In this document: piece by piece, positions 1 through 64,000 of the stretch
How the letters are laid out: the number at the start of each line of letters is the position of its first letter
Position numbering within the stretch: position 1 is the first letter of the stretch
Source of the DNA: Massalongia carnosa
Taxonomy: Eukaryota
NCBI GenBank assembly: GCA_965645245.1
Contig: OZ287072.1
Location: forward strand, 1,674,001-1,738,000
Reading direction: 5' to 3'
Length of the DNA: 64,000 bases
Program-made: the position numbers and the translations under genes
The notes under the pieces: model-generated
Told to the model about the DNA's origin: nothing
The model's database searches: none
Seen by the model: only the letters and a program-made list of their open reading frames with translations

Positions 1-2
1 GG

Positions 3-251
3 CGTCTTTCCATTGAGGAAATGGATCCTAGCATGCTCATTGGTTTTCTTATCACGGATCGCGAGGATTGGGAGCGGTGGCGAGCGGCCGTTACTCATGT
101 GGCGGGAAAGCCTGTGGTAAATGTTGCGGACGTGGAGCCGATAGAGTTCAACGATAGCGGAGAACGGCAAAGCGCGATAGACGAAGTTGAAACCTTTGAT
201 GATGAGAATGAGAATGATAGCGAAGGTGAACTCGTTGAGCGTCCTGCATAA
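3..251 (+). CDS. ATG4: Autophagy cysteine protease Atg4, C-terminal end (partial; gene starts before the window)
   Basis: Frame reads RLSIEEMDPSMLIGFLITDREDWERW then an acidic tail, matching the Atg4 (peptidase C54) C-terminal MDPSMLIGF motif; stop TAA 249-251. Confidence 0.85.
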   Translation, partial: RLSIEEMDPSMLIGFLITDREDWERWRAAVTHVAGKPVVNVADVEPIEFNDSGERQSAIDEVETFDDENENDSEGELVERPA

Positions 252-735
252 CTGCTCGAGGGCCGTTCTTTGATAGTTCTCCTAGTGATGCGTCAAGCGC
301 ATTCTCCAAATGGTATAATGCTCTTATCGTAGTACCTAGAACAACGCTCACCGGACTCGAGAAATCGCGAAATGTGACGATAATGAGTTCTTGAGTCAAT
401 GCGGTAAAAAATTTCAGCCAATTTCAGCGAAATTGTAACCATGCATGATTCAGTGTTGTTGGGTAAGTTTATCAGACATTGTGCAAATATTATCAAGAAT
501 AGACACAGGTTGGAAAATATTTCATCTTCTACTTCCTTGGATATTTTGTACAATACAGCTGAAGCTTGCCCTAAATGCAAGACAAACGAACATTCAATCC
601 CCAAGGTAACCCTTCCCATAACGCATTAGGACCCGTTAACACCATGAAAACAGGAATGCCCCGCTCATCACCAACCCTTAAACTTCAGCTGAGACTGGCG
701 CACAAAGCAGAAGACTCGCCGACATGAAAAACAGG

Positions 736-1369
736 CTACTTGGTAGATGAAGAGTACTTGGTTACAGCTTTTGTGCCTTCAGACACTGCGTGCTTAGCGA
801 GTTCACCAGGTAGGATAAGTCGGACGCTGTTACAAAAATTAGCTATAGTCATATGGAATGTCACGATTAAGCTAACATACGAGGTTTGGATCTCCCGAGA
901 CGAAATTGTAGACTTCTTGTTGTAGGCAGCAAGCTTGGATGCTTCGGTTGCTACGCGCTCGAAGATATCTAAATTTTGGTTAGAATGCAAAGTGCACTTA
1001 AATAGAACAAATCGGTGTCTTACCGTTGACAAAGGAATTTAGAATAGACATAGCACGATTGGAAATGCCAGTATCAGGATGCACTTGTTTGAGAACTAGA
1101 TGTAGTGCGTCAGTTTAACTCCAATCTAAGGCGTTACAAAACTGCAAAAACGAAAGTTTTGTATTCACCAACGTGAGAAAATGAATGGGAGTAAAACCTT
1201 TGTAGATATAGGAAGAATAAGTTTCCTTTCGCGTCTTATTTCTCTTTTTCTTCTCTCCACCAGAAGGCGCTGCAGTCTTCTTCCCGGCCTCCTTCTTCTC
1301 GACAGGTGCTTTGCCAGCTGGGGCCTTACCGCCCGTAGAGGGCTTCTTTTCGGCAGCTTTGGGAGGCAT
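736..1369 (-). CDS. HTB1: Histone H2B; exons 1369-1198, 1095-1024, 968-881, 826-736
   Basis: [10 protein letters not shown]...[94 protein letters not shown]; three GT..AG introns restore the frame. Confidence 0.98.
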
Positions 1370-1875
1370 TTTGGATTGTTTGGAAGAATGGAGCTAGTTC
1401 AAATATCTGACGAGTTTGTTGGTAAGTACTGAACTTTAAAAGATAATTTCGTCGTGATATGGAGGAATGTACAAATTGAAGGAAGAGAATATGGGCGGCG
1501 AGTGAACTTATAGTCGCTGGGTTGGAGTCGTGATTTGCTTGGCGCGTTGGAGTCGGATGAGCTTAAGCGAGCAATAACAGCTGTATCGGGCTTGGCGCTG
1601 TCTTGGCTAGCGAAACACAGGCCGGCAAACACCTAATAAGTAACGACAAAATACAAATTTTATGACTAAGCGAGCCATTTACTGTGCGATCGAAATCATC
1701 AGGCTCGCGCTCCTGTTACATAAACCCCATCCTACCCTTTCCCTCTGATTGACATACAGCCGTTCCGAACCTACACCAACTATCCCCTAGCTTTCAACAA
1801 CCACCATTATCAATAAAGGTAGATCTTTCTCCTCGAGTTCCCTTACTCTCAACCAGATTACAGAAATCTATCAAA
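1370..1875. promoter_or_regulatory. Bidirectional H2A/H2B promoter region
   Basis: About 500 bp between head-to-head histone start codons, the usual fungal H2A-H2B arrangement; individual sites not identified. Confidence 0.7.
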
Positions 1876-2495
1876 ATGACGGGAGGTAAATCAGGAGGCA
1901 AGGCTAGCGGGAACAAAACATCCCAATCGTATGTTTTTCTTTTGTTTAATTGAATCACAATCTTCTGTTTTGCTTCAGCAACTTTTCGTGAACAATTTTT
2001 GGCGCAACTACTAATATCGGTTGGTCCCATTGTTTCTAGTCGCTCATCTAAAGCTGGTCTTGCATTTCCAGTTGGTCGCGTACATCGTTTGTTGAGGAAA
2101 GGTAACTATGCTCAACGTGTTGGTGCTGGTGAGTCAACTCCCATCTAGCGAAAGAACGACTCTGATACTAATACATAATTTAGGTGCACCTGTCTATCTC
2201 GCCGCTGTCCTAGAATATCTAGCTGCAGAAATCCTTGAGTTAGCTGGAAACGCAGCGCGTGATAACAAAAAGACCCGTATCATTCCACGCCACTTACAGC
2301 TTGCTATCCGCAATGACGAAGAGCTTAACAAACTCCTCGGACATGTCACAATCGCCCAAGGTGGCGTTCTACCTAACATTCACCAAAGTAAGTTTTTTCG
2401 TATCCGCACTCTTTCTTCAAACTAACGCGTATTTCTTAGACCTCTTACCTAAGAAGACAACAAAGGGTGGTAAGAATGCTAGCCAAGAGCTATAG
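1876..2495 (+). CDS. HTA1: Histone H2A with C-terminal SQEL motif; exons 1876-1928, 2040-2128, 2184-2387, 2440-2495
   Basis: [133 protein letters not shown]; three GT..AG introns. Confidence 0.98.
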
Positions 2496-3036
2496 GATCA
2501 CTTTAAATCTTCTTAGCTTAATGGTTTAAATTGTTTCATGCGACAACGGGGTTTAGGGGGAACGGGGATCATGGCTTTCTTGCTCTTGGGATGTACATTA
2601 TGTCCGGGGCAATCACGTTTCTAGATATGCCAGAATCAAATCAATAAAATCACTTGACTTTCTATTTCAAAGGAACTTGATATTAATGTACTAATTGTAG
2701 TAAGGCATATTAATAGCTAAAAGATCGTCTTTTTAAAACTACTCCTGTTCAGAACTGCAACGGCAAGTATGACTTATCGATGTGTATGATGGGGTATTTG
2801 AAAGAATGAATCAAATTAAGTTTTGGGGACCGATTGGGCAATACTTTGACATAAATGTATCTTGGAAGGAGTGAGTAGTCAGTGGATCTCCCATAAGCAT
2901 AAGTCAAAAGGGTCTTAATATAGATACTACATTTATGAAGGACCTATGAAAGCGGAAGACGTAGAACAACGTGCAGTGGAGACATCTATTAATGAGTTTC
3001 CTAGATACAAGTTGCAACGACTGCTGCGCTTCCCAA

Positions 3037-3552
3037 TTAGAGTGTCATATGAGGAGGAGCTTTGTTGCATGAGCCTGCTGTTTGTACTTGAAATATTGGT
3101 GGATGCTACTTACGATTGAGAATTGGTGCAGGCATGTTTCTCTCATATTTCGAGCCTAAACATTTAGATTATTCAACAGTTGAGCTATTACGAGCACAGT
3201 ATTACCTCCAGGTGCGGTAGGTGCACGATATGGATCGGGATGCTTCCATTTGTCAAGCAAAGTTTCGGCTTCCTCGAATAATGCCTAGAAATACTATCAG
3301 CAACCCAGGTTGTCACTTTTCCCTAATTGTAAATTTGTTTACCCGTTGCTGTCTTGGTTCTACTATGTTTCGATTGGCTTCAAAAAGTGACCGGATGTAG
3401 ACCGCTTGGGGGCGCCAGATGTATCGGTGGACAGCCCAGTCCAGGGAAAGCTTCAGGCTTCGTCGATATAACGATCTATCAAAATCAGTTCTGTTATAGA
3501 TAGCTAGGAAGGCGTAGAAATGTGCATACGAAACAGTTGGTTTGCTGGCCAT
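3037..3552 (-). CDS. NADH:ubiquinone oxidoreductase B22 subunit (NDUFB9-like, LYR family), about 5 exons
   Basis: MASKPTVS-SLYRRSLKLSLDWAVHRYIWRPQAVYIRSLFEANRNIVEPRQQR-ALFEEAETLLDKWKHPDPYRAPTAPG-GSKYERNMPAPILN; LYR and HPDPY..PGGSKYERN motifs; last acceptor site uncertain. Confidence 0.88.
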
Positions 3553-4085
3553 GAAGGAGCAAAAGAGAAAGGAAATGTATAACAACTTGGTCGTGGAGTT
3601 GATGGGAAACCGCCTACTTATTTTAGTCGCTTCCCTCATGGAAGATCCCAATGCTAGTTAAAATTTGATATGGCGACGCCAATACTCTTTATTACTCTGT
3701 TTAGTATCGTTTAGCACGCGGGTGAAATAAGTAATACTTTGTGTCAAAAAATATATTTTATTAATACATACGCTAATTTCATTCAAATTTTATCATAATT
3801 GGAAGAAAACATTGCACCGACTGCTGCGATCATCATATGATTGGATATTTAATACATGATTTCGTGGTTGAAATTTTGGAAATAGATTTGCTCTGTGATG
3901 TTGCATTAGTTAACGCGGTTTAGGGTTGACCCGTTTACGGAGTACTCCACTAGCAAGCAACCTGATTCATTCCCAAACCAAGGTTCGTCCTAGTCCCTAG
4001 AACTTTGCTGGTGAATTGAACGGCCCTGATCTTATTACTTGTTTCTCTGCAAATTTATGTGTCAGACGATCGTACTTCATAGAGC

Positions 4086-6089
4086 ATGGCAAGTCGGCAA
4101 TGTTTAAGGCCATTGCGGAACACTCAGGCGCATGCCTCCAAAATCTCTCCGCTCAATCAAGCTTTACTGTGTTTTACGAGGGGATATACAACGAAGCTTT
4201 GGCAAACACCTCCTCTAGCATTCAAGAATAGACTGAGGTGATATCCGCACCAGCTAGCTGCCTCGAGTTTTTTTGTTAAAGCGATTATAGAGCTCGACAA
4301 GAAGCGAACGATGGTATTATAGGTTCAATCACAAACAGGCGATTCTATGGTCGGTTTTTATATTTTTATGTTCTCTACCTCACACAAAGTCTTATCATTG
4401 CCTTAGCGGAAAAGATTGTCAAGGTGCCTGAGATGGCTGAATCGATATCCGAGGGCACGCTCAAGCAATGGTCGAAACGTGAGTACCCTGTTTTTTTAGT
4501 AGCCTCTTCACCCCGCAAGAACTCTTGCTGACAAATTTTAGAGATTGGTGACTTTGTAGAGCAAGACGAAGAGATTGCAACGATCGAAACAGATAAGGTA
4601 TGTGTCTTCATCAAGTACTAACCCGAGTGTCATCCCACTAATATGATGGGAGTTCCTAGATTGATGTTGCTGTGAACGCTCCTGAGGCGGGTACAATTAA
4701 GGAGTACCTAGCAAACGAGGAGGACACTGTTACGGTCGGCCAGGATTTGCTGAAACTGGACCTCGACGGAACACCCAAAGGAGGTGACAAACAAGAGGGT
4801 GGCCAGGAACCAAAAGCGCCAGCTGCAGCAAACCAACCTACCTCATCTGATCCTAAACCGAAAAAGGATACAGGAGCTTCTGTCCAGGATCCATCAACCT
4901 CTTCTTCATCTCCTTCACCTTCACCAACGAAACGAGACGAACATTCAAAACAAACAAGCAAACAGAACATATCGGAAAAAGAATCTAATGCTCTAGAAAG
5001 GTCCTCCGAAACATCTGGGCGAAAGAAACCATTTATCAATACAAAAGAGAGCGAAGCGCCTTATGGCAATCGAGAGGAGCGACGTGTATGTTTTTTGCAA
5101 GAAACTGTATGTTGATATCTATGCTAACGGTTGTTGTTAAGGTCAAAATGAACCGGATGCGTCTACGTATTGCTGAGCGTTTGAAGCAATCTCAAAACAC
5201 TGCAGCTTCGCTAACAACATTTAATGAGGTTGATATGTCGTCGCTTATGCAATTTCGAAAACTGTACAAGGATGAAGTGCTCAAGAAAACGGGCGTAAAG
5301 CTTGGGTTTATGAGTGCTTTTTCGCGTGCTTGCATTCTAGCAATGCGAGACATTCCCGCTATAAATGCTTCAATCGAGGGTCCCAATGGCGGCGATACCA
5401 TTGTGTATAGGGATTATGTTGACATCAGTGTGGCTGTGGCTACCGAGAAGGGTCTTGTTACGCCGGTTGTCAGAAATTCTGAAGCCCTAGACCTGATAGG
5501 TATTGAGGAGGCTATTGCAACTCTAGGGAAGAAGGTAATACCTGGAAATATTCTGGCTAAGAACTTGTACTGAGGGCATCTGGTAGGCGCGAGACAACAA
5601 ATTAACAATCGAAGACATGGCGGGAGGAACCTTTACAATTAGTAATGTCTGTCAAACAGCATTAAACCACCAATTCTTCACTGACCATGCATAGGGAGGT
5701 GTCTTTGGTTCGCTTATGGGAACACCAATAATCAATCTGCCACAGACAGGTCAGTCCTTGCGATCGAAATTGCCAGCAGAGGATTGACGCTGCTTCTAGC
5801 TGTTCTAGGTTTACACGCAATTAAGGATAAGCCTGTAGCTATCGAAGGCAAGATTGAGATACGACCGGTATGTTTCACAGTATCTATCTTAGATGACCCC
5901 TCCTAATTAATATGTTAGATGATGTATCTTGCCCTCACTTATGATCATCGCTTGCTTGATGGGCGAGAGGCGGTGGTTTTCCTCGTTAAGGTTAGTCATT
6001 CTCAAGCCCATCCGCCGGTTTCCCCCTCTGATCGATGTACATAGGTGAAAGAGTACATTGAGGATCCTAGGAGAATGCTGCTAGGCTAG
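4086..6089 (+). CDS. KGD2: Dihydrolipoamide succinyltransferase (E2 of 2-oxoglutarate dehydrogenase), multi-exon
   Basis: Arg-rich presequence from ATG 4086; lipoyl domain [37 protein letters not shown]; catalytic domain [60 protein letters not shown] stop. Confidence 0.95.
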
Positions 6090-6740
6090 AGAGGGCCGTG
6101 TTACGCATTTAGATAGGAGCACGGATTGTAGCATGTATATATGTGGGAGGTTTCATAACCCTATTGCACCTCGATGATCCAAATAGTGTACAAATAGTCT
6201 CAATGAAGCCGATTCTTTATGTGAGTGAATCACAAATGGGGTTATCAATGCCTCGATTCAATCTACGAATAGTCATCAGGAGAAATGAGGACGTACGGGT
6301 ACCTGTACTGTCAGCAAGTCTTTATTCTATCAAGCTAGAATATACTCTGACCAAGCAACTCCGAATGTTGATGAAAACAAGCTCGAGGTCGGGGATTAAT
6401 CTGTAAAATAAATACTTTGTGCCCGAGGGTTCGGTAGCTCCACCCATTTGCAGTGGCACGCTGTGGCCTTTGATTTTTTCCAAGGTAGAGTAGAGGTTGG
6501 AGAACTGTACTCCGTAGGATTTTTTTGGTCAAAGCTCCCTACGATACACTGCCACTCCGTCATGGTGGTACTCTATAAATGACATTGGATCCTAGTATCA
6601 ACGCACCCCGATTTATTCGCTGTCACCCTGTACTCTACTACGATGTTCTACTTTCAAGCCACAACATGAACATCATGAGAATCCACTTGTAGCAAATACG
6701 CTCATGCTTCCGAGGAGCACCCTCAATCTGTATACGTAAG

Positions 6741-8782
6741 ATGAAGCCCAAATTGAGAGTAATGGGAGATCTACTTCACCTGTAGTAAGAATTGGTGCTC
6801 GGGTTACCTTTGAGTGTTTGCAACACTGCTAATACTCGACTTATAGTTATGACTTACCGCACCATATCCACTCCTCCAAGGTATATCCAATACTCGCTCC
6901 CAATGGCTCAACAGTCATTGTTTGTGGGCATGAGCAAGGTTTATTGGTGCTATGGAGAGGTGGCTATCCCATTAAATCGCAACCCAGAGAAACGGTGTTG
7001 AAATCAGCGAAAGGTGCCAACCATGATAACGAATCAGCCAAACATTTCCAGGAGGTGCCTATTATGGAAAAAGATGAAGACGAAGCAAGCCCTTTCGAAT
7101 CTTATGATCCTATAACACAGACCCTGGATCTGCCTCTCAAATTTGCCGTTTTGCAATTCTCGTTTCCGCCCCTACCTTCCAACCTACACGACTCTACGAT
7201 GAACTGCCTGCCTCAGCTGCTCTCGCAGAGAATCGTTGTTGCCTTGGTCTGCTCCGACTCCGTTGTTAGAGTCCTGACGATACCGTTGATTCCTCCATCG
7301 CCGCAAATCAAGGCGAGAGGAGACACGAAAGATCAAGCTTATAGCAGGAAATCTGCATTTGGGCCTTTTGGTGAGCAGCTGGTCGTGGTATCCGGTGCCA
7401 CTGGGCATCAGAGCATTCCGAAAGGAGTTTCCATTACAGCTACTGTTCGTGGAGTTCGATCAAATGAGGGGGTCAATGCACAAGAGGAGGCAAACTCTAG
7501 CAAACCGCAGAGCCCCTCGTTAGACTTAGCTACTTCTGATATACGAGGCGATATTTTCCCTTCAACCCATACCATCCATGAATGGGACTTGCTCGTCGCC
7601 TCGCATTCTGCCGATTTTAATGGACTTTTATTGATCCACAGGCTAGCTTTAACAAGAGAATGTGCTCGTATTGAAGCTGTATCTGCTGAGCATAGCTTTC
7701 CTTGGCGGATTGAACATCTGGTTTCACCAGTGATCTCTATACAGTTCAATTCTTCTGTATATCCTGCCCCAACACATTCGGAATTATTGCTTGCTGAGGC
7801 GAAAGGGGCTGTACGGGTTCTTGATTGTCTAGGAGCGCGAGAATCTCAGCCCGAGGGGAAATGGCTCATTTCATTATTTCCACCATTCCAGACTTCTCCT
7901 GACTCTCTATGTTACAGAAAGCCTATTCTGGATGCCCAGTGGTGTCTGTGTGGAAAAGCTATCTTAGTGCTGCTCGCTGACGGAGAATGGGGAGTTTGGG
8001 ATCTCAAACATACTGGACCTAGGGCTCGAAGGGGAGCAGAAATCACCCCAGGAATTACAGGGAGTTTATTGACAGTTTTCGCAATCAGCGGCTGGATTAA
8101 TCCTTCTCGGACAGTGAAAAGCGCTCTTAGGAAGACCCCTACCCTAGACGAAGGATCTCGTGGACTGGCACCTATGACTCCTAGTACTCGCAAACTCAGG
8201 CAAGAAAACCTTTTTGCCGAAACGGTAACACCATCAAATATCCTTACACACGGCGGCATATCAGTCACTCCTACTAATAACATCTCCGACCAAGAAGCTG
8301 CTGACGAAGCAGTCCTACTTTGGCGGGAGGACGGCATCATTATCTTCCCTAGCCTTCTGACCTATTGGCAAGAAAAAGTCAAAGGAGGCGGAACTCTCTT
8401 CGGTACTCATACACGGGCGCATCTTAGATGTTTGGGAACCACTTTCCCGCAAGGTGAAGTGCGCCAAGAAGTTTCATTATTTCCCGAATCGTATCAACCC
8501 AGAGCAAAATCCGCTCTGCCAGCTCCACACAACATCTTGATCACCGGAGAGCGAAGCTTGATCATTATGGCTCCTCCCTCTCAAGAGCGGCGTTTGCAAG
8601 ACCCTCTAGAACAGTTGGAAACCGCATCTTCAAGAGACCAACATTTGCTCGCATCAGGCGAACTCGACATTAATGGCATGGAAAGAATACTTGCTGGTAT
8701 GTCAGATGAGGTCCAAAACTATAGCGATCACTGTAATGGGGCAAGCTCTGTTAAGAAGGTTGGCTTTCTAGATATTCAATAA
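6741..8782 (+). CDS. Nup37-like nucleoporin (predicted beta-propeller); short exon 6741-6784, intron 6785-6846, long exon to 8782
   Basis: N-terminus YDLPHHIHSSKVYPILAPNGSTVIVCGHEQGLLVLWRGG resembles Pezizomycotina Nup37 from memory; ILDAQW..LVLLADGEWGVWD WD-like repeat; GTAAGA donor and TAG acceptor keep the frame. Confidence 0.7.
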
Positions 8783-9826
8783 GATGACCCATATTCCAGC
8801 GGCATCGCTTGTTTAACTTTCCGTTTTCACTTTTTTTGGGAGGCTACCTACTCTCTAATACCCATATCAAGCTCAAGCCTCCAACTCCTCCTACTCTTTC
8901 AATCTTTAGTAAACGATCTCTTCCTCCCGCATTTATTCCTATTTGCCTTCTCTCATACCCCCCGCGAGACCAAGGTAGAGCTCTGGGAAGATCCATCCCC
9001 TTGCCTCAGTATATCTTGCGACACATCAATTGCAGAAGCATGACTGGCTTTCTGTGGGCACCTAGAAAGTTGGCTTTGAATGGTCGAGATGCTCGAGCAA
9101 CGTTTGTGATGATGAGCTGTATCATGATACTCTTGTCCTACACGTTGTGAGGACAGCGGGCGTGGCTAGAAGGAAATGATCTTGCAAGAGATCATACACA
9201 CCTCTGGTTAAATATCAAGTTCAAGTGTGTGCTACATTGTTAAAACTAGTTAGATCTTATGAGACTAGGAATAACATTACAGGAGTTATTGAATAGTGAT
9301 ATTTTGATAGAGATCCCTAACCAAACTTTCCCGTCTAGTTTACAAGTCGTAATTACTACCCAAACAAACCTTTCGTTATCTTCGTAAAATAAAACCCGGG
9401 TTTTCGTAACGCGTATAAGGTATCGATGTCTGTCCTTCAGCTTTCTGGGTCCAAATGTAGATGAGTATCGACTATTCTACTTGAATTTTCATTCGATTAC
9501 CTAGGGACGAGCACACCAAAGGGATGACCATAGTAGGAGAACGAATAGGAACTGGGGAGGATACACACAGAACAAATATCTTTGCAAATTTGTCACATAT
9601 CGGCAGCTACTGTGAGCATCAATAGATATCAGATCTTAACATGGTCTAGGAACGCAAGATCCATTCCTGTATGATTATACTATTGGAGGCATACTAGAGT
9701 CATAGATAGCAATTCGACAGTTTTGACAACTCACGAGCTCAGACACCCAAACCTAGGGTATTAAGTAGTTCTATCTATTCGAGCCCACCTATTGTCCATA
9801 CTTAAAGTAAGTAGGTGAAAGCTAAA

Positions 9827-12216
9827 TCAGTCACTCCATCCTAATGAGTTTAGCTCTTTTCTGACTACATCCTCGGTGTTCATCTTTTTGATTTGCGTTC
9901 CTTCTAACTTCTCACCGCATGCACGTCTCATCTTTAAATCATCAATGGCCCTTAGCTTTTTTAGTAGAGCCCGGATCTTTTTATCCTGTAGGCTACCCCC
10001 ATTGTCCAAAGACGTGATCGTCGTGTCGGCCATTGCCTGTGTAGTCGGAGCCAAATCTTCAGGCACTGACGAGGGCGTGGTACGTGGAGCCCGGGAACGT
10101 CGCTCGGCTTGTCGTGGCTGAGACAGTGCATCCAAGCTTCCTTTCGATAGGTTACGCTCGCGTGTTTTCTTGTCCTTCCTCTCAGGGCTGCCGGACGGAT
10201 GAGTTGTCGCCATATGCCGGGTCTCTTCAAATCCTGACATGAGTCCTGCAGCTTTATCAGTGACTTCTTTTGCTTTCTTTGCTTCTCGCTTTTTCTTGTT
10301 CTTCACCGCCGCCTTTGACAGCATCTCATCCTTGTCCACATTGCCCCCTACAGAGACTTCACCGCCATCGTCGGTTATGAAATCGGCACCGGGTATCACC
10401 CGTTTTCGAGGTTTGCCAAAACCGTTCGCTCTAGATCCTAGTGAAAAGCTACCATTACTGACAAAAGCTACGCCACCTTCGTCCTCGCGCTTGAAAGCCA
10501 TTGGGGTTAGTTGACCTCGAGCTCCAGGCGGTCGGTACGCTCCAGTGGGCTTTGATGGTGTTTTAACGGTACCCAGATATGTCAATGCTGACGAGTGCGG
10601 CTTTGGTAAAGGGTGCAACGGGTTTTCAATAGGTTTTGAAGGTTGCAGCTGTGGTCGCCAGGTAACTTGGTAAAGGTCCTCCAGCTCTTGATTATATACT
10701 AAACTCCCACTGATATGCCAAACACGGACACCATTGTCAACTCGTAAGCGTGGACTTGTTGTTGCTGTTAAAATATACTTGCCATCTGGACTCCAAGCAC
10801 ATATGCTTGAATTGCTGGCTTCGATGGTACATACTTTAAGGTTGTCTTTTTCAAGATCGTAAATATCCATCTGCCCCGCAAGATTGCCAAATCCGGCAAC
10901 TAGCACGAAGCGACCAGACGGCGAGAACAGAATTGTGTTTCGAGGGCTAAGGGCAAAACTATGGGTAGCGACAGCTCTTACACTGAATAGCGTTGTCTTG
11001 GCCGGCATATAACCGTATACCACACCAAATTCCTGTGAGTTTGGCGACCATGTAACATCATGAATTGGACCTTCCTTGTCTGTGAGAGTCAGCACAGCTC
11101 ATGGCCACGTACAGATGAACGCAATCATTGGTTCTCACCTAACTCAATCCTTGAATCAAAGCCCCCGTTAGCACTAAGAATATATAGGGTCGTTTCTCCA
11201 TAATAGCTCTTGCCGGATTTATCTACCTCGGTTTGAGCTAGCACTATAAGACTAGTTCCGTCCTGATTCCACTTTAGTTGAACTTTGTCCCCTTTGTAAA
11301 AATTCTTTTGAGACACGGTAGAGCTGAGAGATGGTAGGTTGAAAACTTTGACTGCCGCAGGCTGGCCCTAATGAAGAATTAGAGAAACACGAAAATTTTA
11401 TGACCGCTACTCACCTTACGTTCCGGAATGAAGACGGCGATTGAATGGCTTTTACTAGGGGAAAGCGCAAAGTCCGCAACCCCCTCGACCCTGAGCTTAG
11501 TCCAAATAGACCCGAGATCTTCGCTTTGATAAAATTGAACCTCGTTTGTAACAACACGAGCGCAATATCTTTCGTCACAAGTGTATTGCAGGTTCCATCC
11601 GGTCTGAGCTTTCTGCACAAAACTCCCTAGCACATCATGCTCGTCTAGAACTGAATTTTTGGCTGCTTTTCCATCCACTAACCAGACGTTCAGATTCTTG
11701 GTTGCATCTCCAGTTTCACTTTTTCCTGGTCGCTGCCAAGTAATAATGAAAGTTCCAAGGGGAGAAAAGGCTAATTCGTAAACATTTCGAGCAAGGATGG
11801 TGACAACTGCATGGCCAGCTGAGGCATTGATGATAGTGACACTGTATTTAATTTAGCAATTACATTATATAGTAAGGTTAGGGGACAATGTCACCTTGCA
11901 GGGGACGCCCAAGCAAAGTAACGTCCACAGGGAGAATAGACGCAACACCTCAAGTTACCTTCTGGCCTATCATGTCTCAGTCAAGTGAACCTCTCAGACA
12001 ACTTCTAGCATACTGCGAAAGAAGCGATATTCTTCAGATTCCACACACCTTTTAAAGCCAGGAAGAGGCTCGTAGAAAGGAGCAGCATTAATAACATTAA
12101 TTTCCTTCAGCGTTCTGTCTAAACAACTGACATTAGTACTTTTAGAGCTATCAATTGTTCGAGTACCGACCTAAAGCCGTCGATTACTCACATGCAAATT
12201 GGGTGGGATCGGCCAT
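9827..12216 (-). CDS. Translation initiation factor eIF2A, multi-exon
   Basis: MADPTQFA start at 12216; SQKNFYKGDKVQLKWN..AQTEVDKSGKSYYGET, KEGPIHDVTWSPNSQEFGVVYGYMPAK, AGFGNLAGQM, TATTSPRLRVDNG, AYRPPGARG, KKIRALLKKLRAIDDLK. Confidence 0.95.
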
Positions 12217-13130
12217 GACTAGCAAAAGTCACAGATTGTGCCCACACAAGAGATGGAATCTTGAATACCTTTTTGACTCGATGTTAAAGTTGAACACTGC
12301 TAACGTAATATTCGGAAATTTAACATGACACCTCATTCGTCACATTTGATATTGGTCGATCAAATCGTAATAATTTCCAGCTTAATGCAATTAAAATTAT
12401 TGGTTCAATTTTCGTTAATCGTTTAGTTACGCCGCGCAACGGGGTTGGGTGGGGTTTGGGTTTTTTATGCGGGTTTCCGGGTTAAACCGTTCAACCCGAT
12501 CAGTTTTTATTGCAAATTAAATATGGAAATTCGACGAAAATATGACGTTTAAAGTGCTAAAAATTTTGCTTACTAATCATCATTTCTTGATGACTAATTT
12601 TCAAAATTTTCAAACGTGTTTAAAACGTCTAAAAAACACGTTTAAAATTGACATAAAAAATCTACCGGGTCGAACGGGTCAAACGGGTCAAACTGTCAGG
12701 GCATAGAAGGAATAAAGGCTAAGCTAACTAAGCGGGGCTTAGTTCTACGGCTAGGCTTAGTCATATGGAAAGCAGTTGGTCTGCGTTACGCCGCTGGTAT
12801 CTACTGCCGAGAGTATAGTACGAGCGATCGAGATATACGAGGATGCTCGTACGATTAGTGAGCGGATGGTACGATACAGTCAGCACAGTGTCCACGATAC
12901 AGTCAGCACAGTGCCTACGATACAGACAGCACAGTGTCCACGATGCAGTCAGCAGAGTGTTTAGCCGGCTTATCCGGTAGGAGTAATGGGCGGTCAAAAT
13001 AGTTACAGTATCAAGGGCCCAGAGGGTCAAGGGCTTCGGTCCGGGTATATAAGGAGGCTGCTCGAGGGAGATGCAATCTTCAACGATTAGTCTTCCGCTT
13101 TACCTACATACTTCTTTTAGTATATTAGTA

Positions 13131-14728
13131 CGAGACAGTGCCATCTCAGACCTGAGATGTTTAGAATGAAAAAAATCTAATTTACTACTACTTTTTATTT
13201 ACTTACTATTTGGCTTGCTATTTTTTCATGCGAATCTCAAAATATCTCTGATTTCTGCTCCGGACATGCTTCGCTTCCCTCCGCAACGGCCCTACGCTAT
13301 TTCCTCCTTGGCACCCGCCAAAGCATCTGTCAAAGCATCTTCCAAATAGTCTCCCAGATAGCCTCCGCTGATTTTTATAAGGCCCCACATCTAGCCCCTA
13401 AATAGCCTTTCAAATAGTCTCCGCTGCTTTTCAAATAGTCTCCCAGATAGCCTCCCAAAAGCCTCCCAAAAGCCTCCCAAAAGCCTCCCAAAAGCCTCCC
13501 AAAAAGCCTTTCAAATAGCCTCCCCAAATAGCCTTTCAATTATCTTCCAAGTATCTCTCAAATATTTCCCAAATAGTCTCCCAAATATTCCCCCAAATAG
13601 CTATCAAATAGCCTCCCAAATAGTCTCCGCTGCTTTTCAGATAGTATCTCAAATAGCCTTGCATAAAGCCTCGCATAAAGCCTCCCAAATAGCCTTCCAG
13701 ATAATCTTCACCGCTTTCAAATAGTGTTCCAAATAGCTTCCCAAATAGCCTTCCAGATATTCTGCTTAGCTATCAAATAATATCCCAAGTAGCCTCCCAA
13801 ATAGCTTTCCAATTAGCCTCCCAAATAGTCTCCCAGATAATCTCCGCTGCTTTTCAAATAGCCTTTCAAATAGTTTCCCAAATAGCTATCAGATAGCCTC
13901 TTGAATAGCCTCAATATCTATCTCCCTCGTTATCAATTTTCTTTTTCCGCCGCTTTTCGCATAGCTTCTTTAGCTTTTTGGTCTCGTGCATCTTGAATTC
14001 GTCTATTTTCTCGAAGCTGTCGATAATGAGACACTCTAGAAGCGTAAAATTAATCGACTCCGTTTTCTCCCTTCCAACCCGATTTTCTATTATATGTCGT
14101 TTGACGTGATTATAAGCCCGTCCGTCTCGAGTCTTATCTATATCATCGTCAATTTTTTTCGTCAAAGTATCTTCCTTTAATATTCCTGTATCGAGTTCAC
14201 GTTGATATTCAGCGGTGAAAGGAGCTGCGATGAAAAGGCTAGGATGAAAAGAGCTGCGATGATAGGTAAATAACACGAAAAGCACCGTAAACCCAATCGA
14301 GTCCGCGCTAAATCTCTTATGGACGATTTAAAAAAAAACCTGATGCTTCGCAAAGAGACCTCCTCCCCCCATCGCAAACGGGCGAAAAAGCACGCAAGTT
14401 TCGAGATATCGACTATTGTTGATGTGATTAGTAGTCTGCAAAGTTTTACGAAATCATACGATGAAATGCATGCTCGCAATGAGGTGCCTCTTTTTGGTCC
14501 TTTCCGTACGACGTTCTCTCCGCATTATTTGATAACTCAGTACTGTTCCGCAAGCCGCGTTCCCTTTTTCGGGTTAAACCTAACCGCATGAGGTTTGATC
14601 TAACCGAATGAGGTAGTGTTGCCCAAAGTAGCAGGGGAACTCTTTCAGTACTATATAGAAGGTTTGATCTAACCGAATGAGGTAGTGTTGCCTAAAGTAG
14701 CAGGGGAACTCTTTCAGCACTATATAGA
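13131..14728 (-). mobile_element. Non-autonomous Helitron
   Basis: Minus strand begins TCTATATAG and ends CTCG, inserted between A and T with no TSD (empty site seen in the 21.7-kb LTR copy); hairpin CATCTCAG-nn-CTGAGATG (13142-13159) 11 nt from the 3' end; no RepHel ORF. Confidence 0.8.
13320..13911. repeat. Degenerate 11-13 bp minisatellite (CCCAAATAGCCT-like) inside the Helitron
   Basis: Dozens of variants of CAAATAGCCTCC, including a perfect CCTCCCAAAAG run at about 13451-13500. Confidence 0.9.
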
Positions 14729-15062
14729 TAGCAAATCATTAGTATCTTCATATTGTCACATATCCCTAAGCCTGGTGTCTGATAACCGCCAGGTCTGACT
14801 CTTATACAAACGGGTCAAACCGGTCAAACGGGGTACTCCGGGAACGGTTCCCCAACCCGGTAGCGGGTCGGGTTCGACTAGTCTAAACCTGACCCAACCC
14901 GACCCGTTGCGCGGCGTAATTCGACCTCTTGATGAGCGAGTCTACGATTTCTCGAACTCTGAAGCAAATAATCTGACATAGCAAGATTATTATTCGTATA
15001 ATACAATAACGCAATTAATCTTTGCGTGATGAGTAAATGATTAAATTGAAAAAATGAAGAAC

Positions 15063-18000
15063 AGTTGAAATAGGTACATGACTATAACTATATAGCTATG
15101 TAATAAATGACAATGTGTATGACCCTGATGTATAAGATGAAGAGTTGCTATGGAGCAGTCTTCTCCTTTTAAGTGGTTACCCTCTACTAAGCGAAGTGAT
15201 AATAGTTTATCCGAGCCTAGGTTGCTTAAGACACCGCTAAAGGTCTTAAGTAACCGATACGGTTAGACTGGATCTGATCTAATCTAATCTGTTGTGCTGG
15301 TAGAAGTTGAACATTCAACACCCTCCCTCAAGTTCTATCAGTACTTGTCCGTCAGATGAGGTCTGCAGGTGGTCGAATCTGTTGCGTGATGATTGACGTG
15401 GGTAAGCGGCTTTGTCAGCCCGTCCGCTACCATGTGTTCAGTTGGGACATATGTAAGGTCTATCCGACCCTCTGTGACTTCATTTCGAATGAAGTGGTGC
15501 TGAATATCGATGTGCTTAGTCCTTGAATGTAAGACGGGATTATTGGCCAGTGCTATAGAACTCTGATTATCACCCTTCAGTGCTATAACGCCTTCCCTTT
15601 CAAGTACATTCACTGTCGGAGAAGCATCATCCTGCATCAGGCCGAGCTCAGTCATCAATAAGCGTATCCATATGGTCTCCTTAGCAGCCAAGGTGAGTGC
15701 CATATATGCTGCTTCTGTGGATGAGAGTGCGACGGTTTGTTTTCTTCTGGAACACCAAACTGATTGGTCCGTTGTTTTAACATAAAGACATATCCGGAGG
15801 TGGACTTGCGGTCTTCCCTGTCTCCGGCCCAGTCAGAGTCGGAATAGCCCTGTACAGACATATCTCCTCCACCAAAGGTGATACCTCTGTCTTTGGTGGC
15901 ACTGAGGTACCGGAGTATGTGTTTGGCTGCTTCCATATGTGTTTTGCCTGGGTTTTTGGCATGTCGGCTAACCACTGAGGTTGCAAAGGCTATATCTGGC
16001 CGTGTCTCTATCATGGCAAACATGATGGACCCTACTATGGCTTGATATTGCTTAATGTCTGATTCTTGAGGCCCTGAGATTCATTTCTGAATAGACTGCC
16101 TTCTTTCATAGGGGTTCTGGCTAATAGAACAAGTGGGTTCTCTGCATGTCTGTCTTCAGATGTATGGACATGGTCTGGTTCAAATAAAGCCTGTCGGAGA
16201 GCAGAGACAATATATGCTTCACATGAATATTTTTTCTGGGTCTACCTCGTCCACGTTTAGGAGTTGAAGTGGGAGGTGAAATGACAACTGGTTCTGATAG
16301 GATGTTTGTATCGGGTGCCATGATGGCATCATACGTAGGAACGTTGGTCTGGTATTTGGAGATGGCGACCTCATGAATGCGCAGATCTTTGACCCTGATG
16401 ATCCTGCAGTCCTTTTCCAAGAAAACCCGATAAGTAGTGCATCCGTCATATCCACATAGAATGCCATGCTGCGCCCGAGGTGAGAATTTGACCGATTTGC
16501 TATTTGCTCCTACTCGTTCTTCTCTATGAACGAGAACATATACAGTAGATCCCAAAACTCTCAGATGATTTAAAGAAAGTGGCTTAGACTCATAAATTTC
16601 AAAGGGGCTCTTTCCAGATAAAGCGTTTGTAGGTCTGACGTTCTTGGTATGAACCATAGCTAGAACTACCTCTGTCCATAAATAGTCCGGAATGCCTCCT
16701 TCGATGATGGTACACCTGGTCATGCCCATGATGGTCTTGCCTGTTCTTTCGGACACTCCGTTCTGTTCTTGTGAATGTGGTGCGGAGGGTTCAAACGTTA
16801 TCCCTTCATTCAAAAACCAGTCGTCTGATTTCAGACTTCGGAGTTCTGTGCCATAGTCGATGCGAAAGACGCTCATTGGTTTGCTCTTTCCTGTCTTGTT
16901 CTGAGCCAGGCTGTAATATGTTGATAGATGATCGAACCACTCGCTCTTCTTGATGCCGGTATACACATATATATATCTGCTGGCGTCACAGGTGAAGTTG
17001 AAGAAGTAGATTTCCTCGAGAAGTCCCGCCGGTTTGATGGGTCCGACCAGGTCTGAATGAACCTTTTGAAAGATGCCTGTAGCTCTCTCCTGAGGTGTTC
17101 TGTTGTATATTTGTAGCCTTTCCGAGTTCACAGGATGGACAGTACCAATCCTTGCTGACATTGTCCGAGTAAGGTACATCAAGTCGCTTTAGATAAGTGC
17201 GACAAGCAGTTATGTTCAGATGACCAAGACGTGCATGTCATGTTGTCAAGTCCGCTCTGTTAGATGTATGATAAACAGCGGTCTTGGGCCATTGAAAAGT
17301 TTGATCGTCTATCTGTGTGAGACGTACAGCCACTTCTGGGGTATCCAAGATCTTTACTATGAAGATGGTGTTGACTCTTGGGACATACCCTATGACCCTT
17401 CCACTGGATTGGAGGAATAGGGTCCAGTTTAGATTGTCATAGTAGATGTCATGACGATTGAGTAGTGCCAGGCTGATAAGGTTCACTGGACACCGTGGAA
17501 TGAGCAGTACGTTGTGTAAGATTAACACTGACGAGGGTGAGTCGTCCTGTAGTGCCAACGTTCTCTCGATAACTCCCCTCCTTGGAGACATTCCTTCCGA
17601 AGTAGATCCCGCCAGACCTGTTGGACGTACTACGTAATCAATAAAAGATGATCTGTGATTACATACGTGCATGTCTGCGGCGCTGTCAAGGAGCCAGGTG
17701 TCTCGGTCTGAGTTTGTCATGGCCATGACCTTTTGTAGTACTGTGGTCGTGACCAGTGTGAGTCAACTGTTCAGTGTAGGGGGTTCTGTGGCTGAGGATT
17801 CTGAAACAGCCGTTGTTTCTGGCTTGGAGGACTTGGCCCTTTTGGCCCTCCCTGAATCAGCTACGTCTCTCGCTCTCTTCAGATGAGGAAACTTCTGAAA
17901 GCACTCATTTGGCCAGTGGCGAGTCCTATTCCTTGCTACGCACTCTGGAACAGTACAACTTCCTATAGGTGCTCTGCCTCTGTTGGATGAGGTGCTAGTG

Positions 18001-19180
18001 CTAGTGTGAAGGGCCTTGACGTCTGTGTTGTTGCCTGCATATGCAACGAGGGTCTTTGTGGTTTCTGAGAGACTTGTGGTGTCATGTGTCCAGTCCCTGC
18101 GGAGTTGTGCAATGAGTGGATCATACTTGTCTGTAGTGTTACCAAGTAGCATGCCCTGTAGCACAAACTCTATGGAGGCTATGTTCACCTTGGCTCCGTC
18201 GACCAACATGCCCTTGATCTGATTGAAAGCACCGTCATACTCTGCACAGTATTGACCTACGGTTTCAAAATCTCTCATCCTTTTTGCACTGACCCTCAAG
18301 ATGACATCCGTGATGCTCATTGGTGTTACGTCCTGGAATCTGGTCTTCAGGGTTGCCCACATCTCGGCAGCACTTTTGTTGTTGATGAGGTTGAAATGGC
18401 ATGGCGCAACCAGTCCGTGTATGATTCCAATAGCCTTGGTCATCGCAGTCTTCTGTCTGTTCATGTCATCCCGAAGTTCTTTGACAAGGATGCTGGTAGT
18501 AAGACTGGCTTGAGTGAAGCCTTAGTCGATGAGGCTCTGTCGGATGGAATCAAGTGTAATATCTGGTTGGGTCTTCAATATGGCTGTATCGCAGTTGTTC
18601 TTCAGCAGAACTCCTCTGGTGTAGCTAGCCCATGCCGAATAGTGCTCTGCCTTCTCTAGAAGATAGGACTTCTCTGTAGAACTGATGCCATCTGGGAGAG
18701 ACATGATGAAAAGAGGTGTCTAAGTAAACTTCAGTGAATTTTTGATAAATATCTAAGTTTCCGAGGTAAACACGGAAGTAGGATGTACACTGGAATGAAC
18801 GGAGAAGATGGGGATACGTGGTCATTATATAGACAAACGATCCCTCTCTGCGACATCAAACTGTGTTGTCCCTAATTTGCCATAACGCTTTTACCCTCAT
18901 GAAAGACTTTCACTCAGTGGTGGAATTTTCACTTGGTGGTGTAAAGATAGGGGCGTTCTGAACCATGGCTATACCGATCTATTTAACAGGCCGGGCCTGT
19001 TAAATGGAATAAGGTTTTTTCGAGGTCTGTAACTACCAATACCGAGACTTTTGAGGCGTTCTGCTTATTGAAAGTCTGATTACTTCTTGGAACTGAAATT
19101 TCCGAGGCCTGTCTCTAGGTCAAGATAATCGTCGGCCTCGCTTAGCTGCCTCCATATGAGGTGTACCACCTCTAGTCATC
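15063..19180 (-). mobile_element. Decayed Ty1/Copia retrotransposon; 3' LTR about 15063-15320, 5' LTR not in window
   Basis: Minus-strand order gag (18704-17763), protease WLLDSAADMHVC, integrase VHSDLVGP..RIDYGTE..EQNGVSER, RT C-terminus TRPDIAFA, RNase H YSDSDWAG..GDNQSSI..RTKHIDIQHHFIR; PPT GAGGGAGGG then TGTTGAA; several stops and frameshifts. Confidence 0.92.
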
Positions 19181-19386
19181 TGTCAGGGTCCTGGCCTGAC
19201 CCGACATGCTCTGGTAGTCACGGGACAACGTGACTCGTCTAAGCAGTAGCGCGCGTCGCTTGACTGGCTAGCGCAACACGGTAGATTATGTTTAGGAGTT
19301 CAGTGATGATTATTCTTTTCTTTCCTTCCTTCTAGTTAAATTCTAGTTCATAGCTACTGAATAATATCAGGGCAAGCTGCCTGACA
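19181..19386 (+). mobile_element. Short solo LTR
   Basis: TGTCAGG...CCTGACA inverted termini; flanks TCATC/CGATC only partly match. Confidence 0.6.
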
Positions 19387-20172
19387 CGATCTACGTAGTT
19401 TCAATTTCTGTTTACCACCTATTTTGCAGCTTTTTGCGACACTTCTCGACCGCAACCTACGACCATTAGCTATTATTATTCATACCATAGATAGATATCA
19501 ACTGCACATCCTAATTGCTTGCTCATTTATCAACCGGGAATGCATTATATTTTTTCCAATTTCACCAGTTTTATCACCTATTTACAACTCATTTGCGACA
19601 CCGTCTCATCCTGATTTGCAACCTCTATTTGCTTTATTTTCAACCTCATTTGCAAACATTATTAAAAAGTAGATATATATCAATTGCGCGTTCTATTAGT
19701 AACTCCTAGTCTGACGATAGCCCCCTTGATAAAAGTTAAACTGCTCATCCTCATCATCCTCATCATCTTTATTATTCTTATCCTCATCCCCCTTATCACC
19801 TTCATTATTCTTATTATTTTTATCAAAAGCTATGAAGTTCGTTTGCTCGCGAATAGAATCATCTTCTATAACTCGTAGACTATCATCACCTATAGTATCC
19901 GTGATGAAGTCGATCTTATCCCTATATTCCTCTGTCTCATCTGCAGTCTGCCCTTTCTTCTTTCTTGCCGCCTCCTTCCTCGCTACCTCTATCTTCAAAA
20001 TAGACTTTGTCTTCTTCCATTCTACTTCGGGATCTTCGATGGGAGTCAGCTTATCAATAGGAATGATGACGCCTTGCCTGTCGAGCTCCTTAACTTGCTT
20101 TTGCCGAACTCTTTCATCTTTTCGCGCAGCAACTCCCTTGATGTGTATAGCATTACGTTCCATTCACCATAT

Positions 20173-20585
20173 TGTTACGTAGACACACCCTGAACATGGC
20201 GGTGGCAACCCAGTAGATCTGGAGGATAGGCTAGAGCTAGGGATACGGCTATAGATGGAGGACGTCATGTGACTAGGGGAACGCTATTCTGGATCAAGAA
20301 ACCAAGTGACCGCCAAGACTACTAGGGTGACCACTTTGTCACCAGTGACCATGGCTTGGATACCAGTGACCACTTGGTCACTAGGAGTCATGCTTAGCGG
20401 TGACCAGTACTGAGACCCCCAGCACCCATCATGTATATAAGGAAGTCTATCTTCTCCTTAGCTAGATTCCTCGCGGTTAACTCACTAGCAATCCAGAAGG
20501 GGATATTACAGATAACTCTAACCTAGTTTATACTTGATTGCCTATGCACCTCTACTGACCATAGAGACGTTGCACTGACGTTACA
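20173..20585 (+). mobile_element. Solo LTR within transposon A
   Basis: TGTTAC...GTTACA with TSD CATAT; TATATAA near 20434; internal GTGACCA repeats. Confidence 0.88.
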
Positions 20586-21714
20586 CATATTCTCATATAT
20601 TTGTTATGCTCCTTCCTTCTCTCCTCTCGTTCTTCTTTTTCTTGCTTTTCGGCAATGACATGTTCTGCGTCCTCCTTTATGAGTCCTGACGCCTCCGAAT
20701 AGGTAGATCTTATCCTCTTGCGAGAGGTTACTTTGTGTAACAATCTATCATTTCTCCTTTTGCGGTTAACTTTCAGTTCGAAGTCGGTGAGATTTGATTT
20801 TGCAACAATATGCTTCGTACTATCAACAAACTGTTCAAACTTGTTTGGCCGATTATCATTACTCCACTGCGTACATTCTGAATTTTTGACAACCAATCAA
20901 TCAGCCCCTTTTTAACATCATCGAAGGTTTGAGGTTGAATTCGTGCGGGCAATACTGGAAGGGGGGATCCTTATTCGCGCGCTTCTGACTATGCAGGTGG
21001 CCCCGCATCATCTGGTCACCCCGCAGCATTCGAACGGGCCCTTCAACCCCTGGGGCGTTGAATTTTTTAAGCTGTTTAATGTATAACCCCCTATTGATAG
21101 GCCATATTCCGGCCTTTCGAAAAGCTGATCGAATAGTGGAGCTTGGGAAAGTGTTGTCTCGTATTTTGGTTAGGTCTTGACAAAACCGAGTCAATAAATA
21201 CTCGGTATTGAACTCTGCAAGGATATCTTGGATAGCCTTATCATGCCAATGCTTATAGGGTTGAAATAAACCTATATTAAGGTGTTGCATACAATGAGTC
21301 AGATATTGTAATGGGGTGCTGAGACCAGTAAGCTTATCACGAGCGACACTGATCTCGAAAGGGGAAATGCTCAGCGTGAGAGGAGGAAGATAGCTACTAC
21401 GTGCTAGTCTCCGAGAGTATATGTAATCCAAAGAACTAATGGATATGGAAGTGCTTGGACCAAGAGATCTCGTCTGAGACCCAAACGTAGGTTGTTCATA
21501 GAATAAAGACTAATTGCTAACGAATACTACAAGATTCGTTCTGATATTTATCCTACTCACCCCAAGCCTATAGCCTTGGGAGCCTTGGAACCTTAGGAGC
21601 CTTGCGAGCCTTACAGCCTTGCAATCCATATCCGACTTTATCGCATTACATCCAACCATCCCTCAGGATCTATCCACGAACTCGGCGTTCGCTGGATCAT
21701 CTAGTCAGCCTCGA

Positions 21715-22229
21715 TGTAAGAGTCAGACCTGGCGATTATCAGACACCAGGCCTAGGGATATGTGACAATGTGAAGACACTAATGATTTGCTATACTAATA
21801 TACTAAATGAAGTATGTAGGTAAAGCGGAAGACTAATCGTTGAAGATTGCATCTCCCTCGAGCAGCCTCCTTATATACCCGGACCGAAGCCCTTGACCCT
21901 CTGGGCCCTTGATACTGTAACTATCTTGACCGCCTATTACTCCTACCGGATAAGCCGGCTAAACACTCTGCTGACTGCATCGTGGACACTGTGCTGACTG
22001 TATCGTAGACACTGTGCTGACTGTATCGTGGACACTGTGCTGACTGTATCGTACCATCCGCTCACTAATCGTACGAGCATCCTCGTATATCTCGATCGCT
22101 CGTACTATACTCTCGGCAGTAGATACCAGCGGCGTAACGCAGACCAACTGCTTTCCATATGACTAAGCCTAGCCGTAGAACTAAGCCCCGCTTAGTTAGC
22201 TTAGCCCTTATTCCTTCTATGCCCTGACA
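21715..22229 (-). mobile_element. Solo LTR (515 bp)
   Basis: TGTAAG...CTGACA on + with TSD CTCGA; internal 21-bp tandem repeat; homolog at 12694-14806. Confidence 0.92.
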
Positions 22230-23536
22230 CTCGAGCAGCCTTCTAGATCTTCCCTTGCAAGGTAGAACAATTCTACCCCCGGCTAGATCCCTCACTACAT
22301 GCCTCAGGCTATGTAGCTTCATTTCGCCGTCACCACTACCTAGTGATGGAAGGTTACCTCCGACTGAATACCTCGCTACACTGCGGACCTGTAATAGGGT
22401 AGGCCTAGTATGCGTTCGTTGAACGTAAGACTGGCCTATGTGGCTATGTGGGATACGTACAGCCAAAACCGCCGCCAAGACAATAAGGTCCCGCCTAACC
22501 CAGTTAGGCATAACGTAATTCACTAGTCAACGGGACAAACCGCTCAACGGGACTAACTAAATTTCGCTTAATTCTTGAAGCCTCCCTCCCACCCATTTTA
22601 CATACAGTTTCGGCTTCAATGTCTAATAATTGTAAAAATGATGATCATCTGCATGTAAGTTTACTAAAACAATCATATTTTACGTGGTGGACGAACAATA
22701 CGACCCCGTCTGGTAGTTTGAACCTCCTTCACCACCTCAACCACCTCCACCACCTCCTTTGCCCCTTCCACCGTCTCTGTCACCTCCGTGATTAGATGAA
22801 GCATGAAGGGGGGTAACAAACACTCTTTTGAAGGACTTACAGGCCTTCTTTGTGAATTACAGGGAATTTTTTGAGGACTTTTCGTAGGGGATGTAGACGT
22901 TTGTCCTAGTAAATCAGGCCCAAATCGACACATTTCTCTGAAGGTTTTGATAAGATCCTGCTCCGCTCGTTTCAACTGAGCGGCCTTCTTTTTGTCATCC
23001 TTCACCTTCTGCTGAGTTTTTGCCCATTGCTGTCTTTGTTGAACGTCTTCGAGGCTCAGGACTCGAGCCTTTCCACCATAGTGAGCCCCGCTACGATTGG
23101 CTCGATGATGCCGCCGTAAATTGGCCTGAAGAAGCTCGTTGTTGGTAATTCGTAGCAAGGTAGAGTCGGCAAAGGCGTATTTGGCCCCCTTTATCAATTT
23201 GTTTAGCGCTCGGGCGGGTGTCGAGTCTGAATTCTCATCAGATCGAATTCGACAAATCAATTGATCTAATTGATCGATATTTGCAGGTGTCTTTTCCACC
23301 TCGATGACAGCTTTCTGAGAACTCTGAATTATCGGAGTGTCAGGGTCAGAGACCGACGTGGTCTCCGGATCAATTCCGACATTCGTAAAAGTGGAAGTAG
23401 TGGTGGTGGTAGTGGTGGTGATGGTAGTGTTAATTATGCTGTCAGTCTTTCGCAACACCGATTGTTTATTAGAGAGTTTCTGAAGAACTAGAGAAGGATT
23501 GTATAGCACTAATCCGGTGACTCTCCACACAGTGAG

Positions 23537-24065
23537 TATAAGAGGGACAGTAGACACTAGTCCTTATGGGTTATAATGCTCAGTGTGACTGCTAATAGAT
23601 TGGTAGGTGCTAAAGCTAAAAGCTGATTCCCTGAAGATGGGAATCGAGCTTTCTATATACCCCTTGGGGTCCTATTTACTAACTACTTGTCTGGTTACCT
23701 GTCTGCCTTGTTGCCTTCAGCTGAGGTCTAGTAGATAGCCTTGCTGCCTTCAGCTGAGGTCTAGCAGATAACCTTGTTGCCTTCAGCTGAGGTCTAGCAG
23801 ATAGCCTTGTTGCCTTCAGCTGAGGTCTAGCAGATAGCCTTGTTGCCTTCAGCTGAGGTCTCCTAGGCGTCCCAGGCCTCCCATGAGATCGAGGCTTATC
23901 TGAATAGCTTCAGTTGCTGCCTAATAAACTGGTAAGGCTGATTGCTGATGGCTTAGTATTGCTATCCGCCTTATCATGACTAAGCATCCGGATTATCAGT
24001 CACCCGGTCTTCTTGGGTGAGTCATCTCAGGAGCTAGCGCAGTCCTGTATTGCCGCGCTATTACA
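23537..24065 (-). mobile_element. Solo LTR with a 33-bp tandem repeat (about 4.7 copies, 23705-23861)
   Basis: TSD GTGAG; termini TATAAG (decayed TG) and ATTACA; unit GCCTTGTTGCCTTCAGCTGAGGTCTAGCAGATA. Confidence 0.88.
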
Positions 24066-25335
24066 GTGAGCACGTTTTTTTGTGTTGATTGCTTCTTTTC
24101 TTGCTTTTTGTATGATCTTCAAAAAGTCCACCTTGTCAATCGAACAAATGTTGAATCGAGTGACGGCCTCCAGTTGTTTTTTATACTCCCGAGACAGGGG
24201 ACCGAAAACGCTCACGTCTAGAGGTTGTAGTAAATATGTAGTATGAGGAGGTAGACATAGAGGAATTATTTTCTTTTCATTGCAAAACTTGATAAATTCA
24301 GTAGAAATATGAGAAGCATGACCGTCTACCATCAGAAGTCGATAATCACCATGTAAATATTTTGCAGTAGCAGGTTCAAAACATCTTTTCAACCAATCGA
24401 CACCTAGTTCATTATCTGTCCATCCGTTTTCACTGGTGGCAATTTCGCTGTGAATATCTTCCAGAACATCAAACCAGGCCTTTAGTTTGTTTACCCCTTT
24501 GAAAATGACGAAGAGGGGTAGACTGCGTCCAGTAGCAGAAATGGCCTCGATTAATGACACCCATTCTCGATTACCTGATTGTGCTGAAAAGGCCTGCTTT
24601 TCGTGCTTAGGTATTACCACTTTAGCACTAGCGGCTACCCCCATCATGAGCCCTTTTTCATCTATATTGTAGATGTCTTCATCAAGAATTCCGTGTTTTT
24701 GTTTGACGGAAAGAAACAGCTCGAACCAATGTTTAAAAATCTCTTCGTTCTCCGCAAATAATCGTTCCTGATTGTCATGAAATGCCTCCGACCTCACCAC
24801 GTGCCTCTATCACGTGCCTTGATCTGATGACTACTCACGGACGTCGTGCCATGCCTTCGGGACCCTCATATCATTCTTCGAATTCGCCGATTACTGATCA
24901 TTAATCAGCCTCGCATTGATGATTTATTCCCGTCTTTCGACTATTATCATGTCTAATAGCTTCGCATTGATGTTTGACATCTCCCGTCTCCTCGCTGACC
25001 CCATCGTGCTTATTGCCGCTATAATGCCCCTCATTCATCATCGCACTGACTAGACATCATTCGCCGCCACCCTAGAAAGATGAATATGGGAGGACAAAGA
25101 TATAAGAAAGAAGTCGAATCATGGAAGTTCTGATTCTTTGTCGAACGTCTTGAATAGCCAACCTAGCCTAGCCTAGATTCATAGCTATAGACTCAATCAA
25201 TAAGCTTGACCATCAACCCACCTTGCCTTTGCCCTTGCCCTCGACCTGATTTCGTGACATTACGTTCGACCAACATTCAAAAGTGCCTTCCATAGCATTT
25301 TCCCTCATCTCCCTTTATCTCATTCCCCCTCAATC

Positions 25336-26478
25336 ATGTCTTCAGCAGAAGAGAACCTCTCCGAGCTGGATAAGCGTATTCGATTCATTCAGGAACGTCT
25401 TCAGGCAGACCCTCAGCAATTCCTGAGTCAAATGGACAACCTAGAAGCCGAAGTAAACCAACTTCGCAACAATGCCAATACCCCTTCTATTTCCGAGCCC
25501 ATACCTATCTCAAATCCACCCCCCCCTACCTTGGATCCGCAAATCATGGCCATGATGCAGCTGCTCCTGGCGTCAAAAAACTCCCTCATCCGCTCCGAAA
25601 AGCTCCCGGACATCACGGAGTATGAGGGCGAAGAAGTCAAGCTGGATGCGTGGGAGCAGTCCCTGGTTCAAAGAATGCATGTCAACAATGATCGATACCC
25701 GTTCGATCAAGCCAAAATTGCCTATGCCGAAAGCCGACTCACCATAGGCAAAAAGGCTCATAACCTAATGAATGCGTACAGGGTCGATGGCCTTTGCGTA
25801 CTCACCTCATTTGCTGAATGGCGATCAGCCCTCCGCCGCGCATGCGGAAATCCCTACGAGCAGGAGGATGCTCGCAAATACCTTCGCGATATCCTCAAAC
25901 AGAGAAGTAGTAGCTTCGAGGAGTACTACAACCTTTTTGCGCAGAAAAAAGACCGGTCCAAGATGGAAGATGCCAGCCTGATCGATGCCATGAAGGCAAA
26001 TGTGAATTATTCAACCCAGACCGCAGCCCTAATGTATAGGGTCCCCGGAACCCAAAGGCAACCAACCACCTTCGACGAGCACGTCACCATGTGGTTGGAG
26101 ACAGATCGTGGCCTTCGGCAGATCCGCCACATTGCCCCAAAGGCGAACACCACCACTATCACCCCGACACCGAAAAAGCCAAACCCGTTATCAGCACTTC
26201 CCCCGACAGTCGCTCCCGCTGCCAAAGCACCTGTCGCTTCTCCCGCCTCCCCTGCGCTGCTCATTGGCGACCCCATGGACCTAAGCTCTGCCATGGCAGC
26301 GGTGAAAGGCCAATCGCTCAAAACCGAGGGGGTCCGCAAAATCTGCGAAGACTGGAAGTTGTGTTTCTACTGCAAATTGCAGCATCCAGGGAAGTCAGCA
26401 ACTGACTGTCCCAACAAGCGAACCAACCTTCGGAGCATGGAGCTCGAAGCCCCTGATATTGATCAGGGAAAAGCCTAG
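25336..26478 (+). CDS. gag: Gypsy-1 Gag (380 aa)
   Basis: Open ORF after the 5' LTR; GDPMDLS and zinc knuckle CFYCKLQHPGKSATDCP. Confidence 0.92.
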   Translation: MSSAEENLSELDKRIRFIQERLQADPQQFLSQMDNLEAEVNQLRNNANTPSISEPIPISNPPPPTLDPQIMAMMQLLLASKNSLIRSEKLPDITEYEGEEVKLDAWEQSLVQRMHVNNDRYPFDQAKIAYAESRLTIGKKAHNLMNAYRVDGLCVLTSFAEWRSALRRACGNPYEQEDARKYLRDILKQRSSSFEEYYNLFAQKKDRSKMEDASLIDAMKANVNYSTQTAALMYRVPGTQRQPTTFDEHVTMWLETDRGLRQIRHIAPKANTTTITPTPKKPNPLSALPPTVAPAAKAPVASPASPALLIGDPMDLSSAMAAVKGQSLKTEGVRKICEDWKLCFYCKLQHPGKSATDCPNKRTNLRSMELEAPDIDQGKA

Positions 26479-29400
26479 TCTCTGCACATCGTCGCGTGCA
26501 GGGACTCCCCCCCCTTCTCATTTCCTCATGTTTGATGGCCAGTTTTTCCCCCTCTTTGAGATCCAATACGCGATTTTCCGCAGCCTCCGCTTTGGAGCTG
26601 TTTGAATCAGATAAGACGTTCAGAGACAGTCACATGGTGATGACAGGTATCTTGCGATTATCTAGATCTAGGATTAGAACGTATAATCTAATTGATTGTG
26701 GTGCATCTGGCTTTTCATTCATCGATGAGAAATTTGCGCATACTAACCAAATTCCCCTTCATCTTCTCAAATATCCCCGCCGGCTCGAAGGATTCGACGG
26801 CCAAAGGGCTCTATCCGGCAATATCACTCATGTGGCCGAAATCACCATGGATCTAGAAGGTCATGTAGAAAAACTCTTTCTATATGTCACCGGGTTAAAA
26901 AATTATCCCATTATCCTGGGCCATCCATGGCTCCGCCGGCATAACGCCATAGCCGATTTTGGGCATAATACGCTCACCTTTGCCTCCCCCTACTGCCTCA
27001 CTCACTGTTGCCCCCACCCCGTCAAGCTTCAAGCCGTTGAGGAAGAATTCCTCACCCCAGCCGAGAGTCGAAAAATCTGGGATGAAGAGATCCTCGAAGA
27101 CGCCCTAGGAAAAGTTATCAATCAAGACACGTCTATCAGAACGTCGATAACTTCTCTAGAAGAGGGGGAAGAAATTCCCACAATCAAAAATTCCATTCCT
27201 GACAATCCCGTCAAAATCGAGGAATCCATCCCTTTGTTCAAAACCGCGCCGCGCGATTTCACCTTAATCAAACCCGAAATCAATGAACCCGAACCCCAGC
27301 CTCAAAACCCCACCGATGAACCCAGTCGCATTGAAAATGCAATCCAGCAAGGGCTTCCCCCCCCGAAAATCCGATACCGAAGCCCGTCCAAATTGCGGAC
27401 ATCCACCCAAAGACGTGCTCATCAAGCAGCACGCAAAACCACCCCGCAGATGAATGTCTGCGAAATCGGAGCTATCTCCTTCAATCGACTGACTCGGAAG
27501 AAAAACCACGATAGTTTCGCCCTGTCCATGAAAGAAATTGACCTCTTTCTAGGAAAAACCAACCCCGAACCTCTAGTAATGAAAGCCTCACCTAGTTCAG
27601 CCCCCGATTTGATCGAAAAAGCCAAAAAACCCAGCCCAGCCTACCAACCATTGCCATCTCGAGCAAGCCCGCACGAGAAAGAAATCCACCTAGCCTTATT
27701 CAAGATGAATAAGGCCCTAACCCTAGCCACCGCCGTGACTCGTGAAGAGTTAGACGCTTACCGAGAAAGTAAGAACGTCGACCCAGCCCCCCTTCTGCCC
27801 AAGCAATACCACGAATTCCTAGATGTCTTCTCGAAGAAGAAATCCGAAGACTTGCCCCCCCGCCGTCCCTACGATCATGCCATAAACCTGAAAGAAGGTA
27901 CGCAGGCCCCTAGTCAGGCCCTGTATGGTATGAGTCGTACCGAAATCGAGGAGCTCCGCCGCTACCTCGACGAAAATCTAGCCAAGGGATTTATTCGGGC
28001 TAGTCGCTCCCACGCCGCCTCCCCGGTGATGTTCGTGAAAAAGCCAGGTGGGGGACTTCGATTTTGCGTGGATTATCGTGCTCTGAATGCCATCACGATT
28101 AAGGATCGCTATCCGCTGCCCTTGATCGCCGAGACCCTGCACCAATTAATCAAAGCCAAGATATTCACCAAGATAGACATCATCGCCGCCTTCAATATGC
28201 TCCGCATACGAGAAGGAGACGAAGAACTCACCGCTTTTCGCACTCGTTTCGGCCTTTTCGAGTCCTTGGTCCTACCCTTCGGCCTATGCAACGGGCCCGG
28301 CTCATTTCAGCACTTCATCAACGATACGCTTCACGAGTATCTTGCTGACTTTTGCACTGCGTACCTAGATGATATCCTCATCTACAGTGACAATGAGCTG
28401 GAGCACGAGGTCCACGTCAAAAAAATCCTGTCTCGACTCCGAGATGCAGGCCTGCAAGCCGACATCACCAAGTGCAAGTTCCATGTCACCGAAATTGCAT
28501 ACCTAGGGATGATCGTGACCACCGAAGGGATAAAAATGGACCCGGCCAAGGTGGAAACCGTCGTCAATTGGCCAAACCTCGTCAATGTGAAAGATGTGCA
28601 AAGCTTTCTGGGTTTTGCTAACTTTTATAGACGATTCGTGTATGGGTTTAGCGACATAGCTGGCCCCCTAACCAACCTGACCAAGAAGGAGACGGAATTC
28701 CTGTGGACTGACAAATGCCAATTGGCATTCGAAATGCTGAAAAAAGCTTTCACCTCCGATGTCATTCTCAGGCATTTCGACCCCGATCGTCCCATCATCG
28801 TCGAAACCGATGCCTCCGACTATGTTTCGGGGGGCATTCTTTCTCAATACGACGATGATGGGATACTTCACCCCGTCGCCTACTTCTCAAAGAAGCACAA
28901 TCCCGCCGAGTGCAACTACGAGATCTATGACAAAGAACTGATGGCAATCGTTCGATGTTTTGAAGAATGGCGACCCGAACTAGAAGGATCTGCCTTCCCC
29001 ATCAGCGTCATATCCGACCACAAAAACCTGGAGTATTTTGCCTCCACCAAGCAGCTCAGCCGTCGCCAAGCTAGATGGAGCGAATTTCTCTCTCGATTTG
29101 ACTTCAAGATAGTCTATCGACCAGGAAAAGCCGGAGGAAAACCGGACGCTCTAACTCGTCGATCGGGAGATCTTCCTAAAGAAGGGGATGATACGGACGA
29201 GCGAAGGAAATTTCAACACCAAACCATTTTGAAAACCGAAAACCTGGATGAGGAAGTCGCAAAATGTTATTTGCGATCCATTCTTCTGGCACCAGCTTTC
29301 CTAGATGATGCAGATATCGAAGAAGCAGAACCTCAGCTAGATGAGGACCTCATCGATCCCGATGAGGATATCTCCACGGAGCTCCTCTGGGAACAAGCCC

Positions 29401-30923
29401 TGACACGAGACCAATTCGCCCCCGAAGTCCTGGAAGCCCTTCGTAATAACGAGAGGCATCACAATCGAATCCAATTAGCCGAATGCGAAGATAGGGACGG
29501 TATCTTGTATTTTCGAAACAAGAAATACGTACCTCGATCCGATCGTCTGAGGCTTCGTATCATTCAACTCGCTCACGATAGCGTCGCCGGCGGACATCCG
29601 GGCCGTTCCAAATGCCATGAGTTGGTAAATCGATCCTACTGGTGGCCCAGCATGCATCAGTCCATCAAGCGATTTATCCGAAACTGCCACACTTGCAGAA
29701 GATCAAAACCATCCCGCCAGCGCTATCAGGGCTGGCTACGCCCACTCCCCCCCCCCGAGCGCAGATGGCGGGATATTTCCATGGATTATGTAGGCCCCCT
29801 GACCCCCAGCACCTTGATTGGAATCACTTATCGCTACATCTTGGTGGTTATAGATCGCCTGTCCAAGATGCGACATTTCATTCCTATCACGTCCATGGAA
29901 GTTGAAGACGCCGCCGATGCGTTCTATCAGAATGTCTGGAAACTACATGGGCTTCCCGAAGCCATGGTTTCTGATCGTGGCCCCCAATTCGTCTCCGATT
30001 TCTGGCAGCTCATGTGCAAGAGGCTGAAAATCGACGCCAAGCTATCCACCGGATACCACCCGGAGACCGACGGGCAGACCGAGCGAGCCAACGCCACCAT
30101 GGAGCACTACCTAAGGGCTTATGTCAACTACATGCAGGATGACTAGGCACAATGGCTTCCTGGCGCCGAATTCGCCAGCAATAACACCGATTCATCTAGT
30201 ATCCTGGCCTCCCCCTTCCTAGCCAACTTCGGGCAACATCCCCGCATGGGATTTGAACCGGAGGAACCCCTGCCGCAAGACCTAACCGCTCAGGGCAGAG
30301 CAAACCTAGTTGCAGCCAATCAGTTCGTGAATAAGATGCAGGATATCGACACTCATCTTCGAGACGAAATGCTGATGGCCCAAGCTTCGTACGAAGCAAC
30401 TGCAAATGCTAACCGACGTCCCTGCCCCCGCTATTTCGTTGGCGATATGGTGTGGCTAAGCACCAGAAATATCCAAACCACTCGCCCCACAGTCAAGCTG
30501 GATGACCGAAATATCGGCCCCTACCGCGTCAGCAAGGTGTTTTCCAACCCCTTGATCGTACAGCTGGAGCTTCCCGATACCGTCAAAATCCATCCCGTCT
30601 TTCACGTCAATCTGTTGCAGCATGATGCCAATGACCCCCTCCCCGGGCAGAGACCGGAGCCTAGAGACCCCGTCATCGCCGAAGATGGCCAACGAGAATG
30701 GTATGTCAATAGGGTATTGAATTCCAAGCTCGACCGACGTTTTCAACCCCCGCTTCTGAAATACCTAGTGGATTGGGAAGAGCATCCTTCCACCTGGGAG
30801 CCTTTCAACTATCTCATCAATTGTCAGCAAGTCATAGACGAATACCACCAAGCCTATCCCAATGCGGCCGGCCCTCATCTAAACCCCTGTCAAATTCCCC
30901 GTTGCCAATGCCACGAGGCATAG
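26466..30923 (+). pseudogene. pol: Gypsy-1 Pol in the -1 frame, one premature stop (TAG 30144-30146)
   Basis: LIDCGAS protease, RFCVDYRALN and [17 protein letters not shown] RNase H, HHCC plus SMDY/SDRG/QTER integrase, chromodomain; the stop replaces the TGG seen in the two sister elements. Confidence 0.93.
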
Positions 30924-32936
30924 ATAAGATGGCATCGCAGGAGCTCTGCCTTGAAGGGGGAGCTACTGTCATGAAATGCCTCCGACCTCACCACGTGCCT
31001 CTATCACGTGCCTTGATCTGATGACTACTCACGGACGTCGTGCCATGCCTTCGGGACCCTCATATCATTCTTCGAATTCGCCGATTACTGATCATTAATC
31101 AGCCTCGCATTGATGATTTATTCCCGTCTTTCGACTATTATCATGTCTAATAGCTTCGCATTGATGTTTGACATCTCCCGTCTCCTCGCTGACCCCATCG
31201 TGCTTATTGCCGCTATAATGCCCCTCATTCATCATCGCACTGACTAGACATCATTCGCCGCCACCCTAGAAAGATGAATATGGGAGGACAAAGATATAAG
31301 AAAGAAGTCGAATCATGGAAGTTCTGATTCTTTGTCGAACGTCTTGAATAGCCAACCTAGCCTAGCCTAGATTCATAGCTATAGACTCAATCAATAAGCT
31401 TGACCATCAACCCACCTTGCCTTTGCCCTTGCCCTCGACCTGATTTCGTGACACTGATCCAATGTGCGACTATATTTGGCCTGCAAACCGGGATGACGAT
31501 GTAAAAAATGCTGTTGCCAATTAACTCCCAGGGCAGTTTGATTTCCCCTTGCTCGCAATAATTCCATGGCCATTTGACGCAATTGAGCGACTTTAGCAGG
31601 CCAGCCCCAGGCGTACAATTGTAAAACACAGTCCTTCAAAGCGTCCTCTTCTTCAGGTGTCAACAGCTGTCTGACTTGATCGGATGAAAATCGTGGTTGA
31701 CGACCCTGATTGCGAGCATGAAGGGTGGACTTTGAAACGCCATACAGAGCAGCTGCCTTCGTGATGGAAAGAGTCTTGTCGGTCTGTTTCCAGGCCAGAA
31801 AAGCTGATTGTAATCGTTGTTGATACGCGGAGGTGGGGTGGTAAGAAGGAAGCTTGGAGGTTTTTTTAGAGGTGGATTTTTTACAAACAGCCATGATTAT
31901 ACTGTTTAATAAGATGATATTGACTAGTTTTATTGTTTGAAGCTACTTTTGTATGGAAAATGTATGATGAAAAGGCTTCAACATGTAAGATAGTCCAAAT
32001 ATTGATATTTTCGGATTTTCTTAGTCCCGTTGAGCGGTTTGTCCCGTTGACTAGTGAATTACGTTAGTATGGGGACTTAACTTATTATGGAGGTGTTTTC
32101 GTAGTACACGAAGTATCCCCTCGCTTCGCCTTTCCTCCCCTAGCTCGCCTGCCAAGTCTCATCTACCCGTGTCTTTCGGTGACCGAAGTGTTTCGGTGAC
32201 CGAAAATACCAGGTAGTATGGGCAAGGTACGGAAGAAGAGCTTAGGTTGTGGATTGTCCTATTCTATATAGATTAATGATCAAGCACTTCAAAAGGGTAG
32301 CATTTAGTCTACCCTTTGACCCGACCCAACCTATTTTGTACCTCTATTGTGACCATTACTTTGTGTAGCCCCTGTGGATCCCGTCTTCCAGTAGTGAATG
32401 CCTGCTGGGAGAAGGTCTCCCCGTTTCAGGACCTGTCTCTAGACACAAGGTCTAGACAACGAGGTCATGTAGGTTCATTCAGCCGACATCACTACCAACG
32501 TAGTAATAAAGTTTGAAGCTGAAGTTCACACCGGGGAGGCCATACTCAAGCTGCGTCCAGCGAGCCGTGCCTCCTGCTACCTCTCTTGATCCATCAAGAG
32601 ATCCAGTAGCTCCGAGTAGGCCAGTAGATTCCATATAGAGTTCCTCGGCGTCTCCACAGGAGTCCGCCTTACACTCCATGGCAATCTACCACTACGGCCT
32701 CGACAGGTGTTTGATCTGTAAGTAGTCAAGAACGTGATAACAATAACTCCGAAGTTTCGGGGCAAGATGGCAGTATGTTAGCCTCGACGGCTTATGCGAC
32801 TTCGTACTACGGCATGGTCCACGCTAGTAAATCCCGCAACCGCCATAGGCGATCACGTATCCCTCTAGCGCCATCCGTATTACAGATATAGTATCAGGGG
32901 GAGAGGGCAAATATGATTTTCATTAGCAAGCTTTAT

Positions 32937-35900
32937 TACGCCGCGCAACGGGTCGGGTTGAGTCGAGTTTTGACTAGTCGAACCCGACCCGCTACTAGGT
33001 TGGGGAACCTGTAGGGCTCAGCCCGCTGGGTTGGGGAACTGTTCCCGGGTTAACCCGTTTGACCCGTTCGACCCGGTCGATTTTTTATGTCATTTTTAAA
33101 CATGTTTTTAGACATTTTAAACATATTTGAAAATTCTGAAAATTCTGAAAATTCTGAAAATTCTGAAAATTCTGAAAATTCTGAAAATTAGTCATCAAGA
33201 AATGATGATTAGTAAGCAGAAAATATATCTGTTTAAACGTTATATTTTCGTCGAATTTTCATATTTTATTTGCAGAAAAAACTGACCGGGTTGAACGGTT
33301 TAACCCAGAAACCCGCATAAATAACCCGAACCCGTCGGGTCGGGTTCGAGGGAGTCTGTCATGAAACGGCTTCGAACCAAAAGGATCTCGGCCTTATCCC
33401 TAGTTGCCCCCTCTATCCTGTCCCTACCTACCGTACCGCAGGTTCATTGGAACTACCGCTGGTTCATTGGACCTACCGCGGGTTCATTGGACCTACCGCA
33501 GGTTCATTAGACCTATCACAGCTTCATTGGTCAGTGCGCGCTGTTCTAACCTTTCTCGATGCGGTTAGATCGAGTACGGCTCCGCATCCGATCATCGAAA
33601 CCATAATTACCCGGTCCCCATTAGGTGTCTTCGTATTAACTTAGGAAAATGAGATGAATAGGAGACATCGAAGATTAAGGAAACAAAGGGGTAAGGAGGT
33701 GAGGAACAGATATAAAAGAAGGGGTCGAGTCTCGAAAGTTCTGGCTCCTTGTCCGACGTCTTGAATAGTCAATCTAGCCTAGCTGTAGCTATAGACTCAG
33801 TCAATTAGAAAGCTTGACCATCCAATCCAGTCCCTTGACATTACGTCGGACCTATCCCTTAAAAAGTGCCTTCCATAGCACTTTTCTCTATCCATTCCTT
33901 TTTCAACCCAGCCATGTCTTCTCAGGAAGAAAACCCCCCTCATCAGGACGAGCGTGTGAGATTTGTTTAGGAACGTCTTCAATCCAACCCTCAACAGTTC
34001 TTGAACGAAATGGAAGCCATGTCGATCGAATTAGCTCAGCTTCGCGCCGCTGTCAAAACCCCATCCCCGTCCGCCTCAGATCCCCCCGTCTCGACTCTCA
34101 ACCCAGCTCTCGCCCCATCCTTGGATCCCCAGATAGCTGCCCTGATGAAGCTACTCCTAGCCAGGAACCCCGAACCACGTTCAAAAAAGATCCCAGATAT
34201 TCCGGAATACGACGGGGACGAAGCTCGACTGGACGCCTGGGAACAAAGCCTCATTCAGCGAATGCATATAAACCATGATCGCTATCCCTCCGACAAATCC
34301 AAAATCGCGTATGCAGAAAATCGACTAATCATCGGAAAAAAGGCTCACAACCTCATGAACTCCTATCGAGTTTACGGCCTTTGCACACTGACCTCCTTCT
34401 CCGACTGGCAATTCGCTCTTCGTCGTGCCTGTGGCAACCACTACGAACAAGAAGATGCTTGAAAATATCTCCGAGAAACGTTGAAACAGGGCAGTATGAG
34501 CTTTGAGGAATACTATAACCTGTTCTCCCAAAAGAAGGATCGCTCGAGAATGGAGGACGCCTCTCTGATTGACGCTACGAAGACAAACGTCAACTATTCA
34601 ACTCAGTCAGCGGCCCTCATGTATCGGGTACCGGGTACCAATCGACAACCGATTACCATCGATGAACACGTCACCATGTGGTTGGAGACGGACCGCGGCC
34701 TGCGTCAAATTCGTCACCTCGCCCCTAAATCTTCCAACACTACCGCGGGACTCAATGCTTCGGCCGCCATCACCTCAACGTCCCGAAAGGGACAATCAAC
34801 CAATCAGCCCTCGGCAGTCAGAGCTGCTTCTGTCCCCTCCTCTTCCACCCCCCCAGCACCTCTGCCCGTCGGCGACCCGATGGATCTTAGCTCTGCTATG
34901 GCCGCAGTCAAGGGCCATTCACTAAAAACCGAGGGAGTTAGGAAGATTTGCGAAGACTGGAAGCTCTGTTTTTATTGCAAATACCAGCATCCCGGGAAGT
35001 CAGCCATTGACTGTCCCAATAAAAAATCAACTCACCTTCGAACCATAGATCTCATCCCCGAGGGTCCTAATAACAATCAGGAAAAAGCCTAGTCCCTGCG
35101 CTTAGTCGCGTGCAGGGACCTCCCGTTTTCATCTCTTCTTGTTTGATGGCCGACTCATTTTCCCCTTTTCTAAGGTCTAATACTCGTTTTTCCGTAGCGT
35201 CCGCTTTGGAGCTGTTCGAATCAGATAAAACGTTCAAAGACAGCCACATGGTAGTTGCCTGTACTTTACGTTTATCTAGATTCAGAATTAAAACATTTAA
35301 CCTTGTCGATTGTGGTGCATCTGGCTACTCATTTATTGATGAAAACTTTGCGCAAACTCATCAAATCCCTCTTCATCCCCTCAAATATCCTCGACGCCTT
35401 GAAGGATTTGACGGCCAGGCAGCCCTATCCGAAAACATCACCAAGGTGGCTGAAATTATCATGGACCTAGAAGGGCATGTAGAAAGATTATTTCTATTTG
35501 TCACCGGATTAAAACATTACCCAATTGTCCTGGGTCACCCATGGCTTCGACGGCACATTGCTGTAGCTGATTTTGGAAACAATACCCTCACCTTTGCCTC
35601 TCCTTTCTGCCTCACTCATTGTTGCCCCTATCCTGTCAAGATTTATGCCATTGAGGAAGAATTCCTCACCTCAGTCGAAAGTCAGAAAGTCTTGGAGGCT
35701 GAGGATGTCAACTCAGTCAAGAAAGTTTTCGAAGACATCACGTCCATGCAAATTATCAGTACGTCGAAAACTTTCCTATAACAAGAGGAAAAAAATACCT
35801 CTTCAACTAAACAAATCGAGCCCAAAATCGAAACCCCCCTCGAGCCCCTATCAAATGATAAACCGAGCCGTATCGAGAAGACAATTCAGCAAGGACTCAC

Positions 35901-38900
35901 TCCGAAAATTCGATATAATAGTCCTTCTTCACTTCGTACATCTACTCAAAGACGTGCCGAACAGAAAGCACGCAAAAACATCCCTAGCCTGCAGCTAAAC
36001 GTCTGCGAAATCGAAGCCGCCTCCTTCAACCGACTAAGCCGGAAGAAAAATCACGATATCTTTGTTCCTTCGATGAAAGAAATCGATCGCTTCTTAGGAA
36101 TGGAAGCCTCACCTAGCCCAGTTCCCAGGCTAGCCCTCAATCAAAGTCCCAGCCTAGTTATCAATTCTAGTCCCAGCCCAAGTTATCAACCATTGTCCCC
36201 CCAGTCGAGTCTCAGTGAAAAGGAAATCCATCTAGCCCTATTCAAAATGAATAAAGCCCTAACCTTGCACGCAACCGTTACCCAAGAGGAATTAGACGAA
36301 TATCGGGAAAGAAAAAACGTCGATCCAGCTCCTTTTCTGCCCAAGCAATATCACGACTTCCTAGATGTTTTTTCAAAGAAAAACTCCGACATCCTACCCG
36401 GTCACCGCCCGTACGATCATACAATCAAGTTAAAAGAAGGCACTCAGGCCCCTAGTCAGGCTCTTTATGGAATGAGTCGCAATGAAATCGAGGAGCTTCG
36501 TCGTTATCTAGATGAGAATTTAGCTAAAGGATTTATTAGAGCTAGTCGCTCTCACGCTGCCTCACCAGTAATGTTCGTCAAAAAGCCTGGAGGAGGACTT
36601 CGCTTTTGTGTTGACTATCGAGGCCTAAATGCCATTACGATAAAGAATCGCTATCCGCTACCTCTGATCGCCGAGACACTAAATCGATTGTCTAGAGCCA
36701 AGATTTTCACCAAGCTAGACATCATCGCCGCCTTCAACAGGCTTCGAATAGAAGAAGGAGATGAAGAACTCACCGCATTTCGCACTCGTTTTGGCCTGTT
36801 CGAGTCTCTGGTCCTGCCATTCGGTCTGTGCAACGGACCCGCCTCTTTTCAACATTTTATTAATGACACCCTTCGCGAGTATCTTGACGACTTCTCCACG
36901 GCCTATTTAGATGACATTCTCATCTACAGCAATAATGAGCTAGAACACGAGACACACGTCAAGAAAATACTCTCCAGACTTCGAGACGCTGGTCTGCAGG
37001 CCGATATCACCAAATGCAAATTTCACGTGACCAAAATTGCATACCTAGGGCTGATTGTGACCACAAAGGGAATAAAGATGGACCCAGCCAAAGTGGAAAC
37101 CGTCACGAACTGGCCAATTCCCGTCACTGTGAAAGACGTGCAAAGCTTTTTGGGATTTGCTAACTTTTATAGACGATTCGTGTATGGATTTAGCAACATA
37201 GCCGGGCCCCTAACCAATCTGACTAAAAAGGAAACGGAATTTCGATAGACTGAAAAATGTCAAACCGCTTTCGAAATCTTGAAAAAAGCCTTCACCTCCG
37301 ACGTTATATTGAGACATTTCGATCCGGATCGTCCAATAGTCGTAGAAACCGACGCCTCCGACTATGTGTCGGGTGGCATTCTTTCTCAGTATGATGATAT
37401 GGGAGTGCTTTATCCTGTCGCCTACTTTTCCAGAAAACACAATCCGGCTGAATGCAACTATGAGATATATGACAAAGAATTAATGGCAATTGTTCGATGT
37501 TTCGAAGAATGGAGATCAGAATTGGAAGGATCTGCATTTCCTAATAACGTCATATCTGATCATAAAAACCTCGAATACTTTGCCTCGACTAAACAACTCA
37601 GTCGTCGTCAGGCCAGGTGGAGTGAATTTCTTTCTCGTTTTGAATTCAAGATAGTCTACCGACTAGGAAAAGCGGGAGGAAAACCGGACGCTTTGACTCG
37701 ACGATCAGGAGATCTTCCTAAAGAAGGGGATGATACGGACGATCGAAGGAAATATCAGCATCAAACTATTCTAAAAACCGAAAACCTAGACGAGGAAATC
37801 GCAGAAAGCTATATTTCTTCCATTCTTCTAGCCCCAGCCTTTCTAAATAACGAAGAACCTCACCCCGAAGAACTTCAGCTAGACGAGGGCCCAATCAATC
37901 CAGATGAGGATATTACTACTCAGCTTCTTTGGGAACAAGCCCTCGTACGAGATCAATTCGCACCCAGAATTCTAGAAGCTCTTCGCAATAACGAAAGACA
38001 TCATAATCAAAGTCAGCTAGCAGAATGCGAAGACAGAGAAGGTGTCCTATATTTTCGGAATAAGAAATATGTGCCTCGATCAGACCGCCTACGACTTCGT
38101 ACTATTCAACTTGCCCACGATAGCGTCGCCGGAGGACATCCAGGCCGTTCCAAATGTCACGAATTAGTAAATCGAACATATTGGTGGCCTAGTATGCATC
38201 AGTCCATCAAAAGATTTATTCGGAATTGCCACACCTGCAAAAGATCAAAACTATCTCGTCAGCGTTATCAAAGCTGGCTGCGTCCGCTACCCCCTCCAGA
38301 ACGTAGATGGCGTGATATCTCCATGGATTATATAGGACCACTGACTCCCAGCACCTTTATGGGAATCACCTATCACTATATCTTAGTGTTTATAGACCGT
38401 CTTTCCAAAATGCGACACTTTGTCCCCACAGCAACCATGGAAGTTGAAGAAGCGGCTAATTATTTCTATCAGAATGTCTGGAAATTGCATGGCCTTCCCG
38501 ATGTCCTGGTCTCCGACCGTGGCTCCCAGTTTACCTCCGACTTCTGGGAACTGATGTGCAAAAGGTTGAAAATCGATGCTAAACTTTCCACTGGTTATCA
38601 TACTGAGACTGATAGACAAACCGAAAGAGCTAATGCCACTATAGAGCATTATCTTAGGGCTTATGTCAACTCCATGCAAGATGACTGGGTACAATGGCTT
38701 CCCGGCGCCGAATTCGCTAGCAATAACACCGACTCTTCTAGTATTCTGGCCTCCCCCTTCCTAGCCAACTTGGGACAACATCCTCGTGTGGGATTTGAAC
38801 AGGAGGAACCGTTACCTCAAGACTTGACCGCTCAGGGAAGGGCAAACCTGATTGCAGCCAATCGGTTTGTGGACAAAATACAGGACATCGATACTCATCT

Positions 38901-40150
38901 CCGAGACAAAATGCTAATGGTACAAGAATCTTATGAATCAACCGCAAATGCTAATCGACGTCCCTGCCCCCGCTATTTTGTAGGAGATATGGTATGGCTA
39001 AGCACCAGAAAAATCCAGACCGCCCGCCCAACAGTTAAATTAGACGATCGAAACATCGGTCCCTATCGGGGCAGCAAGGTTATTTCCAACCCACTGATTG
39101 TTCAAATCGAACTTCCCGATACCGTCAAAATTCATCCCGATTTTCACGTCAATCTATTGCAACACGACGCGAATGACCCGCTTCCCGGACAAATACCGGA
39201 GCCTCAAAACCCCGATATTGCTGAAGACGGCCAGCGAGAATGGTATGTAAATAGCATTCTGAATTCCAAACTCGATCGACGTTTCCAACCCCCACTTCTG
39301 AAGTATCTTGTCGGCTGGGAAGGATACGCCTCCACCTGGGAACCATTCAACTATATCACCAACTGTCAGCAAGCCCTAGACAAGTATCATCAAGCTTACC
39401 CCAACGCGGCTGGCCCTCATCTCACCCCGTGCCAAATTCCTCGTTGTCGGTGTCGTGATTAAAATTGCATCGCAGGAGCTCTGCCTTTGAGGGGGGAGCT
39501 ACTGTCATGAAACGGCTTCGAACCAAAAGGATCTCGGCCTTATCCCTAGTTGCCCCCTCTATCCTGTCCCTACCTACCGTACCGCAGGTTCATTGGAGCT
39601 ACCGCGGGTTTATTGGACCTAACGCAGGTTCATTGGACCTAACGCAGGTTCATTGGACCTAACGCAGGTTCATTGGAACTACCGCTGGTTCATTGGACCT
39701 ACCGCGGGTTTATTGGACCTACCGCAGGTTCATTAGACCTACCACAGCTTCATTGGTCAGTGCGCGCTGTTCCAACCTTTCTCGATGCGGTTAGATCGAG
39801 TACGGCTCCGTATCCGATCTTCGAAACCATAATTACCCGGCCCCCATTAGGTTTCTTCGTATTAACTTAGGAAAAGGAGATAAATAGGAGACATCGAAGA
39901 TCAAGGAAACAAAGGGGTAAGGAGGTGAGGAACAGATATAAAAGAAGGGGTCGAGTCTCCAAAGTTCTTGCTCCTTGTCCGACGTCTTAGATAGTCAATC
40001 TAGCCTAGCTGTAGTTATAGACTCAGTCAATTAGAAAGCTTGACCATCCAATCCAGTCCCTTAACAGAGTCCAACCCGACCCGAAAACCCGACTCAAACA
40101 TGACGGGATAGGTAACTAGACAGGTTAAACCTAACCCGTTGCGCGGCGAA
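32937..40150. mobile_element. hAT-like MITE, copy 2 (inverted relative to copy 1), split by Gypsy-2
   Basis: TIR TACGCCGCGCAACGGG / CCCGTTGCGCGGCGAA, 8-bp TSD AGCTTTAT, AACCCG subterminal repeats, 9-bp TTCTGAAAA array at about 33130-33188. Confidence 0.88.
33357..40066 (+). mobile_element. Chromovirus-type Ty3/Gypsy element 2, decayed; LTRs 33357-33840 and 39503-40066
   Basis: TSD GAGTC; gag about 33914-35092 (stop at 34460), pol to 39462 (frameshift near 35770, TAG at 37246); clear homolog of element 1 with a different LTR U3. Confidence 0.97.
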
Positions 40151-40185
40151 AGCTTTATAAACTCAAAGGTACAATAAGTCCTATA

Positions 40186-40356
40186 TGTGACGAAGCAAGA
40201 TAGTGAATAGATTTCTACCATTGCGCCACCTGTCCTTCCCGACCAAAAGGCATAATACTTAGTCCGCAGACCAAGCTCTATTCTACTATAACTAGGACTC
40301 CTGCTATGTTCGCTGTAGGTCCTGCCGTCCGCACCACGCTTGGTCGAACCGTTACA
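40186..40356 (-). mobile_element. Solo 171-bp LTR of the TRIM family
   Basis: Reverse complement of 47635-47805; flanks CTATA/CTATG. Confidence 0.88.
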
Positions 40357-40400
40357 CTATGATTATCCATAAGCATCAATTTCCACTGCTTTGTAGGCCC

Positions 40401-40466
40401 TGTAACGGTTCGACCATGCGTGGTACGGACGGCAGGACCTACAGCGAATATAGCAAGAGTCCCAGT
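40401..40466 (+). mobile_element. Partial TRIM-family LTR cut by a LINE 5' end
   Basis: TGTAACGGTTCGACC...CCCAGT matches the first 66 nt of the 47635 LTR. Confidence 0.8.
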
Positions 40467-42706
40467 CAGCACCTATCGAAAAATAAGTACCGCAACTTTG
40501 ATACTCTATAACTTTAATAGTCAATTGAGCCTCTATTTCTCAGTCATTTGAGCTCCTCCAGAGCAAAAACGCTCTCAGATTGGTTGTAGGAGAGCTCTAG
40601 CAAAGCTCGAGCAGAGTTTTTCTACAAGTCGTACGCGACCGACGTGATAAAGCGCGCTTAAGAAGTTGAAAAAACAACAAATACCAATAACATCACCAAA
40701 AATCGCTCTTATTTCTTGTTTTCTTCTGTTCTGTTGTCGCAGAACTTTCAATTATTACTATAAGAATTATCTACAAAAAATATCTACTCTCGCGGTACTG
40801 TACAACAACTGTCGCGACGTTAAAGTCTTCGGAAGTTCATTCCTCATTTAAGGTTACGGGAACTTCCGCAAGCACAAATTGTCACAGCATATTTCACGTA
40901 TAATTTTTGCACATTCCATTTTTGGCTTTATCGATCTTCGTTGAACGGCCGGTCAACAGATCACTGAAAAGAAGGGGAAAAACGTCTGGAATAGGAGGAT
41001 TATACCAAAGGTCCTGTTTCAGATTAATCAGAATAGGAAGTCTCGTATTGTATTACATTGCAACTTTATTGAAAAAAAGCAAAGAAAACTTTCATTATTT
41101 TCACCTATTGTAGTGTCTGGTAAAGGGTTAAATCAGACTTACTGCCTTAGCGAGGAAAGGTCTATTTTAACCCGATTAGGATTTATTTGACGAGTGATAG
41201 TCAAATAAATAGGGATAGGAAAGAAAGAGTAATTTGACCAGTAAACAGGTGTAAATTCTAGTACGTCCGGGGAACGTCAGAATAAATTATTTGGTGGCGA
41301 TAAAAGGGATATTGCAACGGCAAAAAACACTATGCTCAATCGAAGGTTTAACCCGATGGGTCATAGACCAAATCAATTGATACCCTCAACTCCACCCCCA
41401 GGCCCCCTTCCGAAACATCTATGGGTCCCCCCGACTACGCCCCCGGGCCACCCCCCAACAGACTCCCCCGCGCCATCTTCGGTAGCGATAATTGGGAGCA
41501 CCCCCCTAACCGTAGAGTCCACGGAGGCCATGGACCAACGGCGAGGATTCTCGTCCGGACCGTCTACACCCATCCCAAAAGCGAAATCTTTTGTCGCGCC
41601 ATCTGGTGAATTCAGTACTAATCGGCCCATGCCATAATTGAATTCTGATATTCGACTTAGTCCACCAATTAAACGCAACAAAAGACGAACATTTGAAGAA
41701 CATTCGATTGAAAGTTAAGAAGTCATCAATCGAACAAAATAGATTCAACTATTGTATACGGCAAAAAATGCATTATTGGAGTCATTCGTTCTAGATTAAA
41801 ACCCTGATACGGCTATTGTCATTGATCACGTCAATTCTTTACTGGCAAAGAAATCGATCAAGCCTATACCAACGTTAGAAATTATTGATTGGAAATTGAA
41901 TAGGGTGCTAGAACAAACTAGCAAAATTCCAGAAAAAAAGAGACAATAGGTGCGACCTATACAGACAAGTTCGAATGGAAATTCGAATTTGAATAAAAAC
42001 GTCAACCCAACAATTCGGAGCGGAACCGCCGGGGTCCCGGGGCCGCAGGTCAATGACACAGCTAGAACATGGAGCCAAATGCTTGGAAAAGCGACTGTCA
42101 ATTCCGAAAATTGGACTACCGTTCCTCGATCCAAAAAAACAAACAACAACAACATCAACAATTCGAATGCGAACAAATTCGATAATACTGACGATTTCAA
42201 GGCGATCAAATCTCGACGGTTGATAATTATACCGAAAGCTCAAATCGGCGATATCAACTAACTGTTACTTCGAAACCAAATCATTTCGCTTTTTAAAGAC
42301 GCGAAGTTGACTATCGTTGTTAACACGGTCGAAAAGTCCAAAACGGGTCAAAAATTCGTTCTGACTACTAGCCCTGAAAACACTGCTGAAGATTTATTGA
42401 CCAATAAATCAATATGGGAGCATTTATTTGACCCACGAATAGTTCGAAAGGACGAATCGTGGTTTAAAGTCGTCGCAAACGGCGTAAATATTGCAATATT
42501 TGATGAAAACATGCAATATTTGCAAGACGAAATTCAAAAGTTCAATTCGAACATGCAATTATGCGATGTTCCCAGATGGCTAGCACGTGATCGTCATAAT
42601 CAGATCAAATCATCCGTTGTTTTGACCTTCAACGATCGAAATATGGCCTTGAACGCGTTAAAAGGAGTCAATATCGCGGTTCAACATTATGACACGGAAA
42701 TATTTA

Positions 42707-44837
42707 ACGTAATTTACCCTCATTCGGGTCAGCCCCCCATTCGGGTCAGCCACCCAATCGGGTCAGCCCCCCATTCGGATCAACCACCCAATCGGGTCAC
42801 CCACCAAAAATAAAACCTTCGCCCTACACCAAAGATGTCACGGTTCTACTCGGCACTACTTCGGTAGACTGGAGCGGAACAAGCCACAAGCCGAAGTCAC
42901 GGGATCGCGTGTGCGCGCTAGACTCATCGCGGCATTCACGGTTTCCATAGCTGGTCAATGCTCGAACCTTCTAGATCCTTCCACGAGTCGGTCGAGGGCT
43001 AGGGGCCGCTGGACTATATAGGAGCGAGATTTGTCTTTCAATTGATCTTTTCTTCTTCATCTTGATTGTATTCGTTTCTAGTGTCCCTATGACTAGTCTC
43101 TAGGTAGATCATAACAAAAGAAAATATTACATTACTTCCACCATCCCCAAAACTAACTAAAAATATCTCTATGCATCTGCATTTCCTTCCATACGGCCTT
43201 TGCGAACTTTACTTTACTATTTAAAGCATGGTACCGTTCCTTTTGTTTGGCCAATGCTTCTTCCTTCCTCTGTTTTTCCTCCGCAATCGCCTGCCCTTCA
43301 CCTACAGTCAGCACCCTCGCTTTAACACCCCCCTTTCTGGATGTTTTTTGACGTCCCTGAGCCTTTTTATCAATCAGTTCTTGATTGGTGTGTCTTAGAA
43401 TAACCCTATCAGCGACGGTATTCAAAGCAGTTGTTTTAAGCAACTCAACATGCGCGCGAAGAGATGGAGTTATACAGGATATAAGGGCATCGCTGACTTC
43501 CTGGATTCGCTGCTCCGTTTGGGGGGCATCGGTGACGGTGTTTGGATAGGTAGGAGGTGTAATAGGCCTAGGCAACTTGCCTAGAACATGCACTGGATTA
43601 AATGGGATGAGGCCTGCCTCTCGCCATGCACTTATGATGTTAGTAGTAGTAATGGCCTGTTTCCTAGCCACCTGAATAAGGCGTAAAAAATCTAGCTTAG
43701 AAATAGTCATAGCCCCGTAACGTGATTGGCTGGAAACGAGTTGTTTATAGGCCTTAGATAAAGGGCCAAAAACACCGACATCCAGGGGCTGCAATAAATG
43801 AGTTGAATGTGGTGGCAAACAAAGGGGTATGATTTTCTCTTGGGCACCAAACTCCAGAAAAGGAATGGAGACGTGACTCTCATGGCCATCTACAATTAGC
43901 ATCCTATACATGCCTCGTTCAGGTTTTGTATGCTTATTGAACACCGTTCGCAACCAATGAAGGCCTATCTCCGCATCCGTCCAACCATTGGGACTGACCC
44001 GAACGGTATCTGCCTTCGTCTCCATGGCATCATACCATGCAGGTTGAACTTAGGCACCTTGGAAAATGATATAAGCCGGAAGAACTGTTCCGCGGGATGA
44101 TATGCACTCAATTAGAGAAACCCAGTCCCTATTTCCCGGATGCACATTGAATGGTATTGTTGTGCCTTTGATTATGACCATCGAACTGTCTGCGATGCCC
44201 ATAGGAAAGCCTTTTTCATCCATGTTGTATGTATCTTCATCTGAAATCCCATATTTGACCAAGGTAGTCGCGTACAATTCGAACCAATCACGCAAAATTT
44301 CGGGACTACCAGCGTCCTTTCTGGATTGATCGAGGTTTCTATTGTATTTGATTTTGAAATCGGGATGCCTTTTCAGGAACTTTTGATACCAATGACGACC
44401 CAACGGATTTTTGTCCCCTTTGGCGTTCAGGAGACTTCTGGCCAAATGTTGGATACGAGGCGGCCAACCCCATGAGGTCATCCGCTCTATCCAATCAATC
44501 AGAGCCTGTTCTACGTGGACGGATAGCCTTTGGGCGGCTTGATGATAGTGTTTTGCGGCCCGCCTGCCTTTGAGCCGGGCCTGTAAAGTCGACTGAGGAA
44601 CTCCGTAAAGGCGCGCTATTTCCAGCTGCGAAATGCCCGGATTTTTGGCTAATTCTTCGATAGCCAACTGTAATCTAGTAGCAGAGTCAATTGTAGGCAT
44701 ATTAATGGACATTTTATCTACAATTAATAGATAACTATATGGTGGTGGTGGATAAACAGGATAGAATTTTTTTCGGTCGCTAGATTTTAATGGGTTGACC
44801 CGAATGGGGGGCTGACCCAAATGAGGGTAAATTACGT
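42707..44837 (-). mobile_element. Fot1/pogo-type DNA transposon C; transposase 44712-43153 with one in-frame TAA at 44050-44052
   Basis: TIR ACGTAATTTACCCTCATTYGGGTCAGCCCCCCATTCGGGTCA at both ends, TA TSD; TYNMDEKG, LIVDGHESH, LQPLDVGVF; empty site visible at about 50131-50145. Confidence 0.95.
42836..43116 (+). mobile_element. Solo LTR (281 bp) in transposon C
   Basis: TGTCAC...ATAACA with TSD AAAGA; TATATA near 43015. Confidence 0.88.
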
Positions 44838-45047
44838 TACCTCCGTTCGTCCAAAAACACAATGTATTAATTGTCAAAAATTTAGACACAAGCATTAGCA
44901 ATGCAAAAGTCAAGCGAAATGCAGCATATGTGCGCAAAATCATGAAACACGCAATCATAAATGCACAACATGTAAATAAAAAATTGCTTGTTCCCACGTC
45001 GTCGTCAAATGCACGAAAAGAACGATAGGAACAACAAGAACCACCGC

Positions 45048-46101
45048 ACACCTATCGAAACACAAGTACCGTAACTTTTGATACTCTATAACTTTAACAG
45101 TCAATTGAGCCTCTATTTCTCAGTCATTTGAGCTCCTCCAGAGCAAAAACGCTCCCAGATTGAGTGTAGGAGAGCTCTAGCAAAGCTCCAGCAGAGTTTT
45201 TCTGCTGGTCGCACGCGACCGACGTGATAAAGCGCGCTCTAGAAGTTGGAAATAACAACAAATACCGACAACATCAGCAAAATTCGCTCTTTTTTCTTGT
45301 TTTCTTCTGTTCTGTTGTCGCATGACCTTTAATTATTACTATAAGAATTATCTACAAAAAATATCTACTCTCGCGGTACTGTACAACAACTGTCGCGACG
45401 TCAAAGTCTTCTAAAGTTCATTCCTCATTTAAGGTTACGGGAACTTCCGCAAGCACAAATTTTCACAGCATATTTCACGTATAATTTTTGCACATTCCAT
45501 TTTCGGCTTTATCGATCTTCGTTGAACGGCCGGTCAACAGATCACTGAAAAGAAGGGGAAAAACGTCGGGAATAGGATTATAACAAAGGTCCTGTTTCAG
45601 ATTAATCAGAATAGGAAGTCTCGTATTGTCTTACATTGCAATAAAATCTATCTTTATTGAAAAAAAGTATAAAAAAAAACTTTTATTATTTTCACATATT
45701 GTAGTGTCTGGTAAAGGGTTAAAATCAGACTTACTGCCTTAGCGAGGAACGGTCTATTTTAACCCGATTAGTATTTATTTGACGAGTGATAGTCAAATAA
45801 ATAGGGATAGGAAAGAAAGAGTCATTTGACCTGTAAACAGGTGTAAATTCTATTCTGACTAGTACGTCCGGGGAAAGTCAGAATAAATTATTTGGTGGCG
45901 ATAAAAGGGATATTGCAAAGGCAAAAACATTATGCTCAATCGAAGGTTTAACCCGATAGGTCATAGACCAAATCGATTGATACCAACAACTCCTCCCCCA
46001 GGCCCCCCTCCACAACATCTATGTGTCCCCCCGAGTACACCCCCGGGCCCCCCCCGAATCGACTCCCCAGCGCCATCTTCGGTAGCGATAATTGGGAGCA
46101 C
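45048..46101 (+). mobile_element. Tad-like LINE copy 2: leader and ORF1 start
   Basis: Colinear with 40469-41501; ORF1 ATG 45932; breaks at an LTR-like sequence. Confidence 0.88.
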
Positions 46102-46340
46102 AGTCGAAAGCCGATTAGTCAGTTGGCTGGTAGCACTACCTGTACTCGATCCCGTGACCCTATGTAAATGCATGGCTAGTGAAGGAGCCTAATAGGCTAG
46201 CTCCGAGTAAGCTGCGGGAGCTAAATCACTAGCTTAGAAGATTAGGGCATCTCAACTGTATATAGAAGGCTTCGCCACCTAGCTAGAGAATCAAGCAATC
46301 TACTACCTATGCTTCGTTCACCTTTGTGCTTTTGATACCG
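46102..46340 (+). mobile_element. Probable truncated LTR
   Basis: Abrupt start AGTCGAAAG (possible decayed TGTC), TATATAGAA near 46258; no right end or TSD. Confidence 0.4.
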
Positions 46341-46344
46341 TCAC

Positions 46345-46809
46345 CTTACCGGCCTGCTCATGTTGCTAGCACAGAAAAACTCCAGAACATGTAATCATGT
46401 TCTGCAAACTTATTGACAATAGAGAACAGATGTTTCGCGCCGCCGGAATCAGTGACTTTCAGCTGCTGCCCAAATCATCAAAAACTCTGAAGATACTAAC
46501 TGCTTGGCTAATGAAAACAGGCTTATTGAATCAATTCTCACTAGCATCAACATTATTGTAAAATCTACAATAGTTGAACCTTTCTTTCTATCTTTCTTCT
46601 CTTTTCACAAGGCATTACAGTTCCTACATGTCTTTTGCAATGCGTCTCCCGCCCGACGTGGACCCGTAGTCACATCGGACGGGTATCAAGGGACATGGTT
46701 TTTACACCTGTGAAAGGTTTTCCATGTAACATAACTTAGATAGCTTGGCCTGCATGGGCCGGCCTACGGCCGGTGTTATATCGGAGTATGAATATATCAT
46801 CATTATCAT
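46345..46809 (+). mobile_element. 5'-truncated 3' end of a second LINE family
   Basis: ACSCC*HRKTPEHVIMFC..TAWLMKTGLLNQFSLA stop resembles the Tad-clade ORF2 CCHC C-terminus; 3' UTR ends in ATC-like repeats. Confidence 0.7.
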
Positions 46810-47235
46810 AGAAACATATCCTAATATAGTTTAGTGTCATAACCTTAGGTTTAATACACTTAATGAATAAATACAAATATATCCTAAAATAGTTTAGTGT
46901 CATAAACTTAGGTTGAATACACTTAATTAAGAAAATTAATAAAAAAAACTAGCTTATGGAACAACAAATATGACGAATGGAACGAAGACGAAAAACAAAC
47001 AAATAAACGAAATCCTAGTCAGCTTTTTCGCGTTCTGCACTGAGTTTCGGACATAGATTATAAAACTGATGAATTCAAACAATTAAATAACTTTATAAAA
47101 GCATAGAAGTCGTCATGTAAAATCGAATTTCAAATCGAAAAGTCATTTTTTAAATTTTTAATTTATTAATTAAGTGTGTTCAACCTAAGGTTATTACACT
47201 AAACTATTTTAGGATATGTTTCCATAATATAAATG
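46810..47235. mobile_element. Cluster of short LINE fragments: two tandem + strand 3' tails, an ORF2 piece and a - strand 3' tail
   Basis: Match the 3' UTR/tail at 60806-60890 and ORF2 sequence at about 62120-62310. Confidence 0.75.
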
Positions 47236-47805
47236 TATAACGGTCCGACCAAACGTGGTGCGGACGGCAGGACCTACAGCGAACATAGTAGGAATCCCAG
47301 TTATAGTAGAATAGAGCTTGGTCTGCGGACTAAGTATTGTGCCTTTTGGTCGGGAAGGACAGGTGGCGCAATGGTAGAAATCTATTCACTATATCGCTTC
47401 GTCACAGAATACTTAGTCATCAATCGGTGTACTAGTCGTGAGTTCGATTCTGACCTGAGTTCCTCGCTTTTTCGCCTTGCTTCGACGGACTGAAGCTAGG
47501 ACGAAACGGGAAAGCGTTGGATAAAAACTCTCTAAGTCGGATCGGCGAGGGCCGTACGCTAAGAAGAGCCCATTCTTCGGGGTAAACTATTACTGGAAGC
47601 GGCTAGGGGCTAGCCGCAGCTATACGGGCGGTAGTGTAACGGTCCGACCAAGCGTGGTGCGGACGGCAGGACCTACAGCTAACATAGCAGGAGTCCCAGT
47701 TATAGTAGAATAGAGCTTGGTCTGCGGACTAAGTATTGTGTCTTTTGGTCGGGAAGGACAGGTGGCGCAATAGTAGAAATCTATTCACTATCTCGCTTCG
47801 TCACA
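47236..47805 (+). mobile_element. TRIM-like miniature LTR retroelement: two 171-bp LTRs and a 228-bp non-coding interior
   Basis: Direct repeats 47236-47406 and 47635-47805 (TG/TA..CA), purine-rich GGGCGGTAG before the 3' LTR; flanks AAATG/GAATA are an imperfect TSD. Confidence 0.85.
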
Positions 47806-47841
47806 GAATAAATTAAACCTTCATAACCCATCTATGTTAGA

Positions 47842-50800
47842 GTCAGCACCTATCGAAACACAAGTACCGCAACTTTTGATACTCTATAACTTTAACAGTC
47901 AATTGAGACTCTATTTCTCAGTCATTTGAGCTCCTCCAGAGCAAAAACGCTCTCAGAGTGAGTGCAGGAGAGCTCTAGCAAAGCTCCAGCAGAGTTTTTC
48001 TGCTGGTCGCACGCGACCGACGTGATAAAGCGCGCTCTAGAAGTTGAAAAAACAACAAATACCAACAACATCACCAAAAATCTCTCTTTTTTCTTGTTTT
48101 CATCTGTTCTGTTGTCGCAGAACTTTCAATTATTACTATAAGAATTATCTACAAAAAAAATATCTACTCTCGCGGTACTGTACAACAACTGTCGCGACGT
48201 CAAAGTCTTCTGAAGTTCATTCCTCATTTAAGGTTACGGGAACTTCCGCAAGCACAAATCTTCACAGCATATTTCACGTATAATTGCACATTCTATTTTT
48301 GGCTTTATCGCTCTTCGTTGAACGGCCGGTCAACAGATCACTGAAAAAAATGGGAAAAACGTCTGGAATAGGATTATACCAAAGGTCCTGTTTCAGATTA
48401 ATCAGAATAGGAAGTCTCGTATTGTCTTACATTGCAATAAAATCTATCTTTATTGAAAAAAAAGCAAGAAAAAACATTTATTGTTTTCACCTATTGTAGT
48501 GTCTGGTAGAGGGTTAAATCAGACTTACTGCCTTAGCGAGGAACGGTCTATTTTAACCCGATTAGGATTTATTTGACGCGTTATAGTCAAATAAATATGG
48601 ATAGGAAAGAAAGAGTTACTTGACCAGTAAACAGGTGTAAATTCTATTCTGACTAGTACGTCCGGGGAACGTCAGAATAAATTATTTGGTGGAGATAAAA
48701 GGGATATTGCAAAGGCAAAAAACACTATGCTTAATTGAAGGTTTAACCTGATGGGTCATAGACCAAATCGATTGATACCCTCAACTCCACCCCCAGGCCC
48801 CCCTCCGAAAAATCTATGGGTCCCCCCGACTACGCCCCCGGGCCCCCCCCCCAATCGACTTCCCCGCGCTATCTTCGGTAGCAATAATTGGGAGCACCCC
48901 CCTAACCGTAGAGTCCACGGAGGCCATGGACCAAACGCCAGGATTTTCGTCCGGACCGTCCACACCCACCCCAAAAGCGAAATCTTATGTCGCGCCATCT
49001 GGTGAATCCAGTACTAATCTGCCCATGCCATCATTGAATTCTGATATTCGACTGAGTCTACCAATTATACGCAACAAAAAAGGAACATTGACGAAAATTC
49101 GATTGAAAGTCAAGAAGTCATCAATCGATCAAAATCGATTCAACTATTGAATACGGCAAAAAATGCATTATTGGAGTCATTCGTTCTAGATCAAAACCCC
49201 GAAACGGCTATTGTCATTGATCGCGTCAATTCTCTGCTGGCAAAGAAATCGATCAATCCTAAAGCAACGTTAGAAATGATTGATTGAAAATTGAATAAGG
49301 TTCTAGAACAAACTAGCAAAATTCCAGAAGCAAATAGACAATCGGAGCGACCTATACAGACAAGTTCAAATGGAAATTCAAATGGAAATTCGAATTTGAA
49401 TAAAATCGTCAACCCAACAATTCGGAGCAGAACCGCCGGGGTCCCGAGGCCGCCGCATGTCAATGAAACAACTAGAACATGGAGCCAAATGCTCGGAAAA
49501 GCGAGTATCAATTCCGAAAATTGGACTACCGTTCCTCGATCCAAAAAAAACAAACAAAAACAACATCAACAATTCGAATGCGAACAAATTCGATAATACT
49601 GAAGATTTCAAGGCGATCGAATCTCGACGGTTGATAATCATACCGAAAGCTCAAATTGGCGATATCGACTCACTGTTGCTTCTAAACCAAATCAATTCGC
49701 TTTTTAAAGACGCGAAGTTGACTATCGTTGTTAACACGGTCGAAAAGTCCAAAACGGGTCAAAAAATACTTCTAGCTACTAGTCCTGAAAACAGTGCTGA
49801 AGATTTGTTGGACAATAAATCAATATAGGAGCATTTATTTGACCCACGAATAGTTCGAAAGGACGAATCGTGGTTCGAAGTCGTCGCACACGATGTAAAT
49901 ATTGCAATATTTGATGAAAACATTGCAATATTTGATGAAAACATGCAATATTTGCAAGACGAAATTCAAAAGTTCAATTCGAATATGCAATTATGCGATG
50001 TTCCCAGATGGCTAGCAAGTGATCATCATAACAAGATCAAATCATCCGTTGTCTTAACATTCAACGATCAAAATATGGTCTTGAACACGTTAAAAGGTGT
50101 CAATATCGCGGGCCAACATTGTGACACGGAAATATTTACCTCCGTTCGTCCAAACACAAAATGCATTAATTGTCATAAATTTGGACACAAGCATTATCAA
50201 TGCAAAAGTCAAGCGAAATGCAGCATATGTGCGCAAAATCATGAAACACGCAATCATGAATGCAGAACATGCAAATGAAAAATTGCATGTGCACACGTTG
50301 TCGTGAAATGCACGAATTGCAACAAGAATCATCAATCCAATGACGAAAATTGTGAAATGGTTATATCGTTAAATATTCGAAAATCGACTGACGAACTAGC
50401 CGCTGTGTAATGGCAGGACAGCATTCGTTGACAAACATCGAAAATATACAAAATGTTAAATTTATTCAACATAATTGTGCAAAGTCAACGAATGCAATGA
50501 TTTCGTGTTTGGAATATGATTTATCGAATCAAATTGATATTGTTTTGTTTCAGGAACTATAGACACGAGATGAAAAAACTATATCACATCCGTCATTTAC
50601 ATGTATTATGCCAAAAATAGCGACTTATCGCTCGAGAGTAGCTATATTTGTCACAAAATGCAATCCCAAACTGCAATGCACGCCTAGAACTGATCTTATT
50701 GACGATTCCGATATGCAAATTATGGAAATTACAATTGATGAAGTTCGAAAAGTGCAGATATTCAATATATATAACGAATAAAGTCAAAGTGATCGAGAAA

Positions 50801-52305
50801 CATACTCGATCGATCGACTTTTAATCAATTATCAACCTACATCAACTGATAAATCCGTCATATGTGGAGATTTCAATGTACATCATAACTGGTGGAATTC
50901 GAAAATCCAACAAGTAATTAGATCAGAAAATCTAGTCAAATAATTGAAATTAAACAAGTGTAGTTTAATAAACACACCTGATTTATGCATATACTACGCC
51001 CATTCTGGAAGTTCTTCATCTGTTATTGATTTAACATTTGCAAATTCTAAAATCGAAAATGCGGTTACAAATTAGACAATCGATGAAAACGCAGTCACAG
51101 GTTCAGATCATGAAGTCATCCGATTTGAACTAATCGCATCTTTCAAAAATTTGACGTCACATGCTACTGCATAATCGAATAAATGTAATTGCAATAAAGC
51201 CGATTGGAATAAATTCGCGAAGTTTCTAGACGAAAATTCAATCATCTACGAATCACAAGTTCAAAGTTTATTGAATAATAATCAATTAGACGAATCAGCG
51301 ATATATTTGCAAAACATTATCAAAAACACGGCTGAAATTTTTATTCCGAAAACAAAAATATGTCCAAAATCGAAAAATTGGTGGTCGCAAGATTTAACCG
51401 AACTTCGAAAAACCATGTGCAGACATCGTCGAGAATAGAAGAATTATCCGTCCGATTTTAATCATCGGACGTTTAAACATAGTCGAATCGAGTATTTTCA
51501 TGCAATTCGAAAAGCAAAACAACAAACCTGGTTGACTTTTCTAGAAAATGCAGCAAATAAAGATGTATTTACCGCGTATAAATACACTAAACCGCGCATA
51601 TTCGAAAAAATACCCCCGATTCTACATGAAAACAAGCTAAATATTTAGTTTGATGACAAATGAGATGCATTTGTTTCAGCAATGTACACAAAAAACCCAT
51701 TTATAGACTATAATGTCGAAGATTTGTCAAATTAAGACAGCGAAAATGACGATAATTGGCCAGATTTGACCGAAAACGAGTTGAAAAATGCGATTAATTT
51801 ATTTAATCCGAAGAAAGCATGTGGACCTGATGCAATCAATTTTACAATTGTTCAAAAATCGTTTCAATCGTTGAAAAACGTGTTTTTCATGATTTATTCG
51901 AAATTCATTCGAATCGGTTATCACCCGTTATGCTGGCGGACAGGACTCGGTGCAGTTCTGAAAAACCCTAATAAATCAGATTATTCCCTAACAAAATCAT
52001 ATCGAATTATCACATTACTAAATTGTCTTGGTAAAATTGCTTGAGAAAATCGTTGCAAATCGACTAGCCTACTTCGGCAAAAATTCTAATTTTCTAGATA
52101 TCGAACAGATGGGCGGACGCAAAAATCATTCTGCAATTGACGCAGTAATGAACGTTGTTCATGATATTGAAATTGCAAATCGAAATAAAAACGTCTTATC
52201 ATGTTTATTACTCGATGTCAAAGACGCATTTGTCTTTGTCGATTAATCAACTGCTAAATGTCATGAAAAAGTTGAAATTATCTCGCATAGTAATTCAATG
52301 GGTCA
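47842..52305 (+). mobile_element. Tad-like LINE copy 3: leader, ORF1 (48727-50410) and ORF2 from 50410 (APE endonuclease and RT start), many stops
   Basis: ORF1 with three zinc knuckles; ORF2 IQHNCAKS, FQE, CGDFN, SVIDLTF, GSDH, KACGPDAI, YRIITLLNCLGK, LLDVK. Confidence 0.93.
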
Positions 52306-52351
52306 GTTACAAATTAGTCAATCGATGAAAACGCAGTCACAGGTTCAGATC

Positions 52352-54508
52352 GCAAGTACCCTATGATTTGTTATTCTATAACTCCTATAGTCAATTTATC
52401 CCATCTTTCTCAGTCATTTGAGCTTCTCTAGACCAAAAACGCACTCAAATTGAGTGTGGGAGAGCTTCCGCAAAGCTCTTGCAGAGTTTTCAACTGGTAG
52501 TATGCGACCGACGCCAAAATAGCCAACAAAGTACCGAGACACCGCACTGAAGCAGCAACAGTACCCTCGATTTTGATATTCTGAAACTTTCGGATTAGAT
52601 TCTACCCATCTTTCTCATTCATTTGAGCCCCTCTTTAGCAAAAACGCACCAAAATAGGGTACGGTAGAGCTCTTCCAAGGCTCCTGCTGAGTTTTTCTGC
52701 TGGTTGCATCCATCCAACTCACTCCAAAAACGCCCCCTAAAATTTAAAAAATACAAAAAACATCTACAATTCTTTCAAAAATCGCTCAATTTTCGATATC
52801 TCTTCGATTTTATTGTCGAATAGACCTCAGTTATTATCACCGAAATCATCAAGAAATAACACTCACTGTCGCGTTACTTTACACCTGTTGTCGTCCCGTC
52901 ATAATTTTTTAAGTTTATTTCATATTTAAGGTTTCTGGTACCTGCGCAAGCAGTATATTTCTTGCATTTTCAGTGCATATTTCGTGCATAAGTTTATTTT
53001 GGGTTTTCTTGTTCATCATCGAACGGCCAGACTAACAATCTACTTTCGGACATCTATTTCTCAACATTGGACGGCCCGCTGAAAGGAAGGGGAAAAAGAC
53101 TAGAATAGGGTTACACCAAAGGCCCTGTTTCAGGCTAATCAGAATAGGAGTTCCCTATTTTCTATATCGTACTTGATTTTTATTTTTGATTAAAAAACAC
53201 TAAAATTATCCTATTTGATCAAACTTTTCATTATTTTCAACTACCGTAGTGTCTGGTAAAGGGTTAAATCAGACTTACTGCCTAAGCGAGGAACGGTCTA
53301 CTTTAACCCGATAAGAATTTATATGACTTGTTATTGTCAATTAAATAGGGGTAGGAAAGAAAGAGTTATTTTGACCAATAAATCGGTATAATATCTATTC
53401 TGCCTAGTACGTCTGGGGAACGTCAGAATAAACTATTTGGTGGTGATAAAAGGGATATAGAAAAGGCATGTTTAACCAGGTAATCAACCCGGTAGCACAC
53501 TCGGCACTCCCTAGAACTATGTCAAGGGCTGGGTTGGGAATTGAACTAATGTTCCTATGAATTGGATTGGATGATCAAGATGTCCTTATTAATGAGGCTA
53601 TAGCTAGGAGGTGGTTTGCTATACAAGACGTCGGCCGAGGAGTCAACTATCTACAGGATATGTCCTCTTTTTATACCTGAGCCAGCCCCTTCTCATGTTT
53701 TACCTTCACCCTAGATGAGAGATTTTGGTGATAGTGGCGGCGATAAGGTAGAGCGATAAGTGGGCCCGTAGATGTGATCGTTCTAGCGATAAGAGGGTAT
53801 AGTGGAGTGAGGAGATTGGTGGAGTAGAGTAAGGGGTTTATTCAGACTCATACCGAGGATGAATCTGAATAGGCTTTCAGGTAGCTTTTACCTCGATCGC
53901 CGCTTGACGGTTCGGTAATCATTAGGTTTTAACTCAAACTTTATTTCATGACAAACTAGGCGATTTTTGGCGAGACCACCCCCCCAAGGCCCCCTACCTA
54001 GAAATTTATCGGCCCGCCCAAGTACCCCCCCAGGTCCCCCCCAAAAAGACTCCCCCGCGCTATCTTCAGTAGCAATGATAGAAAGCTCACCCCTATCCGA
54101 CGAGTTTATAGAAGCTATGGACCAGTCAGGGAAATTTTCGTCCGCACCCTCCACAACGACCCCTAAAGCGAAAGTCTTCATTGCTTCATCTAGTGATTTT
54201 ACTACCAATTTACCTATGCTATCATTACATTCGAATATTAGACTAAGCCCGCCAATAAAACGCAATAAAGACGATCATTTGACGAGTATTCGATTGAAAG
54301 TCAAGAAGTCAACAATCGAACGAAATTAATTCAACTACTAAATACGGCTAAAAACGCACTATTAGAGTCATTCGTACTAGATCAAAATCCCGAAACGGCT
54401 ATTGTCATCGATAATATAAATTCTCTACTGACAAAGAAATCAATCAAGCCTAAAGCAACGCTGGAAATTATTGATTGGAATTTGAATAGGGTGCTGGAAC
54501 AAACTAGC
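52352..54508 (+). mobile_element. Divergent subfamily LINE copy 4: leader with duplicated 5' unit and ORF1 from 53468
   Basis: Homologous leader; ORF1 MFNQVINPVAHSALPRT-RRFLARPPPQGP is in frame once the solo LTR is removed; cut by Gypsy-3. Confidence 0.85.
53520..53953 (-). mobile_element. Solo LTR related to Gypsy-3
   Basis: TGTCAAGG...CATGACA with TSD AACTA; R-U5 part similar to 54509-54665. Confidence 0.9.
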
Positions 54509-57500
54509 TGTCAAGGACTGGGCAGGGGATTGAACTAATATTCCTAGGAATTGGATTGGGTGATCAAGATATCTTTATTAATAAGGCTATAGCTAGTTGA
54601 TAGATTGCTATACAAGACGTCGGATAAGGAGTCAACTATCTAATTAACTTGTCCTTCCTTTTATATTTGTCTCGAACCCCTTTGCCTGAAGATTCGATCA
54701 GTGTTTATCTCCCCCTATTAGGAGACGTACGGCACGAAGATTTGACGAGGTTTTTGACGATAAAAGGTGGAGATGAGGTTCTCCTGTCGTTGATAAGCTT
54801 TGATGGTGATGGTACAGCTTTGACCTGAAGCCGTTGAGAGGGTCTAAACTCGATTTAGTTAATGAGATTCTGACTAAGCTGAATAGAGGAACGGGAGCTT
54901 AGTCAGATTCATCTGCGGGATTGATTCTGGATCGGGTTGGTTCGATTTCACGACAGTAGCTCCCTTTTCAAGAGCTGAGCTCCTGCGAAGCAGTTTTATT
55001 CATGACAGCGACATCGAGGAATGGAACAGGGGGTGAGATGTGGGCCGGATGCACCAGAATAGGCTTCGTAGAATTCGTCCAGAGCTTGTTGACAGTTGGT
55101 TAGTAGGTGAAATGGCTCCCAGGTAGGGGTATGTCCTTCCCAGTTGACGAAATACTTGAGAAGCGGAGGTTGATAACGTCTGTCCAGTTTCGAGTTCAGA
55201 ATGCTGTTGACATACCATTCTCGCTGTCCATCTTCGGCTATTATTGGGTCGCGAAGCTCGGGAATTTGTCCTGGGAGGGGGTCGTCTGCGTCGTGTTGTA
55301 GCAGATTTACATGAAAGACCGGATGAATTTTAACCGTGTCGGGGAGTTCCAGTTGAACAACAAGAGGGTTGGCGAACACCTTACAGACTCGGTAAGGACC
55401 GACATTTCGATCGTACAGTTTGGCTGCCGGACGGGCTGTCTGGATATTTCGGGTGTTTAGCCATACTATGTCTCCTACAAGATAACGAGGACAGGGACGG
55501 CGGTTCTCATTGGAGGAAGATTCGTATGAGGCCTGCGCGATCAACATCTCTTCTCGTAGGTGAGTGTCTACGTCTCGCATCTTGTCTACGAATCGATTGG
55601 CGGCGATCAGGTTAGCGATTCCCTGGGCGGTCAGGTCTTGCGGAAGGGGCTCTTTGGGTTCGAATCCTACCCTGGGGTGTTGTCCATAATTAGCCAGGAA
55701 GGGAGAGGCGAGAATGCTAGAGGAGTCGGTGTTATTGCTGGAGAATTCGGCACCGGGTAAGTACTGGGCCCAGTCATCTTGCACGTAATTGACGTATGCC
55801 CGAAAATAATACTCCATGGTTGCGTGAGCCCTCTCGGTTTGGCCATCTGTCTCGGGATTAAAACGGGTTGATAGCCTAGCATCAATTCTAAGCCGTTTAC
55901 ATATGATGTCCCAGAAATCGGAGGTGAATTGGGTGCCTGGATCCGAAATCAAGGCGTCTGGGAGACCGTGTAATTTCCATACATTTTGGTAGAAGGAGTT
56001 AACAGCCTCTTCTACCTCCATGGAGGTGGTGGGGACGAAATGTCGCATCTTAGAAAGGCGATCGATGAAGACGAGGATATAACGATAGGTTATACCCATA
56101 AAGGTGCTCGGAGGCAGTAGACCTACGTAGTCTATGGAAACGTCACGCCATCGACGTTCGGGTGGGGACATAGGGCGTAGCCATCCTTGGTATTGTTGGC
56201 GGGATAGTTTGGATCGTCTACAGGTGTGACAGTTACGAATGAATCGTTTGACGGTTTGATGCATACTGGGCCACCAGTATGATCGATTCATTAGTTCGTA
56301 GCATTTGGAACGACCGGGATGGCCACCTGCTACGCTGTCGTGTGCCTGTTGAATGAGACGGAGACGGAGCCGATCCGAATTGGGTACGTATCGACGGTTT
56401 CGAAAATAAAGAATCCCTTCTTTATCTTCACATTCGGCTAGCTGAATGCCGTTATGATATCTGATGTTATTGCGAAGCATGTCTAGAACTTTCAGAGAGA
56501 ATTGATCCTGTTCCAGAGCTTGTTCCTATAACAGCTGAGTTGGGACGTCGGTCGGGTCTTGGCCAGGATTGGTTTGGTCGGCAGGCTGATCCAGCTGTGG
56601 TTCAGGTTCAATGAACTCGTGATCATGTTCAACGGACTCGGGATCCTGTTCGATGAACGCGGGGGCTAGGATAATCGTGGATAAGAAACTTTTCGCCACT
56701 TCGTCGTCCAGGTTATGAGTTTTCAGGATGGTTTGATGCTGATATTTATGTCTTTCATCAGTTTCATTCCCCTCTTTAGGGAGGTCTCCTGAGCGACGAG
56801 TCAGTGCATCTGGTTTTCCACCAGCTTTTCCGGGTCGATAGACTATTTTAAAGTCAAATCGGGATAAGAATTCGGACCAGCGAGCTTGACGACAACTGAG
56901 TTGTTTGGTTGAAGCGAAGTATTCCAAATTCTTATGATCTGAGATAACGCTGATGGGGTGAGCAGAACCTTCTAATTCCGGTCTCCATTCTTCGAAGCAT
57001 CGGACGATGGCCATGAGTTCCTTGTCATAGATCTCATAATTGCATTCGGCCATGTTGTGTTTCTTGGAGAAGTATGCGATGTGGCGAAGCACGTTCTCGT
57101 TGTCATACTGAGAAAGGATACCACCAGAGACGTAGTCCGAAGTATCGGTTTCCACGATGATAGGACGATCGGGATCGAAATGTATCAGTATTAGTTCCGA
57201 GGTGAAAGCTTTTTTTAGAGTTTCGAACGCCTGTTGACATTTGTCAGTCTATTGAAAGCTGACCTCCTTTTTGGTTAGATTCGTCAGTCGGCCGGCTATC
57301 TTACTAAAGCCGTATACGAATCGTCTATAGAAGTTAGCAAATCCCAGAAAGCTTTGTACATCTTTCATATTGATCAGTATTGGCCAATGAGTTACTGTTT
57401 CGATTTTAGCGGGGTCTATTTTGATTCCCTCGGTGGTTACGATTAGTCCGAGATAGGCAACTTCTGTGACATGAAATTTGCATTTGGTGATGTCTACTTG

Positions 57501-60500
57501 CAGCCCGGCTTCTCTCAGCTTGATGAGGATACGTTTGACGTGGATTTCATGCTCGCCTTCAATTTCGCTGTAGATGAAAATGTCATCTAGATAGGCCGTG
57601 CAAAAGTCGTCGAGATACTCTCGAAGAGTATCATTGATGAAGTGTTAAAAGGAGGCGGGGCCGTTACAGAGGCCGAATGGTAGGACCAGGGATTCGAAGA
57701 GGCCAAAACGGGTTCTGAATGCGGTGAGTTCTTCATCTCCTTCCTTGATGCGGAGCCGATTGAACGCTGAAATAATGTCCAGCTGGTGAATATCTTAGCC
57801 CGACTCAGGCGATTCAGGGTTTCGGTGATCAGGGGAAGCGGATACCGATTCTTAATCGTGATTGCATTGAGGCCTCGATAGTCGATACAGAAGCGAAGTC
57901 CTCCTCCTGGCTTCTTTACGAACATGACTGGGGAGGCAGCGGGGGATTTACTAGCTCGGATGAAGCCTTTCGACAGGTTCTCATCAAGGTAGCGTCGGAG
58001 TTCTTCGATTTCGGTTCGACTCATGCCATAAAGAGCTTGATTCGGGATTGGAGAGCCTTCTTTTAGCTTTATGGCATGGTCGTAGGGTCGGTGTTCGGGC
58101 AGGACGTCCGACTCTTTTTTGGAGAAGATATCCAGAAAGTCGTGATACTGTTTGGGTAGAAGGGGGGCTGGGTCGACGTTCTTTCGCTCACGATAAGCGT
58201 TCAGTTCTTCGGCGGTCACTGATGATTGCAGTATCAAGGGTTGAGGTTCGGGTTCGGTCACTGAACATAACTGTGTCAGAGCCTGGTTCATACGGAACAG
58301 GGCTAAGTGATATTTCTTTTCACTAGGGCTGGACCGGGGGTTGGGTTGGTAGGTTGGTTTCGAGTGTGCCCAGTCAGTCTCTTGACGAAGGCGAGATTCG
58401 GGTTTGGGTTCAGGCTTAGGTTCAGGTTGAGTCAGGCCGAGAAAGTGATCGATTTCTTTCAAGGAAAGAGCAAACATCTCGTGACTCATTTTTCGTCCGA
58501 GATAGTTGAAGTTGAGGGCGCCGATTTCACAGACGTCCAAAACAGGAGGATTGCGATTCTGCTGGGTAGCATGTCGCTGAGTAGAGGTGCGATACGAAGA
58601 GGGACTTCGATATCGGATTTTCGGTGAGTCGCCCTGTTCAATCGCTTTTTCGATACGACTGATATCCTGATTTTCGAGAGAAGTTGTCTTACTATCGCGC
58701 GGCGTGGTTTTATCGGACAGGACAGGTTTTTCGGACAGGATTTGACTATTGGACGAGTAGTTTTCCGATTCCCATACTTCCTGACTTTCCGCAGGAGATA
58801 GGAATTTCTCGCCCGTGTAGGCCTTCACCTTGACTGGATGAGGGCTACAATGAGCCAGGCAGAAGGAGAAAGATAGGAAGAGAGAGTTGGACTCGAAATC
58901 AGCGAGAGGTTGATGTCTTCGCAACCATGGGTGTCCCAGGACGATGGGGTAGGTTTTCAGTCCTGTTACGAAAAGGAATAATATTTCTACATATCCGTTT
59001 AAGTCCATGATTACCTCGGCCACATGAGTGATATTTCCAGTCAGAGCCAGCTGACCGTCAAAGCCTTCAAGGCGTCGGGCGTATTTGAGGGGATGAAGGG
59101 GGATTTGGTGAGTTTGCGCAAACTTCTTGTCAATAGATGCATAGCCAGATGCACTACAATCAATCAGATTGAGAGCTTGAATTCGAGATCTACCTAAACG
59201 TAAGATACATGATACCACTAGGGGGTTATCTCGAAACGCTTCTTCGGTTTCAAACAGCTCCAAAGCGGAGGCTGCGGAAAAACGAGTGTTTGATTGAAGG
59301 GGGGAGAAAACGAGTTGGCTAACAGACAAGAAGAAATTAAAATAGGGCTCTGCGCGCGACGATGCGCAGAGTCTAGACGTTTCCCGAGTCGTCAGTCTCG
59401 GGAGTGAGGGTCGAGACGACTTCCATGTTGCGAAGGCGTTTGGTAGGCTTATTTGGACAGTCGGAGGCCGACCCGAGGTGTTGCAATTTGCAATAGAAGC
59501 ACAGGTTCCAATTCTCGCAGATCTTCCTTACTCCCTCGGTTTTCAACGACTGACCTTTGACAGCCGCCATGGCCTGACTTAGGTCTATGAGGTCTCCAGC
59601 TGGGGTGAAGGCGGGGGTTGGGATCGATGGGGTGACCGTGCCCGTGACGACAGTGCGGGGGAAAGGGGCAGCAGGAAGGTTGGTGCCGTTTCTTCGATTG
59701 GCGGGAGCTGATGTGGCCGGAGTCGTGGCCTTGGGTGCCAGATGACGGATCTGACGGATTTTCCAGTCCGTGCTTAACCACATTGCGACGAGGTCGTCGA
59801 AGGTGATTGGCTCCAGAGTGGTGCCGGGGACTCGGTAGTAGACGGCCGCGGTTTGAACGGAGTAGTTGATGTTTGCCTTCATGGCATCAATCAACGAAGC
59901 GTCTTCCATTCTGGATCGGTCTTTTTTTTGAGAGAAGAGAGTGTTGTACTCTTCGAAACTCAGAGAGCCCCACTTGAGGGTTTCTCGAAGGTACTTACGG
60001 GCATCCTCTTGTTCGAAGGGGTTGCCGCAGGCTAGGCGAAGAGCAGAACGCCATTCGAAGAAGGTGGTGAGTCTACAAATGCCATCCACTCGATACGCAT
60101 TCATAAGGTTGTGAGCTCGTTTCCCGATGGTGAGCCGATTCACCGCGTATGCAATCTTGGAGGCATCGGTGGAGTATCGATCATAATTAACGTGCATCCG
60201 TTGAATCAGGCTCTGTTCCCAGGAGTCTAACTTGGCTTCATCTCCATCGTACTCGGAGATGTCGGGAAGTTTTTCGGAACGAAGATCGGTTTTGGACTCG
60301 GAATTCCGGGTCAAAAGGAGCTGCAGGAGGGCAGCTATCTGAGGGTCCATTGCCGGAACGGACGAGGGAGACGAGGTTGATGCTGGAGTGGGTGTAGGGG
60401 GGTCGGGAGCTGGGGCAGCCTGCAACCCGGCCACCTCGTCTTGAAGTCGTCGTATTTCCGCGACGAATGCTTCAGGATTGGTTTGGAACTGGTTTTGAAA

Positions 60501-60805
60501 CAACTTCACGTTCTCGTCGATGAGAGGATTTTGGGGGACGGTCATCTCTTCTGAAAACGAACACATGATGGTGGAATATGAGGGGGGACAGGGGCTAGTG
60601 CTATGAAAGGCATCTTTCGATGTAGGTCCGACGTAATGTCAAGGACTGGGCAGGGGATTGAACTAATGTTCCTAGGAATTGGATTGGGTGATCAAGATAT
60701 CTTTATTAACAAGGCTATAGCTAGGTGATGGATTGCTATACAAGACGTCGGACAAGGAGTCAACTATCTAATTAACTTGTCCTTCCCTTTATATTTTTCT
60801 CGAAC
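54509..60805 (-). mobile_element. Chromovirus-type Ty3/Gypsy element 3, decayed; 3' LTR 54509-54955, 5' LTR from 60637 cut by a LINE at 60806
   Basis: gag 60566-59373, pol about 59385-54996 with a frameshift near 57780 and stops; homologous to elements 1 and 2. Confidence 0.95.
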
Positions 60806-62503
60806 TTTTTTTATTTTTTATTTATTTATTCATTAAGTTTATTCAACCTAAGGTTACGACACTAAACTATTTTAAGATATATTTCTATAATACAATTAAA
60901 TCAACCCTTTATAACCCATCTATGAATCTTCAATTTTTCCCCGTTTTTACTCCGTGTTAGTAACAACCTATAGTAATCGAGTTTTCGATTTTACAATTTG
61001 TCTTTGTAAAGTTCGTAAGTGTTTCAGCATAAATCAATTCTGATTTTACTGTTCGATCTCTCCCCAACCTCCCGTTTCGACAATTTCGTCTTCTAGCTGA
61101 CCTAGTATCCATTTTCTAGTAGCGATTTTGTTTTTGAAAATAAAATTTATCAAAATGTCATTTCCAATTTTGGTATTGAAAAAAATGTTCAAATTGATAG
61201 TAGTATCGATACTTTGTTTCATTATTTGAATTTCTTCAAAATAGTTATTGCAGTTCAACAATAGATGTTCTGGCGTTTGACGTTCGTTGCATCTATTCGT
61301 GCATTTTGACGAATTATAATCTTTCAATCGATGTAGATATGAACGAAAATAATCGTGTCCGAATTTCAGCTGCATAATGGTAGCAAATATCATTTTCGAA
61401 CAATTGTTTGACAAATGATAAAAGCTCGATTTGCCAGGCTGCATATCAAATTTCTCGTAATATTTGCCTTTTGACCTGCATCGTTGCCATTGATTCGTCC
61501 ATGTGTTTAGCGTATTTTGATAAATTTGACTTTTCAAGTAGTCAAATGTGATCGCCGAGGACTCCGCTATGATTTGACTGTGTCCTGCTTTCGCCGTTTT
61601 GTCTGCAATTTCATTTTTGATAATTTTCGAATGACTAGGAATCCATTGCAGAATTATCTGATAGTTGTTTTCGAATAAACATTTTGCAATCTTTCGAATT
61701 TGCTTCGCATAAATATGATTTGTTAAATGTTGAATTTCGTTTATCGCGTTCAAACTATCGGAAAAAATCCATATTGTTTTTTCTAAATTCGATAATATAT
61801 TCTCGTTCGTTAACTTGTATACCCATTTGACTGCTTCTAAAATCGCAAGAAGTTCAGCATTTTTAATGCTTGACTGTTTGCTCAATTTCAAGCTTTTCGA
61901 AATTGTATGATGTTGGATAAGGCAATCTTTTTCGATAGAGTGATCAAAATCATCGATAAAATTGTTCCATTTTCTCATAATTGGTGCAAATTTGACCGCA
62001 GAAGTTGCAAATTCTACTTTTGATCCATCCGTATAAAGTAATATTCGTGATTTCGGAATTCATAAATTGAATTTTGGACAAAGTCAAATAATAACTTGAT
62101 TTTGCTGTTTCTTTTGAGTTTTCGATTTGAAATTCGATTTTACACGACGACTTCCATGGTTTTATGAAGTTATTTGATTGTTCGAATTCATCAGTTTTGT
62201 GAACTATGTCCGAAACGGAGTGCAAAACACGAATAAGCTGACTAGAATGTCGTTTATTTGTTTTTTTTTCGTCTTCGTTCCATTCGGCATATTTGTTGTT
62301 CCATAAGCTAGTATCAAAACCGATGTTTTCGAATTTCATCGAATATGTATTTGGAATTCTTTGACAAATGCGATTATTTTCGGCAATCTTCAATAATCGA
62401 ATAGCATATTCTTGATTTTTCATCAATAATCGTAGTATGACTGGTAGAATATGGGATTCAAATTCCATCGCCTGAACAGGTGTGGTTTTGAATGTTCCTA
62501 AAA
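60806..62503 (-). mobile_element. LINE 3' segment: ORF2 RNase H, CCHC, 3' UTR and A-rich tail
   Basis: LGTFKTTPVQAMEFES, YTDGSK (frameshifted), AELLAI, FSDSLNAI, WIPSH..NEIADKTAK, QTPEHLLLNC, stop 61046; tail AATGAATAAATAAATAAAAAATAAAAAAA. Confidence 0.92.
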
Positions 62504-62529
62504 CCTTTCAAATCATACGATTTTGCAAA

Positions 62530-64000
62530 TCAGGAACCTTGGACACGCGATCAAAAAACTATTTCTCATCCGTCATTTACATGCATTATGCCGAAAATAG
62601 CAGCTTATCGCTCGAGAGTAGCTGTATTTGTCACTAAATGCAATTCGAAACTACAATGCACGCCTAGAACGGATCTTATTGACGATCCCGATATGCAAAT
62701 TATCCAGATTACAATTGATGATATTCGAAAAGTACAGATTATCAACATTTACAATGAAAAAAGTCAAAACGATCGGGAAACATATAAAATCGACCGACTA
62801 ATAGTCAAATATCAACCTACATTCAATGATCAATTTGTAATATGTGGAGATTTCAATGCACATCATAACTGGTGGAATTCGAAAATTCAGCATGCAATTC
62901 GATCTGAAAATCTAGTGAAATGGTTAAAATCAAAATAGTGTAGTTTGATTAATACGTCTGATTTATGTACATTTTACGCCCATTCTGGAAGTTCTTCATC
63001 TGTTATTGATTTAACATTTGTAAATTCTAAAATCGAAAATGCAATAACAAATTGGTCAATCGATGAAAACGCAGCCACAGGTTCAGATCATGAAGTCATT
63101 CGATTTGAATTAATCGCATCTTTCAAGAATTTGCCGACACATGCAACCGCATTATCAAACAAATACAATTGCAATAAAGCCGATTGGGACAAGATTGCGA
63201 AGTTTCTAGATGAAAATTCAATAAACTACGAAACACAGGTTCAAAGTTTATTGAATAATCATCAATTCGACGAATTAGCGATCTATTTGCAAGATATTAT
63301 TACAGACGCAGCTGAAATGTTTATTCCGAAGACAAAAATATGTGCAAAATCAAAAAATTAGTGGTCGCAAGATTTAACTGAACTCCGAAAAATTATGTCT
63401 AGACATCGTCGAGAATGGAAGAATTATCCCTCCGATTTTAGTCATAGAACCTTTAAACATAGCCGAATCGAATATTTTCATGCAATTCGAAAAGCAAAAC
63501 AACAAACTTGGTTAACTTTTCTAGAAAATGCAGCGAATAAAGACGTATTTACAGCTTATAAATACACTAAACCGCGCATATTCGAAAAAATACCACCAAT
63601 TCAATATGAAAATAAGTTAAATGTTCAATTCGATGACAAATGCGATGCATTCGTTGCAGCAATGTACACAAAAAACCCATTTATAGACGATAGTGTCGAA
63701 GACTTATCGAATCAAGACAACGAAGATGACAATAATTGGCCTGATTTGACCGAAAACGAGTTGCAAAATGCGATTAGTTTGTTTAATCCGAAAAAAGCAT
63801 GTGGCCCTGATGCAATCAATTTTACAATTGTTCAAAAATCGTTTCAGTCGTTGAAAAACGTGTTTTTTATGATTTATTCAAAATTCATTCAAACCGGTTA
63901 TCATCCGTTATGCTGGCGGACAGGACTCGGTGCAGTTTTGAAAAAACCTAACAAATCAGATTATTCGCTGCCAAAATCATATCGGATTATCACTTTACTA
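62530..64000 (+). mobile_element. LINE ORF2 endonuclease-to-RT segment, inverted relative to 60806-62503; runs off the window
   Basis: Colinear with 50550-52020 (QEPW, CGDFNAHH, GSDH, KACGPDAI). Confidence 0.92.

Follow-up and report, generated by a model that had tools for sequence, protein, structure and literature searches.

LINE 5' untranslated regions (5' UTRs) evolve fast, and to our knowledge very few discrete functional RNA modules are on record for them, and fewer still from hosts other than animals. The locus analysed here raises the question why a non-coding block of ~230 nt directly upstream of ORF1 has remained nearly invariant in a LINE family whose leaders have diverged by ~40% between subfamilies; a segment kept in this way would mark where the element's expression is controlled. 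The block had been proposed to recur in the 64-kb window, i.e. the whole stretch of DNA under analysis, and a repeat-family search, blastn and nhmmer all recovered the same four copies. Their nhmmer E-values range from 1e-80 to 1e-86, with the next matches in the window at E >= 0.37. The copies lie on the + strand at 41096-41331 (copy 1), 45687-45931 (copy 2), 48482-48726 (copy 3) and 53232-53466 (copy 4), the last belonging to a divergent subfamily. Every copy constitutes the 3' end of the ~850-nt leader of a decayed LINE, and the first ATG of ORF1 (41332 in copy 1, up to which a purine-rich conserved tail extends, 48727 in copy 3 and 53467 in copy 4) follows ~10 nt after the end of the block, in line with the initial annotation, which had placed that end near the ORF1 AUG.

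The 5' boundary of the leader was defined as the start of the similarity shared in copy-versus-copy alignments. In copy 1 the full 5' leader, beginning at this shared end, spans 40470-41331 on the + strand and stops one base short of the ORF1 ATG, which is the first ATG after 862 nt, carries an A at -3 and opens the decayed ORF1 (start at 41332-41637, + strand). The block begins 626 nt inside the element and occupies the region 626-860 nt downstream of the element 5' end. Remnants of ORF2 in copy 3 (50782-52243, + strand) contain the Pfam domains Exo_endo_phos_2 (E 8e-07, 50782-50940) and RVT_1 (E 8.4e-07, 52022-52243), which identify the element as a LINE. The block is located between the mapped shared 5' ends and ORF1, with APE endonuclease and RT domains downstream in copy 3, as expected for part of a LINE 5' UTR. 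The element is a high-copy LINE that combines APE endonuclease and RT with an ORF1 bearing Cys/His knuckles; its host is probably fungal. A coding or upstream-ORF reading of the block was rejected, the stop-to-stop frames being unlike between copies, and an intron inside it, considered by eye, was dismissed because new copies would have lost the spliced segment.

We compared copy 4 with the other copies along the leader, and the claim that the block is better conserved in this divergent copy than the remainder of the leader was borne out. Measured against the majority of copies 1-3, copy 4 is identical in 210 of 238 block columns (88%) vs ~61% in the remaining leader and ~73% (73.5%) at the start of ORF1. 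In steps of 50 nt against copy 3, identity amounts to 96, 84, 80 and 92% in the block vs 44-78% in the leader outside it (one island excepted) and 66-86% in ORF1. The leader has two further conserved islands besides the block. The excepted one, shorter than the block, lies at 40985-41038 (+ strand), and is 80-85% identical in copy 4; the A-rich linker between this island and the block is poorly conserved. The 5'-terminal leader part at 40470-40620 (+ strand) also emerged as conserved, both as a repeat family and in the alignment.

Conservation within the block, which has three potential hairpins, is uneven. H1 is located at 41125-41173 in copy 1 and 48511-48559 in copy 3, H2 at 41181-41210 and 48567-48596, respectively, and H3 at 48645-48679 in copy 3; in copy 1 H3 retains its 3' arm (41267-41275, + strand), and the alignment of copies confirms that 9 nt of the 5' arm have been lost, as the initial annotation had described. 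Copy 4 differs in 2 of 68 columns of the H1 region, in 17 of 81 columns of the middle and in 4 of 65 columns of H3 and the tail. In H2 of copy 4, 4 of the 8 loop positions are changed vs 2 of the 22 stem positions, and one of these two stem changes also makes the sole ATG of the copy 4 leader, so that it probably reflects decay after insertion. The loops of H1 are no less invariant than its stems, indicating that structure alone is insufficient to explain the conservation. Altogether, the description of the block as a non-coding, selectively conserved module with hairpin potential is supported. Among close relatives found in three other organisms, pieces of the block are 88-96% identical and the flanks 90-95.5%, the block being no better kept there.

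The high identity of the block in copy 4 might also arise without any special function if recombination or template switching had recently made LINE subfamilies share this segment. The best sub-blocks, with 97% and 94% identity, are at about the level of post-insertion decay within a subfamily (copy 1 vs copy 3, 92-96%), so that the masters may have been identical there, and replacement of promoters or 5' UTRs is described as frequent in LINEs in the available part of PMC2881922. However, the high-medium-high pattern within 230 nt and the two additional leader islands would require several breakpoints, and the block's 5' edge matches the arrangement of hairpin and linker. As there are several conserved islands, selection fits better than one recombination event, and we regard an origin by segment sharing as unlikely.

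The whole sense leader is depleted of ATG in both subfamilies, a feature newly observed here. The leaders of copies 1, 2, 3 and 4 contain 0, 1, 2 and 1 sense-strand ATG, respectively, vs 8.6-9.8 expected; as few were found in 0 of 2000 shuffles for copies 1, 2 and 4 and in 1 of 2000 for copy 3. Both ATGs in the copy 3 leader are private to this copy, with a G at the respective position in nearly all of 38 and in all of 33 contigs of one sequencing run. CAT, i.e. ATG on the other strand, occurs 9-17 times per leader (9 in copy 1), about as often as expected, and ORF1 control regions have normal ATG counts. The part of the leader preceding the block is free of ATG in both subfamilies although they are only ~60% identical there, with 0 vs 5.6 expected in copy 1 (0 of 1000 shuffles) and 0 vs 6.4 in copy 4 (1 of 1000 shuffles). 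An ATG-depleted leader in two diverged subfamilies argues that ribosomes scan it from the 5' end and do not enter internally, and the strand-specific counts are indirect evidence that the leader may be transcribed in sense.

Scanning of a long LINE leader has a precedent in the human LINE-1 5' UTR, for which the available part of PMC2881922 reports cap-dependent translation and, citing Dmitriev et al. 2007, cap-dependent scanning over ~900 nt. Both elements have a long leader in front of ORF1, and the ATG depletion observed here would imply a similar mode of scanning. The two are not related in sequence, and the present leader differs in having a discrete conserved block of ~230 nt next to the AUG, in a host that is probably fungal.

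H3 had drawn attention to another mode of initiation, since it resembles domain IIId of HCV-type IRESs, where a loop E motif lies below a GGG apical loop. An AGUA opposite GAA with Watson-Crick flanks is present in copies 2 and 3 under a CCGGGG loop; copy 4 keeps the AGUA/GAA motif with one mismatch in the H3 stem, and copy 1 lacks the 5' arm. Judged by its sequence, this internal loop corresponds to the loop E / sarcin-ricin (bulged-G) motif. The hairpin signature is confined to the block copies when both strands of the window are considered, with 0.23 occurrences per window in shuffles. The order of elements in H3 (stem, AGUA, closing C-G, apical loop, G-GAA, stem) is also that of the sarcin-ricin loop of large-subunit rRNA, but the latter has a GAGA tetraloop whereas the apical loop of H3 has six bases, and the block has no match to LSU rRNA in Rfam; the likeness is one of primary sequence.

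By analogy with domain IIId, the 40S subunit would be recruited internally via the loop-E hairpin and its G-rich apical loop. The location immediately upstream of the AUG and the AGUA/GAA loop under CCGGGG in copies 2 and 3 are compatible with this, and an IRES has been reported upstream of mouse L1 ORF1 (PMC3592465, in the available part). The mouse LINE-1 IRES regions likewise are RNA directly upstream of ORF1 with a proposed role in translation and host-protein binding, but they show neither sequence nor Rfam similarity to the block, and the ATG depletion here opposes internal entry. The analogy is not supported: the whole ~850-nt leader, including the 626 nt before the block, is ATG-depleted in two subfamilies, and with internal entry, selection against ATG upstream of the block would be pointless. 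Moreover, no Rfam IRES family was detected even at E <= 10 on 361 nt, no domain III architecture like that of HCV-type IRESs was found around the hairpin, and in copy 4 the H3 stem carries its mismatch and H3 is missing from the minimum-energy fold. An IRES-type element is thus very improbable.

The hairpins that had been suggested were recovered as three inverted repeats in the copy 3 block, with arms of 14 nt (86% complementary), 11 nt (100%) and 9 nt (100%). The block folds better than its shuffles in copy 3 (z -3.26) and copy 2 (z -3.47), with 0 of 200 shuffles as good in each case. Strong structure in the copy 3 leader is confined to two windows, one of which is the block core (z -3.25). 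The other is the 5'-terminal part, the most structured of that leader (z -4.24, 47901-48020). In copy 4 the fold of the block is no better than chance (z -1.23, matched by 21 of 200 shuffles; core window z -1.4). That GGGTTAAA might instead pair with the TTTAACC with which ORF1 starts was set aside: TTTAAC is in frame (Phe-Asn) in copies 1-4, so that coding can account for its conservation.

The block had further been labelled as covarying, which the alignment did not substantiate. Only 1 of 55 pairs shows a compensatory change across the four copies, 9 of 212 cells are unpaired, and this level was matched by 131 of 500 shuffles and is thus not above chance, although with only four sequences the power of the test is very low. 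Sliding the partners by +1 gives 2 compensated pairs. The covariation term of RNAalifold is unfavourable at +1.5 kcal/mol, i.e. a penalty, and copy 4 loses six of the predicted pairs against one that is compensated. The evidence originally cited was a closing helix formed by CCTATT (41104-09) and GATAGG (41214-19), which becomes CTACC (53241-45) and GGTAG (53350-54) in copy 4; these positions, like that of H3, are correct. A U-A pair is indeed replaced by C-G and a neighbouring U-G by C-G, but a C>A change in copy 4 breaks a pair of the same helix. The helix is missing from the single-sequence minimum-energy folds of copies 2 and 3.

Folding is moreover not specific to the sense strand, as the minus strand of the block folds equally well (z -4.15). 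Since the stems are near-pure Watson-Crick palindromes, palindromic DNA sites fit the same data, and the block might be part of an internal promoter or enhancer of the LINE with sites for host transcription factors. Candidate sites are GGGTTAAA/TTTAACCC, the ATTTATTTGAC palindrome and the repeated TCAGAATA and ATAGGA words. In addition to the near-perfect palindromes with equal folding of both strands, such a DNA-level role would agree with the equal invariance of stems and loops in H1, with H2 arms that are kept around a varying spacer, as for a dimeric site, and with the lack of covariation; internal promoter activity is found in most characterised LINE 5' UTRs, according to the available part of PMC2881922. 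However, the block lies 626-860 nt from the element 5' end and directly adjoins the start codon, and the motif likenesses were picked by eye. The more usual site of a LINE promoter would be the conserved 5'-terminal ~140 nt, which are tandemly duplicated in copy 4 (52353-52490 and 52558-52695); by this analogy the 5'-terminal leader part is the likeliest seat of an internal promoter. Altogether, we consider a DNA-level function of the block rather unlikely.

We also searched for known RNA families. The claim that the block cannot be assigned to one held, as it has no match to any Rfam 15 family, and searches of 20 kb (E <= 1) and of 361 nt (E <= 10) detected neither an IRES or ribozyme nor a tRNA or rRNA. 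Hits to rliB (17.6 bits) and mir-5583 (16.9 bits) are far below the Rfam gathering scores and were taken as chance. Wording reminiscent of a D-arm and anticodon stem (GGTAGAG..ATCAGACTT, by eye) had raised the possibility of a tRNA/SINE origin, which was dropped after negative Rfam and ARAGORN results, the latter finding 0 tRNA genes in 38000-58000.

A ribozyme had been suggested as well; the block would then cleave itself and thereby process the RNA of the LINE, whether as an HDV-like, hammerhead or twister ribozyme or as one of a new class. LINEs do carry such RNAs: R2 and L1Tc have HDV-like ribozymes at their 5' ends, and Schistosoma LINEs contain twister variants, as described in the available parts of PMC3774820, PMC4035085 and PMC8501958. 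R2 and L1Tc share with the present element a structured RNA in the 5' region, but their ribozymes sit at, and define, the very 5' end (PMC3774820 and PMC4035085, in part), whereas the block is located 626 nt inside the element and matches no Rfam ribozyme model. By eye, neither a C directly after H2, the site of the catalytic C in J4/2 of HDV-like ribozymes, nor a CUGANGA hammerhead core on either strand could be found, and cleavage at the block would cut off 626 nt of leader that are present in every copy. We therefore give this suggestion hardly any credence.

Taken together, we tentatively favour, at somewhat less than an even chance, a cis-acting RNA module in the LINE 5' UTR that is under selection. 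In this scheme selection would keep the block where the sense-strand 5' UTR borders on ORF1. Full-length LINE RNA would begin near the first base of the element, and the 43S complex would scan the whole ATG-depleted leader of ~850 nt as far as the first AUG, where ORF1 begins. The block would work at the RNA level through two nearly invariant sub-blocks, H1 with its 5' flank and H3 with its sarcin-ricin-like AGUA/GAA loop and the purine-rich tail, joined by a looser middle, H2, where the arms are kept and the loop is variable. Its most likely job would be the binding of a protein, ORF1p or a host factor, beside the start codon, with the effect of tuning initiation at ORF1, of nucleating the LINE RNP in cis, or both; the block would be neither an IRES nor a self-cleaving ribozyme. 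Of the functions first suggested, translation control or RNP assembly may thus hold. A more specific version is possible but doubtful: the block would represent a novel structured RNA domain, particular to this family, in the mRNAs of fungal LINEs. The sarcin-ricin-like hairpin and the invariant 49-nt hairpin would then provide a platform coupling scanning-dependent ORF1 initiation to RNP assembly in cis, or mimic an rRNA module and engage a translation factor.

At present the block amounts to a conserved part of the leader in a repeat family that is dead and is as such of moderate interest, while together with the 850-nt ATG-depleted leader it offers a clean, testable system for the scanning of a long structured leader. 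A narrow literature search retrieved nothing on point on the structure of fungal LINE 5' UTRs and is too thin for a claim of novelty.

Outside the window, the exact 25-nt H1 pattern had 0 matches in metagenome, viral and prokaryote contigs, and a search of metagenome contigs for the ORF1 protein gave 237 pattern matches, of which 0 were confirmed. The 23-nt H3 pattern matched once in a Clostridia MAG and once in an IMG/VR contig. Both matches belong to one (pro)phage-like sequence whose flanks are unrelated, and they were taken as chance; by our estimate the prokaryote collection should yield ~0.5 matches by chance alone. Parts of the stretch are contained in 11 sequencing runs from 9 studies, none of them listed as RNA; one run yielded 2746 contig pieces, which suggests that leader copies number in the thousands. 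In copy 4 an unrelated insertion of ~465 nt (53476-53940), located between the ATG at 53467 and the ORF1 body, holds 11 ATG.

The block, a conserved segment of about 230 nt next to the ORF1 ATG, is present in exactly four copies in the window, at 41096-41331 (copy 1), 45687-45931 (copy 2), 48482-48726 (copy 3) and 53232-53466 (copy 4). A repeat search, blastn of 40480-41700 against the window and nhmmer with a four-copy profile all agreed on this number, and with nhmmer the four matches had E-values of 1e-80 to 1e-86, all remaining matches having E ≥ 0.37. The recurrence described in the initial annotation was thus borne out, and the sequences and coordinates quoted there were all correct, as was the lack of 9 nt in copy 1. 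The leaders have a common 5' end at about 40470, 45050 and 47848, and the block forms the 3' end of each ~850-nt leader. Downstream follows a decayed ORF1 with its ATG at 41332 in copy 1 and at 48727 in copy 3 and with Cys/His knuckles near 50200-50278. As copy 3 also retains downstream ORF2 remnants matching the Pfam families Exo_endo_phos_2 (E 8e-07) and RVT_1 (E 8.4e-07), the leader is the 5' UTR of a LINE. Pfam gave no family for 7 of the 12 translated pieces, including every ORF1 piece, and a feature search with one ORF1 piece gave, as a lead only, hypothetical proteins from Ascomycota and Basidiomycota together with PRE_C2HC and DUF4780 clusters from arthropods. Metagenome, viral and prokaryote contigs yielded no relatives with either of two DNA patterns or with an ORF1 protein query; two matches of one DNA pattern were the same unrelated phage-like sequence and were judged to be chance.

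The block matched no known RNA family, as the initial annotation had supposed. Searching 20 kb against Rfam 15 at E ≤ 1 returned nothing but one match, to MIR7526, that was below threshold and lay outside the block, and searching 361 nt at E ≤ 10 gave two chance-level matches only; IRES, ribozyme, tRNA, rRNA and snRNA families in Rfam 15 were not matched, and ARAGORN found nothing. A ribozyme, one of the functions suggested at the outset, is therefore disfavoured, as no model matched and the block lies internal to a leader that every copy keeps, and we consider it extremely improbable.

Copies 1-3 are ~92% identical to each other along their entire length (blastn) and are thus uninformative on selection. 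Copy 4 represents a diverged subfamily, with 68% identity over the whole leader (904 columns) and 73.5% at the ORF1 start (both blastn). Its block agrees with the majority of copies 1-3 in 210 of 238 columns (88%), compared with ~61%, obtained by subtraction, for the leader minus the block, which confirms the higher conservation of the block relative to the remaining leader. Identity per 50 nt of block is 96, 84, 80 and 92%, and that of the leader 44-78% except for one short conserved island at 40985-41038 (80-85%); the ~140 nt at the 5' terminus form a further island of the leader that is kept. Conservation of the block exceeds chance and is unevenly distributed, copy 4 differing in 2 of 68 columns in the region of the first hairpin (H1), in 17 of 81 in the middle (second hairpin, H2, plus linker) and in 4 of 65 in the third hairpin (H3) plus the purine-rich tail. 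The similarity of the two best sub-blocks is about what decay alone leaves, leaving room for subfamily masters that were identical in these parts, and this near-identity could reflect either very strong constraint or recent exchange. Recombination between LINE subfamilies, leaving a block with no special function, is in our view unlikely. Three other closely related organisms carry the entire leader and ORF1 at ~88-96% identity with the block kept no better than its flanks, as expected if the differences there are neutral decay. At the position corresponding to 48717 in copy 3, other family copies in contigs of three sequencing runs have ~20 extra bases between block tail and ORF1 ATG, so within the family the block does not lie at a constant distance from the start codon. 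None of the sequencing runs matching the stretch was an RNA run.

On the plus strand the leaders of copies 1-4 (40470-41331, 45050-45931, 47848-48726 and 52558-53466) contain 0, 1, 2 and 1 ATG, respectively, versus 8.6-9.8 expected from dinucleotide-preserving shuffles; counts as low were reached in 0 of 2000 shuffles for copies 1, 2 and 4 and in 1 of 2000 for copy 3. Both ATGs of copy 3 are private, one sequencing run reading G at 48351 (nearly all of 38 contigs) and at 48598 (33 of 33). CAT, i.e. ATG on the opposite strand, served as control since it is equally exposed to any CpA/TpG bias, and its leader counts of 9-17 were about as expected. Upstream of the block no ATG occurs in copy 1 (5.6 expected; 0 of 1000 shuffles as low) or copy 4 (6.4 expected; 1 of 1000), and the copy 1 block has none either (3.1 expected; 17 of 1000). 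The ORF1 controls contain 19 ATGs in copy 1 (24.0 expected; 100 of 1000) and 33 in copy 3 (36.2 expected; 228 of 1000), and an insertion in copy 4 contains 11 (8.3 expected; 931 of 1000). As the pre-block leaders of copies 1 and 4 are only ~60% identical, the ATG-free state has been kept by selection in both lineages. Depletion of ATG in the leaders of two subfamilies clearly points to a 5' UTR that is scanned; on a plain reading, the sense mRNA would include the whole leader, and scanning would run from its 5' end up to the first AUG, a mechanism reported in the review PMC2881922 for the human L1 5' UTR. The initial annotation had also suggested an IRES, and one upstream of ORF1 of mouse L1 has been reported (PMC3592465). 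However, with an IRES right before ORF1 there would be no point in selecting against AUGs 200-850 nt upstream, and the leaders of copies 1 and 4 have none ahead of the block; together with the missing Rfam 15 match this renders an IRES quite improbable.

Three inverted repeats give the block its hairpin potential: H1 with arms GGGTTAAATCAGAC / GTCTATTTTAACCC, H2, a perfect palindrome of 11 bp, and H3 with a perfect 9-bp stem. The AGUA/GAA internal loop noted earlier in H3 is present, and on both strands of the window its signature is confined to the block copies (0.23 per window in shuffles), although this is a post hoc observation on a short motif that does not amount to a fold. The plus strand of the block folded better than all 200 shuffles in copy 2 (z -3.47) and copy 3 (z -3.26), as did the minus strand of copy 3 (z -4.15); in copy 4, z was -1.23 (21 of 200 shuffles as good), and only -1.4 for the core. 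In the copy 3 leader, structure is strongest in two windows, the 5'-terminal region (z -4.24) and the block core (z -3.25). In H2 of copy 4, 4 of 8 loop positions are changed versus 2 of 22 stem positions, which favours a real hairpin or palindrome; the single ATG in the copy 4 leader results from one of the two stem changes, which suggests post-insertion decay. Structure in the block is plausible.

The covariation claimed for the block was not above chance. RNAalifold predicted 63 pairs, one of them with a compensatory change, and its covariation term was unfavourable (+1.5 kcal/mol). In a 55-pair structure including H3 one pair had both its bases changed and 9 of 212 cells were unpaired, values reached in 131 of 500 shuffles; sliding the partners by one column gave two both-side-changed pairs versus one in the true register, and six predicted pairs are broken in copy 4. 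The test had almost no power, as it rested on four sequences of which three are near-identical, so that covariation is unsupported rather than refuted. The consensus fold contained the proposed closing helix, whereas the minimum-energy folds of copies 2 and 3 lacked it. Perfect palindromes, invariant loops and absent covariation would also suit a promoter or enhancer element acting at the DNA level, but the block is far from the 5' end, and we regard such an element as rather unlikely.

We would classify the block as a new conserved module of the LINE 5' UTR outside known families. We tentatively favour a cis-acting RNA module, consisting of the invariant H1, the looser H2 and the loop-E-like H3 with the purine-rich tail up to the AUG, that may serve as a protein-binding platform near the ORF1 start. 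In the putative transcript such a platform would tune scanning-dependent ORF1 initiation and/or nucleate an RNP in cis; both scanning and binding are inferred here.

The region is a transposon nest with a chromovirus pol, a DDE transposon and hairpin repeats. Between 40470 and 54650 four LINE 5' parts lie head to tail in a single orientation, each ending where the next starts, an arrangement that resembles nesting, with full-length copies inserted into older ones; the 64-kb window contains no LINE 3' ends. The first ~140-200 nt of the copy 4 leader are tandemly duplicated, at 52353 and 52558, reminiscent of the promoter monomers of mouse L1. The duplicates of the first ~140 nt (52353-52490 and 52558-52695) are spaced by 205 nt, the upstream unit containing two ATGs and the downstream unit starting the ATG-free stretch. 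An unrelated insertion of ~465 nt (53476-53940) lies immediately 3' of the copy 4 ORF1 ATG, and a 147-nt piece of it (53520-53666) is repeated 1 kb downstream (54509-54655; 84% identity). ORF1 of copy 1 is interrupted by a pogo/Tc5-type transposon (DDE_1, HTH_psq, HTH_Tnp_Tc5) on the minus strand at 42813-45051, and an ORF1 remnant picks up again at 44837-45017. A hairpin repeat with 66-nt arms (92% complementary) lies directly upstream of copy 1 (40291-40466), and two units lie upstream of copy 3 (47235-47411 and 47634-47810). It accounts for the match to MIR7526, a miRNA family of Lotus japonicus (65.9 bits against a gathering score of 110), and is probably a MITE-like element, not a miRNA gene. 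Just 3' of the chromovirus pol ORF (37399-39462), a 20-nt unit is repeated eight times in tandem (39560-39779), and two tandem 63-nt units (46808-46933; 89% identity) lie between copies 2 and 3 in a stretch with no assigned element.

Follow-up and report, generated by a model that had tools for sequence, protein, structure and literature searches.

Self-priming of reverse transcription has been shown for Tf1 and is predicted for its coding relatives. The mechanism has been described for Tf1 (PMC7175516; 10.1101/2022.12.06.519325), and the Tf1/sushi self-priming group is given as Tf1, Tf2, Tj1, Tosmo1-3, Maggy, Skippy, Cft-1, Boty, Grasshopper and Afut1 (PMC6934838). TRIMs (Witte et al. [quoted passage not shown] The Helenus elements, placed with Cassandra and Ajax in TRIMp3 (Kojima 2024, PMC10886601), carry both boxes of a tRNA-type promoter inside each LTR and are primed by tRNAs or tRNA halves. 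Their fungal families are described in that report as Copia-dependent and as occurring in Basidiomycota only; the word 'Ascomycota' does not occur in its supplement, and complementarity between LTR and PBS is reported there as not found (PMC10886601).

The element analysed here lies in a window of 64,000 nucleotides, the whole stretch of DNA under study, and had been read in an initial annotation as a non-coding TRIM with a self-priming complementarity instead of a tRNA PBS; its layout is given in Table 1. The host is a filamentous ascomycete; for its eIF2A exon the closest named relatives, at 60-67% identity, are from lichen-forming fungi. The PBS at 47408-47418 is indeed the exact reverse complement of 47328-47338, a pairing that cannot be extended by Watson-Crick pairs, and the interior is non-coding as proposed, its longest ATG-started frame being 40 amino acids. 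The further insertions of the LTR seen at 40186 and 40401 are real as well: the first, in minus orientation, is a solo LTR and the second a truncated LTR. From the first base of the TATA-like TTATAGTA to 47328 the distance is 27 nt. In the interior, the hairpin at 47599-47617 and three short inverted pairs are present as described, but taken whole the interior shows no better folding than shuffled sequences (z -1.34), and locally two hairpins stand out to a modest degree (z -2.1 and -2.4). The window copy is old, with 95.3% identity between its LTRs and a first base pair TA, not TG. Its flanks, AAATG and GAATA, form no exact TSD; eight copies of the flanking repeat elsewhere have the empty site, which reads AAATA, and each window flank is one change away from it.

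The insertion target is an AT-rich, MITE-like repeat with inverted arms (46804-47232 and 60806-60895), of which there are many copies elsewhere. Another repeated element adjoins both TRIM sites (40464-42706, 45049-46101, 47841-50138 and 52353-54508); one portion is similar to L201, a LINE-like coding stretch that fits a loose A/B-box pattern as well, at about 45 places and probably by chance.

Table 1. Features of the window copy and of its relatives in the window
Feature	Position	Strand	Basis
Left target-site copy AAATG, degenerate	47231..47235	+	flank comparison, empty sites elsewhere
5' LTR, 171 bp	47236..47406	+	ends set by TSDs in 24/30 copies
TATA-like TTATAGTA in U3	47301..47308	+	sequence; putative function
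Predicted self-primer (RNA nt 1-11; LTR 93-103)	47328..47338	+	PBS complement in 30/30 copies; fold-back junctions
Possible partner of PBS-adjacent pretzel duplex	47339..47351	+	duplex possible, p 0.28
tRNA-type A box TGGCGCAATGG in U5	47364..47374	+	13.2 bits; 14/14 against tRNA-Arg(CCU) gene
Spacer G between 5' LTR and PBS	47407	+	
PBS AATACTTAGTC, one base past LTR; complements LTR, no tRNA match	47408..47418	+	
tRNA-type B box GAGTTCGATTC in interior	47440..47450	+	16/16 against T arm of tRNA-Met gene
Interior hairpin with T5 run (47468-47472)	47462..47516	+	local z -2.1
PPT-proximal hairpin GCG...CGC	47599..47617	+	local z -2.4; chromovirus families alike
Polypurine-tract-like stretch ending GGTAG; not a pure purine run	47622..47634	+	
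3' LTR, 95.3% identical to 5' LTR	47635..47805	+	
Right target-site copy GAATA, degenerate	47806..47810	+	flank comparison
Solo LTR of the same TRIM family, flanks CTATA/CTATG	40186..40356	-	
LTR of the same TRIM family, truncated at position 66 (positions 1-66)	40401..40466	+	

The element is a TRIM family with many independent insertions. Copies of about 570 bp with 5-bp TSDs, which the initial annotation named as a check, were found in numbers: three genome searches combined gave at least 71 distinct 5' junctions over 20 contigs, and all 40 candidates scored in a DNA search (40 of 463) were near-full-length copies. Thirty retrieved copies measure 567-571 bp, with LTRs of 169-171 bp; an exact 5-bp TSD is present in 24 of them and one with a single mismatch in another three, and 12 have identical LTRs. 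The family has the dimensions of a TRIM, being under 1 kb with two direct terminal repeats within 100-250 bp and a non-coding interior, and its purine-rich tract ending in GGTAG matches that of four chromovirus families. Among 23 LTR-PBS places beyond the first list, 22 proved to be TRIM copies, two of them split by nested 5.7-5.9-kb elements, and one a chance junction; 20 of 26 new PPT-junction places were read and comprised 16 TRIM copies and four unrelated sequences. No longer element with the LTR of the TRIM was present at these 23 LTR-PBS and 20 of 26 PPT-junction places or in 30 Gypsy regions. The lack of an exact TSD at the window copy might be cited for a full-length element that underwent a single internal deletion, but this is refuted by the uniform length and distinct TSDs of the copies and by their presence at 71 or more places, together with the absence of a longer element sharing the LTR from the places read, and retains practically no probability. 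A metagenome scan for the TRIM pattern gave 0 matches, and a search of Rfam with an intact copy returned one chance match only (E 4.8). In two TRIM copies, two different LTR retrotransposons (L037 and L050) have inserted in the same 5-mer, GCTTC, at TRIM interior positions 245-249, within the interior hairpin, and at L166 (G000:C9:712500-714900) TRIM copies and LTRs are nested within each other.

Like Tf1, the TRIM very probably primes its own reverse transcription. The 11-nt complement between PBS and LTR is present at offset 1 in all 30 copies, and when the LTR was shuffled with its dinucleotides kept, a complement of this length at offset 0-3 arose in only 3 of 20,000 trials. Primer and PBS are invariant in the 30 copies found by BLAST (lowest 5% of windows) and lie within the lowest 3-5% of windows for variability when these and a set of 52 copies are considered, the latter set being biased by copies found through the PBS pattern and a low CpG content possibly contributing to the invariance. 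Four contig sets of DNA or unknown type (from two studies) that hold the family list no variants at primer or PBS and no compensatory changes, so that any covariation lies between families only. The flanking duplexes of a pretzel structure can form, at a p of 0.28, and are likewise not significant in eight of nine autonomous families; the putative partner at 47339-47351 includes GCCTTTTGG, a 9-mer common to a second TRIM family described below, and a T4 run (47344-47347).

The absence of a tRNA-complementary PBS, the one feature of a classical TRIM that the family lacks, held against 50 distinct nuclear and organellar tRNAs, a set from which introns called by ARAGORN were removed and which is not exhaustive, as several nuclear isoacceptors are missing. 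The best 11-nt window, with 8 identities, does not coincide with a 3' end or, in nuclear tRNAs, with an anticodon half, and the PBS has neither a TGG start nor an anticodon-loop register. The gaps in the set matter because the fungal Helenus TRIMs are described as using anticodon halves (PMC10886601). A Helenus-like, Copia-dependent TRIM primed by a tRNA or a tRNA half, in which the 11-nt complement would be a relic or due to chance and fold-back copies would stem from inverted repeats at the DNA level, could still appeal to the missing isoacceptors and to the presence of Copia elements in the genome, and has to be weighed against the fold-back insertions.

A pattern for fold-back junctions matched at 10 places genome-wide and at none in the control. 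Seven of these are plain LTRs and three (L091, L092 and L093) are true junctions, in which a minus-strand copy of U5-R is joined to the PBS. In L092 (G000:C7:2359172-2360038), 99.8-100% identical to an intact copy, two units are joined head to head; this dimer has U5 at both ends, the exact TSD CAAAA and unrelated flanks, and runs from the 3' U5 end of the minus-strand copy to LTR position 93 and then through PBS, interior and 3' LTR. L091 and L093 begin with the reversed U5-R only; the former has lost its right end and the latter is without a TSD. The reversed arm ends at LTR position 105 (window 47340) in both L092 and L093, the spacer G coming from the PBS side, and in L091 it extends to position 104 or 93. 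Overall, the copied R of the fold-back copies ends at 47328-47340, at the predicted primer or 1-2 nt past it. In a further copy, L042, which has the flanks GTGGA and GCGGA, the PBS is preceded by reversed U5 over 23 nt; it shares with the three others a U5 at the left end that is joined at the primer/PBS.

On a self-primed RNA the minus-strand copy of U5-R would end at or beside a PBS-like sequence and could restart there. Tf1 RNA is described as being cut after nucleotide 11 (PMC7175516), and by analogy the fold-back ends would mark the sites where such an RNA is cut or begins. Fold-back at short inverted repeats in DNA (cf. PMC4689423) could, acting on the 11-bp inverted repeat, yield the junction of L091, as the tRNA-primed reading would have it, but it would not be expected to halt precisely where integrase joins the two ends and to leave a TSD: the symmetry of L092 ends exactly at its two U5 ends within an exact TSD, and its junction base derives from the PBS side. 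No earlier report of such fold-back insertions was found in the literature. They amount to evidence, encoded in the genome itself, for the site at which an RNA begins or is cut, and can be used in any fungus for which RNA data are lacking.

Moreover, the genome contains a second TRIM family (L163 and L167-L196) of 591 bp with 186-bp LTRs, for example at G000:C19:678434-679024. The 40 scored of 78 candidates include five near-full copies and many solo LTRs, and exact TSDs are present in L168 and L169. Here, too, a spacer G is followed by a PBS that complements the LTR, in this case over 17 nt, whereas none of 5,000 shuffles gave more than 10 nt; in L167 and L168 the pairing was read by eye. The two families share short words only, among them GCCTTTTGG after the primer, and the different 17-nt duplex represents cross-family covariation for self-priming. 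The 3' junction of this family matches that of the chromovirus L052. No third such family was present in 1.06 Mb of retrieved DNA. With a different self-complement in a second family, a PBS that agrees with the 50 tRNAs at 8 of 11 positions at best and a PPT junction that fits chromoviruses, priming by a tRNA or tRNA half is already weakened and in our judgement very improbable. Self-priming in place of a tRNA PBS, as first proposed, is supported by the complement in 30 of 30 copies, by the fold-back copies and by the second family.

In all likelihood the TRIM borrows Gag, reverse transcriptase/RNase H and integrase from a chromovirus of the Tf1/sushi group. Its RNA, which would presumably be packaged by the helper, is predicted to start at about 47328, most likely transcribed by Pol II from the TATA box. 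RNA nucleotides 1-11 would anneal to the PBS, the RNase H of the helper would cut after nucleotide 11, and the minus strand would begin one base past the LTR end. The plus strand would begin at the PPT ending in GGTAG, to be followed by normal LTR replication and by insertion through the helper integrase, which would make the 5-bp TSDs.

The helper class named in the initial annotation fits what the genome contains. Our Gypsy sample comprised 30 regions, chosen among the 150 highest-ranking of 811 and of 746 candidates, plus the nested and window copies. Both LTRs could be resolved in 18 elements, 16 of which carry, at offset 1-3, an 8-11-nt complement of their own LTR that differs in sequence from element to element, so that helpers able to process such an RNA are present. 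In several of them the LTRs are identical and pol frames are open over long distances; three of four elements tested match a chromodomain, L053 and L059 combining it with long open pol frames. The 3' junction of the TRIM aligns best with those of L053, L059, L063 and L079 (0-3 of 300 shuffles), all of which have 11-nt primers, and no better than by chance with those of 12 others. In the same four families a GCG...CGC hairpin, recognised by eye, immediately precedes the PPT and agrees with 47599-47617 in place and stem ends, which marks the latter as a PPT-proximal stem and not as the private packaging signal that the interior had been supposed to provide. A reverse transcriptase tree of 13 rows, from which rows without the cutting motif were left out, groups L053, L063 and L059 and leaves L079 unplaced. 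No autonomous helper with the LTR sequence of the TRIM was found in the 30 Gypsy regions from the 811 and 746 candidates, and the likeliest helpers are families with 11-nt self-primers and PPTs ending in GGTAG or GATAG.

The window itself holds a chromovirus at 24773-31453 (plus strand) with identical 487-bp LTRs, the TSD CTGAT and a 9-nt self-complementary PBS, whose pol frame is broken by a stop ahead of the SH3/chromo part; older relatives of it lie at about 33360-40066 (plus strand) and 54510-60805 (minus strand). In the Gypsy families L065 and L146 the self-complement of the PBS is only 5-6 nt long.

But which polymerase would make the RNA? An intact copy carries tRNA-type A and B boxes that together score 31.5 bits, a value reached by 0 of 300 shuffles and lying within the range of tRNA genes (13.5-35.3, self-scored with matrices from 28 nuclear tRNA genes), whereas the 13 autonomous leaders of the genome score at most 15.2; the B box alone accounts for 18.4 bits. 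The boxes were first spotted by eye, so this statistical test is post hoc. They are identical over 14/14 positions to tRNA-Arg(CCU) for the A box and 16/16 to tRNA-Met for the B box, and by eye both halves resemble a tRNA-Trp gene. As the A box lies in U5 and the B box 33 nt beyond the LTR end, the pair is split across the LTR edge and complete only at the 5' LTR. Genome-wide, the A/B pattern had 60 matches (control 0), 53 in the TRIM family, four in tRNA genes and three elsewhere, one of the latter being the second TRIM, in which the A box again lies in U5 and the B box past the PBS. The split layout is thereby shown twice, though the second family was found via that layout. From their sequence, the boxes are probably a genuine TFIIIC site of tRNA origin and would most likely bind TFIIIC or yield a short Pol III RNA; a T5 run (47468-47472) is a possible terminator.

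It follows less readily that these boxes drive the transposition intermediate, which we consider rather unlikely. In tRNA genes the A box lies about 18-20 nt from the start, and a T5 run stops most Pol III transcripts. A Pol III-driven element of the TRIMp3 kind, in which TFIIIC bound to the split boxes would determine where transcription begins (at 47328, assisted by the TATA box, or else near 47345), would agree with the box scores, with the discovery of a second TRIM of the same split layout and with the presence, soon after the primer in both families, of GCCTTTTGG, which recalls the short R described for Cassandra (PMC10886601). However, with a start near 47345 the RNA would be without its primer, which would have to come in trans from another transcript, and the arms of the fold-back copies extend at least to 47339-47340, upstream of such a start. 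The distance of 36 nt between the predicted start and the A box is atypical, most Pol III RNAs would terminate at the T5 run (47468-47472), and the boxes are not conserved above background, varying like their surroundings in the 52 copies and in the 30 found by BLAST (young copies that afford low power). We regard this reading as unlikely, and a role of the boxes as an insulator or in a short side transcript seems likelier than one as the source of genomic RNA. More broadly, one may conceive of a TRIM class whose tRNA promoter is assembled only across the junction of 5' LTR and PBS, the product of Pol III being the genomic RNA or else a short primer-donor RNA (about 145 nt, 47328-47472, R-U5-PBS); such elements would be independent of tRNA, could dispense with a host primer as well as with a Pol II enhancer, and would have their primer cut recorded in the fold-back insertions. 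This proposal is doubtful, and we favour a self-primed RNA made by Pol II.

ARAGORN found no tRNA in the 64,000-nt window, and relaxed runs on the element gave implausible folds only. Two further A/B patterns matched tRNA genes, a LINE-like coding stretch present in multiple copies and some single-copy places; the 11 of these matches that were retrieved had no LTR pair. Matches to the A/B pattern also lie at G000:C8:1264774-1264842 and C15:1330409-1330495, and L161 (G000:C14:1115769-1115838), a single-copy tRNA-like stretch with an A+B score of 28.2 bits and no ARAGORN call, is suggested by its sequence to be a pseudogene or another Pol III unit. The nuclear tRNA genes Trp-CCA (L157, G000:C8:422371 on), Arg-UCU (L160, C5:~455000, minus strand) and Arg-CCU (L156, C3:1614270 on) contain inserts of 49-55 nt at non-canonical positions. 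These begin with GTAAGT, GTAAGT and GTTTGT, respectively, and end with AG, like spliceosomal introns; their removal leaves tRNAs of 72-74 nt, but many other cuts pass ARAGORN too, so that this is not proven. No report of such inserts in tRNA genes was found in the literature.

Neither a self-priming TRIM nor its combination with split tRNA boxes was found in the literature, although Repbase may include such consensus entries. A non-coding element of 571 bp cuts the cis requirements of self-priming to a minimal, testable RNA, and PBS annotators that seek tRNA matches will miss TRIMs of this type. If the split A/B boxes work, they would extend TRIMp3 to ascomycetes and Gypsy helpers and would scatter TFIIIC sites through repeat-rich chromatin.

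Taken together, the family resembles known TRIMs in being shorter than 1 kb, in having a short non-coding interior with PBS and PPT and 5-bp TSDs, and in its many copies, but its PBS complements its own LTR and not a tRNA. With Helenus and other TRIMp3 elements it shares A and B boxes of tRNA origin with a T run behind them, LTRs for which no autonomous partner was found at the places read and, as regards the fungal Helenus families, a 5-bp TSD. It differs from them in that the B box lies in the interior, so that the tRNA-like sequence is not contained in the LTR, and in that the PBS is self-complementary, with no tRNA primer found among the 50 tRNAs; different from fungal Helenus, moreover, its likely helper is a Gypsy element and its host a pezizomycotinan ascomycete. 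The closest likeness is to the Tf1/sushi group, in which, as here, a PBS beside the 5' LTR complements an LTR 11-mer downstream of a TATA-like box, the ends are TG...CA, the TSD is 5 bp and no tRNA primer is used. Unlike the members of that group, the TRIM is only 571 bp long and without Gag-Pol, its flanking pretzel duplexes are not significant, and it has tRNA-type A and B boxes that are absent from the 13 autonomous leaders of its genome; it would thus work like a member of the Tf1/sushi group, but a dependent one.
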